Shown: positions 1 through 64,000, counted from the first letter of the stretch. The stretch is 64,000 nt of DNA from an uncultured Chloroflexia bacterium (GCA_963715295.1 CAVQRP010000022.1:24-64023); one strand, 5' to 3'. The notes: a model not told the origin generated them from the sequence alone. Numbers and translations: made by a program.

Positions 1-26
1 CGCAATTCCTCAGACCACCCACGACG

Positions 27-73
27 CACGGAGAGCGGCGATAGCCCCACGGAGAGCGGCGATAGCCCCACGG
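27..73. repeat. 21-bp tandem repeat CACGGAGAGCGGCGATAGCCC, two full copies plus 5 nt
   Basis: 27-47 and 48-68 are identical and 69-73 restarts the unit. It lies at the window edge, so the array may continue upstream. Related ACCACCCACG..CACGG strings occur at about 14-30 and 86-100. Confidence 0.9.
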
Positions 74-320
74 CAGGGTGATTGACCACCCACGGCCACG
101 GCGGGGCGTACGGGCGTTCTGACGAGGTCACGAGTACTCCGCATTGGGGCAACCACCCAACGTCGTAACTTGCCCGCGCGCTTGGCGCCGAGACCCGCCC
201 ACAGTCGCGTAAGCTCGCGATCGGCGGCGCCCGCTCGCGTGGCTCTTGAGCCCCGGCAACGCTGACCCGGTGCGGGGTCCGGCATCGACCAGAACGTGAG
301 CCGGCAGCGACCGGGGCACA

Positions 321-357
321 AGAAGAGGCCCGCCCCCAAGCGGAACGGGCACTTCCT
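321..357. repeat. GC hairpin repeat, degenerate copy (family consensus AAGAGGCCCGCCCCTCGCGGGACGGGCCTC); likely terminator of 392..932
   Basis: AGAAGAGGCCCGCCCCCAAGCGGAACGGGCACTTCC lies 36 nt downstream of the minus-strand stop at 392. The GCCCG/CGGGC and GAAG/CTTC arms pair. Confidence 0.6.
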
Positions 358-391
358 GAGCGCGGCAGGCAGCCGAGGCGGCGCGATGGGG

Positions 392-932
392 TTACTGGGC
401 GGGCTCGGGAGACTCCGGGATCTCGGGCAAATCGCAGGGAATACCATGCCATGGATGTCGTAGCCCGAGCGATCGGTCATGTAATCGAAGACCATCATCG
501 CGGTCAGCCCCTCGTACGCCCGTGCCGCGATAAATCGCCTGGTGGTGGAGGCTATTCGGGTCCGTCGAGCCGACGTAGCCTCGGCCGGTGCCCACCAGGA
601 CCCAAGCTCATTGTCGATGCGTGTGGAGAGCGACCAGACGCGGCCGTGGATGCTGTGGAAGTCCGTGTTGAGGACGAGGCGGAGCTTGCCGTTAAGGCGC
701 GGGTCGCTCATCTCGTCCAGTTGCATCTCCCAGGCGTCACCCAACCTCGATACCATGCCCGGGCCCTCGACTTCCTGGCCGTGCTCATCTTCGATGCCCC
801 AATTAGCCGTCCCGGTGAACGCCGCCGCCTTCTGCGCAGCGGCCTCGCTCTCAGCCTCCTCCTCCGCGACCGCCGGCGCAGTGCCGGCCAGCGGCAGACC
901 AGGGACAGCAGCAGGCCCACGGTCCTCCGCAT
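392..932 (-). pseudogene. secreted protein of the DPR-x-G / EN-x-G-x-W / AYEG / PG-x-P family (paralog of 35216..35806 and of the C-domain of 34463..35146), readable only with 3 or more frame switches
   Basis: AAGGAGG RBS precedes the ATG at 932 and the signal peptide MRRTVGLLLSLV. The mature part continues in the frame of ORF 10..1152 (GDAWEMQLDEMSDPRLNGKLRLVLN...RIDNELGSW), then the frame of ORF 392..595, then back (AYEGLTAMMVFDYMTDRSGYDIHGMVFP), ending DLPEIPESPEPAQ*. Confidence 0.55.
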
Positions 933-1093
933 GACATTCCTCCTTCTCACGGCGGGCCGGGTTCGCCAGTGGCTCGGCGCCAGTCAGGCGGCCATGATCG
1001 ACGGGCCGTGCCTCGTAGCCTCCCGCTACTTGTTTGGGCGGTGGAGAGGCCGGTTCGGTTCCCTCTTTGTTGCCTCTTGCTTCCCTGTTCCCA

Positions 1094-1285
1094 ATGACCG
1101 ACCACGACGCCGAGATGGACGCCCTGCTCGACCAGCTGGAGGCTGCGGGCATGGTCGAGGTCTACACCGACGACGGCCAGCAGGCCATGCGTCTGACGCC
1201 CGACGGCGAGCGTGTGGCGCGGCAGTTGGCGATGGCTGGCGAGGATGGGCAGGACGCGCTACTGGCGGGGCTGCTCGGGGAGTAG
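1094..1285 (+). CDS. 63-aa mini winged-helix-like protein (MxDHDAEMDA family, copy 1)
   Basis: ATG at 1094 inside ORF 1034..1285. Sequence MTDHDAEMDALLDQLEAAGMVEVYTDDGQQAMRLTPDGERVARQLAM is clearly similar to 5192..5389. A hairpin repeat starts 8 nt after the stop. Confidence 0.6.
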   Translation: MTDHDAEMDALLDQLEAAGMVEVYTDDGQQAMRLTPDGERVARQLAMAGEDGQDALLAGLLGE

Positions 1286-1292
1286 GGGCAAA

Positions 1293-1327
1293 GGAAGAGG
1301 CCCGCCCCTCGCGGGACCGGGCCTCCC
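1293..1327. repeat. GC hairpin repeat copy; bidirectional terminator between convergent 1094..1285 and 1367..1792
   Basis: GGAAGAGGCCCGCCCCTCGCGGGACCGGGCCTCCC matches the family consensus. Confidence 0.75.
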
Positions 1328-1366
1328 GACCAATGACCGGCTGTGGCTGGTCGCGCTAGAGCTGGA

Positions 1367-1792
1367 TCAAGCTTCTTCACAGGGGTCGGCCTCGAAGGTC
1401 TGCACGTCCGACGCGTAGCTCGGAGCCCTTTGGGTCGTTGCCCCACTGGCTGAGAGACTCGCACCGTGGTGGCTACGGAAGTTATCCCCGATCTCGCCCG
1501 CATAAAGCGTGTTCCTCTCGGCCTTGTCGAGGAAAGGGGTCTCGGCGATGACCGGGGAGCCGTTTACCGACATCTCCACATAGTCGGGCAGCGGACCCTT
1601 GTCGATCTGGAACGAGCCGGACCAGTAGTAGGCGCCGTCCCTGGTCGATGTAGCACGCCTCGAGCACGGCGAACTTGCGTCGTCCGTGCCGCTGCCGCCG
1701 GTAGCGCGAGGGCTGTTGTCAGCAGTAGGGCCACCCCGATGGTTGCTGCTCATCAGCTTCACTCGATCCTCCATCCCCCGAGTGGCCGTCAC
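1367..1792 (-). CDS. hypothetical protein (start uncertain: 1792, 1774 or 1753)
   Basis: ORF-track 141 aa. The C-terminal 90 aa have protein-like composition (DGAYYWSGSFQIDKGPLPDYVEMSVNGSPVIAETPFLDKAERNTLYAGEIGDNF). A GGAGGA motif lies upstream of the ATG at 1753, and a hairpin repeat follows the stop. Confidence 0.4.
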   Translation of the reverse strand: MTATRGMEDRVKLMSSNHRGGPTADNSPRATGGSGTDDASSPCSRRATSTRDGAYYWSGSFQIDKGPLPDYVEMSVNGSPVIAETPFLDKAERNTLYAGEIGDNFRSHHGASLSASGATTQRAPSYASDVQTFEADPCEEA

Positions 1793-1876
1793 CCGCAGGC
1801 TGCGGCAATGACCGCAAGGCGTGACCGTGAGGGCGCAATGTACAGCGCGGCGGTATGCGTTGTCGAGGTTCGAGAA

Positions 1877-2167
1877 TCAACCGCGCCGCCACAACCCCAC
1901 GACCGCCCCGTCGCCGCGCACTACGACGCGATACCGCTCGCCCATCGTCGTCTCGAGGACGAGCCGCAGGCCCTCGAGGTCGCTCGCCAGCTCCATCGCT
2001 GACCGCAGGCGGGACACGCCGAGGCTGTACGCGGTCAGGCGCGGATCGTCGTGGCGGACGCGGGCCCTCGGTGGCTTCCAGGCGATGACCAGCGGCTCCG
2101 GCATCACGGGATCGAGGCTGGCGGCTGGGCGTGCCAGCTCGTCAGGCAGGCGTCGGGCCGCAGGCAT
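1877..2167 (-). CDS. hypothetical 96-aa protein
   Basis: C-terminal part of ORF 1877..2926 from the ATG at 2167 (MPAARRLPDE...LEGLRLVLETTMGERYRVVVRGDGAVVGLWRRG*). The upstream remainder of that ORF crosses two hairpin repeats and is Arg-rich shadow. Confidence 0.35.
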   Translation of the reverse strand: MPAARRLPDELARPAASLDPVMPEPLVIAWKPPRARVRHDDPRLTAYSLGVSRLRSAMELASDLEGLRLVLETTMGERYRVVVRGDGAVVGLWRRG

Positions 2168-2280
2168 GTTCGCATCTGCCGCGAATTGACTGGTTCCCTG
2201 TATGGATTCCTCGCGGCGCTGAGCGTGGCGGGTGGTCGGGTCGTGGTCGGGTAGTGGTCTGGTAGGCGGCTGCCGCGAAC

Positions 2281-2313
2281 AAGAAGAGGCCCGCCCCACG
2301 CGGGACGGGCCTC
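2281..2313. repeat. GC hairpin repeat copy; terminator of 2347..2647
   Basis: AAGAAGAGGCCCGCCCCACGCGGGACGGGCCTC lies 34 nt downstream of the minus-strand stop. Confidence 0.75.
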
Positions 2314-2346
2314 CACATCCGATGCGCGTGCGCGAGGTCGCTGTGT

Positions 2347-2647
2347 CTAGTCGGCGTTGGGTAGTGGACAGGCGCCAGTGCGGTTCCAGATGCCTGCCGG
2401 GTCGTTGTTCATCGGGCTGATGATGACCCATGGGTCGCCCGCGAACCAGACGCTGGGCGCTCGCCCGGCGTACTCCTTGCCTGCTGGGATCGGCAGTGCG
2501 CGGAGGTCTCCCGGATGTTTTCCTGTAGCCGGCTGCAGACTCCCCAGACCCCGATCGGCGGTCCCTTGCCTTCCGCTGACGCCACACAGGCAGCGACGCC
2601 ACCGTGAGCGATGCCGCGGCTAAGCCGAGTAGTAGTCGTAGCCTCAT
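2347..2647 (-). CDS. small secreted protein or lipoprotein candidate, one frame switch
   Basis: ATG at 2647 gives signal peptide MRLRLLLGLAAASLTVASLP. The mature part is readable only in another frame (LQPATGKHPGDLRALPIPAGKEYAGRAPSVWFAGDPWVIISPMNNDPAGIWNRTGACPLPNAD*), with its stop at 2347. Confidence 0.4.
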
Positions 2648-2885
2648 CTGGCAACCCTCCTCCTCCGGCCACCATCGGGGATGCCAAGAGGTGATGGCGC
2701 CTCGCGGCAGCCTGCACCCCATTATCCGGCGCGCGACAAGGCGACAATCCACATCCAGATAAGGGAGGCGTAAGTGGCGCGCCACATAATCGTCCTGGCT
2801 CCGGCAACGGCTCCGGCCGCTCAGCGCGCGGATTTGGCTTAAGATAGAACGGTGCTGTCGTGGGCCTGTGGCGTCGTGGCGCATA

Positions 2886-2920
2886 AGAAGAGGCCCGCCC
2901 CTCGCGGGACGGGCCTCTTC
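2886..2920. repeat. GC hairpin repeat copy (best stem: GAAGAGGCCCGCCC / GGGACGGGCCTCTTC); terminator of 3012..3482
   Basis: AGAAGAGGCCCGCCCCTCGCGGGACGGGCCTCTTC forms a 14-bp stem with one bulged A and loop CTCGC. Confidence 0.8.
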
Positions 2921-3011
2921 GGTCAACGGGCTTGCCGACCGAGCCTAGTTCACCTGGTTGGAGACCAGCGAACTGACGCAGCCCGCCACCACGGCTGGCG
3001 GAGGGTTGGGC

Positions 3012-3482
3012 CTACCTGAACCGCAGCAGCCCCACGAATACCTCGCCCACCCCATCCTCCATGGGCAAGATGTCCCCCTTGCCCATCGGAGCGGGATCGA
3101 AGCCCGTCGAGTCCGTCAGGTGCCAGCGAGCATGAAGGTTCGGCCCGTCGTAGACGATGGTGGCCTTCAGCCTCAGTTCGAAGGTCTTCTCGGTCCCAGA
3201 GCACGTGTAGAGCTTGTAGACGTCGACCTTGAGGCCGTCGTCGGTCATCTGCCACACCCTGCCTCCAGCATCTGCCCACGTCCCGCCGCTGCACAGGTCC
3301 GCAGCAGCCTCACCGGTGACCACGAAGGTTCCGTGGTCGGCGAGCGGCTCCTCGTCAGCGTTGTACGCCGCGATCGCGACTTCCTGGGATTGGCCCGCCA
3401 TCGCCGGCACGGCCAGCACGGTGACCAGCAGCGCCGTGGACGCCAGCAGCGCCCATGCGCGAACAAGCATGGTCCTCTCCAT
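3012..3482 (-). CDS. secreted hypothetical protein (156 aa)
   Basis: C-terminal part of ORF 3012..3923 from the ATG at 3482. Signal peptide MERTMLVRAWALLASTALLVTVLAVPAMAGQ, followed by balanced composition. Confidence 0.65.
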   Translation of the reverse strand: MERTMLVRAWALLASTALLVTVLAVPAMAGQSQEVAIAAYNADEEPLADHGTFVVTGEAAADLCSGGTWADAGGRVWQMTDDGLKVDVYKLYTCSGTEKTFELRLKATIVYDGPNLHARWHLTDSTGFDPAPMGKGDILPMEDGVGEVFVGLLRFR

Positions 3483-3631
3483 CGGGGATCGACCTACCTT
3501 CCTGTCACGGTCGTCGTCCCTCGATGAGGGGTGCGGCCACGGGACCGCGCGGCGCGACCGTGACCCTCCCATTGTCCGCCCCGTGGCAATCAAGGAAGCC
3601 TGAGACAAGCACCGCCCGCTACCCTGCGCGC

Positions 3632-3883
3632 ATGACCGACGACAACATCGCTGCCGCCTGGGCCGCCGTCCACGACACCACGCCCGACGGCTGGTACGTC
3701 GGCCGGCCGATGGAGCATCCCGAGCGGAACGAGTGGTCGATGTACGCCTTCGACCCCAGCGAGAAGCCGGTCGTGGGCAAGCGGTCGCGGGAGTGGACCG
3801 CCGTCGGCCCGACCGAGCTGCATTGCGTGCAGGAGATGGCGCGGTGCCTGGGCGAGTTGAAGGCGGGAAGGTGGCCGAGGTAG
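3632..3883 (+). CDS. hypothetical 83-aa protein
   Basis: ATG at 3632 in ORF 3455..3883 (MTDDNIAAAWAAVHDTTPDGWYVGRPMEHPERNEW...). Its last ~22 codons are duplicated as a relic at 4421-4490. Confidence 0.5.
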   Translation: MTDDNIAAAWAAVHDTTPDGWYVGRPMEHPERNEWSMYAFDPSEKPVVGKRSREWTAVGPTELHCVQEMARCLGELKAGRWPR

Positions 3884-3930
3884 GACGGCAGGCCCGCTCG
3901 CGATGACCGCCGGAGGCCATCACCTAGCAG

Positions 3931-4317
3931 TTACTGCCCCAGGCCAAGCAGCGCCCCCAGCAGGATCGGCACCCACCACACCCACACGATCCAAGTCACC
4001 GCGAGAGCCATCGCGAGCCAGTCAGCCCACCTACGCCGCCTCGAGACGCCCACCAGTGCGACGAAATGGGCTGCCCCGACAACGAACATCACGCAGCCGA
4101 TCCTGAAGAACATCTGCCCGAGGCTGCATTCGAACGATTGCTCGCTGGCCGAGCAGTCGCGCAGGGCGTCGGGCAGCCGGGGCAGGGTTAGCCAGCCTCC
4201 GGGCACGACCAGCAGCAGGCCACCGATCAGGAGTAGCAGCTCGGCAACGTCCCTCTCGGTGAGTGACGGCCCCTGGAATGGCGGCCCTTGGCCGAGCTTC
4301 CTCCACCGGCGAAACAT
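3931..4317 (-). CDS. membrane protein (128 aa, about 3 TM segments)
   Basis: Intact ORF with hydrophobic stretches LLLLIGGLLLVVPGGWL, CVMFVVGAAHFVALVGV and AMALAVTWIVWVWWVPILLGALLGL. Confidence 0.65.
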   Translation of the reverse strand: MFRRWRKLGQGPPFQGPSLTERDVAELLLLIGGLLLVVPGGWLTLPRLPDALRDCSASEQSFECSLGQMFFRIGCVMFVVGAAHFVALVGVSRRRRWADWLAMALAVTWIVWVWWVPILLGALLGLGQ

Positions 4318-4420
4318 GGCTGACCAACTCCACCAACGACATCGAGTCTGCTACGGCGGCGGTGAACCGGCAAGAGGCGAAGGACTCGTCCACGTGGCCC
4401 ATGTCAGGCAGCTGAGGTCG

Positions 4421-4490
4421 GGAGCTGCGCTGCGTGCAGGAGATGGCGCGCTGCCTGGGTGAGCTGCGCGAGGGCCGCTGGCCGAAGTAG
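4421..4490 (+). pseudogene. 3'-terminal relic of a paralog of 3632..3883
   Basis: gagctgcgctgcgtgcaggagatggcgcgctgcctgggtgagctgcgcgagggccgctggccgaagtag (ELRCVQEMARCLGELREGRWPK*) parallels the last ~70 nt of 3632..3883 (ELHCVQEMARCLGELKAGRWPR*). There is no upstream coding continuation. Confidence 0.55.
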
Positions 4491-4536
4491 GGCCGCGGCC
4501 AGCCCAGGCAGTGCGGTGGACTGCTCGACGGGCGAC

Positions 4537-5034
4537 TCACACGTCCATGAGGACGAGGACCGCCACGAGCAGCGCAACGGCTGGTCCGAGCACCAGCAGG
4601 ATCGCGAACCACGCCTCATCTGGTCGTCCGGTCCGAAGCCATCGGACATCGAGATAGCCGAAGGTGAACATGGCAGCCACCTCGGCCAGATATCCGAGGA
4701 CCGTCCCCCCGAGCGCCACCATCACGAATCGCGCCCAGTCTCCCGAGATCAGCGCGACGGCGATGCCGGCGACGATCGCCGCCATGCCGGCTGATATCCA
4801 TCCGCCGAACAGGATGATCAAACCGAGCATCTCGAGCCCTTCGCCGTAGGAGAACCCGCTGCTGACGACAGCCCGGTTGTACTCCTCGGGACTCATTGCC
4901 CTGATCTCGCCTTTCGCAACGTCCTCGAGCTCTGCCGGATCGAGATCCATGTCGCAGTTCCAGCAGTAGACCTCGTGATCGGATCGCACGTAGGTGCATT
5001 GGCCGCATCGCGGACACCGGACGACTCGCGGCAC
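4537..5034 (-). CDS. zinc-ribbon membrane protein (N-terminal CxxC...CxxC, about 4 TM segments)
   Basis: Intact 165-aa ORF with GTG start: MPRVVRCPRCGQCTYVRSDHEVYCWNCD, then hydrophobic segments. It is divergent from mini-gene 5192..5389. Confidence 0.7.
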   Translation of the reverse strand: MPRVVRCPRCGQCTYVRSDHEVYCWNCDMDLDPAELEDVAKGEIRAMSPEEYNRAVVSSGFSYGEGLEMLGLIILFGGWISAGMAAIVAGIAVALISGDWARFVMVALGGTVLGYLAEVAAMFTFGYLDVRWLRTGRPDEAWFAILLVLGPAVALLVAVLVLMDV

Positions 5035-5191
5035 GTTGTGCCTCCATGTCGGCGGGCCGGGTTCGCCAGTGGCTCAGCACGGTCCTGAGCGGCCATGGTC
5101 GGCGGGCCGTGCGTCGTCGCCTCCCGCTACCTGGATGAGCCAGTGGAAGGCCTGGGTGGTTCCATCTTCGTCGCGTCGCTACTCTGCGTCC

Positions 5192-5389
5192 ATGGCCGAC
5201 CACGACGCTGAGATGGACGCCATCCTCGAGCTGCTCGAGGATGCAGGCCTCGTCGAGCAGTACACCAACGACGAGGGCAAGGAGGCCATGCGCCTCACGC
5301 CCGATGGCGCCCGTGTAGCGCGGCGGATGGCGATGAGCGACGACCCGGAGGCGATGCTGAACGCGCTGCTGGCGAGTGGCGGGGGATAA
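5192..5389 (+). CDS. 65-aa mini winged-helix-like protein (MxDHDAEMDA family, copy 2)
   Basis: ATG at 5192 in ORF 4994..5389: MADHDAEMDAILELLEDAGLVEQYTNDEGKEAMRLTPDGARVARRMAM. A hairpin repeat starts 2 nt after the stop. Confidence 0.6.
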   Translation: MADHDAEMDAILELLEDAGLVEQYTNDEGKEAMRLTPDGARVARRMAMSDDPEAMLNALLASGGG

Positions 5390-5390
5390 C

Positions 5391-5420
5391 AAGAGGCCCG
5401 CCCCTCACGGGACGAGCCTT
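5391..5420. repeat. GC hairpin repeat copy
   Basis: AAGAGGCCCGCCCCTCACGGGACGAGCCTT. Confidence 0.7.
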
Positions 5421-5440
5421 CAAACATGAGACATGAAGAT

Positions 5441-5470
5441 GCGGCCTGCCCCACAGAGGACGGGCCGCTT
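5441..5470. repeat. variant GC hairpin (GCGGCCTGCCCCACAGAGGACGGGCCGC); terminator of 5479..7103
   Basis: Same architecture as the family (CCTGCCCC / GGACGGG arms). It lies 9 nt downstream of the minus-strand stop at 5479. Confidence 0.6.
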
Positions 5471-5478
5471 CTGGAGCC

Positions 5479-7103
5479 CTACTTCAGCTCGAAGTAGGCC
5501 TTGATGAACGAGCCATCGTCGGTCGAGACCTTGACGACGAAGCACTCGCCGGCCTTCGCCTTGGCGGTCTTCCAGTTGTAGACGAACTGGCCGTCGGCGT
5601 AGCGCAGGCTCGTGTCGCCGGTCTCCGTGAGCTCCTCGTCGCGGATGTCCTCCGACTCGTCGTCGATCGCGCCGCATGTCCCTCGACGTCGCCTTGAGCG
5701 ACTCGACGACCGCGGGGTCGGTCAGCTCGGTCGAGCCAGCGAAGACGCGGAACTTGAGCGGCACGGTCGAGCCAGCCTTGACGCGGTTCAGCACGCCATC
5801 CATGTTGACCGGCTTGAAGAAGCCCTCGAGCGTCCAGGCTGTCACCGTGTACGTCGCCGTGGCGGTGCCCTTGTTCCCCGCGTTGTCGAACGCCTTGGCC
5901 TTGACGGTGTGCGCACCAACGGAGGTGTCGTAGTCCACGACCTCACAGCTCCCGTCGAGCCCTGACAGGGCATCACTGGCGTCGCAGGTCGGTTCGGCGG
6001 GAACGGAGCCGAACACGTAGCTGGCCCCATCGGCCGGGCCACCGATCAGGCTCACGGTCGGGTCCGTCTTGTCGATCTTGACAGTCCTGGACGCCTGGCC
6101 GGTGTTTCCCGCGAGGTCCGAGCAGGATGCCGTGAGATCGTTGACGCCCTCGTCCGTATCAGCGGAGAGGTCGGTGCGCTTCTTGCAGTTGTCGTTGTCG
6201 ATGCCAGAGCCGCCGGTGTTGTCCGTCCAGTTCCAGTAAACGGTCACGTCGGTGTTGTTCCAACCCGCGCTGTTCTTGGCCGGGTCCTGGGTCGGGCTCG
6301 CCGTCGGAGCCTTGTCGTCCGTGGGGCAACCCGAGCCGGTGTAGTCGTCGCCCGAATTCCACGTGAGGTCCTTCGTGCAGCCGTTCGGGTCACGGAAGTG
6401 GAACGTGTAGGTCCCGGCGAGCAGATCCATGGTGGGCTTGATGAAGTAGCGGGAGTCCCCCGTCGGGCCACCGTACGAGATCTGGTTCGGCCAGGCGAGC
6501 GTGACCGTCGCCGTCTTCCACGTCAGCGTCTTGTTGGCATTCGGCATCGTCACGCTGCTCTTGACGTCGGTCGTGCTCTGGTACCGCATCTCGACCGAAT
6601 ACGTCCCCGGGAAGAACTCCGCGGAGGTCGTTCCACCGGCGTCCTGTTGCCCCACCCGGGAAGTTCCACGTCCCGAAGGCGGCATTGATGCCATAGCGAG
6701 CCGTGGCACCGGCCAATGGGTCACCATCGGCAGACTCGATCGCCAGTGTCAGCTGGTGGGTCTTGAAATCGAAGGTCGGGTCTGTCTGGATGTTCTGGGT
6801 GACGTGCGCGCTCGTCGTGTTGTTGTACGTCGTCCAGATCTCCAGGTCGGTCGTCGTGTCGGGGAACTCCATGTACTTGCAGCTGGTGGTGCCATCGACG
6901 GTGTTGGAGAAGTAGTAGGTGCTCCCAAGCTTGTACCACGTCGTACCCGGGACCAGCGCGTTGCCAGCGCTGTCCTCGATACAGACGTCGACGCGGATCG
7001 GATCGGCAGCCGCAACAGGACTGGCCGCCCCGATCGCGAGGAGCTGTGCCGATGCGAGCGCGGCCCCCGTGAGAAAGACTCCGCTCTTGCGGATCAGGCC
7101 CAT
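5479..7103 (-). CDS. large secreted cell-surface protein: paralogous N-terminal beta modules, Ig-like region, C-terminal PLKF...YNWKT (PxKF-type) module; 2 or more frame switches
   Basis: GGAGG RBS precedes the ATG at 7103 and signal peptide MGLIRKSGVFLTGAALASAQLLAIGAASPVAAA (ORF 6390..7133). It continues in ORF 5420..6727 (TWKTATVTLAWPNQISYGG, KIDKTDPTV, GSTVPLKFRVF). The last 60 aa are in a third frame (TGDTSLRYADGQFVYNWKTAKAKAGECFVVKVSTDDGSFIKAYFELK*). Confidence 0.8.
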
Positions 7104-7362
7104 TTCATTCCCTCCTTCACTCGACGGAGGCACATCTCGTGATCCTCCGCGATTCGTCCGTCCGCGACTGTCAGACCGGGCGCGTTGCCGCGGGCGGAAT
7201 GATCGGGCACTAGTACGAACGTACCCCCGTCGGGGGCACTATCAGGTCAAGTAGAGGCCACGCAAGGCCGACGCTGTCAACGCGTGCGGGGACTCGCGGT
7301 GCTTGGTGGTGCGACCTGGCACCGTGCCCCCGGCCCGGCATATCCGCGCCGTGAACGCGAAA

Positions 7363-7393
7363 CAGCAGCGAGGGCTATGGGCCCTCGCTGCTG
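7363..7393 (-). terminator. intrinsic terminator of 7451..9287
   Basis: Perfect 13-bp stem CAGCAGCGAGGGC / GCCCTCGCTGCTG with a 5-nt loop, followed on the minus strand by TTTCGCGTT. It lies about 60 nt downstream of the stop. Confidence 0.6.
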
Positions 7394-7450
7394 CCCTTGT
7401 GTCTACCACCGGCCTCCAGCCGGCAGGAGCGGCTCCTTAGTGGATGTCGT

Positions 7451-9287
7451 TCACCGTGGCCGCGGAGCGAGGTCGTAGTACGTCAGCGGGAAGCCGTCAT
7501 TGAACTGGCACTTCCAGTTCCCAGGGAGCAGCTGCATCCCTGCGTGAATGACGTCACCCAGCTGCCGATTCGCACACTTGGTCGCGGTGCCCGTGAGGGA
7601 GACGACCGAGCCGGTCTGGAAGACGACAGGAGTCGAGATGTCCTGGGTCTTCTCCTGGTGATCCCGTTGTAGGTCATCTTGAACTTGTACGACCCCGGGG
7701 CGAAGACTTCGAATTTCACGTTACCGTTGCTGTTCGTGGTCCCGCACGCGATCCAGGCTCCGCCGCCCTGCTGACGACATCGCCACCGTCAAGTCGGGTC
7801 ACCGACGTCGTCGATCAGCTTGATCGTGGCCTCCACGGTGCCGAAGGTGAAGATGGAATGGGTTGGCTGGTCGAAGATCTGGTCTCGGACCGTTGTGATA
7901 GCTGATGCGCACCTGGGTGTTGCCCACCGGACCACCGTCCAGCAGCTTGTACGCCACGCCGTCTGCGTCCGTGTTGCCCATCGACAGCCACGAGCCGCCA
8001 GGGGCGACCTCGGCCTTGGCGCCCTCGATCGGCGCGCCTGTGGAGTCGTTGACGTTGGCGACGACCATGCTCTTGGTGTAGGTCTCACCTGCGCCCCACT
8101 GAGAGGTTGACCCTGGGACCCGAACGGAAGTGGAACTTGTAGTCCCCGGCGAGCAGGTTCATCGTGGGCTTGTTGAACCAGCGTGCGTCGCCGCTCCCGC
8201 CGCCGTACGAGATGTTCTTGCTGTAGTACAGGGTGACCGTTGCCGTCTTCCACGTGAAGGTCGTGTCCGCGTCGGGCACGTCCTTGCTTTCCTTGGCCTG
8301 TGCCGTGCCCTGGTACTGCATCTCGAACGAGTAGGTACCGGGGAAGACCTCCGCGGATGACTTGCCATTCCCGTCGGTCAACCCGCCTGGCCACCACCAC
8401 GTCGTATACGTGCCGTTGCGACCGTAGCGAGCCTTGCCACCCGACAGCGGATCGTTGTCGGCGGTGTTGAGTTCCAGCGTCACATTCCGCGTCCGGAACT
8501 GGTACACGGAGTTCGATGCCGCGTTCTGAGTGACGGTCTGGATCGTGTTGTTGAACTTCATCTCGTTGGTGAGGTTCCCCACCAGACCGGGCAGTGCGTA
8601 CGCGAGGATGCCGGGGGCCGATGGCCTCATTGCCCGTGGAGCCGGGCGCGTACGCCCAGTAGTTCGTCTTGTAGCGTGCGGTCCCGCCGTCGAGTGGGTC
8701 GCCGTTGCTGTCGATCAGTCGCAGCGCGATGAGGCTGCGCGTGAAGCTCTTGCCGGGACCGTCCGCCAGCGGCCAGGTGAGCCCGAGCCGCCCCGATGCA
8801 CCACCCGTTCCGTCGAGCCGGAAGCGAACCTCGCTGCCGCCGAAGAGCTCCATCGACGGCTTGGAGAAGAACGCTGCGTTCCCCCTCCGCCCGACGTGCC
8901 GCCGAAGGCGATACTGCCACTGTACTGGAGGGTGACCAGCGTCGAGTAGAAATCGACAGTCTGGTCGCCGTTGATGGTGGCCGACTGGTGTCCACTGGAG
9001 TAGTTGTTTCGGACAATCCAGAGCTCCACGTCGGTACCAGAGTTGACAACCTTGGAACGGCAGCCGTTGCTGGCGGAATCGGCGACCCAGTAAGTGGTAC
9101 TGCCAATCTTCATCGTCACCTGGGCCGCACCCAGATTGACCTGGGCGCCAGTGCTGTCATGAGCGCAGACCGTGACCGTGTACTGCTCGACAGCGGATGC
9201 TGGCGCTGCAAGCGCCAAGGTCATCAACGATGCGAGTAGCAGGCCGCCTCCCTGCCGCCAGCGGTTCGTACGGAATGGGTTCCCCAC
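7451..9287 (-). pseudogene. large secreted surface protein, paralog of 5479..7103 N-terminal half; needs 6 or more frame switches
   Basis: GGAGG RBS precedes the GTG at 9287 and signal peptide MGNPFRTNRWRQGGGLLLASLMTLALAAPASA. Fragments lie in ORFs 8715..9287, 7789..8853, 8085..8630, 7799..8068 and 7483..7719. Repeated DSNGDPLDGGTARY / ADNDPLSGGKARY / DSTGAPIEGAKAEV modules are present. TFTWKTATVTLYYSKNISYGGGSGDARWFNKPTMNLLAGDYKFHF closely matches gene 5479..7103. The final frame ends NDGFPLTYYDLAPRPR*. Confidence 0.7.
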
Positions 9288-9396
9288 GGGATCCCTCCTT
9301 CTCGCCCTGGAAGGGGCGGCCCTGACCGCCTCTCTCGACCACTCCGTCCCACGGCGAACGCGGTGGGGTCCAGGGTCTTGCAGGGCACGTTACGTA

Positions 9397-9424
9397 ATCA
9401 TACCTATTCCCATGGTGTGGTCAA
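9397..9424 (-). promoter_or_regulatory. sigma-70-type promoter candidate for 7451..9287 (TTGACC-16-TATGAT)
   Basis: The minus strand reads TTGACCacaccatgggaataggTATGAT in a conspicuously AT-richer patch, about 100 nt upstream of the GTG at 9287. Confidence 0.45.
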
Positions 9425-9546
9425 GTGCGGTTGAGCGGGGTCTGGATGGGTCGCGGGGGACCTTCGCCCCCTGAGTCGCTAGGCCGGGTGCCCGGTCAGG
9501 GCAGAAGGGCGAGGCAGCCCGGGCAGGTACGCGCGGCCGATCGCTT

Positions 9547-9574
9547 CCGCGCCCACGGAGAGCATCTAACTGGG
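9547..9574 (+). repeat. degenerate inverted copy of the tRNA-Arg-like 5' segment
   Basis: CCGCGCCCACGGAGAGCATCTAACTGGG on the plus strand mirrors GGCGCCC..GAGCATCTGACTTCGG on the minus strand, with the D-loop deleted. It can pair with 9633-9667. Confidence 0.35.
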
Positions 9575-9627
9575 CATGTTTCGTGAGATGCCCCACGCTC
9601 GCTAGCACGCCGCATAGACGCGGATAG

Positions 9628-9667
9628 TCCGAAGTCAGATGCTCTGATCCACTGAGCTACGGGCGCC
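9628..9667 (-). pseudogene. tRNA-Arg(UCG)-like 5' half (acceptor 5' strand, D-arm, anticodon stem 5' strand and loop); no T-arm or 3' acceptor
   Basis: The minus strand reads GGCGCCC GT AGCTCAGTGGATCAGAGC A TCTGA CTTCGGA, then diverges (CTATCCGCG...). No GGTTCGA-type T-arm is found downstream. Confidence 0.55.
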
Positions 9668-9952
9668 GGTTTCACGCTCAGAATGAGCGTCCAAGTCGTG
9701 GTCCGGGTTAGCACGTCGTCTGTAGAGCGAACAAGTCGGTGAGCTTGTACCCGCACCGGAGACGCCGAGGCGATGAGCCGGAACCTGACCACGGACGCAA
9801 GTATCGCATCCCTCGGCATCCGTGCCGATGCCGTCAGCTTCAGGTTCGAGGCGTGATGCCAGACTTGCGGACGACCCGATGATCTGCAGCGGGTGTCCGT
9901 CGCCCGCGATCCCAAGCTTCCGCGGGGCGCGCGGACGCGTCCTGGCCCGCCT

Positions 9953-10781
9953 CTAGAGCTCGGTGCGCTCGAATCGCCAGAACGCGACGATCGTGAAGAT
10001 GACGCACGCCGTGCCCGTGAACACGATCGCCCCGTACGTCTGGATCGGCTGGCCGCCGATGATGGCGCCGATCACGCTCGTATCGGACCCCGCGATGGGC
10101 ACCAGCAGGGACCACGGCAGGTACTCGATGATGGGGAAGGCCGCCGAGCAGCTGCTGGCCGAACGCGAAGGCCAGGGGGATCGCGATCACCGGCCCGGCG
10201 CTATCGAACAGTGTCCCAAGCATGAGCGAAAGCGTCAGGTAGAAGAGCAGGTTCAGCCCGGCCACAGCGGCGCCCAGCGCGAACGGCCCCAGATCCACGT
10301 CGATGCCGGCGAGCGCCAGCTGCACGAGCAGGACGGAGCTTGGGATCAGGATCATCGTCGCCAGCACGCCGACCGAGTTCGGCACGAGCTTGGACAGCAC
10401 GAACGCCGTCCTCGATGCCGGCTTGGACAGCACCCATGCGGCGGTGCCACTCCGCTTCTCGCCGACGATCGCCTCCTGCATGATGATCGTGACGGCGATG
10501 GCTGCGAACGTGGTCATCACGCCGAAGACGGTGAAGATCGCCTGGCGGTCCGGGGCGTCACCCCAGATCAGGGCCGCGAGCGACCCGTTCAAGACCGCGA
10601 TCCAGATCAGCGACTGGATCCACCAGGTCCTGGTCTTCCACCACGAGCCGAAGCCCGCGGCCATGAGACTCGGGAGGCCGCTGCGCCATCCCGTCTGCGT
10701 GACCCGGTCCAGCCCCACGGGGCCCGACACGCTGGAGCTACCCATCGTCGCGCGTCCCTTCGACCAGGCTGACGAAGACAT
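9953..10781 (-). CDS. ABC-2 type transporter permease (one frame switch near 10130; start 10781 or 10745)
   Basis: ORF 9840..10781 is polytopic (WWIQSLIWIAVLNG, VGVLATMILIPSSVLLVQLALAG...). The true C-terminus is in another frame (PIIEYLPWSLLVPIAGSDTSVIGAIIGGQPIQTYGAIVFTGTACVIFTIVAFWRFERTEL*), with its stop at 9953. It overlaps the ATPase stop. Confidence 0.8.
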
Positions 10782-11700
10782 CCTCGAGGCTGGCCGTCTG
10801 CTGCCTGAACCCCTTCACGACGAGTGACTCGTCGGCGAGGAGCACGCGTTGCATCCGGGACTCCGCCGCCTGCGCATCCGACACGACCACGTGCAAGGTC
10901 GCCGATCCGTCGAAGTCGGAGACCGTCACCGTCTCCACCCAGGGCTCGGCCAGCAGCGTCAGCCGCGCCCGCTCGACATCTCCGACCACGTCCACCAGGA
11001 ACGCGGTCCCGGACCCGGCCGAGAGGATCTCCGAAATGGGACCCTGCGCCGCGATCCCGCCGTTGTTGAGGATGCACACGGTGTCGCTCACGCGCTGGAC
11101 GTCGTCCAGGAGGTGTGTCGAGTAGAACACCGTCGACGTCGCTCGGAAGCCCTCGAGGATCGCCAGCACGTCACGCCTCCCGAGCGGGTCGAGCGATGCG
11201 GCCGGCTCGTCCAGGATGAGCAGCTCGGGCTCGTGGATCTGCGCCTGTGCGATCCCGAGCCGCTGCCGCTCGCCACCGGAGAAGCCCTTGATCGCGCGGT
11301 CGGCTGCGTCGGTCAACCCGACGAGATCCAGCATCGACGCGACCCGGTCCTCGATCGCGGCCTTGGGACCGCTGAAGAAGAAGCTCGCGGCGAACCGCAG
11401 CGTCTCCCGCGCGGTCATGTGCTCGTAGAAACGGGGGTCCTGGGGCAGGTATCCGACCCGGGCGCGGATCGCGGGGCTGTGTCGTTCGATGTCGAGGCCG
11501 AACACGGCGCCGGTGCCCGCCGAGGGACGGATGAGTCCCAGCAGCATCTTCATCGTCGTGGTCTTGCCGGCGCCGTTGGGACCAAGGAAGCCGAAGATGG
11601 AGTGGCGGGGGACGACCAGATCCAGGGATCGAACGACGTCGAGGCCGCTGTAGGACTTGGTCAGCCCAGCGGTCTGGACAACCGCCTCCTCCACCGCCAT
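10738..11700 (-). CDS. ABC transporter ATP-binding protein (ABC-2/DrrA-like)
   Basis: From the ATG at 11700 in ORF 10738..11913. Walker A GPNGAGKTT, signature FSGGERQRL, Walker B LLILDEP. Confidence 0.9.
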   Translation of the reverse strand: MAVEEAVVQTAGLTKSYSGLDVVRSLDLVVPRHSIFGFLGPNGAGKTTTMKMLLGLIRPSAGTGAVFGLDIERHSPAIRARVGYLPQDPRFYEHMTARETLRFAASFFFSGPKAAIEDRVASMLDLVGLTDAADRAIKGFSGGERQRLGIAQAQIHEPELLILDEPAASLDPLGRRDVLAILEGFRATSTVFYSTHLLDDVQRVSDTVCILNNGGIAAQGPISEILSAGSGTAFLVDVVGDVERARLTLLAEPWVETVTVSDFDGSATLHVVVSDAQAAESRMQRVLLADESLVVKGFRQQTASLEDVFVSLVEGTRDDG

Positions 11701-11947
11701 GCGAGCCCTCCCGTTCGCGCCACCGCCAGCCCCCTGCCGTGAACAGTAGCTCAGGCTCGAATGGTGAGCCCGCCCAGGACGTGGCGGGTGGGTCGCCCGG
11801 ATCGCCCGGATGTGGACGCAGGCGGACAGCACGGCGTCGTGCACGGCATGGGCGGCGCGGTCGTCGTCGCGCAGGATCAGGCGAGCCGTCCGGAAGAGCT
11901 GACCGAACGACACGGCGTCTCGCTATCAGACACGACCGCTGACCACG

Positions 11948-12815
11948 TCAGACCATCCGTCGAGCACGGCGGGGGCGCACTGCAGCGACATCCTGACACC
12001 CGAACCGGCGGCCGCTCACCAGCGCATCCTCGATGCGGGCTCCCGCGTCGGCTACGGGCTCGCTCCGTATCGAGGCGAGGACTTCGATCCGACGGTCCCT
12101 CCGGAGGGGGTCATCGAGGACACGACGACGGTCACGTCCGTCCAGGGGCTCAGGATCGAAGCTCCGGCCCTGGCCGCGTCTGGCGGGCATCACGATCGAG
12201 GGCCGGCGCTTGTTCGATGTCTCGCATTGCGGCCCATAGTGCGTGTCGCGCCTCGTCCATCGACGACCAGCTGCGCGGTGAGAACGTCGGTCACGGTCAC
12301 CGACACCCGCTGCGAGATGTCTTCGAGGATCGTGTCCGCCCAGTGGCTCCCCAGCCGGACGGCCTGCCAGCGACAGCAGGCGATCAAGGAGGAACGCGCG
12401 CCAGCAGGCCGCCGATGATGAGGACGGCCGGGGTGGGCATCGGCCCGAGCACAGGGAGGTCGACGCTGGCGGTTGGCATGGACCCGCCACGGCCCACGAG
12501 CACCACGAGCCAGATCGTCCCGACCAGCAAGGAGCCAGTCGCCAGAAGCTGCAGGAGTCCGATCGCCGGCCAGAGCCTGCTGTGCGGCCCGTCGCCCACC
12601 GCCGGGCTGCTCACGGCGGAGTCGATGCCCTGCGCCAGTTGCTTGCCGATGGACGCAGGGTCCGCGGTCGCGAGTACGCCCGGCCGCAGTCGCGCGGGCA
12701 GGCCGTCGGCGGCCGCCAGCAGGACCTGCCGGATGGGTGCCACGACACGGTCGAGGGAGCCGCGTTCGCGCCAGCGCCGCAGGTAGCCCTCCGGATCAGC
12801 CCGCCGCGCTGTCAC
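11948..12815 (-). CDS. membrane protein, third gene of the GTPase operon (2 or more frame switches)
   Basis: The GTG at 12815 overlaps the upstream stop (GTGA). ORF 12384..12815 carries TM segments LWPAIGLLQLLATGSLLVGTIWLVVLV and PTPAVLIIGGLLA. It continues through ORFs 12190..12387 and 11948..12490. Confidence 0.5.
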
Positions 12816-13791
12816 GCCTGAACCGCGCTGTCCAGCAGCATCCGTGCCCGCTGGACCGGTCCGCGGCCTGCGCTGCCTGCCTCAGCGCGCACCGCCGCCG
12901 CTGCCTGGGCGTGCAGCCCCTCGGGACCGATGAGTTCGAGGATAGCGTCGCGCGCGGCGGCCGCTGCGCCTGCCTGTACCGCCGTCCTCACCAGCGGGCC
13001 GGGCGCGACCGCGCCGCGATGTCGGCAGCCGCGGCCAGCTCCGCGAACAGCATCGACGGCACTCTGATCGCAGTCGCTCCGTCACGACCGCCTTGGCGGA
13101 TACCCCCTCGAACAACCAGTCACGTAGCGGCTCCGTATCCGCGAGGGCCGACACGCTCAGCACGGGGACTTCCGGCAGTGCTTGCTGCCGAAGCCGACGC
13201 CGGAGGTCATCGCAGACGTGCTCCATGTCCTCGGGAGCCAGTCGGTCGGCCTTGTTGACGACGACGGCCTGGCGAGCGAGACGTGGCATCCAGCGTCGCA
13301 GGTAGCGATCGTGCAGGATGGCGTCGTCGTACTTCTCCGGGTCGGTCACCCACAGCACGGCATCGATCTTCGGCAGGACGGCATCGACGCGAGCGGCGTG
13401 GGTCGGCTCGATGGAGTCGAGATCCGGAAGATCGACGATGGCGACGGCGGCCTCCTCGCCGGCCCATGTCCTGACCTCCGCCCCGCCCAGCCACTCGAGC
13501 AAGGGGGCGGCTTCGGCCTGGTAGCCGGAGGGCAGCAGGGCCACGGGCGACCTGGTGGTCGGACGACGGGCGCCGGCTGCGCTGATATCAGCGCCGGCGA
13601 TGGCATTCAGGAGGCTGGACTTGCCCACGCCAGTCCCGCCGGCCAGGCCGAGCACGTAGAGGTCACTCGGGTAGCCCTGCCGCTCCTCGATGGTCCGAGC
13701 GACGACCTGCGCCTCAGCGATCTCAAGGCCGAGTGATCTCGGCGGCCTCGATGGCGCGCTCCAGGCGCCCCCGATTCGGCTCGAGAGTCAT
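12812..13791 (-). CDS. P-loop GTPase, dynamin-like/HSR1-type (short partner); 3 or more frame switches
   Basis: The ATG at 13791 overlaps the upstream stop (ATGA). G1 GGTGVGKSSLLNAIAG, DLPDLDS and G4 VVNKADRL lie in ORF 12882..13655. The C-terminus is in other frames and ends LLDSAVQA*. Confidence 0.75.
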
Positions 13792-15525
13792 GCGCTCAAG
13801 CCTCGAGCGGAGCGGAGCTCGTTCGCCAGCCGCTCACGCGTGGCGATATCCCCGAGCCGTTCCTCGAACCGTCGTTGCTCTGCGGCCAGGAGAGCCTCCA
13901 GGGCATCGCTCAGACGCCGGCGCGCACGACTGATCATCTCCTGCACCGCCGCCTCACCGAAGAGGGCGTTGAGCAGCTTCTGATTGAGGAAGGCGGTGGC
14001 CGCGGCGATGCCGGCTTCGGCGCCGGTGAGCCCGCCGGTGTGGCTGAAGGTCACGAGCATGAGCGTCACCGCCACCGCGTTCACGCCCAGCGCCGCGAGA
14101 CGGGCCGCGCCGCGTCGCCCGGTCCCGTGCGCTGCCACGTCCTGGGCGATCGCCTCGATCCAGGCGTCGACCGCACTGCGCGTCGCCGTCTCGAGGCCGG
14201 GCGTGCACGACCAGAGCTCCGGATGAGCGGCGACGAGCAGTGCGCCGGTCGGGTCGGAAGACCAGCGCTCAGAGGTCCGGCGCGCGGCTTCTGCGGCGTG
14301 ATTCGTGACGAGGGCGGCGATGTCGTCGGTCGCGCCCTGCTGGACCGCCGCGACCGGCGCGCGCGGAGTTCGCCGCAGGAGCGCCCCCAACGTGCCGCGT
14401 ACCTGGCCGATGCCCTTGGCGAAGAAGCGCGTGACCTGGTCTGCCCCCACGAAAGCTGTGCCAGTTGCGGATGACCTCCTCGCGCAAGAGCGAGCCGGAG
14501 AACAGCCGCTCGAGCATCACGGCGTTCTCATCGGCGTACGCGTGCTGGGCGTACTCGAGGAGGGTCTTTCGTGCCTGCACCTCCCGGTCAAGGTCGTCCG
14601 CCACGCCGCGGGCCAAGTGGCGTGACGCCGCGGAGCGCACCGGCCAGGGCATCCGCGGCGAGGGTGCGCCGCTCGGCGGCGTCAGCCGACAGCGACCGCC
14701 AGCCAGCGCCGGAGTGGCTCGACGGCCGACGGCGCCAGCGAGGCGCGGTCCTCGGCGAGCGCGCCGTCGGGGACGCTGATGATCTCGCGCACGCGAAGCT
14801 CGGTCTCCGCCAGCAGCGCCGCGATGTCGTCGAGTACTACCTTGGCGTCTTCTCCTGCGGGCATCCGGTTGACGATGACGACGAGGTCGAGGCGACGCTG
14901 CTCGGCCCGCTCCAGCACGTCCCACGGGACGCGGTCGGCATAGCGTGTCGCGGTCGTCACGAAGAGACCGACGTCAGCGGCCTCGAGGAGGTGGTCGGCC
15001 AGGGCGCGACCGGCGTGTTCGACCGAATCGACGTCGGGTGCGTCGACGATCACCAGGCCCGGCAGGACACCCACGACGTGTCGCTCGACACGCTCGTCCG
15101 GGAGGCCGGCCAGGGCGCCGGACATCGATGGCGCGTTCCAGGTCGGCGGCATCGCCCATCGCGATGGCATCTCGTGTCGTGGGTCGCAACACACCCGTCG
15201 CGCTAACCTGCGCATCGGCCAATGTGTTGAGAAGGCTGGATTTGCCGGAACCCGTGGGCCCCACGATGGCGACGAGCAGCGGAGCATCGAGGTCACGGGC
15301 CCGCGGCAACAGGAAGGAACGCGCGTGGTCGCGAAGCTCGCGGGCACGTTCGCGCGGTCCGCGTGCCGCCGCGGGCGAGACGGGGGCTTCGGGATCGAGG
15401 CCGATCTCCCGCTGGGCCTCGGCAAGCACCTGCCAGCGTTGATCCGCGCCCTCAGCCAGACGCTCCACCTGCGCCACGACGTCGTGCGGTTCGCTCACCG
15501 TCGAGCCGTCCAGCACCTCGCTCAT
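13788..15525 (-). CDS. P-loop GTPase, dynamin-like (long partner with hydrophobic paddle); 3 or more frame switches
   Basis: The ATG at 15525 gives MSEVLDGS. G1 GPTGSGKSSLLNTL is in ORF 14974..15645. VIVDAPDVDS and VIVNRMP are in ORF 14682..15425. A middle part is in ORF 14269..14925. The C-terminus in ORF 13788..14450 carries AARLAALGVNAVAVTLMLVTFSHTGGLTGAEAGIAAATAF. Confidence 0.75.
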
Positions 15526-15747
15526 CAGCCCATCATGGCGGGATGATGGCGCCCGCGCTCGTCCGCGACCCGCCGCAGCGCGGTTCAGACGGGACTCGCC
15601 ATCGCCCTGGACCAGGCGCTGCCGCCTCTCAACGCGGCTCCGCACCAGGTGAGCGATCGACCGGCTCGCTACCTAACGTCCCGGCACCCCTTCCACTTAC
15701 GAAATGGCCATGGCGCGTCGCCTGCACCGGTCGCAGGCTCCCGGGAC

Positions 15748-16344
15748 ATGAGCACTGCGACCCTGAGCCTCGTACTCGAACGCCGACCCGAGGACATCCA
15801 CGAGCCGGAGTTCGCCGCCTACACCCCGCTCGTGGGTTTCGAGGCCTTCCTTTCCGCCCAACGAGTGTTCGGCTGGGTGCGTCTCGACGCGGAGCGCCTG
15901 ACCGACCTGCTCAACGCCCACGATCTCATCCACCTTGAGAATGTTCATGTGGAGAACCTCCGCGACGGCACGACCATATCCGCCGACGAGACCCTCCTGC
16001 CTCGCTCCGAGCTCATCGCCGTCATCGCCAGTGGCCCGCGGGGCGATCCCGCTCGCCGGCGCGCGACCAGACCCTATGCGGTGGTCGTCGAAGCGGGCAT
16101 CTACCGCATCAGCGGTTGTATCCACGCCGCGCCCGGGGTAGACCCAGACGTTCGACTGCACAGCGGCGGCCCCATGCTTCCGCTGACAGGGGCCTGGCTC
16201 GAGTATCGCGCTGGTCACCAGAACCGCCGCCATGCCCTGGAGACGGTCATCATCAATCGACGACTGGCGACTCGGATCGAGATGGCTCCTGGACCCCAGC
16301 CGGACGTACCCCTGGGCGGACAACACTGGCGCCACTGTCGATGA
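15748..16344 (+). CDS. hypothetical protein (198 aa)
   Basis: From the ATG at 15748 in ORF 15649..16344, with balanced composition (LVGFEAFLSAQRVFGWVRLDAERLTDLLNAHDLIHLENVHVENL...). It is divergent from the GTPase operon. Confidence 0.55.
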   Translation: MSTATLSLVLERRPEDIHEPEFAAYTPLVGFEAFLSAQRVFGWVRLDAERLTDLLNAHDLIHLENVHVENLRDGTTISADETLLPRSELIAVIASGPRGDPARRRATRPYAVVVEAGIYRISGCIHAAPGVDPDVRLHSGGPMLPLTGAWLEYRAGHQNRRHALETVIINRRLATRIEMAPGPQPDVPLGGQHWRHCR

Positions 16345-16417
16345 GCGACGGCTCTCGGGCACTTCGCCCGCTGATCGCGTCACGAAGGGTTGCCTGCTCT
16401 AACGTGGAGGAGCGTCC

Positions 16418-17047
16418 ATGTACGACCTTCTGATGGCTTCTGCGGCGACTGCCGCACTGCTCGCGCTCGGCACCGGCGGCCCGGTAGGCGCGCAGGACGG
16501 CGAACTCGATCCCATCGGCTTCGGCGGCCGCGTGGAGGTCGCCGAGGTGGGCTACGCGCTGACATTCCCGGAGGATTGGGTCTACGTCTATCCCTCGGCC
16601 ACGGACGTGAGCGAGGTCATGGACCTGGCCAGTGAAGCCGTACCCGCCCTCGCGACCACCATCGAGGCCGCTCTGCAACAAGGGTTGGGGCTCTCACTCA
16701 TGGCCTTCGGAGACGTGGACCAGGATCGAGGATTCGCCGAGAACTGCAATGTCCTTGACGCGCCTGCCGGCGGGGTGCCCCTGTCCCTCGCTGTGGCAGC
16801 AGAGACCGCAGCCTACGCCCGGCTCGGCGACCAACTCGCATCCGGACCAGACGTCACGATGCTCGAGCTTCCAGCCGGCGAGGCCGCACGGATCGACTAC
16901 GGACTTCGCTTCCCGGGCTACGAGACCCTCCATGCCGCGTACTTCTTCAGCGACGGTTCCGTCTTCTTCGTGCTGACCTGCACCGACCTGGAGCGGCCCG
17001 ACGACGATTGGCTCTCCATCGCGGAGACCTTCGAGTTCCTGCCCTGA
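16418..17047 (+). CDS. secreted hypothetical protein
   Basis: Intact 209-aa ORF with GGAGGA RBS and signal peptide MYDLLMASAATAALLALGTGGPVGAQ. Confidence 0.7.
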   Translation: MYDLLMASAATAALLALGTGGPVGAQDGELDPIGFGGRVEVAEVGYALTFPEDWVYVYPSATDVSEVMDLASEAVPALATTIEAALQQGLGLSLMAFGDVDQDRGFAENCNVLDAPAGGVPLSLAVAAETAAYARLGDQLASGPDVTMLELPAGEAARIDYGLRFPGYETLHAAYFFSDGSVFFVLTCTDLERPDDDWLSIAETFEFLP

Positions 17048-17196
17048 GCGACGGGCACAGGAGCGCGAGGTTCGCCCGCGGCTGAAGGTCGCGTTTGCAG
17101 CCCGGCGCGATGAAGAACACCCTGTGGCTGCAGCTACTGAGGTCGGCCGCGTCCCGCTCGTGGGATATCGAGTAACGCCTCTATCATCGTCCGACC

Positions 17197-18415
17197 ATGA
17201 CTCTAGCTACTGAACGAGCCAACCCTGTCCCGGCCATCGTCAAGATGTGCAGGCCTTCGCTCCTCGGTCTGGCGACGGTCGTCGCTCTGTCGCTGGCCTC
17301 CACCACGCAGGCCGGCCAAACGGCGCGTGCTGCGACAGACCTGGACGCCCTCGCCATCGACATGGTCCCGGTGGCTGACGGCTTCGAGGACCCGGTCTTC
17401 GTGACATCCGCCCCGGGTGAGGCAGGAACGCTGTACGTCGTCGAACAGCCGGGCCGGGTCCGCGTCCTCGGCCCCGATGGGGCCGTCGCCGATGAGCTCT
17501 TCCTCGACCTGACCGGGGGCGTGACCGCCGGGGGCGAGAGGGGCCTGCTCGGCCTGGCCTTCCATCCCGAGTACGACGACCAACGGCCGCCTCTACGTCA
17601 ACTACACCCGCGCCGGCGATGGCGCCACGGTCGTCAGCGAGTTCACCGCGTCCGACGGCGCCGTCGATCCTGCCAGCGAGCGCCAGCTGCTCGTCATCGA
17701 GCAGCCCTACGCCAACCACAACGGCGGCATGATCGCGTTCGACGCCACGGGCATGCTCCTGATCGGGACCGGCGACGGCGGCAGCGGGGGTGACCCGCTC
17801 GGCGCCGCACAGGATCCGACCACGCTGCTGGGCAAGCTGCTCCGGATCGACGTCGACGCCGCTGACCCGTATGGCATCCCGGCGGACAACGGCTATATCG
17901 AGAGTGTTGCGCACCGCCCGGAGATCCATGCCACCGGCCTGCGCAACCCGTGGCGCTTCAGCGTGGACCCAGAGGGCGGTCACATCTACATCGGCGACGT
18001 CGGACAGGGCGCGTGGGAAGAGGTCAGCGTCCTTCCCGATGGTGCTGGAGGCGTCAACTTCGGATGGAACGCCGTCGAGGGGCCCGAGTGCTACCTCGAC
18101 GACTGCGACCTCGTCGCCTACACGTCGCCGGCCCTGAGCTACGGTCACGACGAAGGCTGCAGCATCGTCGGTGGCTACACCTACCGCGGAGCAGAGCAGC
18201 CTGCCCTCGACGGCATCTATCTCTTCGGCGACTACTGCACCGGAACGATCTGGGCGGCGACCGCTTCCGAGATGCTGACGGGTGAGGCGCGCGCCGTCCC
18301 GGTCCACGACTTCGATGGCCGGCTGGTGTCATTCGGCGCCGACGAGGCCGGCGAGATCTACGCGGTCGACCAGCGCGGACGCATCCTGCAGGTGGTCGCC
18401 AGGGAGACTTCCTGA
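17197..18415 (+). CDS. PQQ-dependent sugar (glucose/sorbosone) dehydrogenase family protein, secreted; one frame switch near 17583
   Basis: ORF 17197..17793 (signal peptide, GLLGLAFHPEYDD) joins ORF 17729..18415 (NHNGGMIAFD, GTGDGGSGGDP, GLRNPWRFS, GWNAVEG). Confidence 0.85.
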
Positions 18416-18437
18416 CAGGCCACAGCGGTGACCGTGG

Positions 18438-19133
18438 GTGCCCAAGGCCCATCGTCGCGTGCGCCTTGACATGATCGCCACGCCCATGGAGGAGCCGGTC
18501 GCTTCGCCGTGGCAGGCTCGCGCCCTCGCTGATCTGATCGCCGAGATCCAGGCGGCTACCACGCCCACAGCCGGCCGACCGCTCGTCCTCGCCATCGATG
18601 GCAGATCGGCGAGCGGCAAGAGCACGATCGCCGCACGCCTGGCAGGCGTCGTCCCGGGTGCCGTCGTCGTCCACGGCGATGACGTGGCTTGGTGGGAATC
18701 CTTCTTCGGCTGGGACCACCTCATGCGTGCCGGCGTCCTGGAGCCGTTGCATCGCGGCGAGGCCGTCGACTATCGGCCACCGGCCTGGGACGTCCGCAAG
18801 CGCACCGGCGCCATCGAAGTGCCGTCGGCTGCTCCGCTCGTGCTCGTGGAGGGCGTTGGTGTCAGTCGCCGCTCGCTCACACCCCTGCTCGATGGTGCTC
18901 TCTGGGTGCAGTCGGACATGCACCAGGCGCGTCGCCGTGGCATCGAGCGCGATGGCGGCACGCAAGCCGACATCGTGTTCTGGGATGAGTGGGACCGGGA
19001 AGAGCTGACGTTCCTGGCCGCCGATCGCCCATGGGAGCGAGCGCTCGCGGTCATTTGCGGCACGCCCGACCTGACCGGAGTGATGCTCGACCAGGACAGC
19101 CAGGTCCTGGTCGGCGGACCCCTTCGGCCCTGA
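18438..19133 (+). CDS. P-loop NTPase, uridine-kinase-like fold (start may be ATG 18471)
   Basis: Intact ORF. Walker A IDGRSASGKSTIAARL, then VVVHGDD and LVLVEGVG. Confidence 0.7.
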   Translation: MPKAHRRVRLDMIATPMEEPVASPWQARALADLIAEIQAATTPTAGRPLVLAIDGRSASGKSTIAARLAGVVPGAVVVHGDDVAWWESFFGWDHLMRAGVLEPLHRGEAVDYRPPAWDVRKRTGAIEVPSAAPLVLVEGVGVSRRSLTPLLDGALWVQSDMHQARRRGIERDGGTQADIVFWDEWDREELTFLAADRPWERALAVICGTPDLTGVMLDQDSQVLVGGPLRP

Positions 19134-19294
19134 CGTGCCGCTCGCGACAAGGTCGCCGCTCACCGACCAGTCGGTGAGGAAGTCGATGCCCTCGGTCGTC
19201 CACGTCTTCATGCCGCTCCGGCCCATCATCTCCTTGCCCAGGGCGACGGCGCAGGACGGCGCGGCCTCGACCGCGAATGCGCCGCTCGGGGAAG

Positions 19295-20562
19295 CTACGG
19301 GCCGGGATCGACCTCGAAGGCGACGAGCGCTTGCGTGGCCGGGCGCTGGCTGCCCATCAGAGGGCTTGTTGGCGACGACGAACTTGCCGCTGTGGAGCAT
19401 GCGGCGGGCCATGACGGTGGAACCGCCACCGTCGAGATTGAAGGCGTCGGTGGCACCCAGCGACAGCATCAGCCGTCCCATCTCGGCGAGCGTCACGCCG
19501 GCGCTCGTGCTGCGCCGACCGTCGACGGTGATCATCAGCACTCGGCCGTCCTCGGTCACGCCAACGCCGGTGCGCGGGTGCCGCTGGACGCCGGCCGGAT
19601 AGACAGCCTTCGATGGCGCCGCGACCTTACCCGCGCGTGCCGTGAACTGGTTGCCGCCGACGGCTTCGCTGACCTCGGACCAGCCCGTGGCCGCCGCGAT
19701 GATGCCGCCGCAGCGATTGTCGGCCTTGCGCACGACCTGCGTCTGCAGCTCGAAGCGCTGGCCGACACGCAGGTCATGGACCCAGCCCGCCTTGGGGTTG
19801 TTGACCGACAGCACGGCCTGGCCCGCGCGCAGCTGCGTGTCACCGGCACCCCGTCGGACCTTCAGCACCTTGACCATCTGGCTGCCGTTGGGCCGCAGCA
19901 GGTCCTCGAGCTGGAGCACCACCTCGCAGCCCGCCCTTCGTGCGCGTGCTGGAGGCGAAGCGCTTGGTGAAGAGCACGGTCTTGCCGTCGTCACGATGGG
20001 TGTTGACGCGATGGATCTGCTTGGGCAGCGAGCGACCCGGCGGGATGGCCGTCACGTGCACGCGAACGTCGCCGATGCGAGCGTCGCCGTCGGGGTCGAT
20101 GCCCAGGGTCGGCCGGGTGCACGCCTGCGCGAGCAGCAGCTCGCCGTTGGAGACGGCCATCGATTGCGGAGCGGCGTAGGCATCCACACGATCGCGAGTC
20201 GACATGTCCCCGTTGGTGGCGACCATGGCCAAGCGTGTCGGGACGCTCTTGCGGATGGCCATGCTGGTCACGACCTCGCGCCGTACCACCTTGTCGTTGG
20301 AGAGCACCGACTTCAGGCGAACGTCGCTTCGACCCGGCTCGACGGTGGCGACGCGCACGGATTGCGGGCGATCGCCGGTGGTGCGCATGGTGCCCACCGC
20401 GAAGTCGATCCCCGGTGCGAGCGCGACGGTGCTGCGCGGCTCGAACGGCTGCGTGATACCGGCGTGGGCGGCCGGGGTCATCGACGCAGCGAGCAGGACC
20501 GTCGAAAGCAGGGCCAGCGCGAGACGGCCGGTTCGACGGCGAAAGTGTGGCGACGTAAGCAT
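19295..20562 (-). CDS. secreted phosphodiester glycosidase family protein; 2 frame switches
   Basis: Signal peptide MLTSPHFRRRTGRLALALLSTVLLAASMTPAAHA (ORF 19840..20613). The catalytic-type region in ORF 18054..19994 reads RTGVGVTEDGRVLMITVDGRR...AFNLDGGGSTVM. The tail in a third frame ends QRPATQALVAFEVDPGP*. Confidence 0.75.
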
Positions 20563-20662
20563 GCGCTCAGCATGCCGCACCAGACGTGGCCTCCACATGG
20601 CCCGGAAGTCCAAGGCTGCAGCGCGCCAGAGGGTCGTGCGGGCTACGCGCCTGCAGTCAGAC

Positions 20663-20935
20663 TCAGCGCCCCGGCGGGACGGAGCCGCCCTGTGCGCGCT
20701 GGATCTTGTTGGCTTCGGTCGCCGCCACGATGGACGCCGCCACGGAGCGATCGACGATCTGGACGCGCTCAGCGTCGAAGGTGTGGATGCCGCCGTCGGT
20801 GGTCACGCACACGATCTGGGTGATGGTGCCGGTCGTATCGGACCAGCTGCTGACGAAACCGATGACGCTGACCGGATAGCCGTTGGGATCGGCTCCGCCG
20901 GGATGATAGATGGCGGCCAATGGGTTCATGCGCAC
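20663..20935 (-). CDS. hypothetical small protein (about 88 aa)
   Basis: Intact ORF with non-shadow composition: MNPLAAIYHPGGADPNGYPVSVIGFVSSWSDTTGTITQIVCVTTDGGIHTFDAERVQIVD. Confidence 0.55.
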   Translation of the reverse strand: MRMNPLAAIYHPGGADPNGYPVSVIGFVSSWSDTTGTITQIVCVTTDGGIHTFDAERVQIVDRSVAASIVAATEANKIQRAQGGSVPPGR

Positions 20936-20975
20936 GCTCCTGCAGACGTTGGGCTGTCCTCTCCAAGGCTAGCGC

Positions 20976-21323
20976 GTGAGCGGCTCTCGGACGCGGATAA
21001 GGGAACGGATAAGGGGCCGCCCGATGACGCGCGCCAGCCTTAGTCCGAGTCTGAGGTCCATCAGCACTGCATCGGAGCAGAACATGGACAGCCTCACCAG
21101 CTTCAGGCCCATCGACGACGAACCCACAGAAGACCCGCGCCTCACCACGCGGCGCGGTGTCATCGAGCGCTTGGCCGACCCCTACCTCACCGACCACGAC
21201 CGCTGGGTGCTGGGCCAGTTCGCCCGCTTCCTCGAAGGACAGGCACCCGACCCCGACCCTCGGGTCGTGCCGGCACGAGCCACGCGGCCCTTGTACTCGC
21301 GGGCCCGACGGGTCAACCTGTAG
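20976..21323 (+). CDS. hypothetical protein (start uncertain, possibly ATG 21084)
   Basis: ORF-track 115 aa. The distal part reads MDSLTSFRPIDDEPTEDPRLTTRRGVIERLADPYLTDHDRWVLGQFARFLEG. It ends 21 nt before the MFS gene. Confidence 0.4.
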   Translation: MSGSRTRIRERIRGRPMTRASLSPSLRSISTASEQNMDSLTSFRPIDDEPTEDPRLTTRRGVIERLADPYLTDHDRWVLGQFARFLEGQAPDPDPRVVPARATRPLYSRARRVNL

Positions 21324-21344
21324 CCACCTTGGGGAGAGGGAGAC

Positions 21345-22714
21345 ATGGCAGTGACCGCTGACGCCGTGACGGCTCGTCCGACCGCGATGCTGCCCTCGCG
21401 GCAGCTGGGCCTCATCTCGGTCTACTGGTTCGGCATCAACGCCGTCTGGGGTGCCTACGAGGGCTTCGGCCAGAAGCAGATCGAGCTCATCGTGGGCAAG
21501 GGGTCGGTCGGCAGCGTCATGGGCCCGCTCGAGCTCCTCGGCGGACTGGTGGCCATCCTGACCGTCCCCACCATCGGTGCCGTCAGCGACTACACCACGT
21601 CCCGCTTCGGCAAGCGCAAGGGCTACATCATCACCGGCGCAGGACTTCGACCTCCTCTTCATCCGTGGGCCTGTCGCTCATCGCCATGGCCCAGCCGGCC
21701 GACTGGGACGGCGAGGCGCTCGGGTCGACGGGCGTGCTCGTCCTCTACGGCCTGCTCTTCCTGGGTCTGCAGTTCAGCTCCAACTTCGCCCAGGGCCCTA
21801 CCAGGGCTTCGTGCCCGACCTCGTCGCCGAGCGCCAGGTCGGTGTGGCCAGCGGACTCGTCGGCGTCATGCGCACGACCGGCCTGGTCGGTGGCTTCGCC
21901 ATCATGGCCGTGGGCGCCCGCTTCGAGCTGTGGGGCCTGGCCTTCGTCATCGTCGGCCTCGTCGAGTTCAGCCTCGCCGCGCTGACCTTCATCTTCGTCG
22001 ACGACGGCCCACAGGGCATGCCCCGTGGGGGCCGGTCGTGGCGTTCCATCGTCGCTCGAGACCTGGGACCCGGGCATCCTGCGCGAGCGCTCCTTCGTGC
22101 GCATGACGCTGGTGCGCCTGTTCTTCCTCATGGGCACCGGCACGTTCATCAACATCAGCCTGCTCTACATCGAGCGCGTCTTCTCGGTCACCGACGCCGA
22201 CGAGCGTTCGCTCCTGTGGATGGCGGCGCTCGGGATGGGACTGGCGGGCACCGTGCTCACGGCCATCCCCGCCGCCCGCATCTCCGACCGCACCGGTCGC
22301 AAGCCGGTCGTCTGGGCGGCAGCTGCCATCGCGACCCTGGGCATCGCCATCCTGGCCGCGGCTCCGACCCCGCCCGTCGCGCTCATCGGTGCCTTCTTCC
22401 TCGGATCCGGCTCGGGCGCCTATATCGCGGTCGACTGGGCTCTCATGACCGACATCATCCCGCTCGCCTCGAGCGGCCGCTACATGGGCATCGCCAACAT
22501 CGCCAACTCCATCTCCGGGCCCGCTCGGGCTGGCCGTCGCCGGTCCGGTGATGGACGCCTTCTACCGCGCCGGTGACGTTCCGACCGGTCCGCGCGTCGC
22601 GGTCGGCGCTCGGCGTCGTCGCGCTCGCCACTGGCCTCGATCATCCTCATCGGGGTGCACCCACGGCGCGACCCGCGCCATCCGGATGCACCCAACCACG
22701 TCGCTGGAGGGTAA
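21345..22714 (+). CDS. MFS transporter; 4 or more frame switches
   Basis: Stitched from ORFs 21345.., 21665..21985, 21577.., 22025..22576 and 22548.. . Hydrophobic 12-TM-like series (LGLISVYWFGINAVWGAY, GLLFLGLQFSSNFAQGPYQGFVPDLV, FFLGSGSGAYIAVDWALMTDIIP). Stop TAA at 22712. Confidence 0.8.
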
Positions 22715-22716
22715 CC

Positions 22717-22896
22717 ATGGACGCGACCATCATTCCGATCCTGCGCCGCGGGGCTGCGGCCGTCGGCTGGCTGCTGTTGGCTATCATCGGATTCTTGGCC
22801 TTCATGGCCGTCGCCTGGGTCCCACCCGAGCTGGCGGCGATGCTGGGGTCCCGCGCGCAGGGGCGCGGCCCGAGACCGACGACCCCTCGAACCTGA
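22717..22896 (+). CDS. small membrane protein (59 aa)
   Basis: GGAGGG RBS precedes the ATG at 22717: MDATIIPILRRGAAAVGWLLLAIIGFLAFMAVAWVPPELAAML. Confidence 0.4.
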   Translation: MDATIIPILRRGAAAVGWLLLAIIGFLAFMAVAWVPPELAAMLGSRAQGRGPRPTTPRT

Positions 22897-22897
22897 C

Positions 22898-23311
22898 CTA
22901 TGACCCCTCGACCGTGTCGAGGGCCGCGGGCCCCCTCTGGCGCGCAATCTGCTTCTCCGCCCCGGCCACGATGACGCCCCAGAAGACGCCGCCCTGCGCG
23001 GCGAGTCCCAGCTGCACCATCAGGCTGGCCTCTGCCATCGTGCCGATGTCGCGCCAGACCGCCGGAAAGACCACGAGCGCGATGAGGCCGGCGACCACCA
23101 CCCAGGGCCGGCTCAGCTCGATGCGGATGGGTCCTCCGCTGCGAGCCATGGCCACCGCGTCAGAGAGCAGCACGCCCAGGACCACGACGAGGTAGAGCAG
23201 CAGCTGTCGCAGCAGCGACATCTCCGTCGCAGCGGCCGGACCGATGGGCGCAGCACCCCCGCTGAGATCGAACCAGGCCAGCAATCCGTCCATCCCGTAC
23301 CTCCTCTGCAC
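22898..23311 (-). CDS. membrane protein (start 23311 or 23293)
   Basis: Intact 137-aa ORF with TM segments LLYLVVVLGVLLSDAVAM, VVVAGLIALVVFPAVW and GVFWGVIVAGA. Confidence 0.6.
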   Translation of the reverse strand: MQRRYGMDGLLAWFDLSGGAAPIGPAAATEMSLLRQLLLYLVVVLGVLLSDAVAMARSGGPIRIELSRPWVVVAGLIALVVFPAVWRDIGTMAEASLMVQLGLAAQGGVFWGVIVAGAEKQIARQRGPAALDTVEGS

Positions 23312-23435
23312 GCAGGTCCATCTCGCCGCAGGGCGGTGCGTCCGGTCAACACGCAGGACTGCGTATCCCGACGCCGTTTGCCCATTCGCACGTGACCGCC
23401 TTGCAGTCGGCCCAACGCCGCGTCACTATCGACCC

Positions 23436-26400
23436 ATGGCGGGTGCGTCCGACGTCAACGTGACCAGCCCGGTGCTGATCGGCCGTGATGCGGAAGCGGC
23501 ACGCATCGACCGGGCATTGGCCGCGGTCGGTGACGGCAACGGGCGAGTCGTCGTCATCAGCGGCGAGGCCGGCATCGGCAAGACCCGGCTCATCGACGAG
23601 GCTCTGGGCCGTGCGTCGGGTGGCGTGCGCAGCCTGCGCGCGGAGTGCCTCGCGCTCGGCTCAGCCATCCCCTACCTGCCCTTCGCGGAGCTGCTGCGTG
23701 ATCTGGTGCGACAGGTGCCGGGCCACACCCTGACGCATATCGTCGGTCCTGCCCGAAACGATCTGGCGCGCTTCCTGCCAGAGGTGGCGGTCGTCGTCGA
23801 CGACACCGGCCCCGCCACCAGGCCCGAGGTCGTCCGTAACGACGAGACGGAGCGGCTGCGTCTCTACGAGTCGTTCCTGCGCGTGGCCGAGCGCATCGCC
23901 GCCGAGCAGCCCACCGCCTTCGTCATCGAGGACGTGCAGTGGATCGACCGCGCCAGCCTCGAGCTGCTGGCTTTCCTGGCGCACGGTCTCGGCAGCGGGG
24001 GCCACTCCGCACTCGTCATCTCGGTCCGTCCGGAGGAGGTCGAGGACAAAGAGCCCGTGCTCAGGCTCCTGGCGGAGCTCGGTCGCGGAGGCAGCGCGGA
24101 ACGGATCGAGCTCCAACCGCTGAGCGCGGAGTCCACTCGCCGTCTCGCCTCGGCCATCCTGGGCCGCCAGCCCAGCGACGCGCTCAGCCAGCGCATCTGG
24201 GTACTCAGCGATGGCAACCCACTCTTCGCCGAGGAGCTGTTGGCGACATGGCAGAGGCGCGGCCCCGCTGAGGCTCTGCCACCGAAGCTGCGCGACCTGC
24301 TCGCGGCGCGCCTGGCGCAGGTGCCCGACGAGGTCCAGGCGGTCCTGCGCGTCGCCGCGGCCGCGGGTCGCGCCGTCGATGACCGCCTGCTCACACGTGC
24401 CAGTGGCCTCGATGAAGGACCGGTCCAGCGTGCTGTGCGACATGCGGTCGAGGACCACATCCTCATCCGCAGTGACGGACCAGGGCGACCCGGCTATCGC
24501 TTCCGTCACGAGATGCTGCGCGCGCTGGTCGCCTCGCAGCTCCTGCCGGAGGAGGCTCGCCACATCCACGCAGCCTACGCGCAGGCCCTCGCCCAGGAGG
24601 CGCCGGAGCATCGCAACGCCACCGAGATCGCGAACCACTGGGACGCCGCCGGAGAGGCTGCGCTGGCGCTGGCAGCGCACGTGGTGGCGGGACGAGCAGC
24701 GGTCGCCATCTTCGCCTTCAGCCAGGCGCATGAACACTACGAACGTGCGCTCGAGCTGTGGAGCGAGGTCGAGGACGCCGAGACCGTCGCTGGGGAGTCG
24801 CACTGGGCGCTGCTGGGCGACGCCGCCTCTGCCGCCGCCCGGGCGGGCGCCTTCGAGCGCGCCATCGAGCTGAGCGCGGCGGATCCTGGCCCAGCCGCGA
24901 CCTGGTGCCTTCGGACGCGTTCGAGCTGGCCCGCTCCAGCCTGCGCTGGTATCTCCGGGAGTCCGGTGACCTGGAGGGTGCGCTGACCGCAGCTGAGGCC
25001 GCGTTGGCCGACCCGCACGGGATGCCCGATCGCTGGCGTGCCAACGCCCTCGGTCACATGGCCGCGCTCCTGCTGTATCTACAGCGGAACGATGAGGCGC
25101 ATGCCGTGGTCCTGGAGGCGCGAGCGGCGGCACGTGCTTGCGGGGCCGTCGAGGAGGAGATCCTTGCCGATGGCGTGCTCGGCTGGTGCCTCCTGCTCGA
25201 CGGGGACGTCGATGCCGGCCTGGCCGCCATCGATCGTACGGTCGTGGCGGCGCGCGAGATCGAGGGCGGTGCGATGGAGGGCCGCTACCCGGTCGGCCCG
25301 GCACTGGCTCACTCACACCTCGCTGTGGCGCTCGAGCTGGTGGGTCGGCTGGAGGAAGCCCACGCCGTTGCCAGCGAGGGCATCGAGGTCGCCGCGCGAC
25401 AGGGCGTGACGCGCACGTTCGGGTCGGTGCTGCAGGCGAGCGCAGTGCGCGCGCTCTACCAGCTCGGACGCTGGGACGAGGCGAGCGCGGCCGCCGAAAG
25501 TGCCCTCGCACTCGGGGCTGTCGGCTCGGGCCGGCTCTCGCTGCTGGCGATGCGCGGGCTGCTGGCGGTGGGCCGTGGCGAGATGGATGAGGCAGAGGTG
25601 GTCCTCGCAGAGGCGGACGCGCTCGTGGAGGCCACGACGCCGCTGGACGTGCAACGGTGGCTCACCGCCGCGATCGCGGAGCTGGCCATCTGGCGGGGCG
25701 AACCGGCTTCGGCTCTCGCGCGCATGGCCTTCCTGGTGACCGACCCCTCGGCAGCTGTCATCGCCGCGCCCGGGACACAGCCGGCCATGCTCGATGCGAG
25801 CATCCCGTATCTGCTCGTGCTCGGCGCACGCGCCTGGGCCGATGTCGCGCTGACCGAGCGAGCCGGGGGTGGTGAGCCTGGGCTGGCCCAGCTAGCGGAG
25901 ACCCAGCTGCGGTCCGCGATGCGCCGAGCCGAGAAACGCCGCGCGCTCGCCGATGCCTGGGCCGGCGACCTGGCGGTCGTCCGAGCCGAGCTCGAGCGCG
26001 GGCGGGGCAGCGATGTGGCGGCGCGTGTGCGTCGCTGGAAGGCCGCCGTGGAGCGCGTGCCCCAGCGACCGTATCTGCAGGCCTATGCGCGCTGGCGGCT
26101 GGCCGAGACGACCCTCGCCCGACGCGAAGGTCGCGGCGGAGCAGCTGAGCTGATCACGGCGGCGCTGGCGACGGCGAGCTCTCTGGGGGCGGAACCGCTG
26201 CGGCAGGAGCTGATCGGACTGGCGCAGCGTGCGCGTCTCGCTGTCGCCCAGGACGGGCAGACGACGAGCGCGGAAGGCAGCGGCCGACCATACGGTCTGA
26301 CCAGCCGCGAGGCCGAGGTGCTGGCGCTGGTCGCGGCCGGCCTCAGCAACCAGGACATCGCCCAGCAGCTCTTCATCAGCCCCAAGACCGCCAGCGTGCA

Positions 26401-26506
26401 CGTCTCCAACATCTACGCCAAGCTCGGTGTCGAGTCGCGCGTGGCCGCCGCAACCGTCGCGCATGAGCTCGGACTGGACGTCCTGCCGGAGGAGCGCGTC
26501 GACTAG
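23436..26506 (+). CDS. large ATP-binding LuxR-family regulator (LAL type: AAA ATPase, TPR-like repeats, LuxR HTH); one frame switch near 24885
   Basis: ATG at 23436. Walker [13 protein letters not shown] is in ORF 23244..24986. The C-terminal HTH in ORF 24758..26506 reads [45 protein letters not shown]. Confidence 0.85.
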
Positions 26507-26516
26507 GCTCTTCTGG

Positions 26517-26933
26517 CTAGGCGCGGGCCAGCAGCTCCCCGATGCGGTGGCTGGCCGCGCCCAGGGCCTGGTCGCGCTCATGCAGGTCGGACGCCGTCAG
26601 CAATCGGTCCACGCTGAGGTCAAGCCTGCGATCACCGACCTCCGCCACGGCCACGCGCAGGTGCACCGAGTCGTACGTGCCCGTGCGCAGCCAGTCGGCC
26701 AGCCTGGTGAGGCTGGCGACGCGGCGGCGGCGGCGCAGACGGCGCAGGCGATAACGATGGTCGGCCCAGGTCTTGGCCCAGCCACCGGTAAAGCCTCCGA
26801 CGACGGCGATGAGAGCGGCCAGCACGGCTTCCACTCCCGGATCCATCCCGAACACACACGCGATTCTGCGGTGCGCGGTGTAGCCGTGACTGTTCCACGG
26901 CCGCTTGTCGGTGTAGCCGGTCAACACACCCAA
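26517..26933 (-). CDS. hypothetical protein with one TM segment (start possibly ATG 26846)
   Basis: ORF-track 138 aa: MDPGVEAVLAALIAVVGGFTGGW, then a basic stretch, then LADWLRTGTYDSVHLRVAVAEVGD. It is the last gene of the BioY operon strand. Confidence 0.5.
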   Translation of the reverse strand: MGVLTGYTDKRPWNSHGYTAHRRIACVFGMDPGVEAVLAALIAVVGGFTGGWAKTWADHRYRLRRLRRRRRVASLTRLADWLRTGTYDSVHLRVAVAEVGDRRLDLSVDRLLTASDLHERDQALGAASHRIGELLARA

Positions 26934-26996
26934 GGGCCATCACCCTCCCCCATCGGTCCCAGCCTACGGGGCACGGCCACGTGGTTGGGCGAGCGC

Positions 26997-27419
26997 TCAG
27001 CCCTCGCCGCGCGGGATGAAGGCAGCGATGACCATGATGGCGCCCAGTGCCACAGCGGCGATGGGCCAGACCTGGCCGAATTCGACATGGATCTCGTCGC
27101 CGAACAGGATCCAGACCCCCACCAGCACCAGCAGAACGCCCACGATGGCGGCTCCGGCGCCACCCCGACCCCGCCGTCGCGCCCCCCTCGCTTGCTGCTG
27201 CGCCTGTGCCGCCTGCTGCTGGGCGTACCAGGCCTGCTGCTGCGCGTACCAGGCCTGCTGTTGGGCGTAGCTCGGGTCGGGTGCCTGCGGGTAGGGGTCG
27301 CCAGCCTGCCCGAAATACGGATCGCTGGGTTGCTGCTGGGGCTGCCCATACGGGTCACCCGCGGGCGCCTGCGGGTAGTAGGGATCCTGGGGCGGCTGAC
27401 CGCCGCGGTACTGGCTCAT
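26997..27419 (-). CDS. Pro/Gln-rich membrane protein with AWYAQQQ repeats and 2 C-terminal TM segments
   Basis: The ATG at 27419 overlaps the upstream stop (ATGA): MSQYRGGQPPQDPYYPQAPAGDPYGQPQQQ...QQQAWYAQQQAWYAQQQAA...AAIVGVLLVLVGVWILFG...WPIAAVALGAIMVIAAF. Confidence 0.7.
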   Translation of the reverse strand: MSQYRGGQPPQDPYYPQAPAGDPYGQPQQQPSDPYFGQAGDPYPQAPDPSYAQQQAWYAQQQAWYAQQQAAQAQQQARGARRRGRGGAGAAIVGVLLVLVGVWILFGDEIHVEFGQVWPIAAVALGAIMVIAAFIPRGEG

Positions 27420-28462
27420 GAGCAGCTCTCCGGACGCTGGAGCGAGAGGGACGAGACGGTGCTGGTGACGGAGATGTCGACGTGCGGGTCCGCGGCGTTG
27501 AAGCCGGGTGTGGTCCAAAGGGCCGAGTTGGCCTCCACCAGCCCACTGTCGGCAAGATCGTCGCCCGAGAGGATGGAGGATGACTCGACGCGGAGCGGTG
27601 CGCCTGCAGGGACACACACGCTCAGCGAGGAGGCATTGAGGGTCGCGTCGATGCCCATATCGGCGTTCGGCAAGAGGAGCTCCACATCGGCCGCGTTGAG
27701 CGTCAGTTCGATGCGGGCCTGCTCGGGCGTGGTGGCGCTGGCCAGGTCGAGCCGGAGGTCGGAGGCGTTGACGGTGCCCGCCACGCTGCTGACGGGCCCG
27801 CTCCCGAGGTCGATGTCAGCCCTGACCGCGTTGAGCGTCGCGTCCAGCGCAAGGCGCGCTGTGGCCGGCACCTGCACGCGCCAGTCGCTCTGCGCCTGCG
27901 AGCCCAGGAACGCAAGCTCGTCGGCACCACCCTGGCTGAGCAGCAGGCTGGCGGTGGCGCCTTGCGAGTCCGGCCCCTCCACCTCGGGCGCATCGTCGCT
28001 CGCGTGAGCAGCCTCAAGGCTCCAGCTGGCATCGAGGGCGCGGGCCACGGTCAGATCGCCACAGGAAAGGCTGATGCCCAGCCGGAAGGTCTCCGCATCG
28101 GCCATCCCATCGCGGCTCGTCGTGGCCGGTCCCGCGTCCTCGCCGGTACAGGCACCGATGGCCACGGCCGGGATGATGCTCTGCAGGTTGGTGATGTCGT
28201 CGTCAGGCACCGCGACCACGGCAGCGCCGAAGATGATGCCGAACGTCGCCGCCACGAGCGCTCCGCCGAACCAGGCGAAGGGCGTCCAGCGCAGGATCAG
28301 TCCCAAGCCGATGCCGACCAGGATGAGCGGCCACAGCTGGCCCAGCTCACCCGCGATGTCTGATCGCAGCCAGCCCTGGTCGACCGCCAGCGGGATACCG
28401 CCGAGGGCCATCAGGAAGACGCCCCAGTTCAGCAGGCTTCGATCGATACGCATCAGGCTCAC
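27416..28462 (-). CDS. LiaF-like / DUF4097-type (toastrack) membrane protein
   Basis: Intact 348-aa ORF. N-terminal TM segments (WGVFLMALGGIPLAV, LWPLILVGIGLGLIL, FGGALVAATFGIIFGAAVVAV) are followed by repetitive beta-strand-like V..A.L.L segments. Confidence 0.7.
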   Translation of the reverse strand: MSLMRIDRSLLNWGVFLMALGGIPLAVDQGWLRSDIAGELGQLWPLILVGIGLGLILRWTPFAWFGGALVAATFGIIFGAAVVAVPDDDITNLQSIIPAVAIGACTGEDAGPATTSRDGMADAETFRLGISLSCGDLTVARALDASWSLEAAHASDDAPEVEGPDSQGATASLLLSQGGADELAFLGSQAQSDWRVQVPATARLALDATLNAVRADIDLGSGPVSSVAGTVNASDLRLDLASATTPEQARIELTLNAADVELLLPNADMGIDATLNASSLSVCVPAGAPLRVESSSILSGDDLADSGLVEANSALWTTPGFNAADPHVDISVTSTVSSLSLQRPESCS

Positions 28463-28492
28463 AGTCTACTGAACCTGGCGCCTGACCCGCGC

Positions 28493-29296
28493 CTACGCCG
28501 GAGCCGGCAGGTCGCGTCGGGGGAAGCGATACCAGGCCAGGCCGACGAACAGGATCGCGAAGACCACCATCACGACGATGTCACCGGGCGCCACGCCCCT
28601 GTCGAGGACATCCTGGGCCTTGAGCAGGTTGAACATGGAGTAGTCCTGGAGCCAGCCGGCGTCGGGCCAGATGGAGCCGATAGCGAAGGCGAGGTAGTTG
28701 AGCAGGACGAACACGGCTGGGATCCCGATGGCCGGACCCACCCGATCCGATTCGACCGACGCGGCGAACGCCAGCGCCATGATGGCAACGAACAGCAGAA
28801 CGTCAGCGACCCAGAGCTGCACGATGTTGGCGACTGTGATCTCCCCGCCGAACCCCACCACCACGATGCTGAGGCTGGTGATGATGACCAGCACCGCCGC
28901 CAGCAGCATGATGAACAGGACACCGGCCACGAACAGGGTGGCGAACAGGCCGTGGCGCGAGACGGGACGCGACAGCGTCACCTCCAGCGTGCCCTTGTCG
29001 CGCTCCCCGGCGATCGCCAGCGCCGGGAAGGCGATCGCCATGATCCCCATCAGCAGCAGCGTGAAGGGGTGGGCGAAGCCCATCGCCACCATGCCCGTGA
29101 GCGAGAAGAGGTCGCCGCCACCGAAGTTGGAGAACTGCGCCAGCAACGGGACGGTCTCGACGAAACTGCCGAGGTCCTTGCCAAAGGTGGCGTACATCAG
29201 CGGCATGACGATGCCCATCAGCGCCAGCCCCATGGCGATGACGACCACCCGCACGGCGTTGGCCGTGACGGTGTGCCGAAGCAGGGCCGCGTTCAC
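28493..29296 (-). CDS. ABC-2 type transporter permease
   Basis: Intact 267-aa polytopic ORF that overlaps the ATPase stop by 4 nt. Confidence 0.85.
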   Translation of the reverse strand: MNAALLRHTVTANAVRVVVIAMGLALMGIVMPLMYATFGKDLGSFVETVPLLAQFSNFGGGDLFSLTGMVAMGFAHPFTLLLMGIMAIAFPALAIAGERDKGTLEVTLSRPVSRHGLFATLFVAGVLFIMLLAAVLVIITSLSIVVVGFGGEITVANIVQLWVADVLLFVAIMALAFAASVESDRVGPAIGIPAVFVLLNYLAFAIGSIWPDAGWLQDYSMFNLLKAQDVLDRGVAPGDIVVMVVFAILFVGLAWYRFPRRDLPAPA

Positions 29297-30240
29297 GCCA
29301 CGCGCTCAGCTGAGTCGGTCGCGTCGTCGACCGTCGCGTAGTACTCCATGAACGCCTCTTCGAGGCGCGCCGGTTCGATGAGCAGGTCGCCGATGGCCGC
29401 GCCATCGAGGGCCGCCAGGAACGGCTCCGGGCTCCCTTCCAGCTGACAGCTGAGCATGTCATCGCGGATGTGGACGTCACTGACGCCCGCTACAGCCTCC
29501 AGCTGCGGCGGAGCACCCGAGAACCGCAGCTCGACGCGACGACGGCGCCGGCCCAGGAGCTCGGCGATGTCGGTCACAGCCACCAGCTCCCCCCGGCGCA
29601 CGATGGCGACACGATCGCAGACTCGCTCGACCTCGCTGAGGATGTGCGACGAGAAGAAGATGGTGCGGCCGGCACGCTGGCGATCCTCCAGGATCTCGTA
29701 GAAGGAGCGCTGCATGAGCGGGTCCAGTCCCTCCGTGGGTTCGTCGAGGATGGCCAGCTCGGGGTCGCTCTGGAAGGCCTGGACGATGCCGATCTTCTGG
29801 CGCATGCCGCGCGAGTAGTCGCGGATCTGACGGCCCAGGTCGCGCTGGCTCAGCTCCATGCGCTCGATGAGCTCCTCCCGCAGCGGCGAGGGCCGTCCGT
29901 CGAGGGACGCCAGGTAGTGCAGCTCCTCGGTGCCGGTCATGTTGTCGTAGAACGCGATGCCCCCGGGCAGATAGCCGGTCCGTCGCCTGATCGCCTCGCT
30001 GTCCCGCGCGATATCCAGGCCCAGCACCGTGGCCCCGCCCGCGGTCGCGTGCAGATACCCCAGCAGCAGCCGGATGGCCGTGGACTTGCCCGCGCCGTTG
30101 GGACCCAGGAACCCGAAGATCTCGCCCTCGCGCACCTCGATCGAAAGGTCGATCAGGGCGGGCACTGCTGTGCCGCGGCGGAACGGTCGGCCGTGGCCAC
30201 CGTAGACCTTCGTCAGAGCGTGGGTGAGGATCGCAGCCAT
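29293..30240 (-). CDS. ABC transporter ATP-binding protein (ABC-2 type)
   Basis: From the ATG at 30240 in ORF 29293..30864. Walker A GPNGAGKST, signature YSRGMRQKI, Walker B LAILDEPTEGLD. Confidence 0.9.
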   Translation of the reverse strand: MAAILTHALTKVYGGHGRPFRRGTAVPALIDLSIEVREGEIFGFLGPNGAGKSTAIRLLLGYLHATAGGATVLGLDIARDSEAIRRRTGYLPGGIAFYDNMTGTEELHYLASLDGRPSPLREELIERMELSQRDLGRQIRDYSRGMRQKIGIVQAFQSDPELAILDEPTEGLDPLMQRSFYEILEDRQRAGRTIFFSSHILSEVERVCDRVAIVRRGELVAVTDIAELLGRRRRRVELRFSGAPPQLEAVAGVSDVHIRDDMLSCQLEGSPEPFLAALDGAAIGDLLIEPARLEEAFMEYYATVDDATDSAERVA

Positions 30241-30962
30241 CAGGCTCGTCCGGCGGCGCCTCCCGAGGCACCGGAGGCGCGTCGGCCTGCCAGATGCCAT
30301 CCCAGCGGCAGCGCACCGGCGGCGACCAGCAGCTTCAGCACATCGCCGGGCACGAATGGGTACAGGCCGAAGGGCAGGACGTCGAGGACACTCCGCTCCA
30401 GCGCCACCGCCAGCCAGGCCAGGCCGACAGCGTAGATGACGAGCGTGCCCAGCAGCATCGCTCCCAGCGAGCCCCTGAGGCGCCGGTCCCAGCCGCGCTG
30501 TGCCAAGCGGCCCACGAGCGCCGAGGCAGCCAGGAAGCCGAGGAGGTAGCCGCCGGTCGAACCCAGCACCACTCGGCCGGACTCGACCCCGACGAACATC
30601 TCCATGCCCGACCGCTCGAAGGCGAACACGGGCAACCCGACGGCCCCGATGAGGAGGTAGATGGCGGTCGCGCTCACGCCGCGTCTTGCCCCCAACGCAG
30701 CACTGGTGAAGAGCACGCCGAACGTCTGCATGGTGATGGGCACATACGGGTTCTCGGGCACGTAGAGGCGGCCGAGGCTCACCGCCGGCAGGTCCACGGC
30801 GATGCGCGCACCGATGATCAGGAGGATCACTCCGCCGGCGATGAGGGCGAGGTCGCGCACCCACGCGGGCGCCCGCCGGGCGAGGCTCGCGGGGATGAGG
30901 TAGTCACCAAGAGTGAGGCCGCGTCGCCCAACGAGGGTCGCGGCATGTTCAGCGGTGGTCAT
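30240..30962 (-). CDS. bioY: biotin transporter BioY family protein
   Basis: From the ATG at 30962 in ORF 30240..31079. VPITMQTFGVLFTSAALGARRG, GAVGLPVFA, GSTGGYLLGF and PFVPGDVLKLL follow the BioY pattern. Its stop overlaps the ABC ATPase start (TGATG). Confidence 0.85.
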   Translation of the reverse strand: MTTAEHAATLVGRRGLTLGDYLIPASLARRAPAWVRDLALIAGGVILLIIGARIAVDLPAVSLGRLYVPENPYVPITMQTFGVLFTSAALGARRGVSATAIYLLIGAVGLPVFAFERSGMEMFVGVESGRVVLGSTGGYLLGFLAASALVGRLAQRGWDRRLRGSLGAMLLGTLVIYAVGLAWLAVALERSVLDVLPFGLYPFVPGDVLKLLVAAGALPLGWHLAGRRASGASGGAAGRA

Positions 30963-31026
30963 CGGGCGGATGGTAGCAGCCCGGACGCCCATCCCATCTG
31001 GCCGGACCGCCGTAGACTCCCTGCTC

Positions 31027-31767
31027 ATGAGACGACATTGGCGCCTGTTCCTCGGTATCGCCGCGGCGGTACTGCTCATCCTGGCCGCGGGCGGCTACCT
31101 GTGGCTCAACAACCTCGTCGATCCCATGCCGGAGGCTGAGGCCGCCATGGTCACCTCGCCGACGGTCACGGTGGCGACCGAGCCATGGCTGACGTTCACC
31201 CCGGCAGATCCAGCATCGACAGGCTTCATCTTCTATCCCGGTGGCCGGGTACCCGCGGAGGCCTACGCTCCCGCCATGCTTGCCATCGCGGAGGCCGGCT
31301 ATCTGAGCGTCATCACACCCATGCCCTTCGGACTCGCCGTACTCGATGCCAACGCAGCCGACGCGGTCATCGAGGCCTACCCGGACATCGAGCGCTGGGT
31401 CATCGGTGGCCATTCGCTGGGCGGCGCGATGGCAGCCCAGTATGCTGACGGCCACGACGATATCGATGGCCTGGCCCTGTGGGCAGCCTATCCAGCGGGC
31501 GGTACGGACCTGAGCACGAGCGAGCTGCTGGTCACCTCCGTCTACGCCACCGAGGACGGGCTCGCCACGATCGACGAGATCGAGGCCTCGGCCTCGCAGC
31601 TGCCGCCCGACACCACCTTCGTCCGCATCGAAGGTGGCAACCATGCGCAGTTCGGCTGGTACGGCGAGCAGGACGGCGACGGTGAGGCGTCCATCCCACG
31701 CGCAGAGCAGCAGGAACAGGTGGTCGCGGCCACGCTCGACCTCATCGAGGCCGTGGCAGCACGCTAG
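31027..31767 (+). CDS. alpha/beta hydrolase, membrane-anchored or secreted
   Basis: From the ATG at 31027: N-terminal TM segment MRRHWRLFLGIAAAVLLILAAGGYLW and nucleophile elbow GGHSLGG. Confidence 0.8.
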   Translation: MRRHWRLFLGIAAAVLLILAAGGYLWLNNLVDPMPEAEAAMVTSPTVTVATEPWLTFTPADPASTGFIFYPGGRVPAEAYAPAMLAIAEAGYLSVITPMPFGLAVLDANAADAVIEAYPDIERWVIGGHSLGGAMAAQYADGHDDIDGLALWAAYPAGGTDLSTSELLVTSVYATEDGLATIDEIEASASQLPPDTTFVRIEGGNHAQFGWYGEQDGDGEASIPRAEQQEQVVAATLDLIEAVAAR

Positions 31768-32141
31768 CCAGCTGGCCGGATGCTGTCCTTCAGGGCAAGC
31801 GTGACCACGCCCACGTTGAGCTCGAAGATCTCGACCTCGAACCGATGCTCGCCAGGTGCCAGTGCGTGGCCCGCGATGTGGAACGTGACCACGTCGCCGC
31901 GGCTGAACGAGACCGGTGCGCTGCGGGAGATCTCGGCTGCGCGATAGACCCTGTCCTCGCCGCTGCGCGTGGCGCTGATGGCAGACGGGTCGATGGCAGT
32001 GCCGTCGACGACGATCGACCCGATACCCACGAGCGTGCCGTCGCCCATGCCGTTGCGGGCCTGGAGGCGGAAGCCATCGCCCTCAGGCTGCAGGCTGCCG
32101 GCGAGGTAGAACTGTCGGACCAGGAAATCGGGGACACGCAT
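31764..32141 (-). CDS. hypothetical protein (125 aa)
   Basis: Intact ORF with balanced composition (MRVPDFLVRQFYLAGSLQPEGDGFRLQARNGMGDGTLVGIGSIVVDG...). Confidence 0.55.
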   Translation of the reverse strand: MRVPDFLVRQFYLAGSLQPEGDGFRLQARNGMGDGTLVGIGSIVVDGTAIDPSAISATRSGEDRVYRAAEISRSAPVSFSRGDVVTFHIAGHALAPGEHRFEVEIFELNVGVVTLALKDSIRPAG

Positions 32142-32180
32142 CGCACGAAGCCTAGCGGGTCGGGCCGGTCCGAGTGTGGA

Positions 32181-32669
32181 TCAGGCGGCCCAGGGCGGTG
32201 TTTCGTCGAAGCGGAGGTGGAAGCAGAGCGTGTCTGCGACGACCCTGCCCACCTGGGCGTCACTGGCCCGGCGAGGATCCCAGCCGTAGAAGAAGCCGGC
32301 CGCGCCGGCATGACGCAGCACGGCCCGAGTGGCGCGTAGTGCCTGCGCAGGGTCACGAACCTCGAGCGCGGTCGTGCGGAAGTAGCGCTCACCGATCAGG
32401 ATCTCCGCGCGCGGCTGGGCTCGCAGGTTGTACACCCAGCCGGCACCGCGACCGAACCCAGCCAGGACCACGACACCGGCGCTCGTGGGCGCATAGTTGA
32501 GGGGTATCTCCCGGGGTTGCCTGCTCCTGCGCCCGACCGTGCGCAGCACGCACAGGCGACCACCCAGCACAGAGTCACGTGTCCCGCCGAGGAGATCGAA
32601 CAAGGGCAGCATGAGATAGTCACTGAACAGGCGCAACAGCCGGTGAAGGAGCTTCATCTGGATACTCAT
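32181..32669 (-). CDS. nitroreductase-family deazaflavin-dependent oxidoreductase-like protein (DDN/DUF385-like)
   Basis: From the ATG at 32669 in ORF 32181..32834. CVLRTVGRRSRQPREIPLNYAPTSAGVVVLAGFGRGAGWVYNLRAQPRAEILIG matches the family core pattern as I recall it. Confidence 0.65.
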   Translation of the reverse strand: MSIQMKLLHRLLRLFSDYLMLPLFDLLGGTRDSVLGGRLCVLRTVGRRSRQPREIPLNYAPTSAGVVVLAGFGRGAGWVYNLRAQPRAEILIGERYFRTTALEVRDPAQALRATRAVLRHAGAAGFFYGWDPRRASDAQVGRVVADTLCFHLRFDETPPWAA

Positions 32670-32746
32670 GACCCCAAGGCTGCGGCCTTCGGTCGGCCGG
32701 CTCCAGAGCCGAACGGCATCCGTGCTCCAGCCGAGGGCCACGGCTG

Positions 32747-33145
32747 ATGCTGGATCTGTTCCGCATCCTGCTGGCCGCGCTGCTGGCCATGCACGGCCTG
32801 CTCCATCTGATCTGGTTCCTGGCAGCCTGGACATCTGTCCGCACCGGTGTGCGCGACGGGACCTGGATCCTGCCCGGCAGTGTCACCATCCGCAGCCATG
32901 TCGGCAAGGTCACCGGTGCACTGGCGCTGCTGGCGGTCGGTGTCTTCTGCTTCGCCGCCCTCGGGCTCGCGGCAAAGCAGCCGTGGTGGGCCGGCTGGGC
33001 CGAGGTCGGCGTCTTCGTGTCCTTCGGCGCCGTCGTGCCATGGCTGCGCCAGTCGCCGCGATCGACGGCCTCGACAGCCTTCGTCACCGACATCGTGCTC
33101 ATGTTCGTGCTGGCGTTGGATCTGAGCGTTGACGTCACGGCGTAG
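32747..33145 (+). CDS. membrane protein (132 aa, 4 TM segments)
   Basis: Intact, strongly hydrophobic ORF. Confidence 0.6.
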   Translation: MLDLFRILLAALLAMHGLLHLIWFLAAWTSVRTGVRDGTWILPGSVTIRSHVGKVTGALALLAVGVFCFAALGLAAKQPWWAGWAEVGVFVSFGAVVPWLRQSPRSTASTAFVTDIVLMFVLALDLSVDVTA

Positions 33146-33248
33146 CCAGGCGTCCGCGCGCGCCGGCGCCGGCATGTCGCCAAGCGCGATGAACGGGTAC
33201 ACTCGCCTTCGCTGACGGTGTCCGCGCGCGGCGCGCGACACGCGGCAT

Positions 33249-33325
33249 GGTGGCTATAGCTCAATCGGCAGAGCATCGGATTGTGGCTCCGAAGGTTACG
33301 GGTTCAAGCCCCGTTAGCCACCCCA
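33249..33325 (+). tRNA. tRNA-His (anticodon GUG) with G-1 and encoded CCA
   Basis: Manual cloverleaf: G-1; acceptor GTGGCTA/TAGCCAC; D-arm GCTC-AATCGGCA-GAGC; anticodon arm TCGGA-TTGTGGC-TCCGA; variable loop AGGTT; T-arm ACGGG-TTCAAGC-CCCGT; discriminator C; CCA. Confidence 0.95.
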
Positions 33326-33329
33326 CCTC
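33315..33329 (+). repeat. 15-bp direct repeat, left copy (tRNA-His 3' end, TAGCCACCCCACCTC)
   Basis: Exact match to 37400-37414. Confidence 0.85.
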
Positions 33330-33340
33330 CCCTCGTGGAT

Positions 33341-33369
33341 GTGGCCCTCCGTTCTATTCTGAGGGCCAC
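33341..33369 (+). terminator. hairpin immediately after tRNA-His
   Basis: GTGGCCCTC-cgttctattct-GAGGGCCAC forms a 9-bp stem. Confidence 0.5.
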
Positions 33370-33481
33370 TTTCTGGTCGGCCAGGTCGCCCTACTGTCGA
33401 CATCGAGCAACGGGCGCCGGCTCGCGGACCCGACTAGACCGGGACGATTACTGGCGCCTGTCCGGAGCCGCTCCACGACAC

Positions 33482-33510
33482 GAGGCCCGCCCCTCGCGGG
33501 ACGGGCCTCG
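33482..33510. repeat. GC hairpin repeat copy (distant member of the 321-5470 family)
   Basis: GAGGCCCGCCCCTCGCGGGACGGGCCTCG is identical in its core to the 2886-2920 copy. Confidence 0.8.
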
Positions 33511-33908
33511 AACACCAAGCGCACCATGCTTGTGCTCTACAACTGATGGGCGCTCTCATCTGCCAAGAGTTCCCCGCCCCGGATGCGGGCGCCCGACCGG
33601 AGCTGCTCGCTGCGCGGCTACGATGCCGCCGAGGCTGACGCTGGAGCGGCCAGCTGCTCCACGTAGGTGGAGGCGTCGAGGTCGCTGTAGGCGATGACGA
33701 GGCTCGAAGGCTCTGGCGGCGGTTGGACCACCGGGCGCTCAAAGCCGAGAGCGATCGAGGAGCTCGGTTGTCCCTGCCGCCCACCAGTCGACGGCAGGCA
33801 TCGAAGACAAGCCCTGCTCACACTCACCGCAACGAAGATCGAAGAGACCAGGCCCTTCCCCGGCTCAATAGAGTAGATGCCACGCACAGGCATCGAGGGG
33901 GAGCCCTG

Positions 33909-34466
33909 ATGCAGATGGAGATGCGCGATCTGGTCGATGCGGCCAGGCACGGCGACCGGGAGGCCTTCGAGGCTCTGGTCCGTGCCGGCTCGGGGCGTCT
34001 CTACGCCATCGCCTACCGCGTCCTTCGCGACGTGGACCTCGCGAATGACGCCCTCCAGGAGGCGCTCGTGAGGATCTGGGACGACCTGCCCGCGCTGCGC
34101 GACCCCGACCGCTACGACCCCTGGACCTACCGCATCACCTGCCGGGCCTGCTATCGCGTCGCCAGGCGCGAGCGGCGCGCGCCCGTGGCGGCGCTCGTCG
34201 AGCCGCTGCCCCCGGAGTGGTCGGCGTTCGAATCCGAGATCGCCGATCACGATGAGATGGAGCGCGGCTTCCGACGTCTGTCACCAGAGCACCGAGCCGT
34301 GCTCGTCCTCCACTACTACCTGGGGCTGACGATCGGCGAGGTCGCCGAGGCGCTCCGGATCGCGCCGGGGACCGTGGGCTCCCGCCTGCACTACGCCATG
34401 CGCAGTCTGCGGGCGTCGCTGGAGTCGGAAGCACGAAGCACCGAAGCGATGGAGCGATCGCGATGA
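33909..34466 (+). CDS. ECF (sigma-70 family) RNA polymerase sigma factor
   Basis: From the ATG at 33909 in ORF 33723..34466. Region 2: LYAIAYRVLRDVDLANDALQEALVRIW. Region 4: LSPEHRAVLVLHYYLGLTIGEVAEALRIAPGTVGSRLHYAMRSL. Confidence 0.9.
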   Translation: MQMEMRDLVDAARHGDREAFEALVRAGSGRLYAIAYRVLRDVDLANDALQEALVRIWDDLPALRDPDRYDPWTYRITCRACYRVARRERRAPVAALVEPLPPEWSAFESEIADHDEMERGFRRLSPEHRAVLVLHYYLGLTIGEVAEALRIAPGTVGSRLHYAMRSLRASLESEARSTEAMERSR

Positions 34467-35146
34467 CGCGTGAACAGGACCTCCAGCGCCGCCTGGTCGA
34501 CTGGCTGAACGATGGGCCGGTCGCCTCGCCGACCGAGGTCGTCGACGAAGCCATCGAGCGAACAGTGGGACGACGGCAGCATCACCCGCTCTGGGCCTGG
34601 CTGCTCAAGCCACTGGACCGGGTACGTGCCGGCGACGAGACGCGAGTCGTGGTGCTGGTTCTGGCGCTCACGATGCTGGCGGCCCTGGCCATCGGCGTGC
34701 CGCTGGCGGGCGGGACGCGACCGGCGCCCGAGATGGATCCCTCCAGCGTCCTGACGGTCACCGGGGCTACCGAGGTCATCAGCGAGTCGGAGCTCGACGG
34801 TGTCTTCGAGCGGCTCGAGCGTGTCGACGTATCCGATCCCCGGGTGCGTGGCGAGGCACGACAGGTCATGCACGTCGACGCGGCGCCCGGCGCCGGGCTG
34901 CAACGCTCCACCGGAGTGATGCGCCTGGAGAACGAATGGGGCACCTGGGAAGGCACCATCCACGGTGTTCGCTACCCCGACGGTTCGGAGCTCGAATACG
35001 GCTGGCTGAAAGGCCACGAGACCTACGAGGGCTTCAGCTACTTCCATTCCACACTAGGCCATCCCGCTGAAACGGGACGGACGGTCGAGGGGACCATCTG
35101 GCCAGGTGAGCCGCCCCCGGCGCCCGACCCGTCGTTGCTGCCTTGA
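34463..35146 (+). CDS. anti-sigma-like single-pass membrane protein with extracytoplasmic DPR/ENxWGxW/YEG/WPG domain
   Basis: Intact 227-aa ORF with a 4-nt ATGA overlap with the sigma gene. It has a cytoplasmic N-terminus, TM segment VVVLVLALTMLAALAIGVPLAG, and a C-domain homologous to 35216..35806. There is no HxxxCxxC zinc motif. Confidence 0.7.
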   Translation: MTREQDLQRRLVDWLNDGPVASPTEVVDEAIERTVGRRQHHPLWAWLLKPLDRVRAGDETRVVVLVLALTMLAALAIGVPLAGGTRPAPEMDPSSVLTVTGATEVISESELDGVFERLERVDVSDPRVRGEARQVMHVDAAPGAGLQRSTGVMRLENEWGTWEGTIHGVRYPDGSELEYGWLKGHETYEGFSYFHSTLGHPAETGRTVEGTIWPGEPPPAPDPSLLP

Positions 35147-35185
35147 TCCGCACGGGCCCGCGGACACGGCAGGACTACCGAGCCG

Positions 35186-35213
35186 CACGGCGGCGCACGT
35201 CGATGCCGCCGTG
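35186..35213 (+). terminator. 9-bp-stem hairpin between the anti-sigma-like gene and its secreted paralog
   Basis: CACGGCGGC-gcacgtcgat-GCCGCCGTG ends 2-17 nt before the candidate starts of the next gene. It may act as an attenuator or terminator. Confidence 0.4.
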
Positions 35214-35215
35214 AT

Positions 35216-35806
35216 ATGAGGAGCAATGAGATGCGATCAACACGAGCGTCCTTCGGGATCATCCTGACCTTGTTCCTGCTGGCCCTGCCCATCGGTGCGA
35301 CGGGCCAGTCATCCGCTGAGGAGCCAGTGGACGACAGCGAGGCTACCGGGCCCGTGTACGTGACATGGTCCGGTGACTTCGCAGGGTTCCTCGACGTGCC
35401 CGGGGAGCCACAGCAGTTCCCATGGGGCAGCCGGGCGTACCATGGAAACCGCGCCACCCAGACCTCCGAGGATCCGCGCATCAGCGGCGACTTCACCGTC
35501 GTGTACCTTGGTGACGGCCCATGGCCGGCCCAGGCCGGTGAGTCCAGTCGCTTCACATCACTGGTGCGCATCGAGAACGACGACGGCGCCTGGCAGGGAC
35601 CGCTCACTGACGTGTTCCTCCCAGACCAAGTGTGGATCCAGTATGGCTGGCTGACCGGCGAGGGCGCGTACGAGGGCCTGAGCTTCTTCACGAGCTTCCG
35701 CGGCCACACCGATGCCGCGCACCACAACGGCGAGGGCGTGATCTGGCCGGGCGGTCCACCGCCCGAGCCGGACGTGGCACTGCTGGAAGCCGCACTGGAC
35801 CGCTGA
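35216..35806 (+). CDS. secreted protein, paralog of the anti-sigma sensor domain (probable start ATG 35231)
   Basis: AGGAG RBS precedes the ATG at 35231, with signal peptide MRSTRASFGIILTLFLLALPIGATG. SEDPRISGDF...VRIENDDGAWQGPL...YGWLTGEGAYEGLSFF...GEGVIWPGGPPPEPD aligns with the 34463..35146 C-domain. Confidence 0.75.
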   Translation: MRSNEMRSTRASFGIILTLFLLALPIGATGQSSAEEPVDDSEATGPVYVTWSGDFAGFLDVPGEPQQFPWGSRAYHGNRATQTSEDPRISGDFTVVYLGDGPWPAQAGESSRFTSLVRIENDDGAWQGPLTDVFLPDQVWIQYGWLTGEGAYEGLSFFTSFRGHTDAAHHNGEGVIWPGGPPPEPDVALLEAALDR

Positions 35807-36074
35807 CCCTGCCGCCACCGGCGGTCACGAGGTCCATATGGAGCGGGCAACATGGCAACAGAGGCGCCGCGCTGCCCGCTCCTGAGCAGCCCCACCGACG
35901 AGTTCGAGCCCCCGTGGCCCCCACACCATCACCGGATGCTGACGGGGTGACGATGGACTCTTGCACACCGCGCGATCCGACAGGCACGCTGCACGGGAGC
36001 CGAGCGATGACGTTCGGCTCGTCGACGACGGCTGTGGTCGACCGTGTGGGGCGACTGGCACGGAGGAGTAGGCG

Positions 36075-37253
36075 ATGACCTGGGAGCAGGCTGAAGAACG
36101 ATCCACACCGGTGCTGCGCTGTCCGCTGTGCCAGGGCACCGGGTTCGACACGCAACAGGGTCGTCTCGATTCGCGCTGGGGCATCACGAGCCACAAGGTC
36201 GTGATGAAGATCTGCCAGCGCTGTGGGCTCGTGCTCCAGTTCTCTGCCGGGCGGGGCATCTTCGACTTCGCACTAGCGCGCCCAACGGTTGCATCGCCCA
36301 GCGCGACCATCGGCCGCCCGAAGCCATCGCCTCGACAGGCTGGAGCCCCCCGCATCACCGAGATGTTCAGCGCCACCAGGACCGTGGTTGTCAGCGTCAT
36401 CGTGGCGTTGCTCAGTAGCGTCCCATTCACCAGCGCACAGGTCTCTCCGTCGCCCGGAATGCCGGGTGTCCCCGTGTCGCCTTCGCCCAGTGCGGCCCAG
36501 ATCCACTGGGTGACCCCGGTCGTGGACCTTGCCGCCGACGCTTTCTCGGTGGAGGCGAACGGTCTGGAGTTCACGACCGAGGGGGCTCCGCTCGGAGTCG
36601 GCTCCGACCCCGGCGGCCCCGACTACTGGACGCTGGAGGCGGAATGGCTTGAGCAGGGATCGGAACAGCGCCTCTACATGTATTTCGGCTCGGACGGCAC
36701 CGACTGGTGGGTCGACGAGATCCGCACCCGAGACGGCTACGATCCGGCTGAGTGGATCTACGCCTACGGGCCATTCTTGCGAACGCCGTTGGGCGAAGCC
36801 TACGAGGGTGACGTCCGCATCGACCTGCTCGGTGAGGGTCGGCCTGGCGACCGGAGCAACAAGGTAGCCGGCGTTCTTGCGATCGACGGGATGCACCTCG
36901 AGGTGCATCCGTTGATGCTTGCGGACATCGCTGCCATCCCGATCGACGGTGGCAAGGCGGCGACGAAGGACCCGTTCCGCAAGGGTGGACCGCTCCATTG
37001 CAGCGGCATCCTGCTGCTCCCTCCGGCCGAAGCGCACGAGCGCCTCCTCGAGAAGGGCTATCGCGTGTCCTACCGGCTCGATCCCGGAGCGGGAGTGGAC
37101 ATCGACCCGACCGTGCCTCCGGCAGGCGTCATCGAGGACGCTGCTGTCGACAGCTACGGCAACCTCGTCCTGTTCGTCGTCGGGCCCGAGTCGTCCTACC
37201 AGCCAACGGCGAAGCTACCGAGGGACTGCAGGCAAGACAGCGACGAGGGATAG
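36075..37253 (+). CDS. zinc-ribbon, TM segment and extracytoplasmic-domain protein (392 aa)
   Basis: Intact ORF: N-terminal LRCPLCQGTGF...CQRCG, TM segment TRTVVVSVIVALLSSVPFTSA, and a Pro/Ser linker. The alternative reading is two genes, with the second starting at ATG 36363. Confidence 0.65.
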   Translation: MTWEQAEERSTPVLRCPLCQGTGFDTQQGRLDSRWGITSHKVVMKICQRCGLVLQFSAGRGIFDFALARPTVASPSATIGRPKPSPRQAGAPRITEMFSATRTVVVSVIVALLSSVPFTSAQVSPSPGMPGVPVSPSPSAAQIHWVTPVVDLAADAFSVEANGLEFTTEGAPLGVGSDPGGPDYWTLEAEWLEQGSEQRLYMYFGSDGTDWWVDEIRTRDGYDPAEWIYAYGPFLRTPLGEAYEGDVRIDLLGEGRPGDRSNKVAGVLAIDGMHLEVHPLMLADIAAIPIDGGKAATKDPFRKGGPLHCSGILLLPPAEAHERLLEKGYRVSYRLDPGAGVDIDPTVPPAGVIEDAAVDSYGNLVLFVVGPESSYQPTAKLPRDCRQDSDEG

Positions 37254-37399
37254 CCGCCGCCAAGCGGCATCACCGACCCCACTGTGGTGGTGCCGGTGAT
37301 CCTTGAGACGCTTCGCACCGCCCAGCCTGCGGTGGGACGAAACCACCGACGAGCTGCTGCTGGTCTTGTTGGGGTTCGTAGGCCCGCGCGGCTCACAGC

Positions 37400-37414
37400 T
37401 AGCCACCCCACCTC
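37400..37414 (+). repeat. 15-bp direct repeat, right copy (TAGCCACCCCACCTC)
   Basis: Exact copy of the tRNA-His 3' end at 33315-33329, 4085 bp downstream. The flanks diverge immediately on both sides. Confidence 0.85.
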
Positions 37415-37425
37415 TCTTTCACGAG

Positions 37426-37644
37426 CTATGCGCTGACGTTGCCGCGCGGCTTGTCCAGGCTGCCCGATGCTGCCGGCTCCAGCACCCCGGGCTCCAGCCA
37501 CAGGCCGCGCCGGTCAACCTCGACCCGCAACGCCAGGCGCAACATGCGCCAGTAGGGTGGCTGCGCTTCATGGCGGTCGTGGGCGAAACGGGTCAGCTCT
37601 TCGTCACTGAACGAGCGCAGGAACCGCTCGAAGCTCTTGGTCAT
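37426..37644 (-). CDS. hypothetical 72-aa protein
   Basis: C-terminal piece of ORF 37426..38706 from the ATG at 37644 with a GGGAGA RBS: MTKSFERFLRSFSDEELTRFAHDRHEAQPPYWRMLRLALRVEVD. Confidence 0.4.
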   Translation of the reverse strand: MTKSFERFLRSFSDEELTRFAHDRHEAQPPYWRMLRLALRVEVDRRGLWLEPGVLEPAASGSLDKPRGNVSA

Positions 37645-37830
37645 CGTGTCTCCCTGGCCGCGTGCGTTCGGATGTCGCGGGCTTCGATGGTGCTCTCGGC
37701 ATCCACGCATGGCTACTGCCCTTCGCGGCAATCCATACCCGGCTTGATTGCTGCAGCCGCGCAGCGCAGCACGGCGTACCATCGAACGACGCAGCCATGC
37801 CGCCCCGCAGGGGCACTGGAGGGAGACCCG

Positions 37831-38937
37831 ATGATCGACCGTACCTCGCATACCGACGCCGAGCGCGAAGCGCGGGACAAGCCCGCTGTCGAAGGCCACG
37901 ACGCCCAGCCCCACTACCTGGCGGCGCCAGACCGCTACCAACGCATGGCATTTCGCTACACCGGCAACAGCGGCCTGCAGCTGCCGTCGATCTCGCTCGG
38001 CCTGTGGCACAACTTCGGCGATGACGTCCCATTCGCTCGCCAACGCGCCATCATCCGCAAGGCCTTCGACCTGGGCATCACCCAATTCGACCTGGCCAAC
38101 AACTACGGCCCCCCGTTCGGCTCCGCCGAGGAGAACTTCGGGCGCATCTTCGCCAAGGATCTGAGGCCGTACCGCGACGAGCTGGTCATCACCACCAAGG
38201 CCGGCTGGCACATGTGGCCGGGGCCGTACGGCTGGACCGGCTCGCGCAAGCACGTGCTGGCGTCGCTCGACCAGAGCCTCCAACGCATGGGGCTCGACCA
38301 CGTCGACATCTTCTACTCGCACCGCATCGATCTCGATACACCGCTCGAAGAGACGATGGCTGCCCTGGCCACGGCCGTCCACCAGGGCAAGGCCCGCTAC
38401 GTCGGCATCAGCTCCTACTCGCCGGCGCGCACACGCAAGGCTGCTGCCATCCTGCGCGACCTCGGGACGCCGCTGCTCATCCACCAGCCCAACTACTCCA
38501 TGTTCAACCGCTGGATCGAAGCCGAGCTGCTGGACGTGCTGGCTGCCGAAGGCGCCGGCTGCATCCCCTTCTCCCCCCTTGCGCAGGGCCTGCTCACGAG
38601 CAAGTATCTTGACGGCGTACCGGCGGGCAGCCGGGCCTCGCAAGGCAAATCGCTCTCGGACGACATGCTCAACGAGGCGACCCTCGAGCGCATCGGCGCC
38701 CTGCATGACATCGCCCAGCGCCGCGGCCAGTCGCTGGCGCAGATGGCCATCCTTTGGACCCTGCGCGACGCTCGAGTGTCCTCCGCCCTCATCGGAGCCA
38801 GCTCGCCGGAGCAGCTGGAGGACAGCGTCGGGGCTCTCGCCGGCGCGCCGTTCAGCCAGGAAGAGCTGGCTGAGATCGACCGCTACGCGCAGCCCGGCGA
38901 GGGCGTCGACCTCTGGAACGTCTCCGCGGGGCTGTAG
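37831..38937 (+). CDS. aldo/keto reductase (YghZ/Gpr-like, Kv-beta type)
   Basis: GGAGGGA RBS precedes the ATG at 37831 in ORF 37303..38937. LGLWHNFG, FDLANNYGPPFGSAEENFG, ITTKAG, IFYSHR and RYVGISSY are present. Confidence 0.9.
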   Translation: MIDRTSHTDAEREARDKPAVEGHDAQPHYLAAPDRYQRMAFRYTGNSGLQLPSISLGLWHNFGDDVPFARQRAIIRKAFDLGITQFDLANNYGPPFGSAEENFGRIFAKDLRPYRDELVITTKAGWHMWPGPYGWTGSRKHVLASLDQSLQRMGLDHVDIFYSHRIDLDTPLEETMAALATAVHQGKARYVGISSYSPARTRKAAAILRDLGTPLLIHQPNYSMFNRWIEAELLDVLAAEGAGCIPFSPLAQGLLTSKYLDGVPAGSRASQGKSLSDDMLNEATLERIGALHDIAQRRGQSLAQMAILWTLRDARVSSALIGASSPEQLEDSVGALAGAPFSQEELAEIDRYAQPGEGVDLWNVSAGL

Positions 38938-39762
38938 CTACGGCGCCAGGGTGCCGAAGAACACCTGCCAGGCGAGGATCGTCTTGGCGAACAGGCTCAT
39001 GAACATGTAGGTCTTCTCGCCGACCAGGTAGTCGCGCCAGCGTCCGACCTTGCCGTACTGCAGGATCATGGTGATGGCGAAGACGTTGAAGGCCACGAAG
39101 AGCGAGACGAAGATGACGATGACGAAGCCGGGGATAGGCGCGGCACCCGGCTCGACGGCGGCTGACCACAGCGCGATGCCGATGACGATCCAGGGCACGA
39201 TGCCGGCGATGACACCGAAGATGTAGTGGTTCCATTGCGTCTTCTCGCGCCCCTGGTTGGCTGACTCCATCGACCAACCGAAGAGGTTCATGGCGGCGTT
39301 GATGCCGAAGATGGCCACCAGCGTCCCGATCTCCTGGATCCCGGACAGTGCGGCGATGACCACGATCATGACGCTGGAGCTCAGCGCGTACTCGATCCAG
39401 CGCATGGGCTGGATGTGGTCGCCCAGACGCCGCTCGTACCAGCCCCGCAGTGGCCAGGCCAGCAACGCGTGCGCGATCGCGCTCATGAAGAAGAACAGCG
39501 CCACGGCCGGGCCGATGGGCAGCTCGAAGAGCGGGCTCTGCGCTGGCACCAGCGTGTCGGCAGCCGTGTCGAAGGTGAGGTAGCTGGTAACGACGGGACT
39601 GGTGACGAGGGGATCACGGGCGAACGAGAGGGCCAGGATGACCAGGCCCTGGACGGCATGGAGGCCCGCCAGCACGGCATTCCAGCGGAACAGGCTGTGC
39701 GCCCGATCCTCGGCGATAGGCTCCGCCGTCGCCGGGGCGACAGCTGGCGTGGCTGCGGTCAT
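38938..39762 (-). CDS. heliorhodopsin (7-TM retinal-binding protein, HeR family)
   Basis: Intact 274-aa ORF. FRWNAVLAGLHAVQGLVILAL, MSAIAHALL, MRWIEYALSSSVMIV (counterion Glu position), GIVPWIVIG and YLVGEKTYMFMSLFAKTILAWQVFFGTL (Lys at the Schiff-base position) parallel the prototype heliorhodopsin 48C12 as I remember it. Confidence 0.9.
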   Translation of the reverse strand: MTAATPAVAPATAEPIAEDRAHSLFRWNAVLAGLHAVQGLVILALSFARDPLVTSPVVTSYLTFDTAADTLVPAQSPLFELPIGPAVALFFFMSAIAHALLAWPLRGWYERRLGDHIQPMRWIEYALSSSVMIVVIAALSGIQEIGTLVAIFGINAAMNLFGWSMESANQGREKTQWNHYIFGVIAGIVPWIVIGIALWSAAVEPGAAPIPGFVIVIFVSLFVAFNVFAITMILQYGKVGRWRDYLVGEKTYMFMSLFAKTILAWQVFFGTLAP

Positions 39763-39816
39763 CTGGCCATCCCTTCGTGTTCTCGAGGCTGGTGGGCACT
39801 CCTGCCACCATAGTGC

Positions 39817-39845
39817 ACCCTACGCGGGTGTCTAACCTTTGTCAA
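39817..39845 (-). promoter_or_regulatory. sigma-70-type promoter candidate for the heliorhodopsin gene (TTGACA-17-TAGGGT) with adjacent palindrome TGGTTACAAACCA
   Basis: The minus strand reads TGGTTACAAACCA TTGACA aaggttagacacccgcg TAGGGT in an AT-richer patch, about 50 nt upstream of the ATG at 39762. Confidence 0.45.
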
Positions 39846-39874
39846 TGGTTTGTAACCAGCGTGCGTTCGGACCG

Positions 39875-40906
39875 TCAGTTGGTGAGCGTGACCTTGCGGA
39901 TGGAGCGAGGCTGCTCCGGATCCCGGCCCCGTGCCAACGTGGTGTGCATGGCGTGCAGTTGCCCCGGCACGATCGAGACGATCGGCATGAGCCACTCGGG
40001 CAGGCGGGGCAGCGCGAATGACCATGTCCCCCGCGCGCAGACCGCCTTATCGTCAGAAGCGATGAGCAGGCGTGCCTCCAGCTCGCCTCCGAGGCGCTCG
40101 ATGACCTCGGCCATGTCACCCTCCGTGGCACCGCTCGGCGCGACGCAGAAGGTGGGGAAACCTGCTTCGATCAGGGCCAGCGGGCCATGGATGAAGTCCG
40201 CGGAGGAGTAGGGGTCGGCCAGGACGTAGGCCAACTCCTTGAGCTTGAGCGACCACTCGCGGGCCGTGGCGTAGTGGTAGCCCCGACCGAGCACGACGCA
40301 ACGATCGAGTCCCACCTGGTCGGCTGCGATGCGCCTCGCCTCCCCTTCCTGGTCCAGGACCACAGCCAGGGCCTGCGGCACCTTCGCCAGATCGGCCTGC
40401 GCGGCCGTGTCCGCCAATCCGGCACTGAGCATGGCCAGCACCAGCAACGTGGCGGTATAGGTCTTGGTGGCCGCCACGGCGCGTTCAGGACCGGCCCGCA
40501 GGGAGATGTGGTGCTGTGCGGCCTCGGCCATGTCCGAGCCAAGCGTATTGGTGATGGCCAGCGTGATCGCGCCCTGGGCTCGTGCCGAGCGGATGACGCC
40601 CACCACATCGGGCGACGCACCGGACTGGCTGATGCCGACCACCAGGGCGCGGCTGTAGTCAGGTTCAGCGCCATACAGGGAGTGCACACTCGGCGTGGCC
40701 AGCCCGACGTAGATACCGGCCAGCACACCCATGGCGTACTGCGCGTAGATGGCGGCATGGTCGGAGGTTCCCCGCGCCGCGATGACCACGTGGCTGGGGT
40801 CGGCGCCGCGAATGGACTCACAGACGGCCGCGATCTCGGGCCCGGCCTCGCGCAACAGACGCGCGGCGACCTCGGGCTGCTCTCGGATCTCGTCGATCAG
40901 GGCCAC
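39875..40906 (-). CDS. double-SIS-domain sugar isomerase/deaminase (GlmS C-terminal / AgaS / NagB-II-like)
   Basis: From the GTG at 40906 (VALIDEIREQPEV) in ORF 39875..41041. VIAARGTSDHAA, GISQSGASPD and AVAATKTYT are present. Confidence 0.85.
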   Translation of the reverse strand: MALIDEIREQPEVAARLLREAGPEIAAVCESIRGADPSHVVIAARGTSDHAAIYAQYAMGVLAGIYVGLATPSVHSLYGAEPDYSRALVVGISQSGASPDVVGVIRSARAQGAITLAITNTLGSDMAEAAQHHISLRAGPERAVAATKTYTATLLVLAMLSAGLADTAAQADLAKVPQALAVVLDQEGEARRIAADQVGLDRCVVLGRGYHYATAREWSLKLKELAYVLADPYSSADFIHGPLALIEAGFPTFCVAPSGATEGDMAEVIERLGGELEARLLIASDDKAVCARGTWSFALPRLPEWLMPIVSIVPGQLHAMHTTLARGRDPEQPRSIRKVTLTN

Positions 40907-42535
40907 TGGACCACCTCCATGCCGTGCCCACGGGGATAGAGCCCGGGGATGTCCACGGGCAGCCGGCCACCGATGGGCGCGTGGCCGAAGAGCGCATCGG
41001 CGACGGCGCCGACGCTGGACGGTACGACCGAGTAGGAGCATAGATGCGTCGCCGATCGCGGGTAGTCTGCGAGGTCATAGGGTGTGCGCATCGAGACCGA
41101 CACGGTCGGCGTGCCGGTCCCCAGGATCGACTCCACCAGTCGCGCCTGCGAGGCCTGCACGCTCGTGGCGAGCGTGACCACGATGACGTAGCCAGCACGC
41201 GACGCGGCCTCCCGAGCACCCGCGATCTCGTCGTCGCTGGGCTCGGCTGAGACGCGCACGTCGACGACCTCGCGATGGTGGCGACGCACGGCAGCGGCCA
41301 GCGCCAGCGGCTCATCCGCAGACGAGTCGGCCGGTGTCAGGTCGCGTGGCTGCGGCGTGATGACGACGACCGGGTCGGCGGCGGCAGGCCGAAGCGGCAA
41401 CAGACCGCGCGTCATCTCGCACCAGCGTGAGCGCTTGCCGCGCGGCTCGTCGGGCAAGGTCCCGGTGCGCCTCGCTGCGCACGACCTCGCGCGGCGGCCA
41501 GCCGAAGCCACCCAACCAGCGCCGCAGGTCGAGGATGCGCCCGACCGACGATCGCACCGACTCGGCTGCCACCAGCCCTCGCAGGGCCGCCTGCCGCAGT
41601 CCATCCTCGAGGCGCTGCTGGGCGGCCCGGTCGGGTGTCATCAGGAGCAGGTCGACGTCCGCCCGCAGCGCCATGATGCTGTCGATGACACCTCCGGTGC
41701 CCTGGGCCACGGCCTTCATGTCCATGGCATCGGTGAGCGAGACACCGCTGAAGCCAAGGCGTTCGCGCAACAGGCCGTGCATCACCATCCGCGACACGGT
41801 CGCCGGCAGGGCCCGGTCGCCGGTGAGCGCCGGCAGGGCCACGTGGCCGGACATCACCATCGATGCGCCCGCCTCGAAGGCTGCCCGGAACGGCACCAGC
41901 TCACGTGCCTCGAGGGCCTCCACGTCGAGGTCGATGGCCGCCAGCGCGAAATGGGGGTCGACGTCGACCGCGCCGAAGCCGGGGAAGTGCTTGGGCGTGG
42001 CGACCACGCCGCCACCTTGCAGCCCACGCACCATCGCCGCGGCGTGGCGGGCGACCGTGCGCGGATCGGCCCCGAAGGCGCGCGTCCCGAGACTGATGTT
42101 GCCCGGCTCCACGGCAACGTCACAGACGGGTGCGTAGTTCACCGTGATGCCGAGTGCTCGCAGCTCGGCCGCGGTGGCACGCCCCACGGCCTCGGTGAGC
42201 GCGACATCATCGGCCGCGCCGAGCGCCATGGCCCCTGGGAAACGGGTCGTCTCATGGCCCAGGCCGACCAGCTGACCACCTTCCTGGTCGGCACCGATGA
42301 GCAACGGAAGCTCGCCCGGCGCCGTTTCGTGCAGCTGCTCTGTCAGTGCGGCGAGGGCCGTTGCTCCCGCCGCGTTGGCATGCAGGAAGAGCGTGACGCC
42401 GTGTGCGTGGCCGGCCGCGATGCGGGCGAGCAGCCATGCGGGCGGCTGGGAGCCTTCGAAGGCCGGCAGCAGCTGGCCCAGCACGGCGTCGGCAGGCAAG
42501 CGCTCCACGCTCGCGGGCGAGGCGCGCTCAGGCAC
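40897..42535 (-). CDS. glycoside hydrolase family 3 (beta-N-acetylhexosaminidase/NagZ-like with C-terminal domain); one frame switch near 41400
   Basis: ORF 41312..42535 carries GADQEGGQLV, KHFPGFG and SLTDAMDM. The C-domain is in ORF 40897..41604. Confidence 0.85.
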
Positions 42536-42571
42536 CTTCGGATGCAGCCGCTGGGTCCATCCCCGTGCCGA

Positions 42572-43465
42572 CTAGCCCTTGACCGAGCCGGCGAGGATGC
42601 CGCGGATGAAGTACCGCTGCAGTGCCAGGAACACCAGTAGCGGCAAGACCATCGTGACGAAGGCACCGGCCGTAAGCAGGTGCCAGGCCTGCCCGCGGTT
42701 TCCGATGAGCTGATTGAGCTTCACCGTGGCCACCGCCACGTCGTCCTGTGGCCCCAGGAACACCAGCGCCACCAGCAGGTCGTTCCACACCCACAGGAAC
42801 TGGAAGATGGCAAACGCCGCCAGGGCCGGCACCGAGAGGGGCAGGACGATGCGAACGAACATCTGGAAGTGCGTGGCTCCGTCGATGCTGGCGGTCTCGA
42901 AGAGGTCTTCCGGCAGCTGGCTGATGAAGTTGTAGAGCAGGAAGACGGCGAGCGGCAGGCCGAACCCTGTGTGCGCCAGCCAGATGCCCAGGAATGTCCC
43001 AGCAATGCCCAATTCGGAGTAGATCTGGAGGACCGGGATCAAGGCCATCTGAAGGGGCACGACGAGCAGGCCCACGACGATGATGAACAGTGGGATGCGG
43101 AATGGGAAACGCATCCACGCGAAGGCATAGGCGGCGAACGCGGCTACCGTGATCGGGATGATCGTGGCCGGGATGGCCACGATCAACGAGTTGACGAATG
43201 CGCCTGCGAAATTCTCCGAGGTGATGACGTTGGCGTAGTTGTCAAGCGTCCACTGGGACATGTCCCAGAACGAGAACAGTGCGGTCCACCAGCCCGAGCT
43301 ACTGATCTCCTGTGGATCGCGGACCGAGGTGATAAGCAGGCCGAGCGTTGGGATGAACCAGACAACACAGATGGCGATGACGGCGAACCGGATGGGCGCA
43401 CGCGCCCAGAAGGTGCTTCGACGCTTGGCGTGCGAGATGTCGCCGACGCCCGGCTGGGCGGTCAT
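42572..43465 (-). CDS. carbohydrate ABC transporter permease
   Basis: Intact 297-aa ORF, polytopic, with an EAA-like loop (ETASIDGATHFQMFVRIVLPL). Confidence 0.9.
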   Translation of the reverse strand: MTAQPGVGDISHAKRRSTFWARAPIRFAVIAICVVWFIPTLGLLITSVRDPQEISSSGWWTALFSFWDMSQWTLDNYANVITSENFAGAFVNSLIVAIPATIIPITVAAFAAYAFAWMRFPFRIPLFIIVVGLLVVPLQMALIPVLQIYSELGIAGTFLGIWLAHTGFGLPLAVFLLYNFISQLPEDLFETASIDGATHFQMFVRIVLPLSVPALAAFAIFQFLWVWNDLLVALVFLGPQDDVAVATVKLNQLIGNRGQAWHLLTAGAFVTMVLPLLVFLALQRYFIRGILAGSVKG

Positions 43466-44661
43466 CGGATCCCCTGCCTTCGCATCTGGCGCACGTTCAG
43501 CACCATCAGCGGCAGAACCGCGACGAACAAGACGACCGCGAGGACGGCGCCGCGTCCGTCGTCGAAGAACATGAACATCTGACGGAACATCTGGTTGGCC
43601 ACGACATCGGTCTGGAAGTTGCCGCCGGTCGTGGCGAAGACGATGTCGAAGATCTTCAGCACGAAGATGGCGATGGTGATGGTCACCGTCATCAGCGAAC
43701 CGCGGATCATGGGCACGATGATCTGGAAGAACTTCTGGCGTTCACTCGCTCCGTCTAGCGAGGCAGCCTCGGTGATCTCGACGGGCACGCCCTTGATGGC
43801 CGCCGACAGGACGACCATGGCAAACCCTGTCTGTAGCCAGACCAGGATGATGATCAGCAGGAAGGTGTTCAAAGGCGCCTGCTGCAGCCAGGCCACCGGC
43901 TCCCCGCCCAAGGTGGTCCAGATCGCGTTGAGAAGCCCGATCTGATCGCCGCTGCCAGGGCGCCACGCGTACACGAAACCCCAGATCACGGACGCGCCAA
44001 CCAGTGATATGGCGAGCGGCAGGAAGATGAAGGTCTTGGCAATGGACTCGTGCCTGACCCGGTCCACCAGCCACGCTATGACCAGGCCCAGACCAACCGC
44101 GCCGGCAGTCCCGACCACAAGCCAGATGATGTTGTTGATGTAGATGCGATGGTTCTTGGCATCGGTCAAACCCCAGACCCAGTCGTCGAAGCCTGCCCCC
44201 TGGCTGACCTCGATCGAGGGCGGCACAAGCCTGATGTCGATGCCGACGCTAAGGAACATCGTGGAGACTGCCGGCCATACGAGGAAGACCGCGAGGATGA
44301 GCAGCGCAGGCCCTACGAAGACCCACGGGACCAGCCGAGCGGTCCAGGGCGGTCCCAGCCGCTCGACGATGACGTTGAGTCCCGTGTAGATGAGCCAGAT
44401 GCCGCCCACGCCGATGAGGAGCGCGACGGCCATGACGATGATCTTGGCCATGAATTGATCGCCGCCACCGCGACGCAGAGCCTCAGCCTGCTGCGTATCG
44501 CCGAGCAGGTCGTAGATCCAGGCAGAGACGTTGGCTGCGCCCTGCTGGTCCGCAAGGAAGATCAGGCCGGCTACGATCGCGATCAGACCGAGCAGCGCAC
44601 CCAGCGGCAAGAGCAGTCCGCGCCAGCCGCTCGCTTGCTCGGCGGGCGCCATCCCAGTCAT
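43462..44661 (-). CDS. sugar ABC transporter permease with extended N-terminal TM region
   Basis: Intact 399-aa ORF with EAA-like loop EAASLDGASERQKFFQIIVPM and a 4-nt overlap with the next permease. Confidence 0.9.
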   Translation of the reverse strand: MTGMAPAEQASGWRGLLLPLGALLGLIAIVAGLIFLADQQGAANVSAWIYDLLGDTQQAEALRRGGGDQFMAKIIVMAVALLIGVGGIWLIYTGLNVIVERLGPPWTARLVPWVFVGPALLILAVFLVWPAVSTMFLSVGIDIRLVPPSIEVSQGAGFDDWVWGLTDAKNHRIYINNIIWLVVGTAGAVGLGLVIAWLVDRVRHESIAKTFIFLPLAISLVGASVIWGFVYAWRPGSGDQIGLLNAIWTTLGGEPVAWLQQAPLNTFLLIIILVWLQTGFAMVVLSAAIKGVPVEITEAASLDGASERQKFFQIIVPMIRGSLMTVTITIAIFVLKIFDIVFATTGGNFQTDVVANQMFRQMFMFFDDGRGAVLAVVLFVAVLPLMVLNVRQMRRQGIR

Positions 44662-44756
44662 GGTCCGATCTCCCTCATCTGGCGTGTCCCTCCCAGAGAG
44701 TGGCCCAGTGCGGGGCGCGGCTCAGGCCGCCGCCCCGCACCGAGGAACTGCTAGAG

Positions 44757-46124
44757 CTAGCTCGGCCAGCTGTCGTCGATGGCCTGGAGCACCGCCTCGG
44801 TGTTCTCGCCGTTGGCAGCGATCCAATCGACCATGCCGGTCCAGAACGAACCCGCACCGACGGCCGCCGGCATCAGGTCAGAGGCGTCGAAGCGGAAGTC
44901 CGTAGCGCTCGCCAGGAGACCGGCCGCGACCTCGGACTTGTAGTTGCCCTCGTACCACTCGCCGGGCACGTTGGTGTTGGCCGCGATGGCGCTGCCGAGC
45001 TTCACCCAGCCTTCGATGCCTTCAGGCATCGAGAGGAACTGCGCGAAGGCACGTGCCTCGGGCGTGTCGTTGAACATGACCAGGCCGTCACCGGCACCGA
45101 GCGCCGGGTTCTGCGCCGGATCGACCGGGGGCAGCGGGAAGATGCCGATGTCCTCACCGATCACGTACTGGCTGGGCTCGCCGCTGGCACGCTGATCCGG
45201 GAAGAAGTCCGGGCCGTACCAGAACGGGATGATGTGCATCCAGCAGCCGGGCGTGAGCGTGTCGCCATCGAACATGGGGTCCATCGGGGTGCGCTGCTCG
45301 AGCGCAGTGATGGCCGTGTTGCCGCCGAGGACGTAGTCCGGCGTGAAATAGATCTGTGCGACCAGCTCCAGGGCTGCCTTCACCTCGTCGGAGTTGAAGG
45401 GCAGCTCGTGGCTGACCCACTTGTCATAGGCCTCGACCCCGGCCGTGCGCAGCATGGCCGCCTCGACGAGGTCGGTCGCCTGCCAGCCGGTGGCCGTTCC
45501 GGCCTCTATGCCCACGCAGAACGGGTTGGAGCCGGCCGCCACGATCTGGTCAGCCAAGGCGAGCAGCTCATCCCACGTCTGCGGGATGGCGTAGCCGGCT
45601 TCTTCGAAGGCCTTGATGGGGTACCAGACAACGCCCTTGACGTCGACCTTGTAGGGGATGGCGTACTGCTCACCATCGACCTGGTAGAGGCTGTTGGTCG
45701 CAGACTGCCCGTCCAGCGAACCTTCGGGCATGAAGGTGTTGACGTCGACAGCGGTGCCTTCGGTGCCGTATTGGTTGATCGATGCCGGCTGGCCCAGCAT
45801 GGCCAAGTCGGGCGGGTTGCCGCCCTGCACGCGCGAGCGCAGCACGGTCTCGTGGCTGGAGCCGATCTGGTCGTGGGCGATGGTGATCCCGGTCGCATCC
45901 GCGAACGGCTGGTAGGCCGTCTTGAAGTTTTCGCCCTCGCCGCCGGTCCATTGTGTCTGGATGACAACGCGTGACCCGGTGAAGTCGCCCGCGAGCGCCT
46001 GATCGAGCTCCGGAAGTCCGGTCTCCATCATCTCGTCCTGGGCTACGACGCCGACGCTACTGAATGTGAGGGCCATCGTTGCCAGCGCGGTGCCGGCGAT
46101 GGTCCATCGCTTGGTTCGGTGCAT
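44757..46124 (-). CDS. extracellular sugar-binding protein of the ABC transporter
   Basis: Intact 455-aa ORF with AAGGAGGAGG RBS and signal peptide MHRTKRWTIAGTALATMALTFSSVGVVAQ. Confidence 0.9.
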   Translation of the reverse strand: MHRTKRWTIAGTALATMALTFSSVGVVAQDEMMETGLPELDQALAGDFTGSRVVIQTQWTGGEGENFKTAYQPFADATGITIAHDQIGSSHETVLRSRVQGGNPPDLAMLGQPASINQYGTEGTAVDVNTFMPEGSLDGQSATNSLYQVDGEQYAIPYKVDVKGVVWYPIKAFEEAGYAIPQTWDELLALADQIVAAGSNPFCVGIEAGTATGWQATDLVEAAMLRTAGVEAYDKWVSHELPFNSDEVKAALELVAQIYFTPDYVLGGNTAITALEQRTPMDPMFDGDTLTPGCWMHIIPFWYGPDFFPDQRASGEPSQYVIGEDIGIFPLPPVDPAQNPALGAGDGLVMFNDTPEARAFAQFLSMPEGIEGWVKLGSAIAANTNVPGEWYEGNYKSEVAAGLLASATDFRFDASDLMPAAVGAGSFWTGMVDWIAANGENTEAVLQAIDDSWPS

Positions 46125-46324
46125 TGCACCTCCTCCTTGATCCCGCTCGAACGTCGAGCGAGATGGGTTGATGAAACGGCGCGAAGCGCTTCGGTGCGCC
46201 CGGCCGGTCGTTCAGGCGGTCGCTGCCCTCCTCCCTTCGCGTCCTCTCTGTGGCAGGGCGCGATCGGCCTCGTTACAGGGAATGCTAGTCCTGATAGCCC
46301 ATCGAATCCGGGCCGTTGCGCACG

Positions 46325-47551
46325 TCATGCGGCGAGTGCGAGCCCAAGCTCGGATGTCATCAGCATGGCCGCCGCACCCAGTGCCACAGCGTCGTCACCG
46401 GTACGGCCGAAATGGATGTGGCTGCGCTCGATGAGCAGCGACAAGGCGGAGCGCTGAGCCTCCGCACGAACGGCGTCCAGCCAGGGTTGGCCGAACTCGG
46501 TCATGGGTCCGATGAGCACGACGTCACGCGCCCCCAGCGTCCCGATCATGGCCGCCAGCACGCGGCCCACCGGTGGCCCTGCCTCGAGAACGACCTGGCG
46601 TGCCAGCACGTCCCCTTCCCGGAAGGCCGCCAACAGTGCCTCGTGCGTGACCGGCGCCCCAGCGAGGCACGACTCCGGTCGCGTGAGCACGAGATGGGAC
46701 GCGCGCTCGAGGACAGCCCGGAGGCTGGCGACCGTCTCCAGGCAGCCGGTGCCACCGCAGCGACAGCGGATGTCCTCATCCGTCACGCGCGTGTGCCCGA
46801 TCTCGCCGGCACCCGAGTCATCGCCGGCGTAGACACGGCCGCCGATGACGATGCCGGCGCCGATACCGACACCGACCTTCACCACTACCATCGAAGACGA
46901 GGTGTCATGGTGGCCGAAGGCCCACTCGGCCATGGCAGATGCCTGCGAGTCGTTGACCACCACGGTCGGCAGTCCCGTCAGCCGCGCCAGCCGCTCTCCC
47001 ACCGGGATGTCGTGCCAGTCCAGACCCACGGCCCAGCGTACCCGGCCGGCCGGCTGGTCGATGAGCCCCGGCGTGCCGATGCCGACACCGACGAGCGGCC
47101 GCTCAGCGAGGTCAGCCAGTGCTATCACCAAGCTCTCCAACTCCTCCAGGGCGGCCTCGCCGTCGCGTCCATGGAGGTCGCGCGATTCACGCGCGCAGAC
47201 CTCACCATGGAGGTTGACCACGGCGCCGCTCAGTCGGTCGCGGTCCACGTCGACGCCCACCAATTGACGGGCGTCCGGCAGGACACGCAGCAGGATGGGG
47301 GCCTTGCCTCCGGTCGAGGGCCCGGTGCCGGCCTCGACCACCAGGTCGTCCAGGATCAGGCCCTCCACGAGATCCGACACGGTGGTACGGGTGAGGCCCG
47401 TGGCGCGCGCGACGTCTGCACGGCTCAGGGGACCGAGCTCGTAGATAGTGCGCAGCACCAGCCGCACGTTGGCGCGCCGGGTCTGACCATGGGTCGCCTT
47501 GGCAAGCGTGGCGGTGGGCACGAACCTCACTTTGTCAGCGGACTGGACCAA
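46325..47551 (-). CDS. ROK family transcriptional regulator (TTG start in ORF track; true start may be downstream)
   Basis: Intact 408-aa ORF. N-terminal wHTH LSRADVARATGLTRTTVSDLV, ROK motif GAGEIGH, and zinc motif CRCGGTGCLE. Confidence 0.9.
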   Translation of the reverse strand: MVQSADKVRFVPTATLAKATHGQTRRANVRLVLRTIYELGPLSRADVARATGLTRTTVSDLVEGLILDDLVVEAGTGPSTGGKAPILLRVLPDARQLVGVDVDRDRLSGAVVNLHGEVCARESRDLHGRDGEAALEELESLVIALADLAERPLVGVGIGTPGLIDQPAGRVRWAVGLDWHDIPVGERLARLTGLPTVVVNDSQASAMAEWAFGHHDTSSSMVVVKVGVGIGAGIVIGGRVYAGDDSGAGEIGHTRVTDEDIRCRCGGTGCLETVASLRAVLERASHLVLTRPESCLAGAPVTHEALLAAFREGDVLARQVVLEAGPPVGRVLAAMIGTLGARDVVLIGPMTEFGQPWLDAVRAEAQRSALSLLIERSHIHFGRTGDDAVALGAAAMLMTSELGLALAA

Positions 47552-47602
47552 GTAAGCGTAGCGCCCTTTGTCAAGTCCCTTTACAAAGAGGCTGGCCGGC
47601 AG

Positions 47603-49604
47603 TCAGGTGGCCCTGGCGGCCTCGACCTCGGCCCCGGCGGGGGCTGGCGCGCTCGCCGTCGATGTGCGCCCCACCAGCACCCTTGATTCGCGCACCCCGC
47701 GCCCACCACCTGATCGGGAGCGCTTGTGCGTGTACATGGCCGCGTCGGCGGCCTGCAGCAGTGCCTTGCCGGTATGCCCATCCTGAGGGTGCAGGGCGAG
47801 GCCCACACTGCAGGTCACACGCACGACGGAGCCGTCCGCCATGGGGTGGTCGAGTTGCGCCACCGCTGCCTCAGCACGGCGGGCCACCTTGCCAGCCTCG
47901 CTGGCGTCGGTATCGGGCATCAGCACCACGAACTCATCGCCGCCGTAGCGGGCGACGACATCGCTGGTACGTACGGCGGCGCGCAGGGCTCCGGCGATGG
48001 CACGCAGCACGCGGTCACCGGCTTGGTGGCCGTGCTCGTCGTTGATGCGCTTGAAGTCGTCGAGGTCCACCATCAGCAGGCTTAGCGGTGAATGGGCGCG
48101 CGCCGCGCGCGCTGTCTCCTGACGCACCCGATCCTGCAGGTGGCGGTGGCTGTAGACGCCGGTGACCAGGTCGGTCTCGGCTGCGTCTCGCAGCTGGCGC
48201 ACCAGAGCGTGCATTCTCCAGGGCTGAGGCGACCTGGTTGGCCATCGTGCGCAAGAGCGCCATCTCCCCGTCGCGGAACCGGCGCCCGCTGTGCTCGCTG
48301 ATGAACTCGACCACGCCGACCACCCGACCTGTCGCGGTCAGCGGCAACAGCAGCGTGGCGGCACCGCCGAGTGCCCGCAACCGGTCCAGCTCCGCCGGGT
48401 CCAGTTCGTCGACGAGCGGATCGAGCCAAAGCGGCTCGTCGCTGAGCAGGACCTGACGCAGGGCGCGGTGGGCAGAGAGGTCACGCATGGGGCCGATGAG
48501 CGGTCGACCATCGGCACCGACTGGGAGCAGCTTGCCGCTCTCCTCGTCCCAGCGCGAGATCAGACACGCATGCATGCTCGCGGCCTGGCGCAGCTTGCCC
48601 GCCAGGACACAGGCGAGGTCCCGCTCATCAGAGGCTCCGCCGCCGGCCTGGCTGATATCCAGCAGGGCCGCCAGCTCGGCGACGTGCCGGTCACGCTCGG
48701 CCAGCAGGCGCGCATTCTCGATGGCCACGGCAGCCTGGTCGGCGAGCACACCGAGCAGCCGCAGCTCGTCCTCGGAGAAGCGGCTCAGACCCAGACGAGA
48801 AAGCACGACCACTCCGATGACCCGGCCCTCCGAGCGGAGCGGCGCCAGCAGCATCGACTCTTCGGCCAGGTCGGGCGAGCCCGGGACCTGCACGGCGCGC
48901 GGATCGCGCGCGGCGTCGTGCACGATGAGCTGCTGCCCGTTGGCCGCGACCCAGCCGGTGATGCCCTCCCCGACCGTGACGCGCAGGTCGGCGGCAGATT
49001 CACCGAGGTATTCGGGGGCGTGCGGCGTGAATGCGACCGGGTCCAGCGTCTCGCCATCCTCGCGCAACACGTAGACGCGTGCGTTGTCGAACGCCACCAC
49101 GCGCTGGGTCTGCGAGCACAGCGCGGCGCTGACCTCCTCCACGCTGGTCAGGCGTGTCAGCTGGGCCGCCACGGACTGCACCGCCTCGAACTGGGCAGAC
49201 CAGGCGATCGGACGGGGGCCCAGGCGAGTGGCCACGTTGTGAACCAGTTGCCTGGCCTTGACCCGCGCGAGGGCGATGTCCTCATCATTGAAGGGCTCGC
49301 TGCGTTTCCGTTCGAGCACCAGCAGACCGCCACGCTCGTCGGGCAGCGCCAGGCGGGCGACGGCGCCAGCCACGGAGACATCCTTGCGCCTGCTTGACAG
49401 GAACCGGCGTAGCCCTCGATCGGGCGCGGACGGCGACGGATCGGGGCGCATCGGAGGTGACAGGGGCTCACCCTGCCAGACCGAGGCGATCAGCTCCAGC
49501 ACGCCGTCGCCTCGATCGAAATAGAGATAGGCACCCTGGTCTGCCTCTACCGCCAGCGCGAGCCGCTGGAGTGCCGTCGTCGCCTCCTGAGCCAGCATGT
49601 TCAC
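47603..49604 (-). CDS. GAF-domain diguanylate cyclase (GAF repeats plus GGDEF); one frame switch near 48215
   Basis: ORF 48015..49604 holds the GAF-like repeats (GITGWVAANGQQLIV...). ORF 47603..48214 carries LMVDLDDFKRINDEHGHQAGD and RYGGDEFVVLM. Confidence 0.85.
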
Positions 49605-50227
49605 GCGTGGTGGACTGGCTGTGGCAATGACCCCGCCACCGCCACCGTCGACGTTCCGGGCCGGCGCATGGCTGCGACCAGAAAGACGATGGCCCCGAGC
49701 GCGATCACGGCATCGCCAACGGAGAAGGCGGACGCCAGCGGCAGGGCTCGCGGGAAGACGAAGATGTCCCCCAGGAAGGGGAACAGCGTGTCGGGTCCGA
49801 TGAGCGTGATATTGGAGTAGTAGGCGACCGGGATGGCGGCGGTGCCGGTGAGCTCCAGCCAGGCGTCGGGCGAGGACGGCATGTAACCACCGTTGGCCAG
49901 CACGGGAATGAGGTTCAGGATGGCCCCAGCGGCCAGGATGGGCAGGCCGGGAAGGCGAAGATTGCGGAGCAGCGCGGCCAGGACGGCAAGAGTCGAGAGG
50001 ACGTAGACGAGCGGTCCCTCGGCCCCGATGCGCTCCTGGATGGGGTCAGCGAACAGGACCAGCTGCACCAGCAGGCCAGCCAGCGCCAGTTGCCACCAGA
50101 CGAAGCGAATGCCCTCCAGGTTGCGCACACGACCACCGGCGAGCCGACCGATGATCAGGCCGGCGGCGATGGAATAGAGCAGCAACACCTGGCTTCGGAG
50201 CCTCCGGTATCGACGACGCCGGCGCAC
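49601..50227 (-). CDS. DUF5317-like membrane protein
   Basis: ORF-track 208 aa, polytopic (LLLYSIAAGLIIGRLAGGRVRNLEGIRFVWWQLALAGLLVQLVLF). Its stop overlaps the GTG start of the cyclase (GTGA). Confidence 0.65.
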   Translation of the reverse strand: MRRRRRYRRLRSQVLLLYSIAAGLIIGRLAGGRVRNLEGIRFVWWQLALAGLLVQLVLFADPIQERIGAEGPLVYVLSTLAVLAALLRNLRLPGLPILAAGAILNLIPVLANGGYMPSSPDAWLELTGTAAIPVAYYSNITLIGPDTLFPFLGDIFVFPRALPLASAFSVGDAVIALGAIVFLVAAMRRPGTSTVAVAGSLPQPVHHA

Positions 50228-50340
50228 ATGGCGCCGGCGGCAGGGTCGACTTCGAGTCGCGCTGGGCTGGGTGGTCGGGGCCGGCCAGCGGCGCGAGGAG
50301 GATCGCTACCGGCCCCTGGGTCAGTCTCGGAACGTCGGTC

Positions 50341-50424
50341 CTACCAGCGGAACGGGGCCGCCAGCACGAGCACGAACGATGCCACCACCGCGAGGCGGAG
50401 CGCCAAGTCCTTGAATCGGCTCAT
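50341..50424 (-). CDS. candidate 27-aa hydrophobic micropeptide
   Basis: GGAG RBS lies 6 nt before the ATG at 50424: MSRFKDLALRLAVVASFVLVLAAPFRW*. It sits upstream of the DUF5317-cyclase pair. The only support is the RBS and hydrophobicity. Confidence 0.3.
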   Translation of the reverse strand: MSRFKDLALRLAVVASFVLVLAAPFRW

Positions 50425-50674
50425 CACTATCTCCACTTGGATCCGGGGCCCTGGCCCTGGGTGGTTGCGAGTGCTCGGGTCTCGGTCGGGGGGACATCCC
50501 TGACGCTCTGCATAGTCGCGGTCACGCCCGCCACCCTCCATGGCGAAGTGGTACTAGGACGGGGTTTGACACAGCGCACCGCTCCTGCCGAACCCCGGCC
50601 CCAGGGGTCTGACCATCGGGCCCGGCCGGGATGAGGCGTCCATCTCCCCGGCAGCTGGCGCGTATGCTGCGTCG

Positions 50675-51253
50675 ATGACCGACGATCACCTCATCGAGAC
50701 GACAGTGGAGCGCCGCGTCCTGCACCGCGGTCGCTTCATCACCTTCCGCATCGACACCATCGAGGATCCACGGGGCAAGCAGCACACCCGCGAGGTCGTG
50801 GAGCACCCCGGCGCCGTTGGCATCGTCCCACTGCACGGCGAGGAGGTGCTGATGGTGCGTCAGTTCCGCACCCCCGTGGCACAGGTGCTCCTCGAGCTCC
50901 CCGCCGGCACGCTCGATCGAATGCCCGACGGCACCATCGAGGACCCGGACGATGCCGCACCGCGTGAGCTGGCCGAGGAGACGGGCTATCGCGCCGCGAC
51001 GTGGCGCTCACTGGGTCGCTTCTGGACGGCGCCCGGCTTCACCGACGAGCTGATGCACCTGTACCTGGCCACCGACCTGACAGCAGTCCGCGAGTACAAG
51101 GGCCCGGACGTGGACGAGTACCTGGACCTGGTGCGCGTGCCCTGGCGGGACGCCGTGGCCATGGCTGAGGCCGGAGATATCCACGATGCCAAGACGTTGG
51201 TCGGGCTCTTGCGCCTGGCTCGACTGGCCGCCGCCGGCGAATTACCCCGGTAG
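50675..51253 (+). CDS. NUDIX hydrolase (ADP-ribose pyrophosphatase-like)
   Basis: Intact 192-aa ORF with Nudix box GTLDRMPDGTIEDPDDAAPRELAEETGY. Confidence 0.9.
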   Translation: MTDDHLIETTVERRVLHRGRFITFRIDTIEDPRGKQHTREVVEHPGAVGIVPLHGEEVLMVRQFRTPVAQVLLELPAGTLDRMPDGTIEDPDDAAPRELAEETGYRAATWRSLGRFWTAPGFTDELMHLYLATDLTAVREYKGPDVDEYLDLVRVPWRDAVAMAEAGDIHDAKTLVGLLRLARLAAAGELPR

Positions 51254-52280
51254 CCACTCCCGCAGGTCGACCGCGCTGAGGCGCGGGCTGGGCGTGATCC
51301 CGGGGATGCGACCGCGCTTGGCGATGGCGACGCCGTCGATCTCCTTGAGGTCGCCGGTGAAGTCGATGGGCGAGGCGCCGCTGATGTAGCTGCCCACCGC
51401 GAAGTAGTCGACCGGCGCGCCGGCGTCCTTGAAGTAGCGGATGCGATCGGGAGTGAGGCCGCCGGAGACGATGATCTTGACGTGCTCGAAGCCGTCGAGG
51501 TCGAGCCGCGCGCGGACCTCCATCACCAGGTCAGCCGTGACCCGGCCGCGCTCGGACGGGGTGTCCAGTCGCACCCCGTAGAGCCGGTCGCCCGAGCGCG
51601 TGCGCCACGCGCAGCGACTCCTCGGCCTCGTCCTTGAAGGTGTCGACCAGCACGATGCGCGGCACGTCCGCCGCCACGTGCCGATCGAACGCCTCGGCGG
51701 CCCGCACGGTGTCGCCGATGACGAGCACCAGCGAATGCGGCATCGTGCCGGTCGGTGCCAGGCCGGCCAGCCGCGCGCCGGCCGGCGTCGATGCACCCAC
51801 GCAGCCACCCACGATGGCGGCGTAGTCGAGCGCATCGGTGATGTGCGGATGGACGTGCCGCGCACCGAAGCTGATGACCGGCTGCGGGGACGCCGCCTGC
51901 GACGCACTCGCGGGCCGCCTTGGCCCAGCCGGTCGACTGCGCCAGCATGCCCAGGATGGCGGTCTCGTACAGGCCGAAGGCGCGGTAGCGCGCCTTGATG
52001 CGCAGGACGATCTCCTTGGGCGAGAAGGTGTCGCCGTCGGACAGCGACTCGACGACGTGCTCCTCGCCGCTCTCGACCAGCACCGATGCCAGCAGCACCT
52101 TGGCCTCGTCGATGCCGCAGAGGATGCCCTGCCGCGCGGGAGAAGACCTCCATGACCACGACCGGGTCCAGGCCCTCGCCCTCGAGGATCTCCTCGGCAC
52201 GCGCGAAGTAGACGTCCGCCGAATCTCCGCTGAGGACGTCGCTGGAAGGTCGGCGCCGCTGCCCGGGTCACGCTCTCCAT
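51242..52280 (-). CDS. nicotinate phosphoribosyltransferase, archaeal/Ta1145-like type; 4 or more frame switches
   Basis: Stitched from ORFs 51531..52475, 51242..52159 and 51523..52200: SADVYFARAEEIL, FGLYETAILGMLAQSTGWAKAA, TGTMPHSLVLVIGD, VRLDTPSERG, KIIVSGGL, IDFTGDLKEIDGVAIAKRG. Confidence 0.8.
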
Positions 52281-52464
52281 CAGGCTCGCGAGTGTAGCGA
52301 CTGCAGCGGGTGCAGCACGATACGATCCGGGCAGCGCGGCCCTAGCTGCGGTCGTCACTGAGGCGTCAGGCTGACCGTCGTCCGTGCCGATGAGCTCGGC
52401 GAGCTCTGCGGCGTAGCGATCGAAGAGCGCTGCCTGCCGCGACGGACGGTCCATGGCCGGGCGC

Positions 52465-52892
52465 TCACTTGGCACCCGGGAAGAGCCAGACGACCGATCG
52501 GTCGAGCGTCAGGTCGCAGACCGTGAACAGGCGCGCGAGGGCGATGCCCAGCGCATCGCGGTCGAGGTGCGCGACCGGCAGCTCGGACGGTGAGAACGGG
52601 ACGATCGTCGGCCGAGAGCGGCGAACTTGACGAACGGCAGCTCGTCGTTCCAGCGCAGGAACTGGCGGTAGGAGACGCGGAAGGAGTCGTTGAAGGGCGG
52701 CGCGAAGTGGACCCACAGCAGGATGGCGCTAGCCGGGTCGAGGATGAGGGTGAGGCGGATGTCGGCCCGGCGTCGCCCGTCGAGCCGCAGGTCCCAGCTG
52801 CTGATGCCGTCGCGCTCGCCGCGGTCGATCGGCTCAAGGCCGAGCTCGGCCAACCAGGCGCCCACGTCGTCGGCAGCGATGGTCGGCGGCAC
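52465..52892 (-). CDS. YbjN-like domain protein; one frame switch
   Basis: From the GTG at 52892: VGAWLAELGLEPIDRGERDGISSWDLRLDG...SYRQFLRWNDELPFVKFA (tail of ORF 52509..53276). It then continues in ORF 52465..52716 frame, ending LARLFTVCDLTLDRSVVWLFPGAK*. Confidence 0.55.
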
Positions 52893-52906
52893 CGGCGCTG
52901 GGTCGG

Positions 52907-54191
52907 TCAGGCCTTGCGTGTGCGCGTCCGGCGCGGCTTGTGCTCGACGCTGCCGCCGCTCTTGACGCGCTTCGACGTGAAGTCGGCCGGCCGCACATCC
53001 CTCGGCGATGCGCACGTTGCGCCCGATGCGCGCCGAAGCGGGGATGACGGCGCGCTTGCCGACGACGGTGATGCCCGTGTTGAGCCGCTCGGGCTCATCC
53101 ACATTGGGCGTGTCGAAGTCGTTGCCCGTGCCGATGATGGCGTTGGGCCCGACGTAGACCTCCTTGTCGAGGATGGCCCGGTCCACGACGGCACCGGCGC
53201 GGATGTGGGTGTCGAACATGATCACGCTGTCGCGCACGATGGCGCCGGGATCGACGCGCACGCCGGGCGACAGCACCGAGTGCTCGACGGTGCCGGCGAT
53301 GAGTGCAGCCGTGGCTGATGAGGCTGCGGTGGACGTTGGCGGTCGAGCCCGATGCGCGCGGGGGCACGCTCCTCCGAGCGGGTGTGGACGACCCAGTCAC
53401 GATCGTAGAGGTCGAGCGGCGGATGGTCGTCCAGCAGCTCCATCTGGGCCTCCCAGTAGCTGTGGACGGTGCCCACGTCCTGCCAGTAGCCCTCGAAGCG
53501 ATGGCCGTAGACGCGGGCACCGGCTTCGAGCATGGCGGGGATGACGTTCTTGCCGAAGTCGTTGCGCTCCTCCGCCCAGCCACTTGTCAAGCGCTCTTCG
53601 GCTGAACACGTAGATGCCCAGGCTGGCCAGGTCGCTCTTGGGCTTGCGCGACTTCTCCTGCCACTCGGTGACCGCGTCGCTGTCATCGAGGGCCAGGACG
53701 CCGAAACGGTGCGCGTCCTCGATGGGCACCGGCTTGACCGCGATGGTGACATCCGCACGCTTGCGACGGTGCTGCTGGATGAACGGGCCGTAGTCCATCT
53801 TGTAGATATGGTCGCCGGCCAGCACGAGCACGATGTCGGCACCCGACTGGCGGATGGCATCGAGGTTGGCAGCGACCGCGTCGGCGGTGCCCCGGTACCA
53901 CTCCCGCGGCCGGCCGCGCGCCACGAACGGCTGGAAGATGCGGATGCCGCCGCTGTTGCGGTCGAGGTCCCAGGGACGACCGGCACCGATGTGGTCGTTG
54001 AGCGACAGCGGCGCGTACTGCGTCAGGACGATGACGTTGGTCAGGCCGGAGTTGACGCAGTTGGACAGCGTGAAGTCGATGATGCGGTACTTGCCCGCGA
54101 ACGGCACTGCGGGCTTGGCGCGGACGCCGGAGAGGAGTGAAAGACGTTCTCCCTCGCCGCCGGCGAGGATGACCGCCAGTGTTCGGCTCAC
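52907..54191 (-). CDS. glgC: glucose-1-phosphate adenylyltransferase; 3 or more frame switches
   Basis: The GTG at 54191 gives [17 protein letters not shown]...[15 protein letters not shown] (ORF 53397..55574 tail). It continues in ORF 53222..53986 ([10 protein letters not shown]), ORF 52509..53276 (left-handed beta-helix repeats) and ORF 52907..53194 tail. Confidence 0.9.
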
Positions 54192-54440
54192 AGGTCCGAT
54201 GCTACACCGCCACCACCGTCGGCCGCGCGCGGTTCCGACACGCCGCCGAAGGGTGCGTCCGCCGGTCCGACCCACCCGATGGTCACCCGGACCCCGAGAC
54301 GCATGCCCCACATCGAACATGGCCGGGGCCTTCCTAGCATCGCGATGCGGTCGTTCCCCAAGCCGGTGCCCACCGGATGTTCGGGACCTGTCGAGCGCCG
54401 CCACGAGCACGGGAGAGACGACGCTGTGCCTGCCATCGCG

Positions 54441-55625
54441 ATGCGGACGAGCCCAGTCGCATTTCACCGGCGCCTGCTGATCGGCGTCCTTGCGTTCGTC
54501 CTGCTGTGCTCCTATGGGGCCGCCGTCGCCACCCCGGTCGAAGCCCGCAACTGGACGCGGGAGATCGCCGCAACGCGAGCGAGCCAGATCTACTACGAGA
54601 ACGCCATGCGAGCAGCCGACAGCGAGGTGCGCTCCCTCTCGCGGGCCCGCAAGCAGACGCAACGCACCCTCAGGAAGGTCCGCGTCAACCTGCGTGCTGC
54701 CATCGCGCGGCGGGGTGAGACGAAGCGCCAGCTGCAGGCGACACGGGCACAGCTGGGAGTCGCACGGGCCTCCCTGACGGCCGCCTCGTTCGAGACCCCG
54801 CCACCGCCTGACACGGCCACGGCCATCCTGGCGCTCACCGGACCCGAGGACGACCAGGCAGAACCCGAACGCGCTCTCGTACTGGCGAGCGACCGCGGCC
54901 TGGGCATCCCTGCTGTGTCCGCCATCCAGGTGGCCCAGCCGCTTCGGACCGAAGCGACCGTCGGCGACGTCCTGACCATCGAACGCCAGCTCACGAAGCA
55001 ACAGCGGGCCTTCGGCAAGGCACGCCAGCGCGCACAGCGGGTCGCTCGCGCGGCGCGCATCAAGGGCAGGAGCCTCGCGGCTATCAAGGCGCGACAACGT
55101 AGCGCCACGGCGCGTCGCGAAGGCGCTGAGGCCGCCCTCGGCAGCCGCATCCTGGCGATGTCGCAGCTGGCACAGCGTCGAGTGGCCAAGAAGACGAAGG
55201 TACGCCCCGGCGTCAACAGCGGCTTCACCTGGCCCACCCGGGGTCGACTCAGCCAGGGCTACGGCTGCACCGGCTACCGGCTCAACCCGCCACGTGGGTC
55301 GTGTCGCCACTTCCACGATGGCATCGACGTCAGCGGCTACCGTGGCACTGCCATCCGCGCCGCCGCCGTGGGTGTCGTCAGCTACATCGGCTGGAACCCC
55401 TGGGACCAGGAAGGGCGCGCCTTCATGATCGTCGTCGCCCACCCCGGTGGCTACGAGACCCTGTACGGGCACGCGCTCCCCAGCCGGCAGGTCCGCGTGG
55501 GACAGCTGGTGCGCCGCGGCCAGGTCATCGGCTACATGGGCAGCACCGGGCGCAGCACGGGGGTGCATCTCCACTTCGAGCTCCGCCGCGGACGTACGAC
55601 GCTCAACCCGCTGGCCTTCCTGTAG
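54441..55625 (+). CDS. coiled-coil M23 family metallopeptidase (copy 1)
   Basis: From the ATG at 54441 (alternative 54345) in ORF 54279..55625. TM/signal segment [19 protein letters not shown], Arg/Gln-rich coiled coil, then [23 protein letters not shown] and [14 protein letters not shown]. Confidence 0.85.
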
Positions 55626-55733
55626 GCGCGAGCTCGGCTACATCGGCGCGACCCCCGCTACACCGTTGGTACCCCCGGGGGTCCCACCCTCGGGTGGTGC
55701 CGAGCGGCACCGCGCCTCGCGAGCATCCGGTCC

Positions 55734-56810
55734 ATGGTCCGAGCCAACCGAGCGCGCAGCCGGGTCGAGGTCGCCTGGCGCCTGCTGATCCCGCTGTTGT
55801 CATTGGCGCTGTTGTTCAGCCTCGAAGGCGTGGCCGCCACCCCGGTCGCTGCCGGCGGAGCCAGCACCGCCGACACAGCCATCCGTCAGCGGCAGCAGCG
55901 GGCCGAGGCCACGATGCTGCGCGCCGACAGGCAGGTCAAGCGACTACAGCAGCAGCGGCGCCAGCACTCCCGGCGACTGAACGCGGCCAAGCGTCAGCTG
56001 GACAAGGCCATCGACCGACGCGATGCCGTGCGCGACAGGCTCGACCGAGCCCACTCACGGCTCGACGGCGCCGAGTTCGCCTTCGCTCGCAGCGTCAGGG
56101 TCCGGCCCAACCCCAAGGGGACGCAAGCGGTCGACAAGCCGCGTCTGCGCAAGCAGATCCGCACGCTGGAGAAGAAGACCAGGCTGCTGGCGAAGCAGAC
56201 CAGCAAGCTGGAACGCCGGGTCGAACGAACGCGCAGGGTCAAGCAGTCGCGCCTGAAGAAGGTCGGCAAGGCTCGCATCGAAGCGCGCAAGGCCGCCCGT
56301 GAGCGCGCCGAGGACAAGCTCGGCCTGGCCATCAGGCAGATGGTCGAGCTGTCACTTCAGCGGTCCAGCGAGCGCCTGACCCTCGCCTCCGTCAAGGGCT
56401 TCCGCAAGCCGGCCCGGGGCACCATCAGCCAACCCTACGGATGCACCGGCTACGGAACCAACCAGCGACGTGGCGGCTGCCGGCACTTCCACGATGGCAT
56501 CGACATCGCGGCACGGCGCGGCGCGCCGGTGCGTGCCTCGGCCGACGGCTACGTGGCCTACGTCGGCCGCAACCCGTGGGACGTCGGCTCACGCGCCTAC
56601 GTGGTGATCATCGGGCACGCCGGCGGCTACGAGACGATCTACGGGCACCTGCTGCCGCGGCGCCTGGTGCGCGCCGGGCAACGGGTCGAACGCGGCGAGC
56701 TCATCGGCCGCGTCGGCAGCACCGGGCGCAGCACCGGACCGCATGTCCACTGGGAGGTCAGCCGCGACTTCCGCACCCTCGATCCCCGGCGCGCCGGGGG
56801 CTCGTCGTAG
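55734..56810 (+). CDS. coiled-coil M23 family metallopeptidase (copy 2)
   Basis: Intact 358-aa ORF with signal peptide. [23 protein letters not shown] and [14 protein letters not shown] are present. Confidence 0.85.
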   Translation: MVRANRARSRVEVAWRLLIPLLSLALLFSLEGVAATPVAAGGASTADTAIRQRQQRAEATMLRADRQVKRLQQQRRQHSRRLNAAKRQLDKAIDRRDAVRDRLDRAHSRLDGAEFAFARSVRVRPNPKGTQAVDKPRLRKQIRTLEKKTRLLAKQTSKLERRVERTRRVKQSRLKKVGKARIEARKAARERAEDKLGLAIRQMVELSLQRSSERLTLASVKGFRKPARGTISQPYGCTGYGTNQRRGGCRHFHDGIDIAARRGAPVRASADGYVAYVGRNPWDVGSRAYVVIIGHAGGYETIYGHLLPRRLVRAGQRVERGELIGRVGSTGRSTGPHVHWEVSRDFRTLDPRRAGGSS

Positions 56811-56830
56811 CCCTCTGATCTCGCGGGCGA

Positions 56831-58201
56831 CTACGGCAGGTAGGCGTAGGGGTTGACGGGCAGCCAGTCGCCGCCGGCCCAGACCTCGAAATGCAGGTGG
56901 CTGCCGAAGCTACCGCCGGTGTTGCCCATGCTGCCGATGCGCTGACCCTTGCGCACCGTTTGTCCCACGCTCACCGGGTACGTCGCGAGCATGTGCGCAT
57001 AGAGGGTGGAGATGCCGCCGCCGTGGGCGATGACCACGATGAAGGCCGGGTTGTACTCGTACGGGTTCCAGCCGATGAAGGCGACGACACCACTGGCGGC
57101 CGCGTAGATCGGCGTGCCCGAGTTGTTGGCGATATCGATACCGTCGTGGAAATGGGGACACGAGCCGCGGGGCGGGTTGATGTAGTAGTTGGTACAGCCG
57201 TAGCCCTGGCTGATGGAGCCGCGGGTGGGCCAGTCGAAGCGCCCGCTGCTGCCGGTGGGGGCGACGCCGCCGAACTGGGCGCTGGCCCTGGCCTGCATGG
57301 CTGCGACCTTGTTGCGGATGCTGCGCATCAACTGGTTGCGGGCATCCTGCTGCTTCTTGACCATCGCCATCGCCTGCTTCTTGTTCTTGGCGATGCGGAG
57401 GATGGCGGCCTTCTGGCGGTCGCGCGCCTTCTCCGTGCGCGCCTCCAGCTGCAGCAGACGCTGCTTGGCCTGGCGCAGCTGTTCCCGCAGCTCGACGACC
57501 TTCTCCTGGGTATCGAGCGTCTCACGCCGGAGCTGGTCGGTGCGCAGGCGCGTCGAGGTCGTCAGCAGTCGCAGTGAGTCGAGCGCCTGCTGGTCCTGCG
57601 TGATCTGCCGCGCCAGCTGCGCATCCTGCTCCCCGTAGGAGAGGTAGGCCGAGGTGTCGGTGAGCACATCGGAGAAGGATTCGGCCGTGAACACCTGCTG
57701 CAGGAGCGTGGTGTTCTCGGTCCGGTAGGCTTCCGCCAGTCGCAACCCGAGGGCCTGCCGCCGGGCTTTCAGATCCGACTCACCATTGGCCAGCTCCTGC
57801 TCCAGCAAGCCCAGCGTGAAGTCCGTCTGGCGCTGCTCCTCGACCAGTTCCGCGTGTCGTGCCTCGATGCGCTTGAGCCGTTCCTGCACCTTCTCGATGC
57901 GCGCCTTGACCGCTTCCTGGTCGGCGCGGATGTCCTTGAGCTGCTCCGTCGTCTGGTCGAGGTCGCGCTTCGTCTGTGCTTCCTCGGACTTGAGCTGGCT
58001 GACGAGCCGCTCAGACTGCGCGATGGACCTGGTCAGAGCCGCCTGGCGCTCCTTGGCCGCGGCGATCTGGTCCTTGAGGCTGGCAGCCTCGACCGACGGC
58101 GCCGCGATAGACGGGACGGCGAGGATGACGACGAAGAGGAGCACGAACAGTCGGGGCCAAGACACGGCGGCCCCGTGCGCTCGCGCTTTCACGCTTGGCA
58201 C
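56831..58201 (-). CDS. coiled-coil M23 family metallopeptidase (copy 3, EnvC-like; start GTG 58201 or 58192, ORF-track ATG 58303)
   Basis: ORF 56831..58303. TM/signal segment WPRLFVLLFVVILAVPSIAAPSVEA, a long coiled coil, then GCTNYYINPPRGSCPHFHDGIDI and GNTGGSFGSHLHFE. Confidence 0.85.
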   Translation of the reverse strand: MPSVKARAHGAAVSWPRLFVLLFVVILAVPSIAAPSVEAASLKDQIAAAKERQAALTRSIAQSERLVSQLKSEEAQTKRDLDQTTEQLKDIRADQEAVKARIEKVQERLKRIEARHAELVEEQRQTDFTLGLLEQELANGESDLKARRQALGLRLAEAYRTENTTLLQQVFTAESFSDVLTDTSAYLSYGEQDAQLARQITQDQQALDSLRLLTTSTRLRTDQLRRETLDTQEKVVELREQLRQAKQRLLQLEARTEKARDRQKAAILRIAKNKKQAMAMVKKQQDARNQLMRSIRNKVAAMQARASAQFGGVAPTGSSGRFDWPTRGSISQGYGCTNYYINPPRGSCPHFHDGIDIANNSGTPIYAAASGVVAFIGWNPYEYNPAFIVVIAHGGGISTLYAHMLATYPVSVGQTVRKGQRIGSMGNTGGSFGSHLHFEVWAGGDWLPVNPYAYLP

Positions 58202-58445
58202 GATCTCTCTATGCAACTCCCACTTGCTGCCGTACGCAGCACCCCGGGCACGGGGGATGACCGAACACGGCACTCGGTCGTTCAAGGCATGGTACTCCGC
58301 CACTGGCAGGGCCGCAAACGCAGGTGGCCACCCCGGGATCGCCTAGTACGTTCGAGCCGGTGCGTCGTGACACCACAGCAGGCACGCTCAGCGGCATGAC
58401 CACCTCCGAGCCACGCTCGCTCGCGCCGCGAACAGGCGTTCGTAC

Positions 58446-59288
58446 ATGAGCGACAGCGTCATCCTTGCGGCCTTGCTCGGCGCCGCCTTCGGCCTGGCCG
58501 CCGACAGGCTGGCGGCACGCTGGCCGGTCCACGCGGACGGCCTCGTGCGTCGGATCGACTGGCGCACGCCGCTGGTGGTCTTGGCCAGCGCCGCCGCCTT
58601 CGGGCTGCTCGTCTCGCGCTGGGGCGCCAGCACCGATGTGATCGTGCTGGGCCTGTACATCGGCGCGCTCATGGTGCTGCTGGCGACAGACCTTGACCAA
58701 CGACTGCTGCCCGACCTCATCACCCTGCCGCTCATCGCCTATGCCGCCGTCGTCACGCTGCTGGGGCTGAACCCGATCCTGGCCGGGAAGACGCAGGTGC
58801 TGCTGGCCGACGGCGACCTCAGCGCCATCCTCGCCGCCGTCCTGGCGCCTGGCCTGCTGGCGGTCACCGATCGGATCTTCCGGGGTGCCCTGGGCATGGG
58901 CGACCTGAAGCTGGCGGTCAGCCTCGGCCTGATGTTCGGCCTCTCGCAGCTCTTCGTCGGCTTCCTGGCCGCCACGCTGGCCTTCGCCGCCGTCGTCCTG
59001 GCCCTCGTGGTCACGCGTCGTGTCACGTTGAAGACGGCGATCCCCTTCGGCCCGGCGCTGATCGGCGCCGGCGTGCTGGCGATCGCTGATCCAGCCCTGA
59101 CCTGGCTGACGGCGGCTCCTGACGGCCTAGTCCTCGGCGAGGGCCAGCTCTACCAGCGTGGCGTGCATGACACCGGTCGCGCCGGTGGTCGAGAACGGAT
59201 CGACCTTGGTCAGGAAGGCCGTGCCGGCGATGTCAAGGTGGACCCAGGGCACCGTCACGAACTCGCTGCAGGAACAACGCCGCAGTGA
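58446..59288 (+). CDS. prepilin (type IV) peptidase, A24 family; 3' end doubtful
   Basis: ORF-track 280 aa with LLATDLDQRLLPD and GALGMGDLKL Asp motifs. The last ~160 nt overlap convergent pepA and look like read-through after an indel. Confidence 0.75.
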   Translation: MSDSVILAALLGAAFGLAADRLAARWPVHADGLVRRIDWRTPLVVLASAAAFGLLVSRWGASTDVIVLGLYIGALMVLLATDLDQRLLPDLITLPLIAYAAVVTLLGLNPILAGKTQVLLADGDLSAILAAVLAPGLLAVTDRIFRGALGMGDLKLAVSLGLMFGLSQLFVGFLAATLAFAAVVLALVVTRRVTLKTAIPFGPALIGAGVLAIADPALTWLTAAPDGLVLGEGQLYQRGVHDTGRAGGRERIDLGQEGRAGDVKVDPGHRHELAAGTTPQ

Positions 59289-60658
59289 TGGCAGCCACCC
59301 TCGGCCGGACCCGGTGTTGGCCATGTCGGCGAAGGGTGAGTCGAGGTCCTTGCGCAGGTCATCGATGATGGGCATCCGCCACAGCGGCTCGCCCTGTCGC
59401 GCGGCTGCCGCGGCAACCTCCTGCCACCACGCGTCGCTATCCCCGAAACCGCCGGTCATGTAGCGGCCCAGCGCCCGCGACATGGCGCCGGTCAGGGTGG
59501 CGACGTCGACGATGTGGCGTGGCACCCTGCGCGCTCGGCCCAGGTCGAGGGCGTCGCCCAGGATGAGCCGACCTTCGGCGTCGGTGTTGGTGATCTCGAC
59601 GGTCTTGCCGTTGAGCGCCCGGATCACGTCGCCGGGGCGCGATGAGTGCGGGCCGGGCATGTTCTCGACGGCCGGCGCCACGGCCAGCAGCGGCCGCTCG
59701 GGCGACAGCTGCACGGCAGTGGCGATGGCATTGATGACCGTGCAGGCGCCGCGTCTTGTCGGTCTTCATCTCGCCCATGTTGGGCGGCGGCTTCAGGCTG
59801 ATGCCGCCGGTGTCGAAGGTGACGCCCTTGCCGACCATCGCCAGCAGGCGCCCACGCTGGTCGCGCTCGGCTCGCAGGCTGGGAGCGCAGGGCGATGAAG
59901 CGCGGCGGGTTGGCCGAGCCCTTGCCCACGGCCATGAACATGCCCATCCCCAAGGCAGCAGCTTCCTCGGGACCGAGCACGGTCAGCTCGAGGCCGTGCT
60001 CGCGGGCCAGGTCGCTGGCTTCATCAGCCAGCACCTCGGGGCTGACATCGTTGCCCGCGCGCTGCGCCAGGCGTCGGGTACGGTTGCCACCCTCACCGAT
60101 GATGCGCCCCCGTTCGGCACGCTGGCCGAGCTGGACGAGGTCACCGGCATCGACCACCAGGGTGCAGGTGTCGATCTCCGGCGGCAGCTTCTCGGGGGCC
60201 TCCCGGTAGATGGCCGCCGGGTCCGCGGTGCCCTCGACGATGCCGCGCGCTACCAGCTCGACGGCACTGGCCACCTCGGCCTCGGATGCACCTGCCGGGG
60301 CGGGTAGATAGACCGCCAACGAGCGCACCTCACACCCGACGAGGCTGCGCACCACCAGAGAGCCGAGGCGACGCGTGGCCAGCTCGTCGAGCCCGCCGTC
60401 CTCGCCGACGCCGATGGCCAGGATGGCGCGGACACCCATACCCCGAGCCGGCAGCAGCCGGGTCTGCCAGCGTGAGCCCGTGAGGGCACCCAGCTCGCGC
60501 ATCGCGGAGAGCGCACCATCGAGGCGGCGATCGATCTCCTGGAGGTACTCGGGCATCTGGGACGCGGCCGGCATGGTAACGGCGAGGACATCGGCTTGGA
60601 GGTCCCAGGGCAAACGGTCGGTGACGTTCAGGCGCATGCGGTGTCCGATCTCTTTCAT
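59127..60658 (-). CDS. pepA: leucyl aminopeptidase (M17); 4 or more frame switches
   Basis: The N-domain is in ORF 59624..60892 (from ATG 60658 or 60637). VGKGVTFDTGGISLKP is in ORF 59437..59838. NTDAEGRL, VDVATLTGA and HLDIAGTA are in ORF 59127..59714. Confidence 0.85.
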
Positions 60659-60757
60659 GACTTCGGTGCCCGTTCGGCGGGCTCGTTGAAGGCTGGACGG
60701 GGGGTTGCTGCTGAGTCTATCGCTCCCAGCCGGCCCTCCCACCGCGGGCTGGCTAGC

Positions 60758-61837
60758 ATGGGGTCGATGACCCACACCGCCGCCACCCTGACGGACTGGC
60801 TGACAGCGATGCCCAAGGCCGAGCTGCACCTGCACCTCGACGGCTCGCTGCGGCCCCCGACGGCGCTCGACCTCGCTCGTACCCGTGACCACGGACTGCC
60901 TGGTCTGCCGGGCGATGTGGCGGCGATGCGAGCGCGACTGGTGGCGCCAGCTCGCTGCCGCGACCAGGCCGATCTGCTGCGCGCCTTCGACCTGCCCATC
61001 GCGCTGCTGCAGGATGCCGAGGCCCTGGAGCGATGTACAGCCGAGCTGACGCAGGACGTGGCCGCGGAGGGCACCGTCTATGCCGAGATCCGCTGGGCCC
61101 CGTCACTCCATCTGCAACGCGGCCTGTCACTACGTGACGGCATCGCGGCCGTCGTGCGCGGCAGCCGGCGCGCCGCGGCAGCTGCCGGCATCGAGGTACG
61201 CCTGATCGCGGTGGCCCTGCGCACGCACGACGCGGCCACGGCCCTGCGGGTGGCGGAGGCTGCGCTCGAGTTCGTCGCCGAGGGCCTCACCGGCTTCGAC
61301 ATCGCCGGTGTCGAGCAGGCAGCACCCGATCCAGGCGTCTTCGCCAGCGCCATCGCCGCTGCGCGCGCTGGCGGCCTGGGCATCACCTGCCACGCTGGCG
61401 AGTGGGGCGGTCCGGCGCAGGTGTGGCGCGCGCTCGATATCGATCCCTGGCGCATCGCGCACGGGGCCGTGGCAGCCGAGGACGCGGCGCTCATGACCCG
61501 CCTCACCGAAAGCGGGATCACCCTCGACGTCTGCCCCACCAGCAACCTCCAGGCCGGCATCGGCGGCGACGGGAAAGATGCTCCCCTGCCCCGCCTGCTG
61601 CGTGCCGGCGTGCCGGTCACGATCAGCACCGACGATCGGACGGTCAGCGATCTGACACTGGTGCGAGAGCTGGAGGGCACGATCCAACGGCTGGGGCTCG
61701 ACAGCGCCGCAGTCGTGCGAACCATGCGGCAGGGCTACGCAGCCGCGTTCCTGCACCACGACGAAGCCCTGCGTGCCCGCCTGCAGCAGCAGTTCGAGGA
61801 GTGGCTGGTGGCACGGCCGTATGCAGACCGGGGCTAG
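60758..61837 (+). CDS. add: adenosine deaminase
   Basis: From the ATG at 60758 in ORF 60596..61837. KAELHLHLDGS, ITCHAGE and PVTISTDD are present. Confidence 0.9.
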   Translation: MGSMTHTAATLTDWLTAMPKAELHLHLDGSLRPPTALDLARTRDHGLPGLPGDVAAMRARLVAPARCRDQADLLRAFDLPIALLQDAEALERCTAELTQDVAAEGTVYAEIRWAPSLHLQRGLSLRDGIAAVVRGSRRAAAAAGIEVRLIAVALRTHDAATALRVAEAALEFVAEGLTGFDIAGVEQAAPDPGVFASAIAAARAGGLGITCHAGEWGGPAQVWRALDIDPWRIAHGAVAAEDAALMTRLTESGITLDVCPTSNLQAGIGGDGKDAPLPRLLRAGVPVTISTDDRTVSDLTLVRELEGTIQRLGLDSAAVVRTMRQGYAAAFLHHDEALRARLQQQFEEWLVARPYADRG

Positions 61838-61841
61838 GGCC

Positions 61842-62651
61842 TCAGGCGGCAGCGAGCCGATCGAGGACGGCTCCGAGGTCGCCCGGACCGGTCGCGATGG
61901 CGGTGGGCTGATCTGCCGCCGGCAGGGCCGCGGCCTGCTCGGCCGTGCTGACCCCGGTGAGCACCAGCACGCTGCGAGCACCCACGGCGTTGGCGGCGGC
62001 GATGTCGGTAAGCAGGCCGTCGCCGATGACGACCGCCTCTTCGACCGGTATCCCCGCGACCTCGGCTGCCTCACGCATCAGGCCAGGTTCGGGCTTGCCG
62101 ATGACCATGTCGGGCTCCCGGCCCGACGCGGTGATGAGGGCTGCCACCATCGCGCCGGCACCGGCCTTGAGGCCGTCCGGCATGGGGAAGATGGGGTCGC
62201 GGTTGGTGACCGCGAACAGGGCTCCTCCGCGCACCGCCGCTGCCGCAGCGGAAAGGCGCTCGAACGAGAGGTCGAAGTCGACCCCCACGGCCACCGCATC
62301 GGGCTCGCGAGCCAGGCCCTCGTACGAGCACGGCGCGGTAGCCAGGCCCACGTCCTCCAGCTCACGTTGCAGGCCGGAGCCGGCGAAGACCATCGTCAGG
62401 CGCGGCGGTCGGGGCAGGGCTGCCAGCGCCAGTGCCGTACCTCGAGCCGACGTCAGGATACGTTCAGGGTCTGCTGGGGCACCCATGCCGGCGAGGCGAG
62501 CCTGGTACTCGGAGCGATGCCAGCGCGAGTTGTTGGTGACATAGACGATGATGTCGCCAGCCGCCTGGCGCTGAGTCAGCAAGGCTGGCATGCCGGGGAT
62601 CGCTTCGGTACCCCGGTAGACGACACCGTCAAGATCGACGAGAAGGAGCAT
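61842..62651 (-). CDS. HAD-IIA family hydrolase (NagD-like)
   Basis: Intact 269-aa ORF with LVDLDGVVY, VTNNS, IGKPEP and VIGDGLLTDI. Confidence 0.85.
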   Translation of the reverse strand: MLLLVDLDGVVYRGTEAIPGMPALLTQRQAAGDIIVYVTNNSRWHRSEYQARLAGMGAPADPERILTSARGTALALAALPRPPRLTMVFAGSGLQRELEDVGLATAPCSYEGLAREPDAVAVGVDFDLSFERLSAAAAAVRGGALFAVTNRDPIFPMPDGLKAGAGAMVAALITASGREPDMVIGKPEPGLMREAAEVAGIPVEEAVVIGDGLLTDIAAANAVGARSVLVLTGVSTAEQAAALPAADQPTAIATGPGDLGAVLDRLAAA

Positions 62652-62683
62652 CGCCCGATGGTAGCCGCAGACCCGGTCAGCCG

Positions 62684-63268
62684 ATGAGCCGCACTGACGG
62701 TGTCGACGAGCTGGATCTACTGCTCATCGACGGTGATAACCTCCTGCACGACGTACGAGGCAGCCGCGACGAGGGCGGCGTGGCGTGGCTCCTGCCACGG
62801 CTCGCGGGCTGGCGCCCACAGCACCTGCGCATCGTCGTCGGTCTGGATGGGCACCCGCCTCCCGGCGAGGGCAGCCGCAAACGCGTCACTCGGGGCATCG
62901 AGTTCCATCACTCACGCTCCCGCAGCGCGGACGACATGCTGCTCGACCTGCTGGCGGCACAGCCTTTCGCTGCACGCGGTCGCACCGCCGTGGTCACTCG
63001 GGACCGCGGCCTGCAGGCACGCGCGGCGCGGGCCGGCGGCGCTACGCGCTCGGTCGACTGGCTCATGCGTCAGGTGGCCGCGGGGCCGCTCGCCGATGGC
63101 TCGGCCACCAAGCCGGTGCGCATCGGGCAGGGCAAGCCACCCAGGCGTGGACACGATGATCCGGTCGGCGCCATCGAGGCGGAGCGAGATCCGTGGCAGC
63201 CCGGCCGGGGAGCAACGCGCAAGAAGGGCAATCCCAAGCGCAGCCCCAAAGGCGCACGTCAACGCTAA
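62684..63268 (+). CDS. NYN/YacP-like PIN-fold domain protein with basic tail
   Basis: Intact 194-aa ORF: LLLIDGDNLLHD...VVGLDG...VVTRDRGLQ, with a Lys/Arg-rich C-terminus. Confidence 0.65.
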   Translation: MSRTDGVDELDLLLIDGDNLLHDVRGSRDEGGVAWLLPRLAGWRPQHLRIVVGLDGHPPPGEGSRKRVTRGIEFHHSRSRSADDMLLDLLAAQPFAARGRTAVVTRDRGLQARAARAGGATRSVDWLMRQVAAGPLADGSATKPVRIGQGKPPRRGHDDPVGAIEAERDPWQPGRGATRKKGNPKRSPKGARQR

Positions 63269-63277
63269 TATCTCAGC

Positions 63278-63754
63278 ATGGCATCCGACCCGTGGACCTC
63301 GTTCCTCGACTGGCTGACCACGGTCCTCGTGCCCGCTTGGGGCGAGCTCATCAGTCTGCTGCCCGTCGTCATCATCGGCAGCATCGCGGGTCCCATCCTG
63401 ACCCTCATCGCAGCCATGTGGCTGTGGCACCTTGTCACCCGCCGGCGAGGCCGGGTAGCGCGCGCTGAAGCCGCTCCGGTGGCAGCCATGCTGGATGCGC
63501 AAGGCCTGCCGGTGTTCCCGTCCAACGTGCCCTACTGTGATGCACACGCCCTGATCCACCCGCCACGCGCCAAGGCCTGCCACGTGGATGGGGGCGCCCT
63601 CAGCGTGACCTGCCCGGTGGATGGCAACGTCCGCAACGCAGAGATCGACACGTGCTCCGCATGCGGCACGAAGTTCAAGCTCGGCGCCATCTCCGGCTCG
63701 GCGCTCGTGATCGCTTCTGATGGCCCACCCGAGGGCGGAGCCGCGATCGCCTAG
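63278..63754 (+). CDS. membrane protein with Cys-rich (zinc-ribbon-like) C-terminal domain
   Basis: Intact 158-aa ORF. TM segments LVPAWGELISLLPVVIIGSIAGPILTLIAAMWLW, then C..H...C....C...CSACG. Confidence 0.6.
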   Translation: MASDPWTSFLDWLTTVLVPAWGELISLLPVVIIGSIAGPILTLIAAMWLWHLVTRRRGRVARAEAAPVAAMLDAQGLPVFPSNVPYCDAHALIHPPRAKACHVDGGALSVTCPVDGNVRNAEIDTCSACGTKFKLGAISGSALVIASDGPPEGGAAIA

Positions 63755-63794
63755 CCGGCCATCAGCCGAGCTGGTCGATCACCGGCGTACCTAG

Positions 63795-64000
63795 ATGGCG
63801 ACCCTCTCCCAGTACCTCTTCGTGATGGGCGCGTTGCTGCTGCTGTTCGCCTTCATCCTGGCGGTGGCACACACGACCCTCCTGGCGGTCGGTCGCCGGG
63901 CGCTCGTCGCGACCAGCACGCCGCGCCTGGCCACCGCCGGCCCTGGAGGCAGCAGCGCCGACATGGGCGCCAGCCCTATCCCGGCGGCCGACACCACCAC
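63795..64000 (+). CDS. membrane protein, 5' partial at window end (N-terminus reminiscent of CcsB/ResC-type proteins, unverified)
   Basis: The ATG at 63795 gives MATLSQYLFVMGALLLLFAFILAVAHTTLLAVG. It is absent from the ORF track only because no stop lies within the window. The overlapping minus ORF 63791..64000 is Arg-rich shadow. Confidence 0.4.
   Translation, partial: MATLSQYLFVMGALLLLFAFILAVAHTTLLAVGRRALVATSTPRLATAGPGGSSADMGASPIPAADTT

Follow-up and report, generated by a model that had tools for sequence, protein, structure and literature searches.

A hypervariable slot beside tRNA-His in a Chloroflexota genome, edged by a 15-bp repeat that may mark a remodelled integration event

The slot beside tRNA-His in the window analysed here (the whole stretch of 64,000 nt) is a genuine hot spot, in which the same conserved neighbours enclose different genes in different relatives and strains. 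Positions 33342 to 37425 appear to be this lineage's own filling of the slot, bounded on the left by tRNA-His and the beginning of its trailer and on the right by a 72-aa gene and a reductase gene. An exact 15-bp repeat of the tRNA end, two anchors, differing fillings, a mosaic cargo and the lack of any recombinase among the screened ORFs were directly observed, and the segment may well be the decayed and remodelled scar of an integration within a hypervariable slot near a tRNA gene, rather than a demonstrable mobile unit. An integrase origin of the repeat is the most likely reading of the sequence, and the order of events proposed below is inferred from it. The feature is an ordinary one, of a known kind.

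An exact repeat of the tRNA-His 3' end

The intact tRNA-His(GTG) gene (33250-33325, + strand; ARAGORN; Rfam RF00005, 69.6 bits) is the single tRNA that ARAGORN detected in the window, and Rfam gave no second tRNA-like match between 33000 and 38000. The identical 77 nt, i.e., tRNA-His and one upstream base, were present in 7 Chloroflexota/Limnocylindrales MAGs. A first-pass annotation had described a 15-bp exact direct repeat of the 3' end of this gene, which proved real and in the right orientation and on the right side of the tRNA: TAGCCACCCCACCTC occurs at 33315-33329 and at 37400-37414, both times on the + strand. A third copy was found on neither strand of the window with up to 2 mismatches allowed.

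Copy 1 (33315-33329) covers the acceptor 3' strand (7 nt), the discriminator C, the CCA end and 4 nucleotides of the trailer, the last 11 nt of the tRNA thus being included. Copy 2 (37400-37414) falls within the 172 nt that separate two convergent genes, with the stop codon of the 72-aa gene 11 nt away, and no tRNA-like structure was found around it by ARAGORN, Rfam or folding. An intact target tRNA gene stands at one end of the segment and a cognate 3' fragment in the same orientation downstream, though a short one (11 nt of tRNA). The flanks of the copies diverge immediately, as had been claimed, local alignments of the left and right sides scoring no better than random window segments and revealing no similarity beyond the two copies. 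No reverse-orientation match of comparable length to the tRNA end was found, and no arm-like repeats were seen near either copy.

The 12 nt after copy 1 (CCCTCGTGGATG) equal the tRNA-His trailer of two relatives (L003 and L005) and resemble that of L016; together with the last four positions of the copy they form a retained trailer of 16 nt (CCTCCCCTCGTGGATG, 33326-33341, + strand), likewise identical in L003/L005 and similar in L016. Just past this remnant, a hairpin followed by TTTCT (33341-33369, + strand; -24.8 kcal/mol, z -2.5) is a possible tRNA terminator on its predicted fold; the terminator pattern scan did not call it one.

Conserved anchors and variable content of the slot

The slot was delimited by comparing the window with about 30 loci from related Limnocylindrales (Chloroflexota). 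Its left anchor, a gene for a 132-aa membrane protein (32747-33145, + strand) that matched no Pfam or NCBIfam family, is conserved beside tRNA-His in relatives, with 63-77% amino acid identity in L001-L005 and L007 (tblastn) and 63 homologues (best 80%). On the right, the 72-aa gene (37426-37644, - strand; 54-73% amino acid identity in L005 and L016-L024, tblastn) adjoins, in relatives too, an aldo/keto reductase gene (37831-38937, + strand; Pfam PF00248, E 4e-71), named L-glyceraldehyde 3-phosphate reductase in database sources and with homologues of up to 89% amino acid identity.

The gene order membrane protein, tRNA-His ... 72-aa gene, reductase, heliorhodopsin, SIS was reproduced in the independent assemblies L005 and L016. 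The 64,033-nt contig is known from one record only, and a chimeric join of this metagenome-assembled contig at a shared short sequence could in principle have produced the repeat and its junctions; such an artefact is very improbable, as both junctions adjoin genes of this reproduced order and assemblers normally work with k-mers longer than a 15-nt identity.

A synteny break at the repeat, proposed with the first-pass annotation as a test of insertion, was found. Homology on the left ended at 33341, past tRNA-His (the blastn end point in five relatives), and on the right it resumed, in relatives sharing that flank, at the 72-aa gene (stop codon at 37426), 11 nt after copy 2, the DNA left of this stop codon being different in every relative. 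The two copies therefore coincide with both ends of the non-syntenic stretch, and this position at the slot edges provides support for an insertion that is independent of the repeat itself.

Three unrelated fillings were found between the same anchors in the window, in L005 (argG and a J-domain gene) and in L016 and L020 (a BTAD/SARP regulator), and L004 held yet another. Where the left flanks of strains were identical or 97-98% identical, the sequence downstream of tRNA-His still differed, and strain-level differences past the tRNA were seen among L010, L013, L014 and L015 and between L047 and L048, with fillings including VanZ, ECF pairs, RHH-PIN and GmrSD_C.

The left breakpoints of the relatives were scattered (+12, +16, +35, +45, +75-85, +121 and +137-145 nt after the tRNA), with no single fixed crossover point. 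None of the relatives examined carried a repeat of the tRNA end, and no integrase was present in about ten different slot fillings of relatives. Counting in favour of an insertion, the first cassette beside tRNA-His in a second lineage (L006) is flanked by a genuine repeat of that lineage's trailer motif, about 30 nt long. The scatter of breakpoints and the lack of a tRNA-end repeat or integrase in the other fillings speak for a tentative alternative, the main rival to an integration scar, in which the 15-mer repeat is a coincidence and the slot turns over by homologous recombination across the anchors together with illegitimate recombination or deletion, no site-specific recombinase being involved and the second 15-mer sharing no past with the tRNA.

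An empty site, looked for in relatives as had been suggested, was not found: tRNA-His never directly adjoined the 72-aa gene and all relatives held other fillings. No same-species genome was found, the nearest genomes being only 80-89% identical at the protein level, and an exact-match search of metagenome contigs with the 15-mer and its right flank gave 0 matches. If integration did take place, the empty junction would read tRNA-His...CCTC + TCTTTCACGAG, and the circular junction ..GGCTCACAGC + 15-mer + CCCTCGTGGATG...

A mosaic cargo of lineage-native modules

The cargo combines, as a mosaic, two modules native to the lineage that occur apart from each other elsewhere in relatives; its base composition (GC) equals that of the flanks. 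The larger module, a block at 33793-35944 (+ strand) comprising an upstream region, an ECF sigma gene, an anti-sigma-like gene, a secreted paralogue and a hairpin, recurred as a unit at 80-88% nucleotide identity in eight metagenome contigs (L039-L046). Half of these contigs retained upstream sequence; their left flanks were different, and none of the four held a tRNA within 420-870 nt upstream.

The sigma factor (33909-34466, + strand; 185 aa from an inferred ATG) was confirmed by Pfam (Sigma70_r2, Sigma70_r4_2 and Sigma70_ECF) and by NCBIfam TIGR02937 at 65.1 bits (cut-off 42.9), and contains sigma-70 regions 2 and 4 without region 3. A block upstream of its gene (..AACGAAGATCGAAGAGACCAGGCCCTTCCC..) is conserved. 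The next gene (34463-35146, + strand), whose start overlaps the sigma stop codon (ATGA), encodes a single-pass membrane protein of 227 aa; its earlier description as anti-sigma-like agrees with this overlap and with its one hydrophobic segment, but no Pfam or NCBIfam anti-sigma family was matched. Its C-terminal domain is paralogous to the product of the following gene (35216-35806, + strand; 196 aa), which has a hydrophobic, signal-like N-terminus, and the proposed secreted paralogue of the sensor domain was upheld by BLASTP (42% identity over 105 aa, E 3e-23). An inverted repeat (I14; 35840-35882, + strand; -31.4 kcal/mol, z -2.7) closes the module as a hairpin and is conserved, its equivalent (I19) being carried by L040. 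Two tiny coupled ORFs (35852-36071) had been proposed in the spacer that contains this hairpin; no support for them was obtained. The ECF operon looks self-contained, having a conserved block upstream and a hairpin at its end. The module presumably serves the sensing of envelope or extracellular signals, with the secreted paralogue modulating the sensor.

The fourth gene (36075-37253, + strand) encodes a 392-aa zinc-ribbon membrane protein, as had been noted, with CPLC...CQRC motifs, though it belongs to no family matched in Pfam or NCBIfam. Its 5' 280 nt are unique, while positions 36355-37280 have homologues in relatives within other gene neighbourhoods, including L025/L026 (87% nucleotide identity, different context); the protein homologues P0185 and P0186 share 83% and 78% amino acid identity, and a distant one, P0227, carries an anti-sigma zf-HC2 domain. 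A cargo forming a single unit is not supported by these data, the ECF module and part of the zinc-ribbon gene occurring separately in relatives.

The segment also contains, once, a REP-like GC hairpin of the lineage's own (GAGGCCCGCCCC-TCGC-GGGACGGGCCTC, 33482-33509, no strand assigned; repeat family D2, fold z -4.1), which corresponds to the hairpin-repeat copy listed earlier among the cargo. This 28-nt element was likewise found in L002, L004, L025 and L026, i.e., lineage-wide, and was counted against the reading as an integration scar.

Recombinases and mobility

Pfam detected no integrase, excisionase, transposase or other recombinase, either within the segment or in a set of 50 ORFs from across the 64-kb window, in agreement with the first reading of the segment as lacking an integrase. 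The window gave no tblastn match to the integrase of a related genome (L025), plasmid and phage collections gave no match, and the four genes and short spacers that fill the segment leave no room for an integrase gene. An integron-like cassette array, suggested by the hairpin repeats, was considered and rejected, the screened window ORFs lacking an integrase and the hairpin being single and not at cassette ends.

Integrases using this tRNA-His end do exist, a point in favour of a past insertion here: in the viral contigs L033/L036, a tRNA-His 3' fragment with the same 15-mer is found about 130 nt away from a tyrosine integrase. Together with the perfect identity of the two copies and the tyrosine integrase found in L025 at a strain-variable junction, this would fit a still-functional, integrase-less islet, in which the 15-bp copies are active attL/attR sites and the unit is excised and transferred by a tyrosine integrase whose gene lies at another genomic site or on a helper element. 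We regard this as improbable, since the identity covers only 15 bp and is not accompanied by arm-like repeats, the whole unit was never seen elsewhere although its modules occur apart, the right-junction scan of metagenomes gave no other copy and the ORFs screened across the window include no recombinase. Nothing indicates that the unit is still able to move.

Origin of the repeat

Taken alone, the repeat is only moderately unlikely by chance (about 0.002-0.02), so that the earlier statement that a chance match of the 15-mer within 64 kb is unlikely stands, but not overwhelmingly. A third-order Markov model predicts 6e-5 copies of the 15-mer per window, or 2e-3 when summed over the 26 15-mers overlapping the tRNA 3' end. 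Coincidence gains from how common exact direct repeats of 15 nt or more are in this GC-rich window: 47 blocks were counted, and 1.7% of random 55-nt window segments have such a match elsewhere in it. It gains likewise from the native trailer after copy 1 and the native, mosaic composition of the cargo. The empirical 1.7% probably overstates chance because the tRNA end is non-coding and not codon-biased. Coincidence must also account for position: placed by chance at any point of the 30.7 kb downstream, a partner would land in the 172-nt right-edge spacer in about 0.6% of cases, and our arithmetic thus gives a joint probability of 1e-5 to 1e-4 (about 0.002-0.017 x about 0.006).

The repeat at the slot edges most likely remains from a past insertion in which a tyrosine-type integrase recombined at the tRNA-His 3' end; the integrase gene would since have been lost and the junctions remodelled. 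The flanking genes are only about 81% identical to those of relatives; the perfect identity of copy 2, which is neutral sequence, argues for an event after the split from these relatives.

The earlier interpretation of the two copies as attL and attR is sustained in part by the repeat, its geometry and the synteny break, and weakened by the native trailer after copy 1, the missing empty site in relatives and the lack of a recombinase in the screened ORFs. Its extension to a site-specific islet agrees poorly with relatives that lack the tRNA-end repeat, with their breakpoints at +12 to +145, and with a mosaic cargo of the same GC as the flanks. The conserved 72-aa gene is reached within 11 nt of copy 2, favouring an ancestral flank after a displaced fragment. 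The 12 nt after copy 1, being the L003/L005 trailer, speak against island DNA directly after a regenerated tRNA. Had integration taken place in a single step, the trailer would be expected after copy 2, yet it follows copy 1, and an extra assumption is needed. The recombining identity may once have run into the trailer, a later deletion taking the rest of the right-hand copy and older slot content; or the 'trailer' of the relatives may itself be an old element arm. Either would reconcile the two junctions.

Comparison with known systems

'Additive' flexible genomic islands beside tRNA genes in marine bacteria (Alteromonas) have conserved flanks, with cassettes added or swapped between close strains, and some of the strains at least usually carry integrases or mobile-element genes there. 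The present slot shares the conserved flanks, the tRNA adjacency and the swapping of gene cassettes between close strains; it differs in that no integrase or mobile-element genes were observed at it.

Islander-type islands are defined by an intact tRNA gene and a displaced downstream 3' fragment, an integrase gene inside being a required filter (PMC4383910). The segment resembles them in the intact tRNA at one end, the directly oriented 3' fragment at the other and the strain- or lineage-specific content in between. Unlike them, it holds no tyrosine integrase or other integrase gene, only 11 nt of the tRNA are present in its fragment, the tRNA is followed by native trailer and not by island DNA, and there is no compositional signal.

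In Prochlorococcus, tRNA-proximal hypervariable islands contain degraded elements and scattered partial tRNAs (bioRxiv 10.1101/2020.12.28.424599). Common to both are the conserved position beside a tRNA gene, content varying between close strains, partial tRNA repeats as older integration remnants and fillings that mostly lack an integrase. In contrast to those islands, no integrase-carrying element was seen at the slot in any of the about 30 loci, the host is a high-GC member of the Chloroflexota and not a streamlined cyanobacterium, and the cargo is regulatory (ECF sigma module) instead of consisting of nutrient-uptake genes.

The module itself follows ECF sigma/membrane anti-sigma pairs in its Sigma70_r2 and r4 domains, the conserved block upstream of the sigma gene and the overlapping downstream gene for a single-pass membrane protein. 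It departs from them in that this putative anti-sigma protein matches no curated anti-sigma family, and in that the module also encodes a secreted paralogue of the outer domain.

Gene content of the tRNA-His region

Gene order was derived from codon-position GC, Pfam and NCBIfam. The whole window held a single tRNA, a tRNA-His(GTG) at 33250-33325 on the + strand (ARAGORN), which was confirmed by Rfam, with no further RNA family in 33000-38000. It was preceded by the gene of a 132-aa membrane protein (32747-33145), hereafter the left anchor. The right anchor comprised a 72-aa gene on the opposite strand (37426-37644) and an aldo/keto reductase gene (37831-38937; source name L-glyceraldehyde 3-phosphate reductase), after which came a heliorhodopsin gene (38938-39762, minus strand, Pfam E 1.7e-89) and a SIS-domain gene.

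Downstream of the tRNA, the slot between the anchors first had a hairpin at 33341-33369, and a REP-like GC hairpin copy stood at 33482-33509. Next came the gene of an ECF sigma factor (about 33909-34466), then that of a single-pass membrane protein of 227 aa, whose start overlapped the stop codon of the sigma gene (34463-35146), and that of a secreted protein of 196 aa. A further hairpin (35840-35882) separated these from the last gene (36075-37253), whose 392-aa product had a membrane segment and two CxxC pairs. Over 105 aa, a domain of the 196-aa protein shared 42% identity with the outer domain of the 227-aa protein (E 3e-23). The two tiny coupled ORFs listed by the first-pass annotation found no support. 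GC content ranged from 0.66 to 0.70 within the segment and outside alike. The claimed absence of an integrase was borne out, as none of the 50 ORFs across the 64 kb matched an integrase, recombinase or transposase family (Pfam); the non-coding spacers of the segment (about 580, 270 and 170 nt) were too short for a recombinase gene, though small remnants are possible. A promoter and terminator consensus scan gave nothing informative, and nothing in the plasmid and phage collections matched 33330-37399.

Repeat of the tRNA-His 3' end

As first noted from the sequence, the 15-mer TAGCCACCCCACCTC occurred exactly at 33315-33329 (copy 1) and 37400-37414 (copy 2). Copy 1 spanned the acceptor 3' strand, discriminator and CCA and reached four bases into the trailer, i.e., the sequence directly 3' of the tRNA. 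A third copy was absent from both strands of the window, even with up to 2 mismatches allowed. Outside the 15 bases the flanks of the two copies were unrelated, both on the left and on the right, with local alignment scores at the level of random window segments. A longer degenerate tRNA remnant at copy 2 was rejected, since its local alignment was no better than random and ARAGORN and Rfam were negative.

A third-order Markov model predicted 6e-5 copies for this particular 15-mer, and the expectation rose to 2e-3 when all 26 15-mers reaching into the tRNA end were counted. Empirically, 1.7% of random 55-nt segments matched another part of this GC-rich window exactly, in direct orientation, over 15 nt or more. 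Considered alone, the repeat was improbable yet not extreme. Copy 2 ended 11 nt before the right anchor and copy 1 ended 12 nt before the left breakpoint of homology with relatives. By our own arithmetic, a chance partner within the 30.7 kb downstream would fall in the 172-nt spacer holding copy 2 in about 0.6% of cases, which brings the coincidence of repeat and position to roughly 1e-5 to 1e-4. The repeat was taken as a real recombination scar because this coincidence at both edges is too strong for chance to be preferred; a chance repeat in a slot turned over by other recombination is the rival reading and appears rather unlikely, though not negligible.

The 15-mer had 11 matches in viral contigs, of which nine were chance matches without relation, their contigs ranging widely in GC (30-60%). 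In the other two, of 67% GC (L033, 13-27; L036, 3322-3336), it lay inside a tRNA-His 3' fragment (T-arm, acceptor, CCA and CCTC) about 130 nt from a tyrosine integrase gene, probably a phage attachment site in a different high-GC host.

Synteny with related genomes

Seven Chloroflexota/Limnocylindrales MAG loci (L001-L007) were obtained by searching one genome of each species for the exact tRNA sequence, and further loci (L008-L024 and L047-L053) through homologues of the left-anchor protein and the reductase. The collections searched held no genome of the same species (best identities 80% for the membrane protein and 89% for the reductase), and an exact look-up of the 227-aa (anti-sigma-like) protein for same-species genomes gave no match.

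The comparison confirmed a synteny break at the segment. In five relatives, homology on the left ran through the tRNA and ended at 33341, 16 nt past the CCA; in those sharing the right flank it resumed at the 72-aa gene, with different fillings between. In the closest relative (L005, 81% nucleotide identity over 3.3 kb), right-hand homology began at 37462, inside the 72-aa gene, and extended at the protein level to the stop codon of that gene at 37426. Its 4.15-kb filling encoded a small membrane protein, argG and a J-domain gene; those of L016 and L020 (5.3 and 4.2 kb) encoded a BTAD/SARP-type regulator and small genes, and that of L004 a 132-aa secreted protein, the 72-aa gene being absent there. 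None of the slot genes of L005, L006 and L004 (argG, J-domain, methyltransferase, 132-aa secreted protein) was found elsewhere in the window, so local rearrangement was rejected; as the fillings also differed, the repeat-bounded segment was read as a lineage-specific filling between conserved anchors. That the arrangement is an assembly artefact is barely credible.

The surroundings of the right anchor varied as well. The heliorhodopsin of the window shared 96% protein identity with that of L005; its position was taken by an adenosine deaminase gene in L020-L022, by other genes in L016-L018 and by none in L004. In L019 and L024, an 8-kb oligopeptide ABC transporter/hydantoinase cluster lay between the 72-aa gene and the reductase gene, so the right anchor itself is split in some lineages.

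Turnover of the slot and trailer repeats

Slot contents also differed between close relatives. Four loci (L010, L013, L014, L015) had an identical left-anchor protein and left flanks 97-98% identical, lost homology 137-145 nt after tRNA-His and continued in a mosaic arrangement, with VanZ, ECF sigma pairs or an RHH-PIN pair. L047 and L048, with the same left-anchor protein, diverged 12 nt after the tRNA, L047 carrying a GmrSD_C gene; L051 and L052 diverged at +35 (nt past the tRNA end), and L001, L003, L006 and L007 at +75 to +85 (86-89% identical on the left among those sharing the left flank). Left breakpoints were scattered, with no fixed point, and to judge from these alignments the slot is a hot spot at the strain level too. 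No integrase was found in the relatives' slot fillings examined.

Short tandem repeats stood in the relatives' trailers exactly where strain or species homology ended. In the clade of L001, L003, L006 and L007 (trailer +30 to +85), two copies of GAGATTGCTGCG were preceded by two to four of GGAGCGGCAC; in that of L009-L015, L048 and L049 (+70 to +145), two to three copies of GGCTGTCAGNTN were preceded by three GGATCCCGCC-like units. These repeats look like protein-binding sites. Their motifs were absent from the window.

In L006, alone among 20 relatives checked, about 30 nt of the trailer motif (GCGCTGAGCGGCAC..AGAGATTRCTGCGG) occurred as a direct repeat (4960-5012 and 7171-7207). This repeat bounded a 2.2-kb methyltransferase cassette, the first beside tRNA-His, and lay in the trailer, not in the tRNA. 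L006 (4799-6103) and L007 (6697-8000), two bins of the same sample, were 97.5% identical over at least 1.3 kb, starting 58 nt upstream of tRNA-His, and unrelated further upstream; the cause could be a rearrangement, a transfer that took the tRNA gene along, or a fault of binning or assembly.

Composition of the cargo

The ECF module (33793/33831-35944) recurred in eight metagenome contigs at 80-88% nucleotide identity. In the four that included upstream sequence the left flank differed, and no tRNA lay within 420-870 nt upstream. Apart from the 15-mer, no repeats flanked the module in L040, L041 (two of the eight contigs) and the window. Of the last gene, the 3' three quarters (36355-37280) had an 87% identical counterpart in L025/L026, far from any tRNA-His, where this copy adjoined DNA homologous to window 920-5200. 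By these homologies, the cargo is not one unit.

The ECF module (sigma factor, its membrane partner and the secreted paralogue) was compact, with a conserved upstream block (..AACGAAGATCGAAGAGACCAGGCCCTTCCC..) and a hairpin at its end. These features would fit an autoregulated sensor of envelope signals, in which the paralogue could compete for, or present, a ligand. Within the family of the 392-aa protein, the outer domain was conserved and the cytoplasmic N-termini varied, that of the homologous protein P0227 being an anti-sigma zinc finger; the 392-aa protein may likewise be a sensor of this type, the second in the segment.

Origin of the segment

The proposal of an attL/attR pair left by integration into the tRNA 3' end stood in part. 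A repeat at both slot edges argues for it, but the trailer following copy 1, the scattered breakpoints of the relatives, the lack of an integrase and the mosaic cargo argue against it. With a crossover in the 15-mer and one-step integration, the ancestral trailer is expected after copy 2; actually it followed copy 1, where the next 12 nt (CCCTCGTGGATG) matched the tRNA-His trailers of L003 and L005 in full and resembled the one in L016. Copy 2 was followed by TCTTTCACGAG and then the 72-aa gene. Among 20 relatives, no repeat of the tRNA end of at least 13 nt occurred up to 10 kb downstream, and the 15-mer was absent close to the 72-aa gene in all relatives examined. The segment also carried the REP-like hairpin of the lineage, present too in L002, L004, L025 and L026. 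The predicted empty-site junction reads ...GTTCAAGCCCCGT-TAGCCACCCCACCTC-TCTTTCACGAGCTA... and the predicted circle junction ...GCGGCTCACAGC-TAGCCACCCCACCTC-CCCTCGTGGATGTGG...; the expected empty site was not recovered, all relatives holding other fillings and an exact 26-nt scan of metagenome contigs for the right junction, empty or occupied (15-mer plus right flank), giving 0 matches.

The best explanation, to which we give about an even chance, is a decayed and remodelled integration scar in a hypervariable tRNA-His slot. Two histories fit the repeat. In one, identity between element and target would have reached into the trailer (at least 27 nt), and a later deletion would have removed what was left of the right-hand copy together with the rest of the native trailer and an older filling. 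In the other, the relatives' trailer would belong to an old family of elements as their conserved left arm, with tandem repeats at the end of homology, and at the true ancestral site tRNA-His would directly adjoin the 72-aa gene; the GAGATTGCTGCG and GGCTGTCAGNTN repeats at homology ends and the L006 repeat are cited with it. Whatever the model, the trailer beyond +16 must have been lost, since the window has no such sequence.

A recent site-specific event draws support from two points, the tyrosine integrases at tRNA-His ends in L033 and L036 and the still perfect state of the neutral copy 2. Nothing shows current mobility, and a segment still mobilisable in trans is very unlikely. We would also give little credence to a broader idea, in which the tRNA-His 3' end and repeat-bearing trailer of Limnocylindrales would be the docking site of a dedicated cassette-exchange system without resident integrase; a recombinase encoded elsewhere would swap ECF sigma operons, toxin-antitoxin pairs and defence genes, leaving the 15-bp repeat of the window and the 30-nt trailer repeat of L006 as footprints, and its proteins would bind the 12-nt tandem repeats at breakpoints.

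The slot resembles the 'additive' flexible islands of marine bacteria. Islander marks the ends of tRNA-gene islands by a regenerated target and a displaced fragment (PMC4383910), a geometry that the segment shares, but the segment lacks the integrase that this definition requires. The closest parallel described comes from Prochlorococcus, whose tRNA-proximal hypervariable islands keep traces of older integrations in the form of degraded elements and scattered partial tRNAs (bioRxiv 10.1101/2020.12.28.424599). If a scar, the segment would add another case, ordinary in itself, to a familiar pattern (tRNA genes as places of accessory-gene exchange, old insertions worn down to short repeats) in a little-studied uncultured freshwater/soil lineage (Limnocylindrales, Chloroflexota). 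Its practical value is modest, the ECF sigma module and membrane protein being flagged as accessory and lineage-specific, not core. The wider pattern, with near-identical strains differing, an integrase never seen and tandem repeats at breakpoints, is possibly worth population genomics.

Dispersed hairpins and other repeats

The REP-like GC hairpin (GAGGCCCGCCCC-TCGC-GGGACGGGCCTC) was dispersed across several species of the lineage, with sites at 313-5419 and 33482-33509 in the window, 14616-14650 in L025 and 6245-6281 in L026, besides those in L002 and L004. An integron-like reading of the hairpin repeats was discarded, as there was no integrase and the hairpin lay away from cassette ends. 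L025 and L026, strains 99.6-99.8% identical, lost homology exactly at this hairpin, the centre of which was inverted between them, and a tyrosine integrase gene of L025 started 185 nt past it. Window 920-5200, with small paralogous genes and hairpins, matched L025 11797-14650 and L026 3425-7886 at 75-89% nucleotide identity, in many pieces and inverted; this region and the 36075-37253 gene are 30 kb apart in the window, and their homologues are adjacent in L025/L026. Relative to the near-identical L026, L025 carried a 1.13-kb insertion (8636-9765) with an 8-nt junction overlap, which overlapped a called 438-aa gene without family match and may be an insertion sequence.

Elsewhere in the window, three M23 peptidase paralogues stood in a row at 54279-58303, a perfect 21-nt tandem duplication lay at 27-68, and a 244-nt repeat (6392-6635 and 8124-8367, 73% identical) was located inside genes of Ig-like-domain proteins.

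What the first reader, a model, noticed from the sequence alone, without database searches (positions are those of the whole stretch)
38938..39762. Heliorhodopsin gene at the tail of a ROK / sugar-ABC / GH3 / SIS cluster
What the sequence shows:
- The 274-aa 7-TM ORF carries the diagnostic heliorhodopsin strings as I recall them from prototype 48C12.
- These are the two conserved His contexts (GLHAVQ, AIAHALL), RWIEYALSSSVMIV with the counterion Glu, GIVPWI, and SLFAKTILAWQ with the Schiff-base Lys.
- The gene lies on the same strand as the six-gene ROK-SBP-permease-permease-GH3-SIS array (47551 down to 39875), 113 bp downstream of it.
- It appears to have its own promoter.
- It abuts an aldo-keto reductase stop-to-stop with zero spacer (TAG|CTA at 38935-38940).
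- No carotenoid or retinal synthesis gene (crt, blh) is visible anywhere in the 64 kb.

Why it matters: the physiological role of heliorhodopsins is unsettled, and reported partners differ between lineages. A conserved link to amino-sugar uptake or catabolism would be new.
Basis: partly seen in the sequence, partly recalled or inferred. Interest (0 to 1): 0.72.

Follow-up and report, generated by a model that had tools for sequence, protein, structure and literature searches.

The report
Heliorhodopsin gene with light-repressor operator
The gene is a genuine heliorhodopsin, but it sits beside the sugar genes by evolutionary accident: it carries its own promoter with a binding site typical of the vitamin-B12 light-sensing repressor CarH, so it is probably switched on by light.

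Summary
Window 38938-39762(-) encodes a 274-aa heliorhodopsin: Pfam E=1.7e-89, Schiff-base Lys260, counterion Glu124, His35/His98, N-terminus inside. It lies 112 nt after a ROK-SBP-permease-permease-GH3-SIS array and abuts an aldo-keto reductase stop-to-stop.

The proposed sugar link is weak.
- The arrangement occurs in 21 of 80 related genome loci, and their heliorhodopsins form one clade.
- An unrelated gene separates SIS and the heliorhodopsin in 3 of the 21.
- One collinear relative (L092) has SIS followed directly by the reductase, with no heliorhodopsin.
- Two outgroup GH3-SIS clusters also lack it.

The gene has its own conserved promoter (TTGACA-17-TAGGGT). Three 11-bp direct repeats (TnnACA) overlap the -35 box, which is the published CarH/LitR operator design. 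This site is present in 19 of 21 syntenic loci at a fixed distance from the start codon.

In the sister clade and other Chloroflexota, heliorhodopsin genes sit next to carH itself, together with photolyase, carotenoid-desaturase-like and lipid-modifying genes.

Best reading: a light-induced, CarH-controlled heliorhodopsin unit that was inserted once between two unrelated genes. No carH gene was found in the window, and binding is untested.

The parts
38938..39762 (-). Heliorhodopsin coding sequence, 274 aa: Lys260 Schiff base, Glu124 counterion, His35/His98, 7 TM, N-terminus cytoplasmic
39829..39856 (-). CarH/LitR-type operator made of three tandem 11-bp direct repeats: GTTACAAACCA (39856-39846, degenerate because T is G), TTGACAAAGGT (39845-39835, contains the -35 box) and TAGACA (39834-39829)
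   Evidence: It is the only such site in the 64 kb (0.03 expected). It is conserved in 19 of 21 syntenic loci, ending 56-84 nt (mostly 56-70) before the start codon, while the flanking columns carry no information. The consensus nnnnTnnACAn, with one repeat holding the -35 box, is from PMC9304148.
39817..39845 (-). Sigma-70-type promoter: -35 TTGACA (39845-39840), 17-nt spacer, -10 TAGGGT (39822-39817). The predicted transcription start is near 39810.
   Evidence: Read. A TAnnnT hexamer lies 17-18 nt after TTGACA in nearly all syntenic loci. The scan tool reports an overlapping alternative, TAGACA-16-TATGGT at 39834-39807.
39770..39776 (-). Shine-Dalgarno-like GAAGGGA, 7 nt before the ATG
   Evidence: Read. 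Relatives have GGAGG or GGGGA at the same place.
39875..40906 (-). SIS-domain enzyme resembling NagB-II or the GlmS isomerase half. It is the upstream neighbour and not part of the heliorhodopsin unit.
   Evidence: The likely start is GTG 40906, overlapping the GH3 stop.
40897..42535 (-). GH3 glycosidase resembling NagZ, frameshifted in the window near residue 377
42572..47551 (-). ROK regulator (46325-47551), a conserved leader of about 200 nt (46125-46324), SBP (44757-46124) and two ABC permeases (43462-44652 and 42572-43465)
37831..38937 (+). Convergent aldo-keto reductase of the L-glyceraldehyde-3-phosphate reductase family, with its stop codon touching the heliorhodopsin stop codon
   Evidence: 485 bits against a cut-off of 448

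Best explanation
Shown: the ORF is a bona fide heliorhodopsin. It is a retinal-binding, seven-helix photoreceptor with its N-terminus inside the cell.

Inferred: it is an independent, light-induced transcription unit and not the last gene of the amino-sugar operon. Its promoter (TTGACA-17-TAGGGT) is overlaid by three tandem 11-bp direct repeats of the TnnACA type, the operator design of the coenzyme-B12 photoreceptor/repressor CarH (LitR).

Proposed mechanism, inferred from the established CarH model: in the dark an AdoCbl-bound CarH tetramer sits on the repeats and blocks the -35 box. Light breaks the Co-C bond, the tetramer falls apart, and the heliorhodopsin gene is transcribed. The protein then takes up retinal on Lys260, from a source that is unknown. 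It acts, as other bacterial heliorhodopsins are thought to, as a slow-cycling light sensor that works through partner proteins. The partner is unknown; the gene company in relatives points to light-stress and membrane-lipid functions.

The position next to the sugar cluster is best explained by history. A roughly 1-kb promoter-plus-gene module left the ancestral carH light cluster and landed once between SIS and the reductase. It was then inherited vertically and later lost at least once.
For: Identity:
- Pfam, NCBIfam and PDB matches with aligned Lys, Glu and His residues.
- K+R count of 12 on the N-terminal/odd-loop side against 0 on the other side.

Own promoter and operator:
- The triple TnnACA site is unique in the 64 kb.
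- Sites with 2 mismatches or fewer occur in 19 of 21 syntenic loci, ending 56-84 nt (mostly 56-70) before the start codon. Only 41 other such sites occur in 1.3 Mb read on both strands, which predicts about 0.004 per 270-nt upstream window.
- The information profile shows conservation exactly at T..ACA x3 plus TTGACA and near zero elsewhere, including inside the -35/-10 spacer.
- The motif stays directly upstream of the heliorhodopsin when another gene is inserted after SIS (L002, L012, L024).
- The published CarH operator is tandem 11-bp nnnnTnnACAn repeats, one including -35 TTGACA (PMC9304148).

Link to carH in relatives:
- MerR + B12-binding_2 + B12-binding proteins lie within 10 kb of the heliorhodopsin in 10 of the 59 non-syntenic loci.
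- L064 and L080 have the order crtI-like, 3xDR operator, HeR, carH, MFS, photolyase.
- The nearest outgroup heliorhodopsins (L020-22, L083; 69-77% identity) sit inside the cluster carH / SDR / HeR / SRPBCC / amine oxidase / DUF1365 / CMAS.
- A weight matrix built from the HeR-upstream sites finds its best other hits in carH-adjacent promoters.
- The Limnocylindria protein matches T. thermophilus CarH (5c8d, 3whp) at E about 1e-36, with the Wx9EH and RHExG motifs.

Against an operon role:
- The syntenic heliorhodopsins are monophyletic.
- L092 is collinear but has only 43 nt between SIS and the reductase and no heliorhodopsin.
- The outgroup GH3-SIS clusters lack it.
Against: - No carH gene is present in the window or within 10 kb in any of the 21 syntenic loci. 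I could not search the rest of those genomes.
- The window's first repeat is degenerate (GttACA).
- Repeats with an 11-bp period around a -35 box are also used by OmpR/PhoB-type response regulators.
- No terminator was detected between SIS and the heliorhodopsin, so read-through from the sugar operon is possible.
- The trees are simple neighbour-joining trees without support values.
- Nothing about binding, light response or retinal has been measured.
Confidence: 0.6

Rival explanations
1. One reading: the heliorhodopsin is a functional part of the amino-sugar system. It would be co-expressed with it and confer light control on the ABC importer, the GH3 enzyme or the SIS (GlcN-6-P deaminase-like) enzyme through protein-protein contact.
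For: - Same strand with a 112-nt gap and no detectable terminator.
- The adjacency is kept in 21 species-level genomes whose neighbouring proteins are only 52-90% identical.
- There is precedent: heliorhodopsins modulate an ABC exporter (PMC11109279), and glutamine synthetase is among their frequent operon neighbours.
- The SIS enzyme also handles ammonia or glutamine chemistry. That thematic parallel is my own inference.
Against: - A conserved own promoter and operator.
- Unrelated genes inserted between SIS and the heliorhodopsin in L002, L012 and L024.
- A single evolutionary origin.
- None of the 59 other loci has ROK, SBP, GH3 or SIS orthologues nearby.
- L092 keeps the whole sugar cluster and the reductase without the heliorhodopsin.
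- L088 and L090 also lack it.
- The whole block from GAF-GGDEF to the reductase is equally conserved, so the adjacency carries no signal specific to the heliorhodopsin.
Confidence: 0.08
2. The conserved upstream block is a promoter controlled by a different regulator, for example an OmpR/PhoB-type response regulator that binds direct repeats. Under this reading the resemblance to a CarH operator is coincidental.
For: - Response regulators also use repeats with a 10-11-bp period near the -35 box (established knowledge).
- No carH gene lies in the window or the syntenic loci.
- GAF-GGDEF signalling genes lie nearby, and heliorhodopsin neighbourhoods are enriched in two-component genes (Bulzu preprint).
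Against: - The conserved letters are exactly T-n-n-A-C-A in each 11-mer, with -35 TTGACA in the middle repeat, as published for CarH.
- The same motif type recurs in promoters beside carH in related genomes.
- It also recurs upstream of HeR-carH operons (L064, L080).
- One repeat lies inside the -35/-10 spacer, which suits a repressor better than an activator.
Confidence: 0.2
3. The gene is an ordinary, constitutively expressed heliorhodopsin. The upstream conservation would simply reflect a strong promoter in closely related genomes.
For: The 21 loci are relatives, and a good TTGACA/TAnnnT promoter would be conserved anyway.
Against: - The rest of the intergenic region cannot be aligned, whereas the positions 11 bp to either side of the -35 box are conserved, including spacer positions that a plain promoter does not constrain.
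- The carH-adjacent arrangements in other lineages are independent of this one.
Confidence: 0.1

Closest known systems
Heliorhodopsins TaHeR (PDB 6is6) and 48C12 (PDB 6su3)
   Same: Full-length homology (E=7.5e-62 and 1.1e-47). The Schiff-base Lys, counterion Glu and two conserved His residues all align. Seven helices with the N-terminus inside.
   Different: The host is a soil Chloroflexota of the Limnocylindrales. The N-terminus is about 20 residues longer. No biochemical data exist for this protein.
CarH/LitR operators of Thermus thermophilus, Bacillus megaterium and Myxococcales carotenoid promoters (PMC9304148)
   Same: Three tandem 11-bp direct repeats nnnnTnnACAn, one carrying the -35 TTGACA.
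   Different: The controlled gene is a heliorhodopsin rather than carotenoid genes or carH itself. The regulator gene is not adjacent in this clade, and binding has not been shown. I found no paper in the searchable library that links heliorhodopsin with CarH or LitR.
Heliorhodopsin operon-neighbour groups: MerR-family regulator, photolyase, alpha/beta hydrolase, DUF2177, ABC transporter (PMC11109279); cobalamin-binding proteins and photolyase as neighbours (Chazan preprint 10.1101/2021.02.16.431466)
   Same: Relatives here show the same company: carH (MerR plus B12 domains), photolyase, DUF2177, AhpC-like and alpha/beta hydrolase genes.
   Different: Those studies treat neighbours as possible interaction partners or as statistical associations. 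Here the MerR/B12 neighbour is read as the transcriptional regulator of the heliorhodopsin gene, with a matching operator. The ABC transporter in the published case is a multidrug exporter encoded upstream of the heliorhodopsin in a predicted single-promoter operon, not a CUT1-type sugar importer.
GlcNAc/chitobiose utilisation clusters: NagC-type ROK regulator, NgcEFG-like ABC importer, NagZ, NagB-II
   Same: The best NCBIfam matches of the six neighbours point to this theme.
   Different: All of those matches fall below the curated equivalog cut-offs, and no ATPase gene is in the cluster. The substrate is therefore not established. The transporter genes differ between relatives (SBP 34-84% identity).

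Membership tests
Heliorhodopsin (Pfam PF18761, NCBIfam NF038020) | Profile-HMM match above the curated cut-off across the whole domain | tested here: met
   PF18761: 299.8 bits against 26.7, profile positions 1-242 of 242. NF038020: 299.1 bits against 100.
Heliorhodopsin (Pfam PF18761, NCBIfam NF038020) | Retinal Schiff-base Lys in helix 7 (K241 of 48C12) and counterion Glu in helix 3 (E107) | tested here: met
   Lys260 and Glu124 align to K241 and E107 in the printed alignment. Residues were checked.
Heliorhodopsin (Pfam PF18761, NCBIfam NF038020) | Conserved His residues of helices 1 and 2 (H23 and H80 of 48C12) | tested here: met
   His35 and His98 align to them.
Heliorhodopsin (Pfam PF18761, NCBIfam NF038020) | Seven helices with inverted topology (N-terminus cytoplasmic) | tested here: met
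   Hydropathy plus the positive-inside count give K+R = 12 on the N-terminus and loops 2-3, 4-5 and 6-7, against 0 on the other side. This is a sequence inference; no structure was predicted.
Heliorhodopsin (Pfam PF18761, NCBIfam NF038020) | Binds all-trans retinal, has a slow photocycle and does not pump ions | not testable with these tools
   Requires expression and spectroscopy.
CarH/LitR-regulated promoter | Three or more tandem 11-bp direct repeats nnnnTnnACAn | tested here: met
   The window site 39829-39856 has 1 mismatch. Of the 21 syntenic loci, 9 have perfect sites and 19 have sites with 2 mismatches or fewer. The consensus is from PMC9304148.
CarH/LitR-regulated promoter | The operator overlaps the -35 (or -10) promoter element | tested here: met
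   The middle repeat is TTGACA, with a TAnnnT hexamer 17-18 nt downstream.
CarH/LitR-regulated promoter | A carH/litR gene (MerR HTH plus B12-binding domains) in the same genome | tested here: inconclusive
   None in the 64-kb window or within 10 kb in the 21 syntenic loci. It is present beside the heliorhodopsin in 10 other loci and in four Limnocylindria-type loci, L081-L084. The rest of the window's genome could not be searched. Sample accessions do not identify bins.
CarH/LitR-regulated promoter | AdoCbl-dependent binding in the dark, released by light | not testable with these tools
   Needs EMSA or footprinting, or light/dark expression data.
Member of the ROK-ABC-GH3-SIS operon | Co-directional with a short gap and no internal promoter | tested here: not met
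   It is co-directional, but the gap is 72-219 nt in 17 of the 21 syntenic loci and 323-1302 nt in the other four, never overlapping the upstream gene. A conserved promoter lies in the gap.
Member of the ROK-ABC-GH3-SIS operon | Adjacency conserved beyond close relatives and in most orthologous clusters | tested here: not met
   Absent from 59 of 80 heliorhodopsin loci. The orthologous clusters L092, L090 and L088 have no heliorhodopsin.
GlcNAc/chitobiose utilisation cluster | Equivalog-level matches to NagC, NgcE, NagZ and NagB-II | tested here: inconclusive
   These are the best hits but fall below the curated cut-offs: 182 against 650, 51 against 400, 152 against 207, and 218 against 430.

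The most novel reading that the evidence does not exclude
The heliorhodopsin gives the amino-sugar system a light input. CarH would switch the gene on in the light. The membrane-embedded heliorhodopsin would then bind the CUT1 permeases or the NagB-II-like SIS enzyme encoded just upstream, tuning amino-sugar import or ammonia release to daylight. That would be a two-photoreceptor cascade ending in nutrient uptake. The evidence makes this unlikely but does not exclude it for this one clade.
Probability: 0.07. Interest if true: 0.7.

Novelty: new member of a known kind. Interest (0 to 1): 0.42.

Why it matters
What heliorhodopsins do, and how their genes are controlled, remain open questions. 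[quoted passage not shown]

If the operator reading is right, one photoreceptor (B12-CarH) switches on another (retinal-heliorhodopsin) in Chloroflexota. That places heliorhodopsin in the light-stress regulon alongside photolyase, carotenoid-type desaturases and fatty-acid-modifying enzymes. This fits earlier hints of roles in DNA repair, oxidative stress and lipid remodelling.

It also yields a simple, testable prediction: light- and B12-dependent transcription from a defined 28-bp site.

The case is also a caution. A gene adjacency kept in 21 species can still be a single historical insertion.

Tried and rejected
1. A palindrome TGGTTACAAACCA upstream of the heliorhodopsin as a possible ROK operator. 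There is only one exact copy in the window. The half-sites are not conserved in relatives, and the conserved letters follow the 11-bp direct-repeat register instead. Rejected.

2. A shared ROK operator between the SBP leader and the heliorhodopsin promoter. The ROK-SBP intergenic region is conserved, but by eye I saw no resemblance to the heliorhodopsin upstream block; no formal motif comparison was run.

3. A regex search for CarH (Wx9EH plus [DE]xHxxG) missed proteins with SRHELG. It was replaced by tblastn and Pfam.

4. Tying carH contigs to the metagenome-assembled genomes of the syntenic clade through ENA accessions. The ERZ numbers denote samples, not bins, and no carH contig has the length of any heliorhodopsin or SIS contig. 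No answer.

5. Rfam search of the SBP leader: no family.

6. A simple GC3-threshold gene caller picked antisense ORFs. It was replaced by a codon-usage score.

7. Structure prediction was not run. The full-length match to solved heliorhodopsins made it unnecessary.

Full report
OBSERVATION

The ORF at 38938-39762 on the minus strand encodes 274 residues.
- It matches the Pfam heliorhodopsin model over its whole length (PF18761, E=1.7e-89, 299.8 bits against a cut-off of 26.7).
- It passes the NCBIfam equivalog model NF038020 (299 bits against 100).
- It matches the solved heliorhodopsins TaHeR (6is6, E=7.5e-62, residues 27-274 against 21-258) and 48C12 (6su3, E=1.1e-47).

Counting along the printed alignment to 48C12 puts Glu124 on the counterion E107, Lys260 on the Schiff-base K241, and His35 and His98 on H23 and H80. 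A hydropathy and positive-inside count gives 12 Lys+Arg on the N-terminus and alternate loops and none on the other side. The N-terminus is therefore predicted to be cytoplasmic, as in heliorhodopsins.

- ROK regulator with an N-terminal winged helix (46325-47551)
- solute-binding protein (44757-46124)
- two BPD_transp_1 permeases (43462-44652 and 42572-43465)
- GH3 glycosidase
- SIS enzyme (39875-40906)
- a convergent aldo-keto reductase whose stop codon touches the heliorhodopsin stop codon

The SIS-to-heliorhodopsin spacer is 112 nt. The GH3 gene is broken by a frameshift in the window; in relatives it is one ORF of about 545 aa.

NCBIfam's best matches point to amino sugars: NagC/Mlc, NgcE, NagZ and NagB-II/GlmS isomerase half. 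All fall below the curated cut-offs. The reductase does pass as the L-glyceraldehyde-3-phosphate reductase family.

Pfam scans of about 50 window ORFs found no carotenoid, blh or carH gene.

ORGANISM

The closest loci are soil metagenome-assembled genomes labelled Chloroflexia, Chloroflexota or Candidatus Limnocylindrales.

IS THE SUGAR-CLUSTER ADJACENCY MEANINGFUL?

I fetched 80 heliorhodopsin loci from species-representative genomes, with 10-kb flanks. I then searched them with the window's proteins.

The whole block GAF-GGDEF / ROK / SBP / permeases / GH3 / SIS / heliorhodopsin / convergent reductase is kept in 21 loci: L001-L019, L024 and L030. Their heliorhodopsins are 75-94% identical to the window's. 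None of the other 59 loci has any of these neighbours. That includes loci whose heliorhodopsin is 70-77% identical.

- In a neighbour-joining tree the sugar-cluster heliorhodopsins form one clade. The adjacency therefore arose once.
- The junction is not tight. The SIS-to-heliorhodopsin gap is 72-219 nt in 17 of the 21 loci and 323 nt in L010, never overlapping.
- In L002, L012 and L024 a further gene lies between SIS and the heliorhodopsin. It is an alpha/beta hydrolase in two of them and a secreted protein in the third.
- In L010 and L017 a gene lies between the heliorhodopsin and the reductase.

I also looked from the sugar cluster's side, searching with the SIS protein and inspecting three of its more distant hits (73-78% identity).
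- L092 is collinear with the window from ROK through to BioY and the ABC ATPase: SIS 77%, reductase 83%. SIS and the reductase are separated by only 43 nt, and there is no heliorhodopsin.
- L090 (GAF-GGDEF, GH3, SIS) and L088 (permeases, GH3, SIS, MFS) also lack it.
- In a SIS+GH3 tree, L088 and L090 are outgroups. L092 is nested inside the heliorhodopsin-bearing clade.

The simplest history is one gain and at least one loss.

WHAT TRAVELS WITH THE GENE

I aligned the 200 nt upstream of the heliorhodopsin start in the 21 loci and the window. One conserved block stands out in otherwise unalignable sequence. In the window it reads GTTACAAACCA TTGACAAAGGT TAGACA at 39856-39829.

Anchored on this block, the conserved columns are T..ACAaAC..TTGACA.A...T..ACA, and the information content falls to near zero on both sides. 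A TAnnnT hexamer follows TTGACA after 17-18 nt in nearly all loci. In the window it is TAGGGT at 39822-39817.

This is a sigma-70-type promoter with two extra conserved TnnACA elements. One lies exactly 11 bp upstream of the -35 hexamer. The other lies 11 bp downstream, inside the spacer.

That is the published design of CarH/LitR operators: tandem 11-bp direct repeats 5'-nnnnTnnACAn-3', three in Thermus thermophilus, with one repeat including -35 TTGACA (PMC9304148).

The supporting statistics:
- The triple pattern with 1 mismatch or fewer occurs once in the 64-kb window, against 0.03 expected.
- With 2 mismatches or fewer it occurs in 19 of 21 syntenic loci, ending 56-84 nt (mostly 56-70) before the start codon, and 9 of those sites are perfect.
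- Only 41 other such sites occur in 1.3 Mb read on both strands. That is about 0.004 expected per upstream window, by my arithmetic.
- The block stays directly upstream of the heliorhodopsin in the loci where another gene follows SIS.

INDEPENDENT LINK TO CarH

No carH is in the window or the syntenic loci. It is, however, encoded close to the heliorhodopsin in 10 of the other 59 loci.

- Pfam confirms MerR_1 + B12-binding_2 + B12-binding for the four I tested.
- L064 and L080 have the order crtI-like desaturase, three perfect or near-perfect repeats, heliorhodopsin, carH, MFS, photolyase.
- L050 has carH, five tandem repeats, then fasciclin, AhpC-like, DUF2177 and heliorhodopsin.
- The nearest outgroup heliorhodopsins (L020-L022, 75-77% identity) and L083 lie inside a cluster of CMAS-like methyltransferase, DUF1365, amine oxidase, SRPBCC, then (divergently) heliorhodopsin, SDR and carH.
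- Two further Limnocylindria-type carH loci, L081 and L084, have the same cluster without a heliorhodopsin. That is the layout expected if the gene had moved away. I could not show that they belong to the window's clade.

Repeats of the same type lie in the promoters beside carH in L081-L084. A weight matrix built from the 21 heliorhodopsin-upstream sites finds its best other hits in carH-adjacent promoters or upstream of other heliorhodopsins. The L084 protein matches T. thermophilus CarH (5c8d, 3whp) at about 1e-36, with the Wx9EH and RHExG signatures.

MECHANISM

Shown: a complete heliorhodopsin with its catalytic residues, its own promoter, and an operator-like repeat array.

Inferred from the established CarH model: AdoCbl-CarH tetramers repress in the dark by covering the -35 box. 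Light photolyses the cofactor, the tetramer dissociates, and the heliorhodopsin is made.

Unknown: the retinal source and the partner protein. The gene company in relatives (photolyase, peroxiredoxin-like, DUF2177, fatty-acid-modifying enzymes) fits earlier proposals of roles in photodamage responses and lipid remodelling.

Read-through from SIS cannot be excluded, because no terminator was detected.

COMPARISON WITH THE LITERATURE

Earlier neighbourhood studies list MerR-family regulators, photolyase, alpha/beta hydrolase, DUF2177 and ABC transporters (PMC11109279). They also list cobalamin-binding proteins (Chazan preprint) among heliorhodopsin neighbours.

I found no paper in the searchable library that connects heliorhodopsin with CarH, LitR or a B12 operator. 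The heliorhodopsin itself is a new member of a known family. The operator reading is a new, untested regulatory inference.

VERDICT

The sugar interpretation is mostly not supported. The locus is best described as a CarH-type, light-controlled heliorhodopsin module inserted between unrelated genes. Interest is moderate.

Noticed in passing
window 46125-46324 (-), between the ROK stop and the SBP start: This leader of about 200 nt is strongly conserved in 17 syntenic loci. It has an invariant AGGGAGGAGGGCAGC core and several hairpins. One hairpin just before the ribosome-binding site (ctcgcccga...tcgggcgag) keeps its pairing through changes on both sides in some sequences. There is no Rfam match. 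It may be an undescribed cis-regulatory RNA of the sugar ABC operon.
   Followed up: partly
window 946-1032 (-) and 5046-5133 (-): Two matches to the c-di-GMP-II-GAG riboswitch (41.5 and 53.8 bits; gathering score 40). The same window encodes a GAF-GGDEF diguanylate cyclase pair at 47603-49604.
   Followed up: no
window 40897-42535 (-); also window 1-24000: The GH3 gene is split by a frameshift near residue 377, although relatives have one ORF of about 545 aa. Many ORFs in the first 24 kb are fragments of larger families: GSDH profile positions 119-330, the C-terminal half of an MFS transporter, and only the N-terminal part of the dynamin GTPase domain. This suggests indel errors in a long-read assembly, or pseudogenes.
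   Followed up: partly
L092 7054-7102: This is an 'empty site'. The relative is fully collinear and has SIS followed after 43 nt by the convergent reductase, with no heliorhodopsin. The spacer contains an inverted repeat (gagccggctccgg / ccggctccgggc; read by eye). In the SIS+GH3 tree this locus sits next to L011, the only syntenic locus without the operator.
   Followed up: yes
L081-L084; L020-L022: Limnocylindria-type genomes carry a carH light cluster: fasciclin, carH, SDR, SRPBCC, amine oxidase, DUF1365 and a CMAS-like methyltransferase (photolyase follows in L081). TnnACA repeats lie in its promoters. Some versions contain a heliorhodopsin between SDR and SRPBCC and some do not.
   Followed up: partly
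L002 9097-9774, L012 9035-9928, L017 4336-5145: The same alpha/beta-hydrolase family appears directly upstream of the heliorhodopsin in L002 and L012 and directly downstream in L017. Alpha/beta hydrolases are a published frequent heliorhodopsin neighbour.
   Followed up: no
L012/L049, L041/L045, L021/L037: Several of these genomes carry a second, distant heliorhodopsin paralogue (about 50-53% identity). In two cases it is on the same contig.
   Followed up: no
window 33250-37253: The stretch between the reductase and the next gene shared with L092 is variable. In the window it holds a tRNA (33250-33322), an ECF sigma factor (33909-34466), a possible anti-sigma factor (34463-35146) and a 380-aa protein (36111-37253). 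That protein has no Pfam match and no homologue in any syntenic locus.
   Followed up: no
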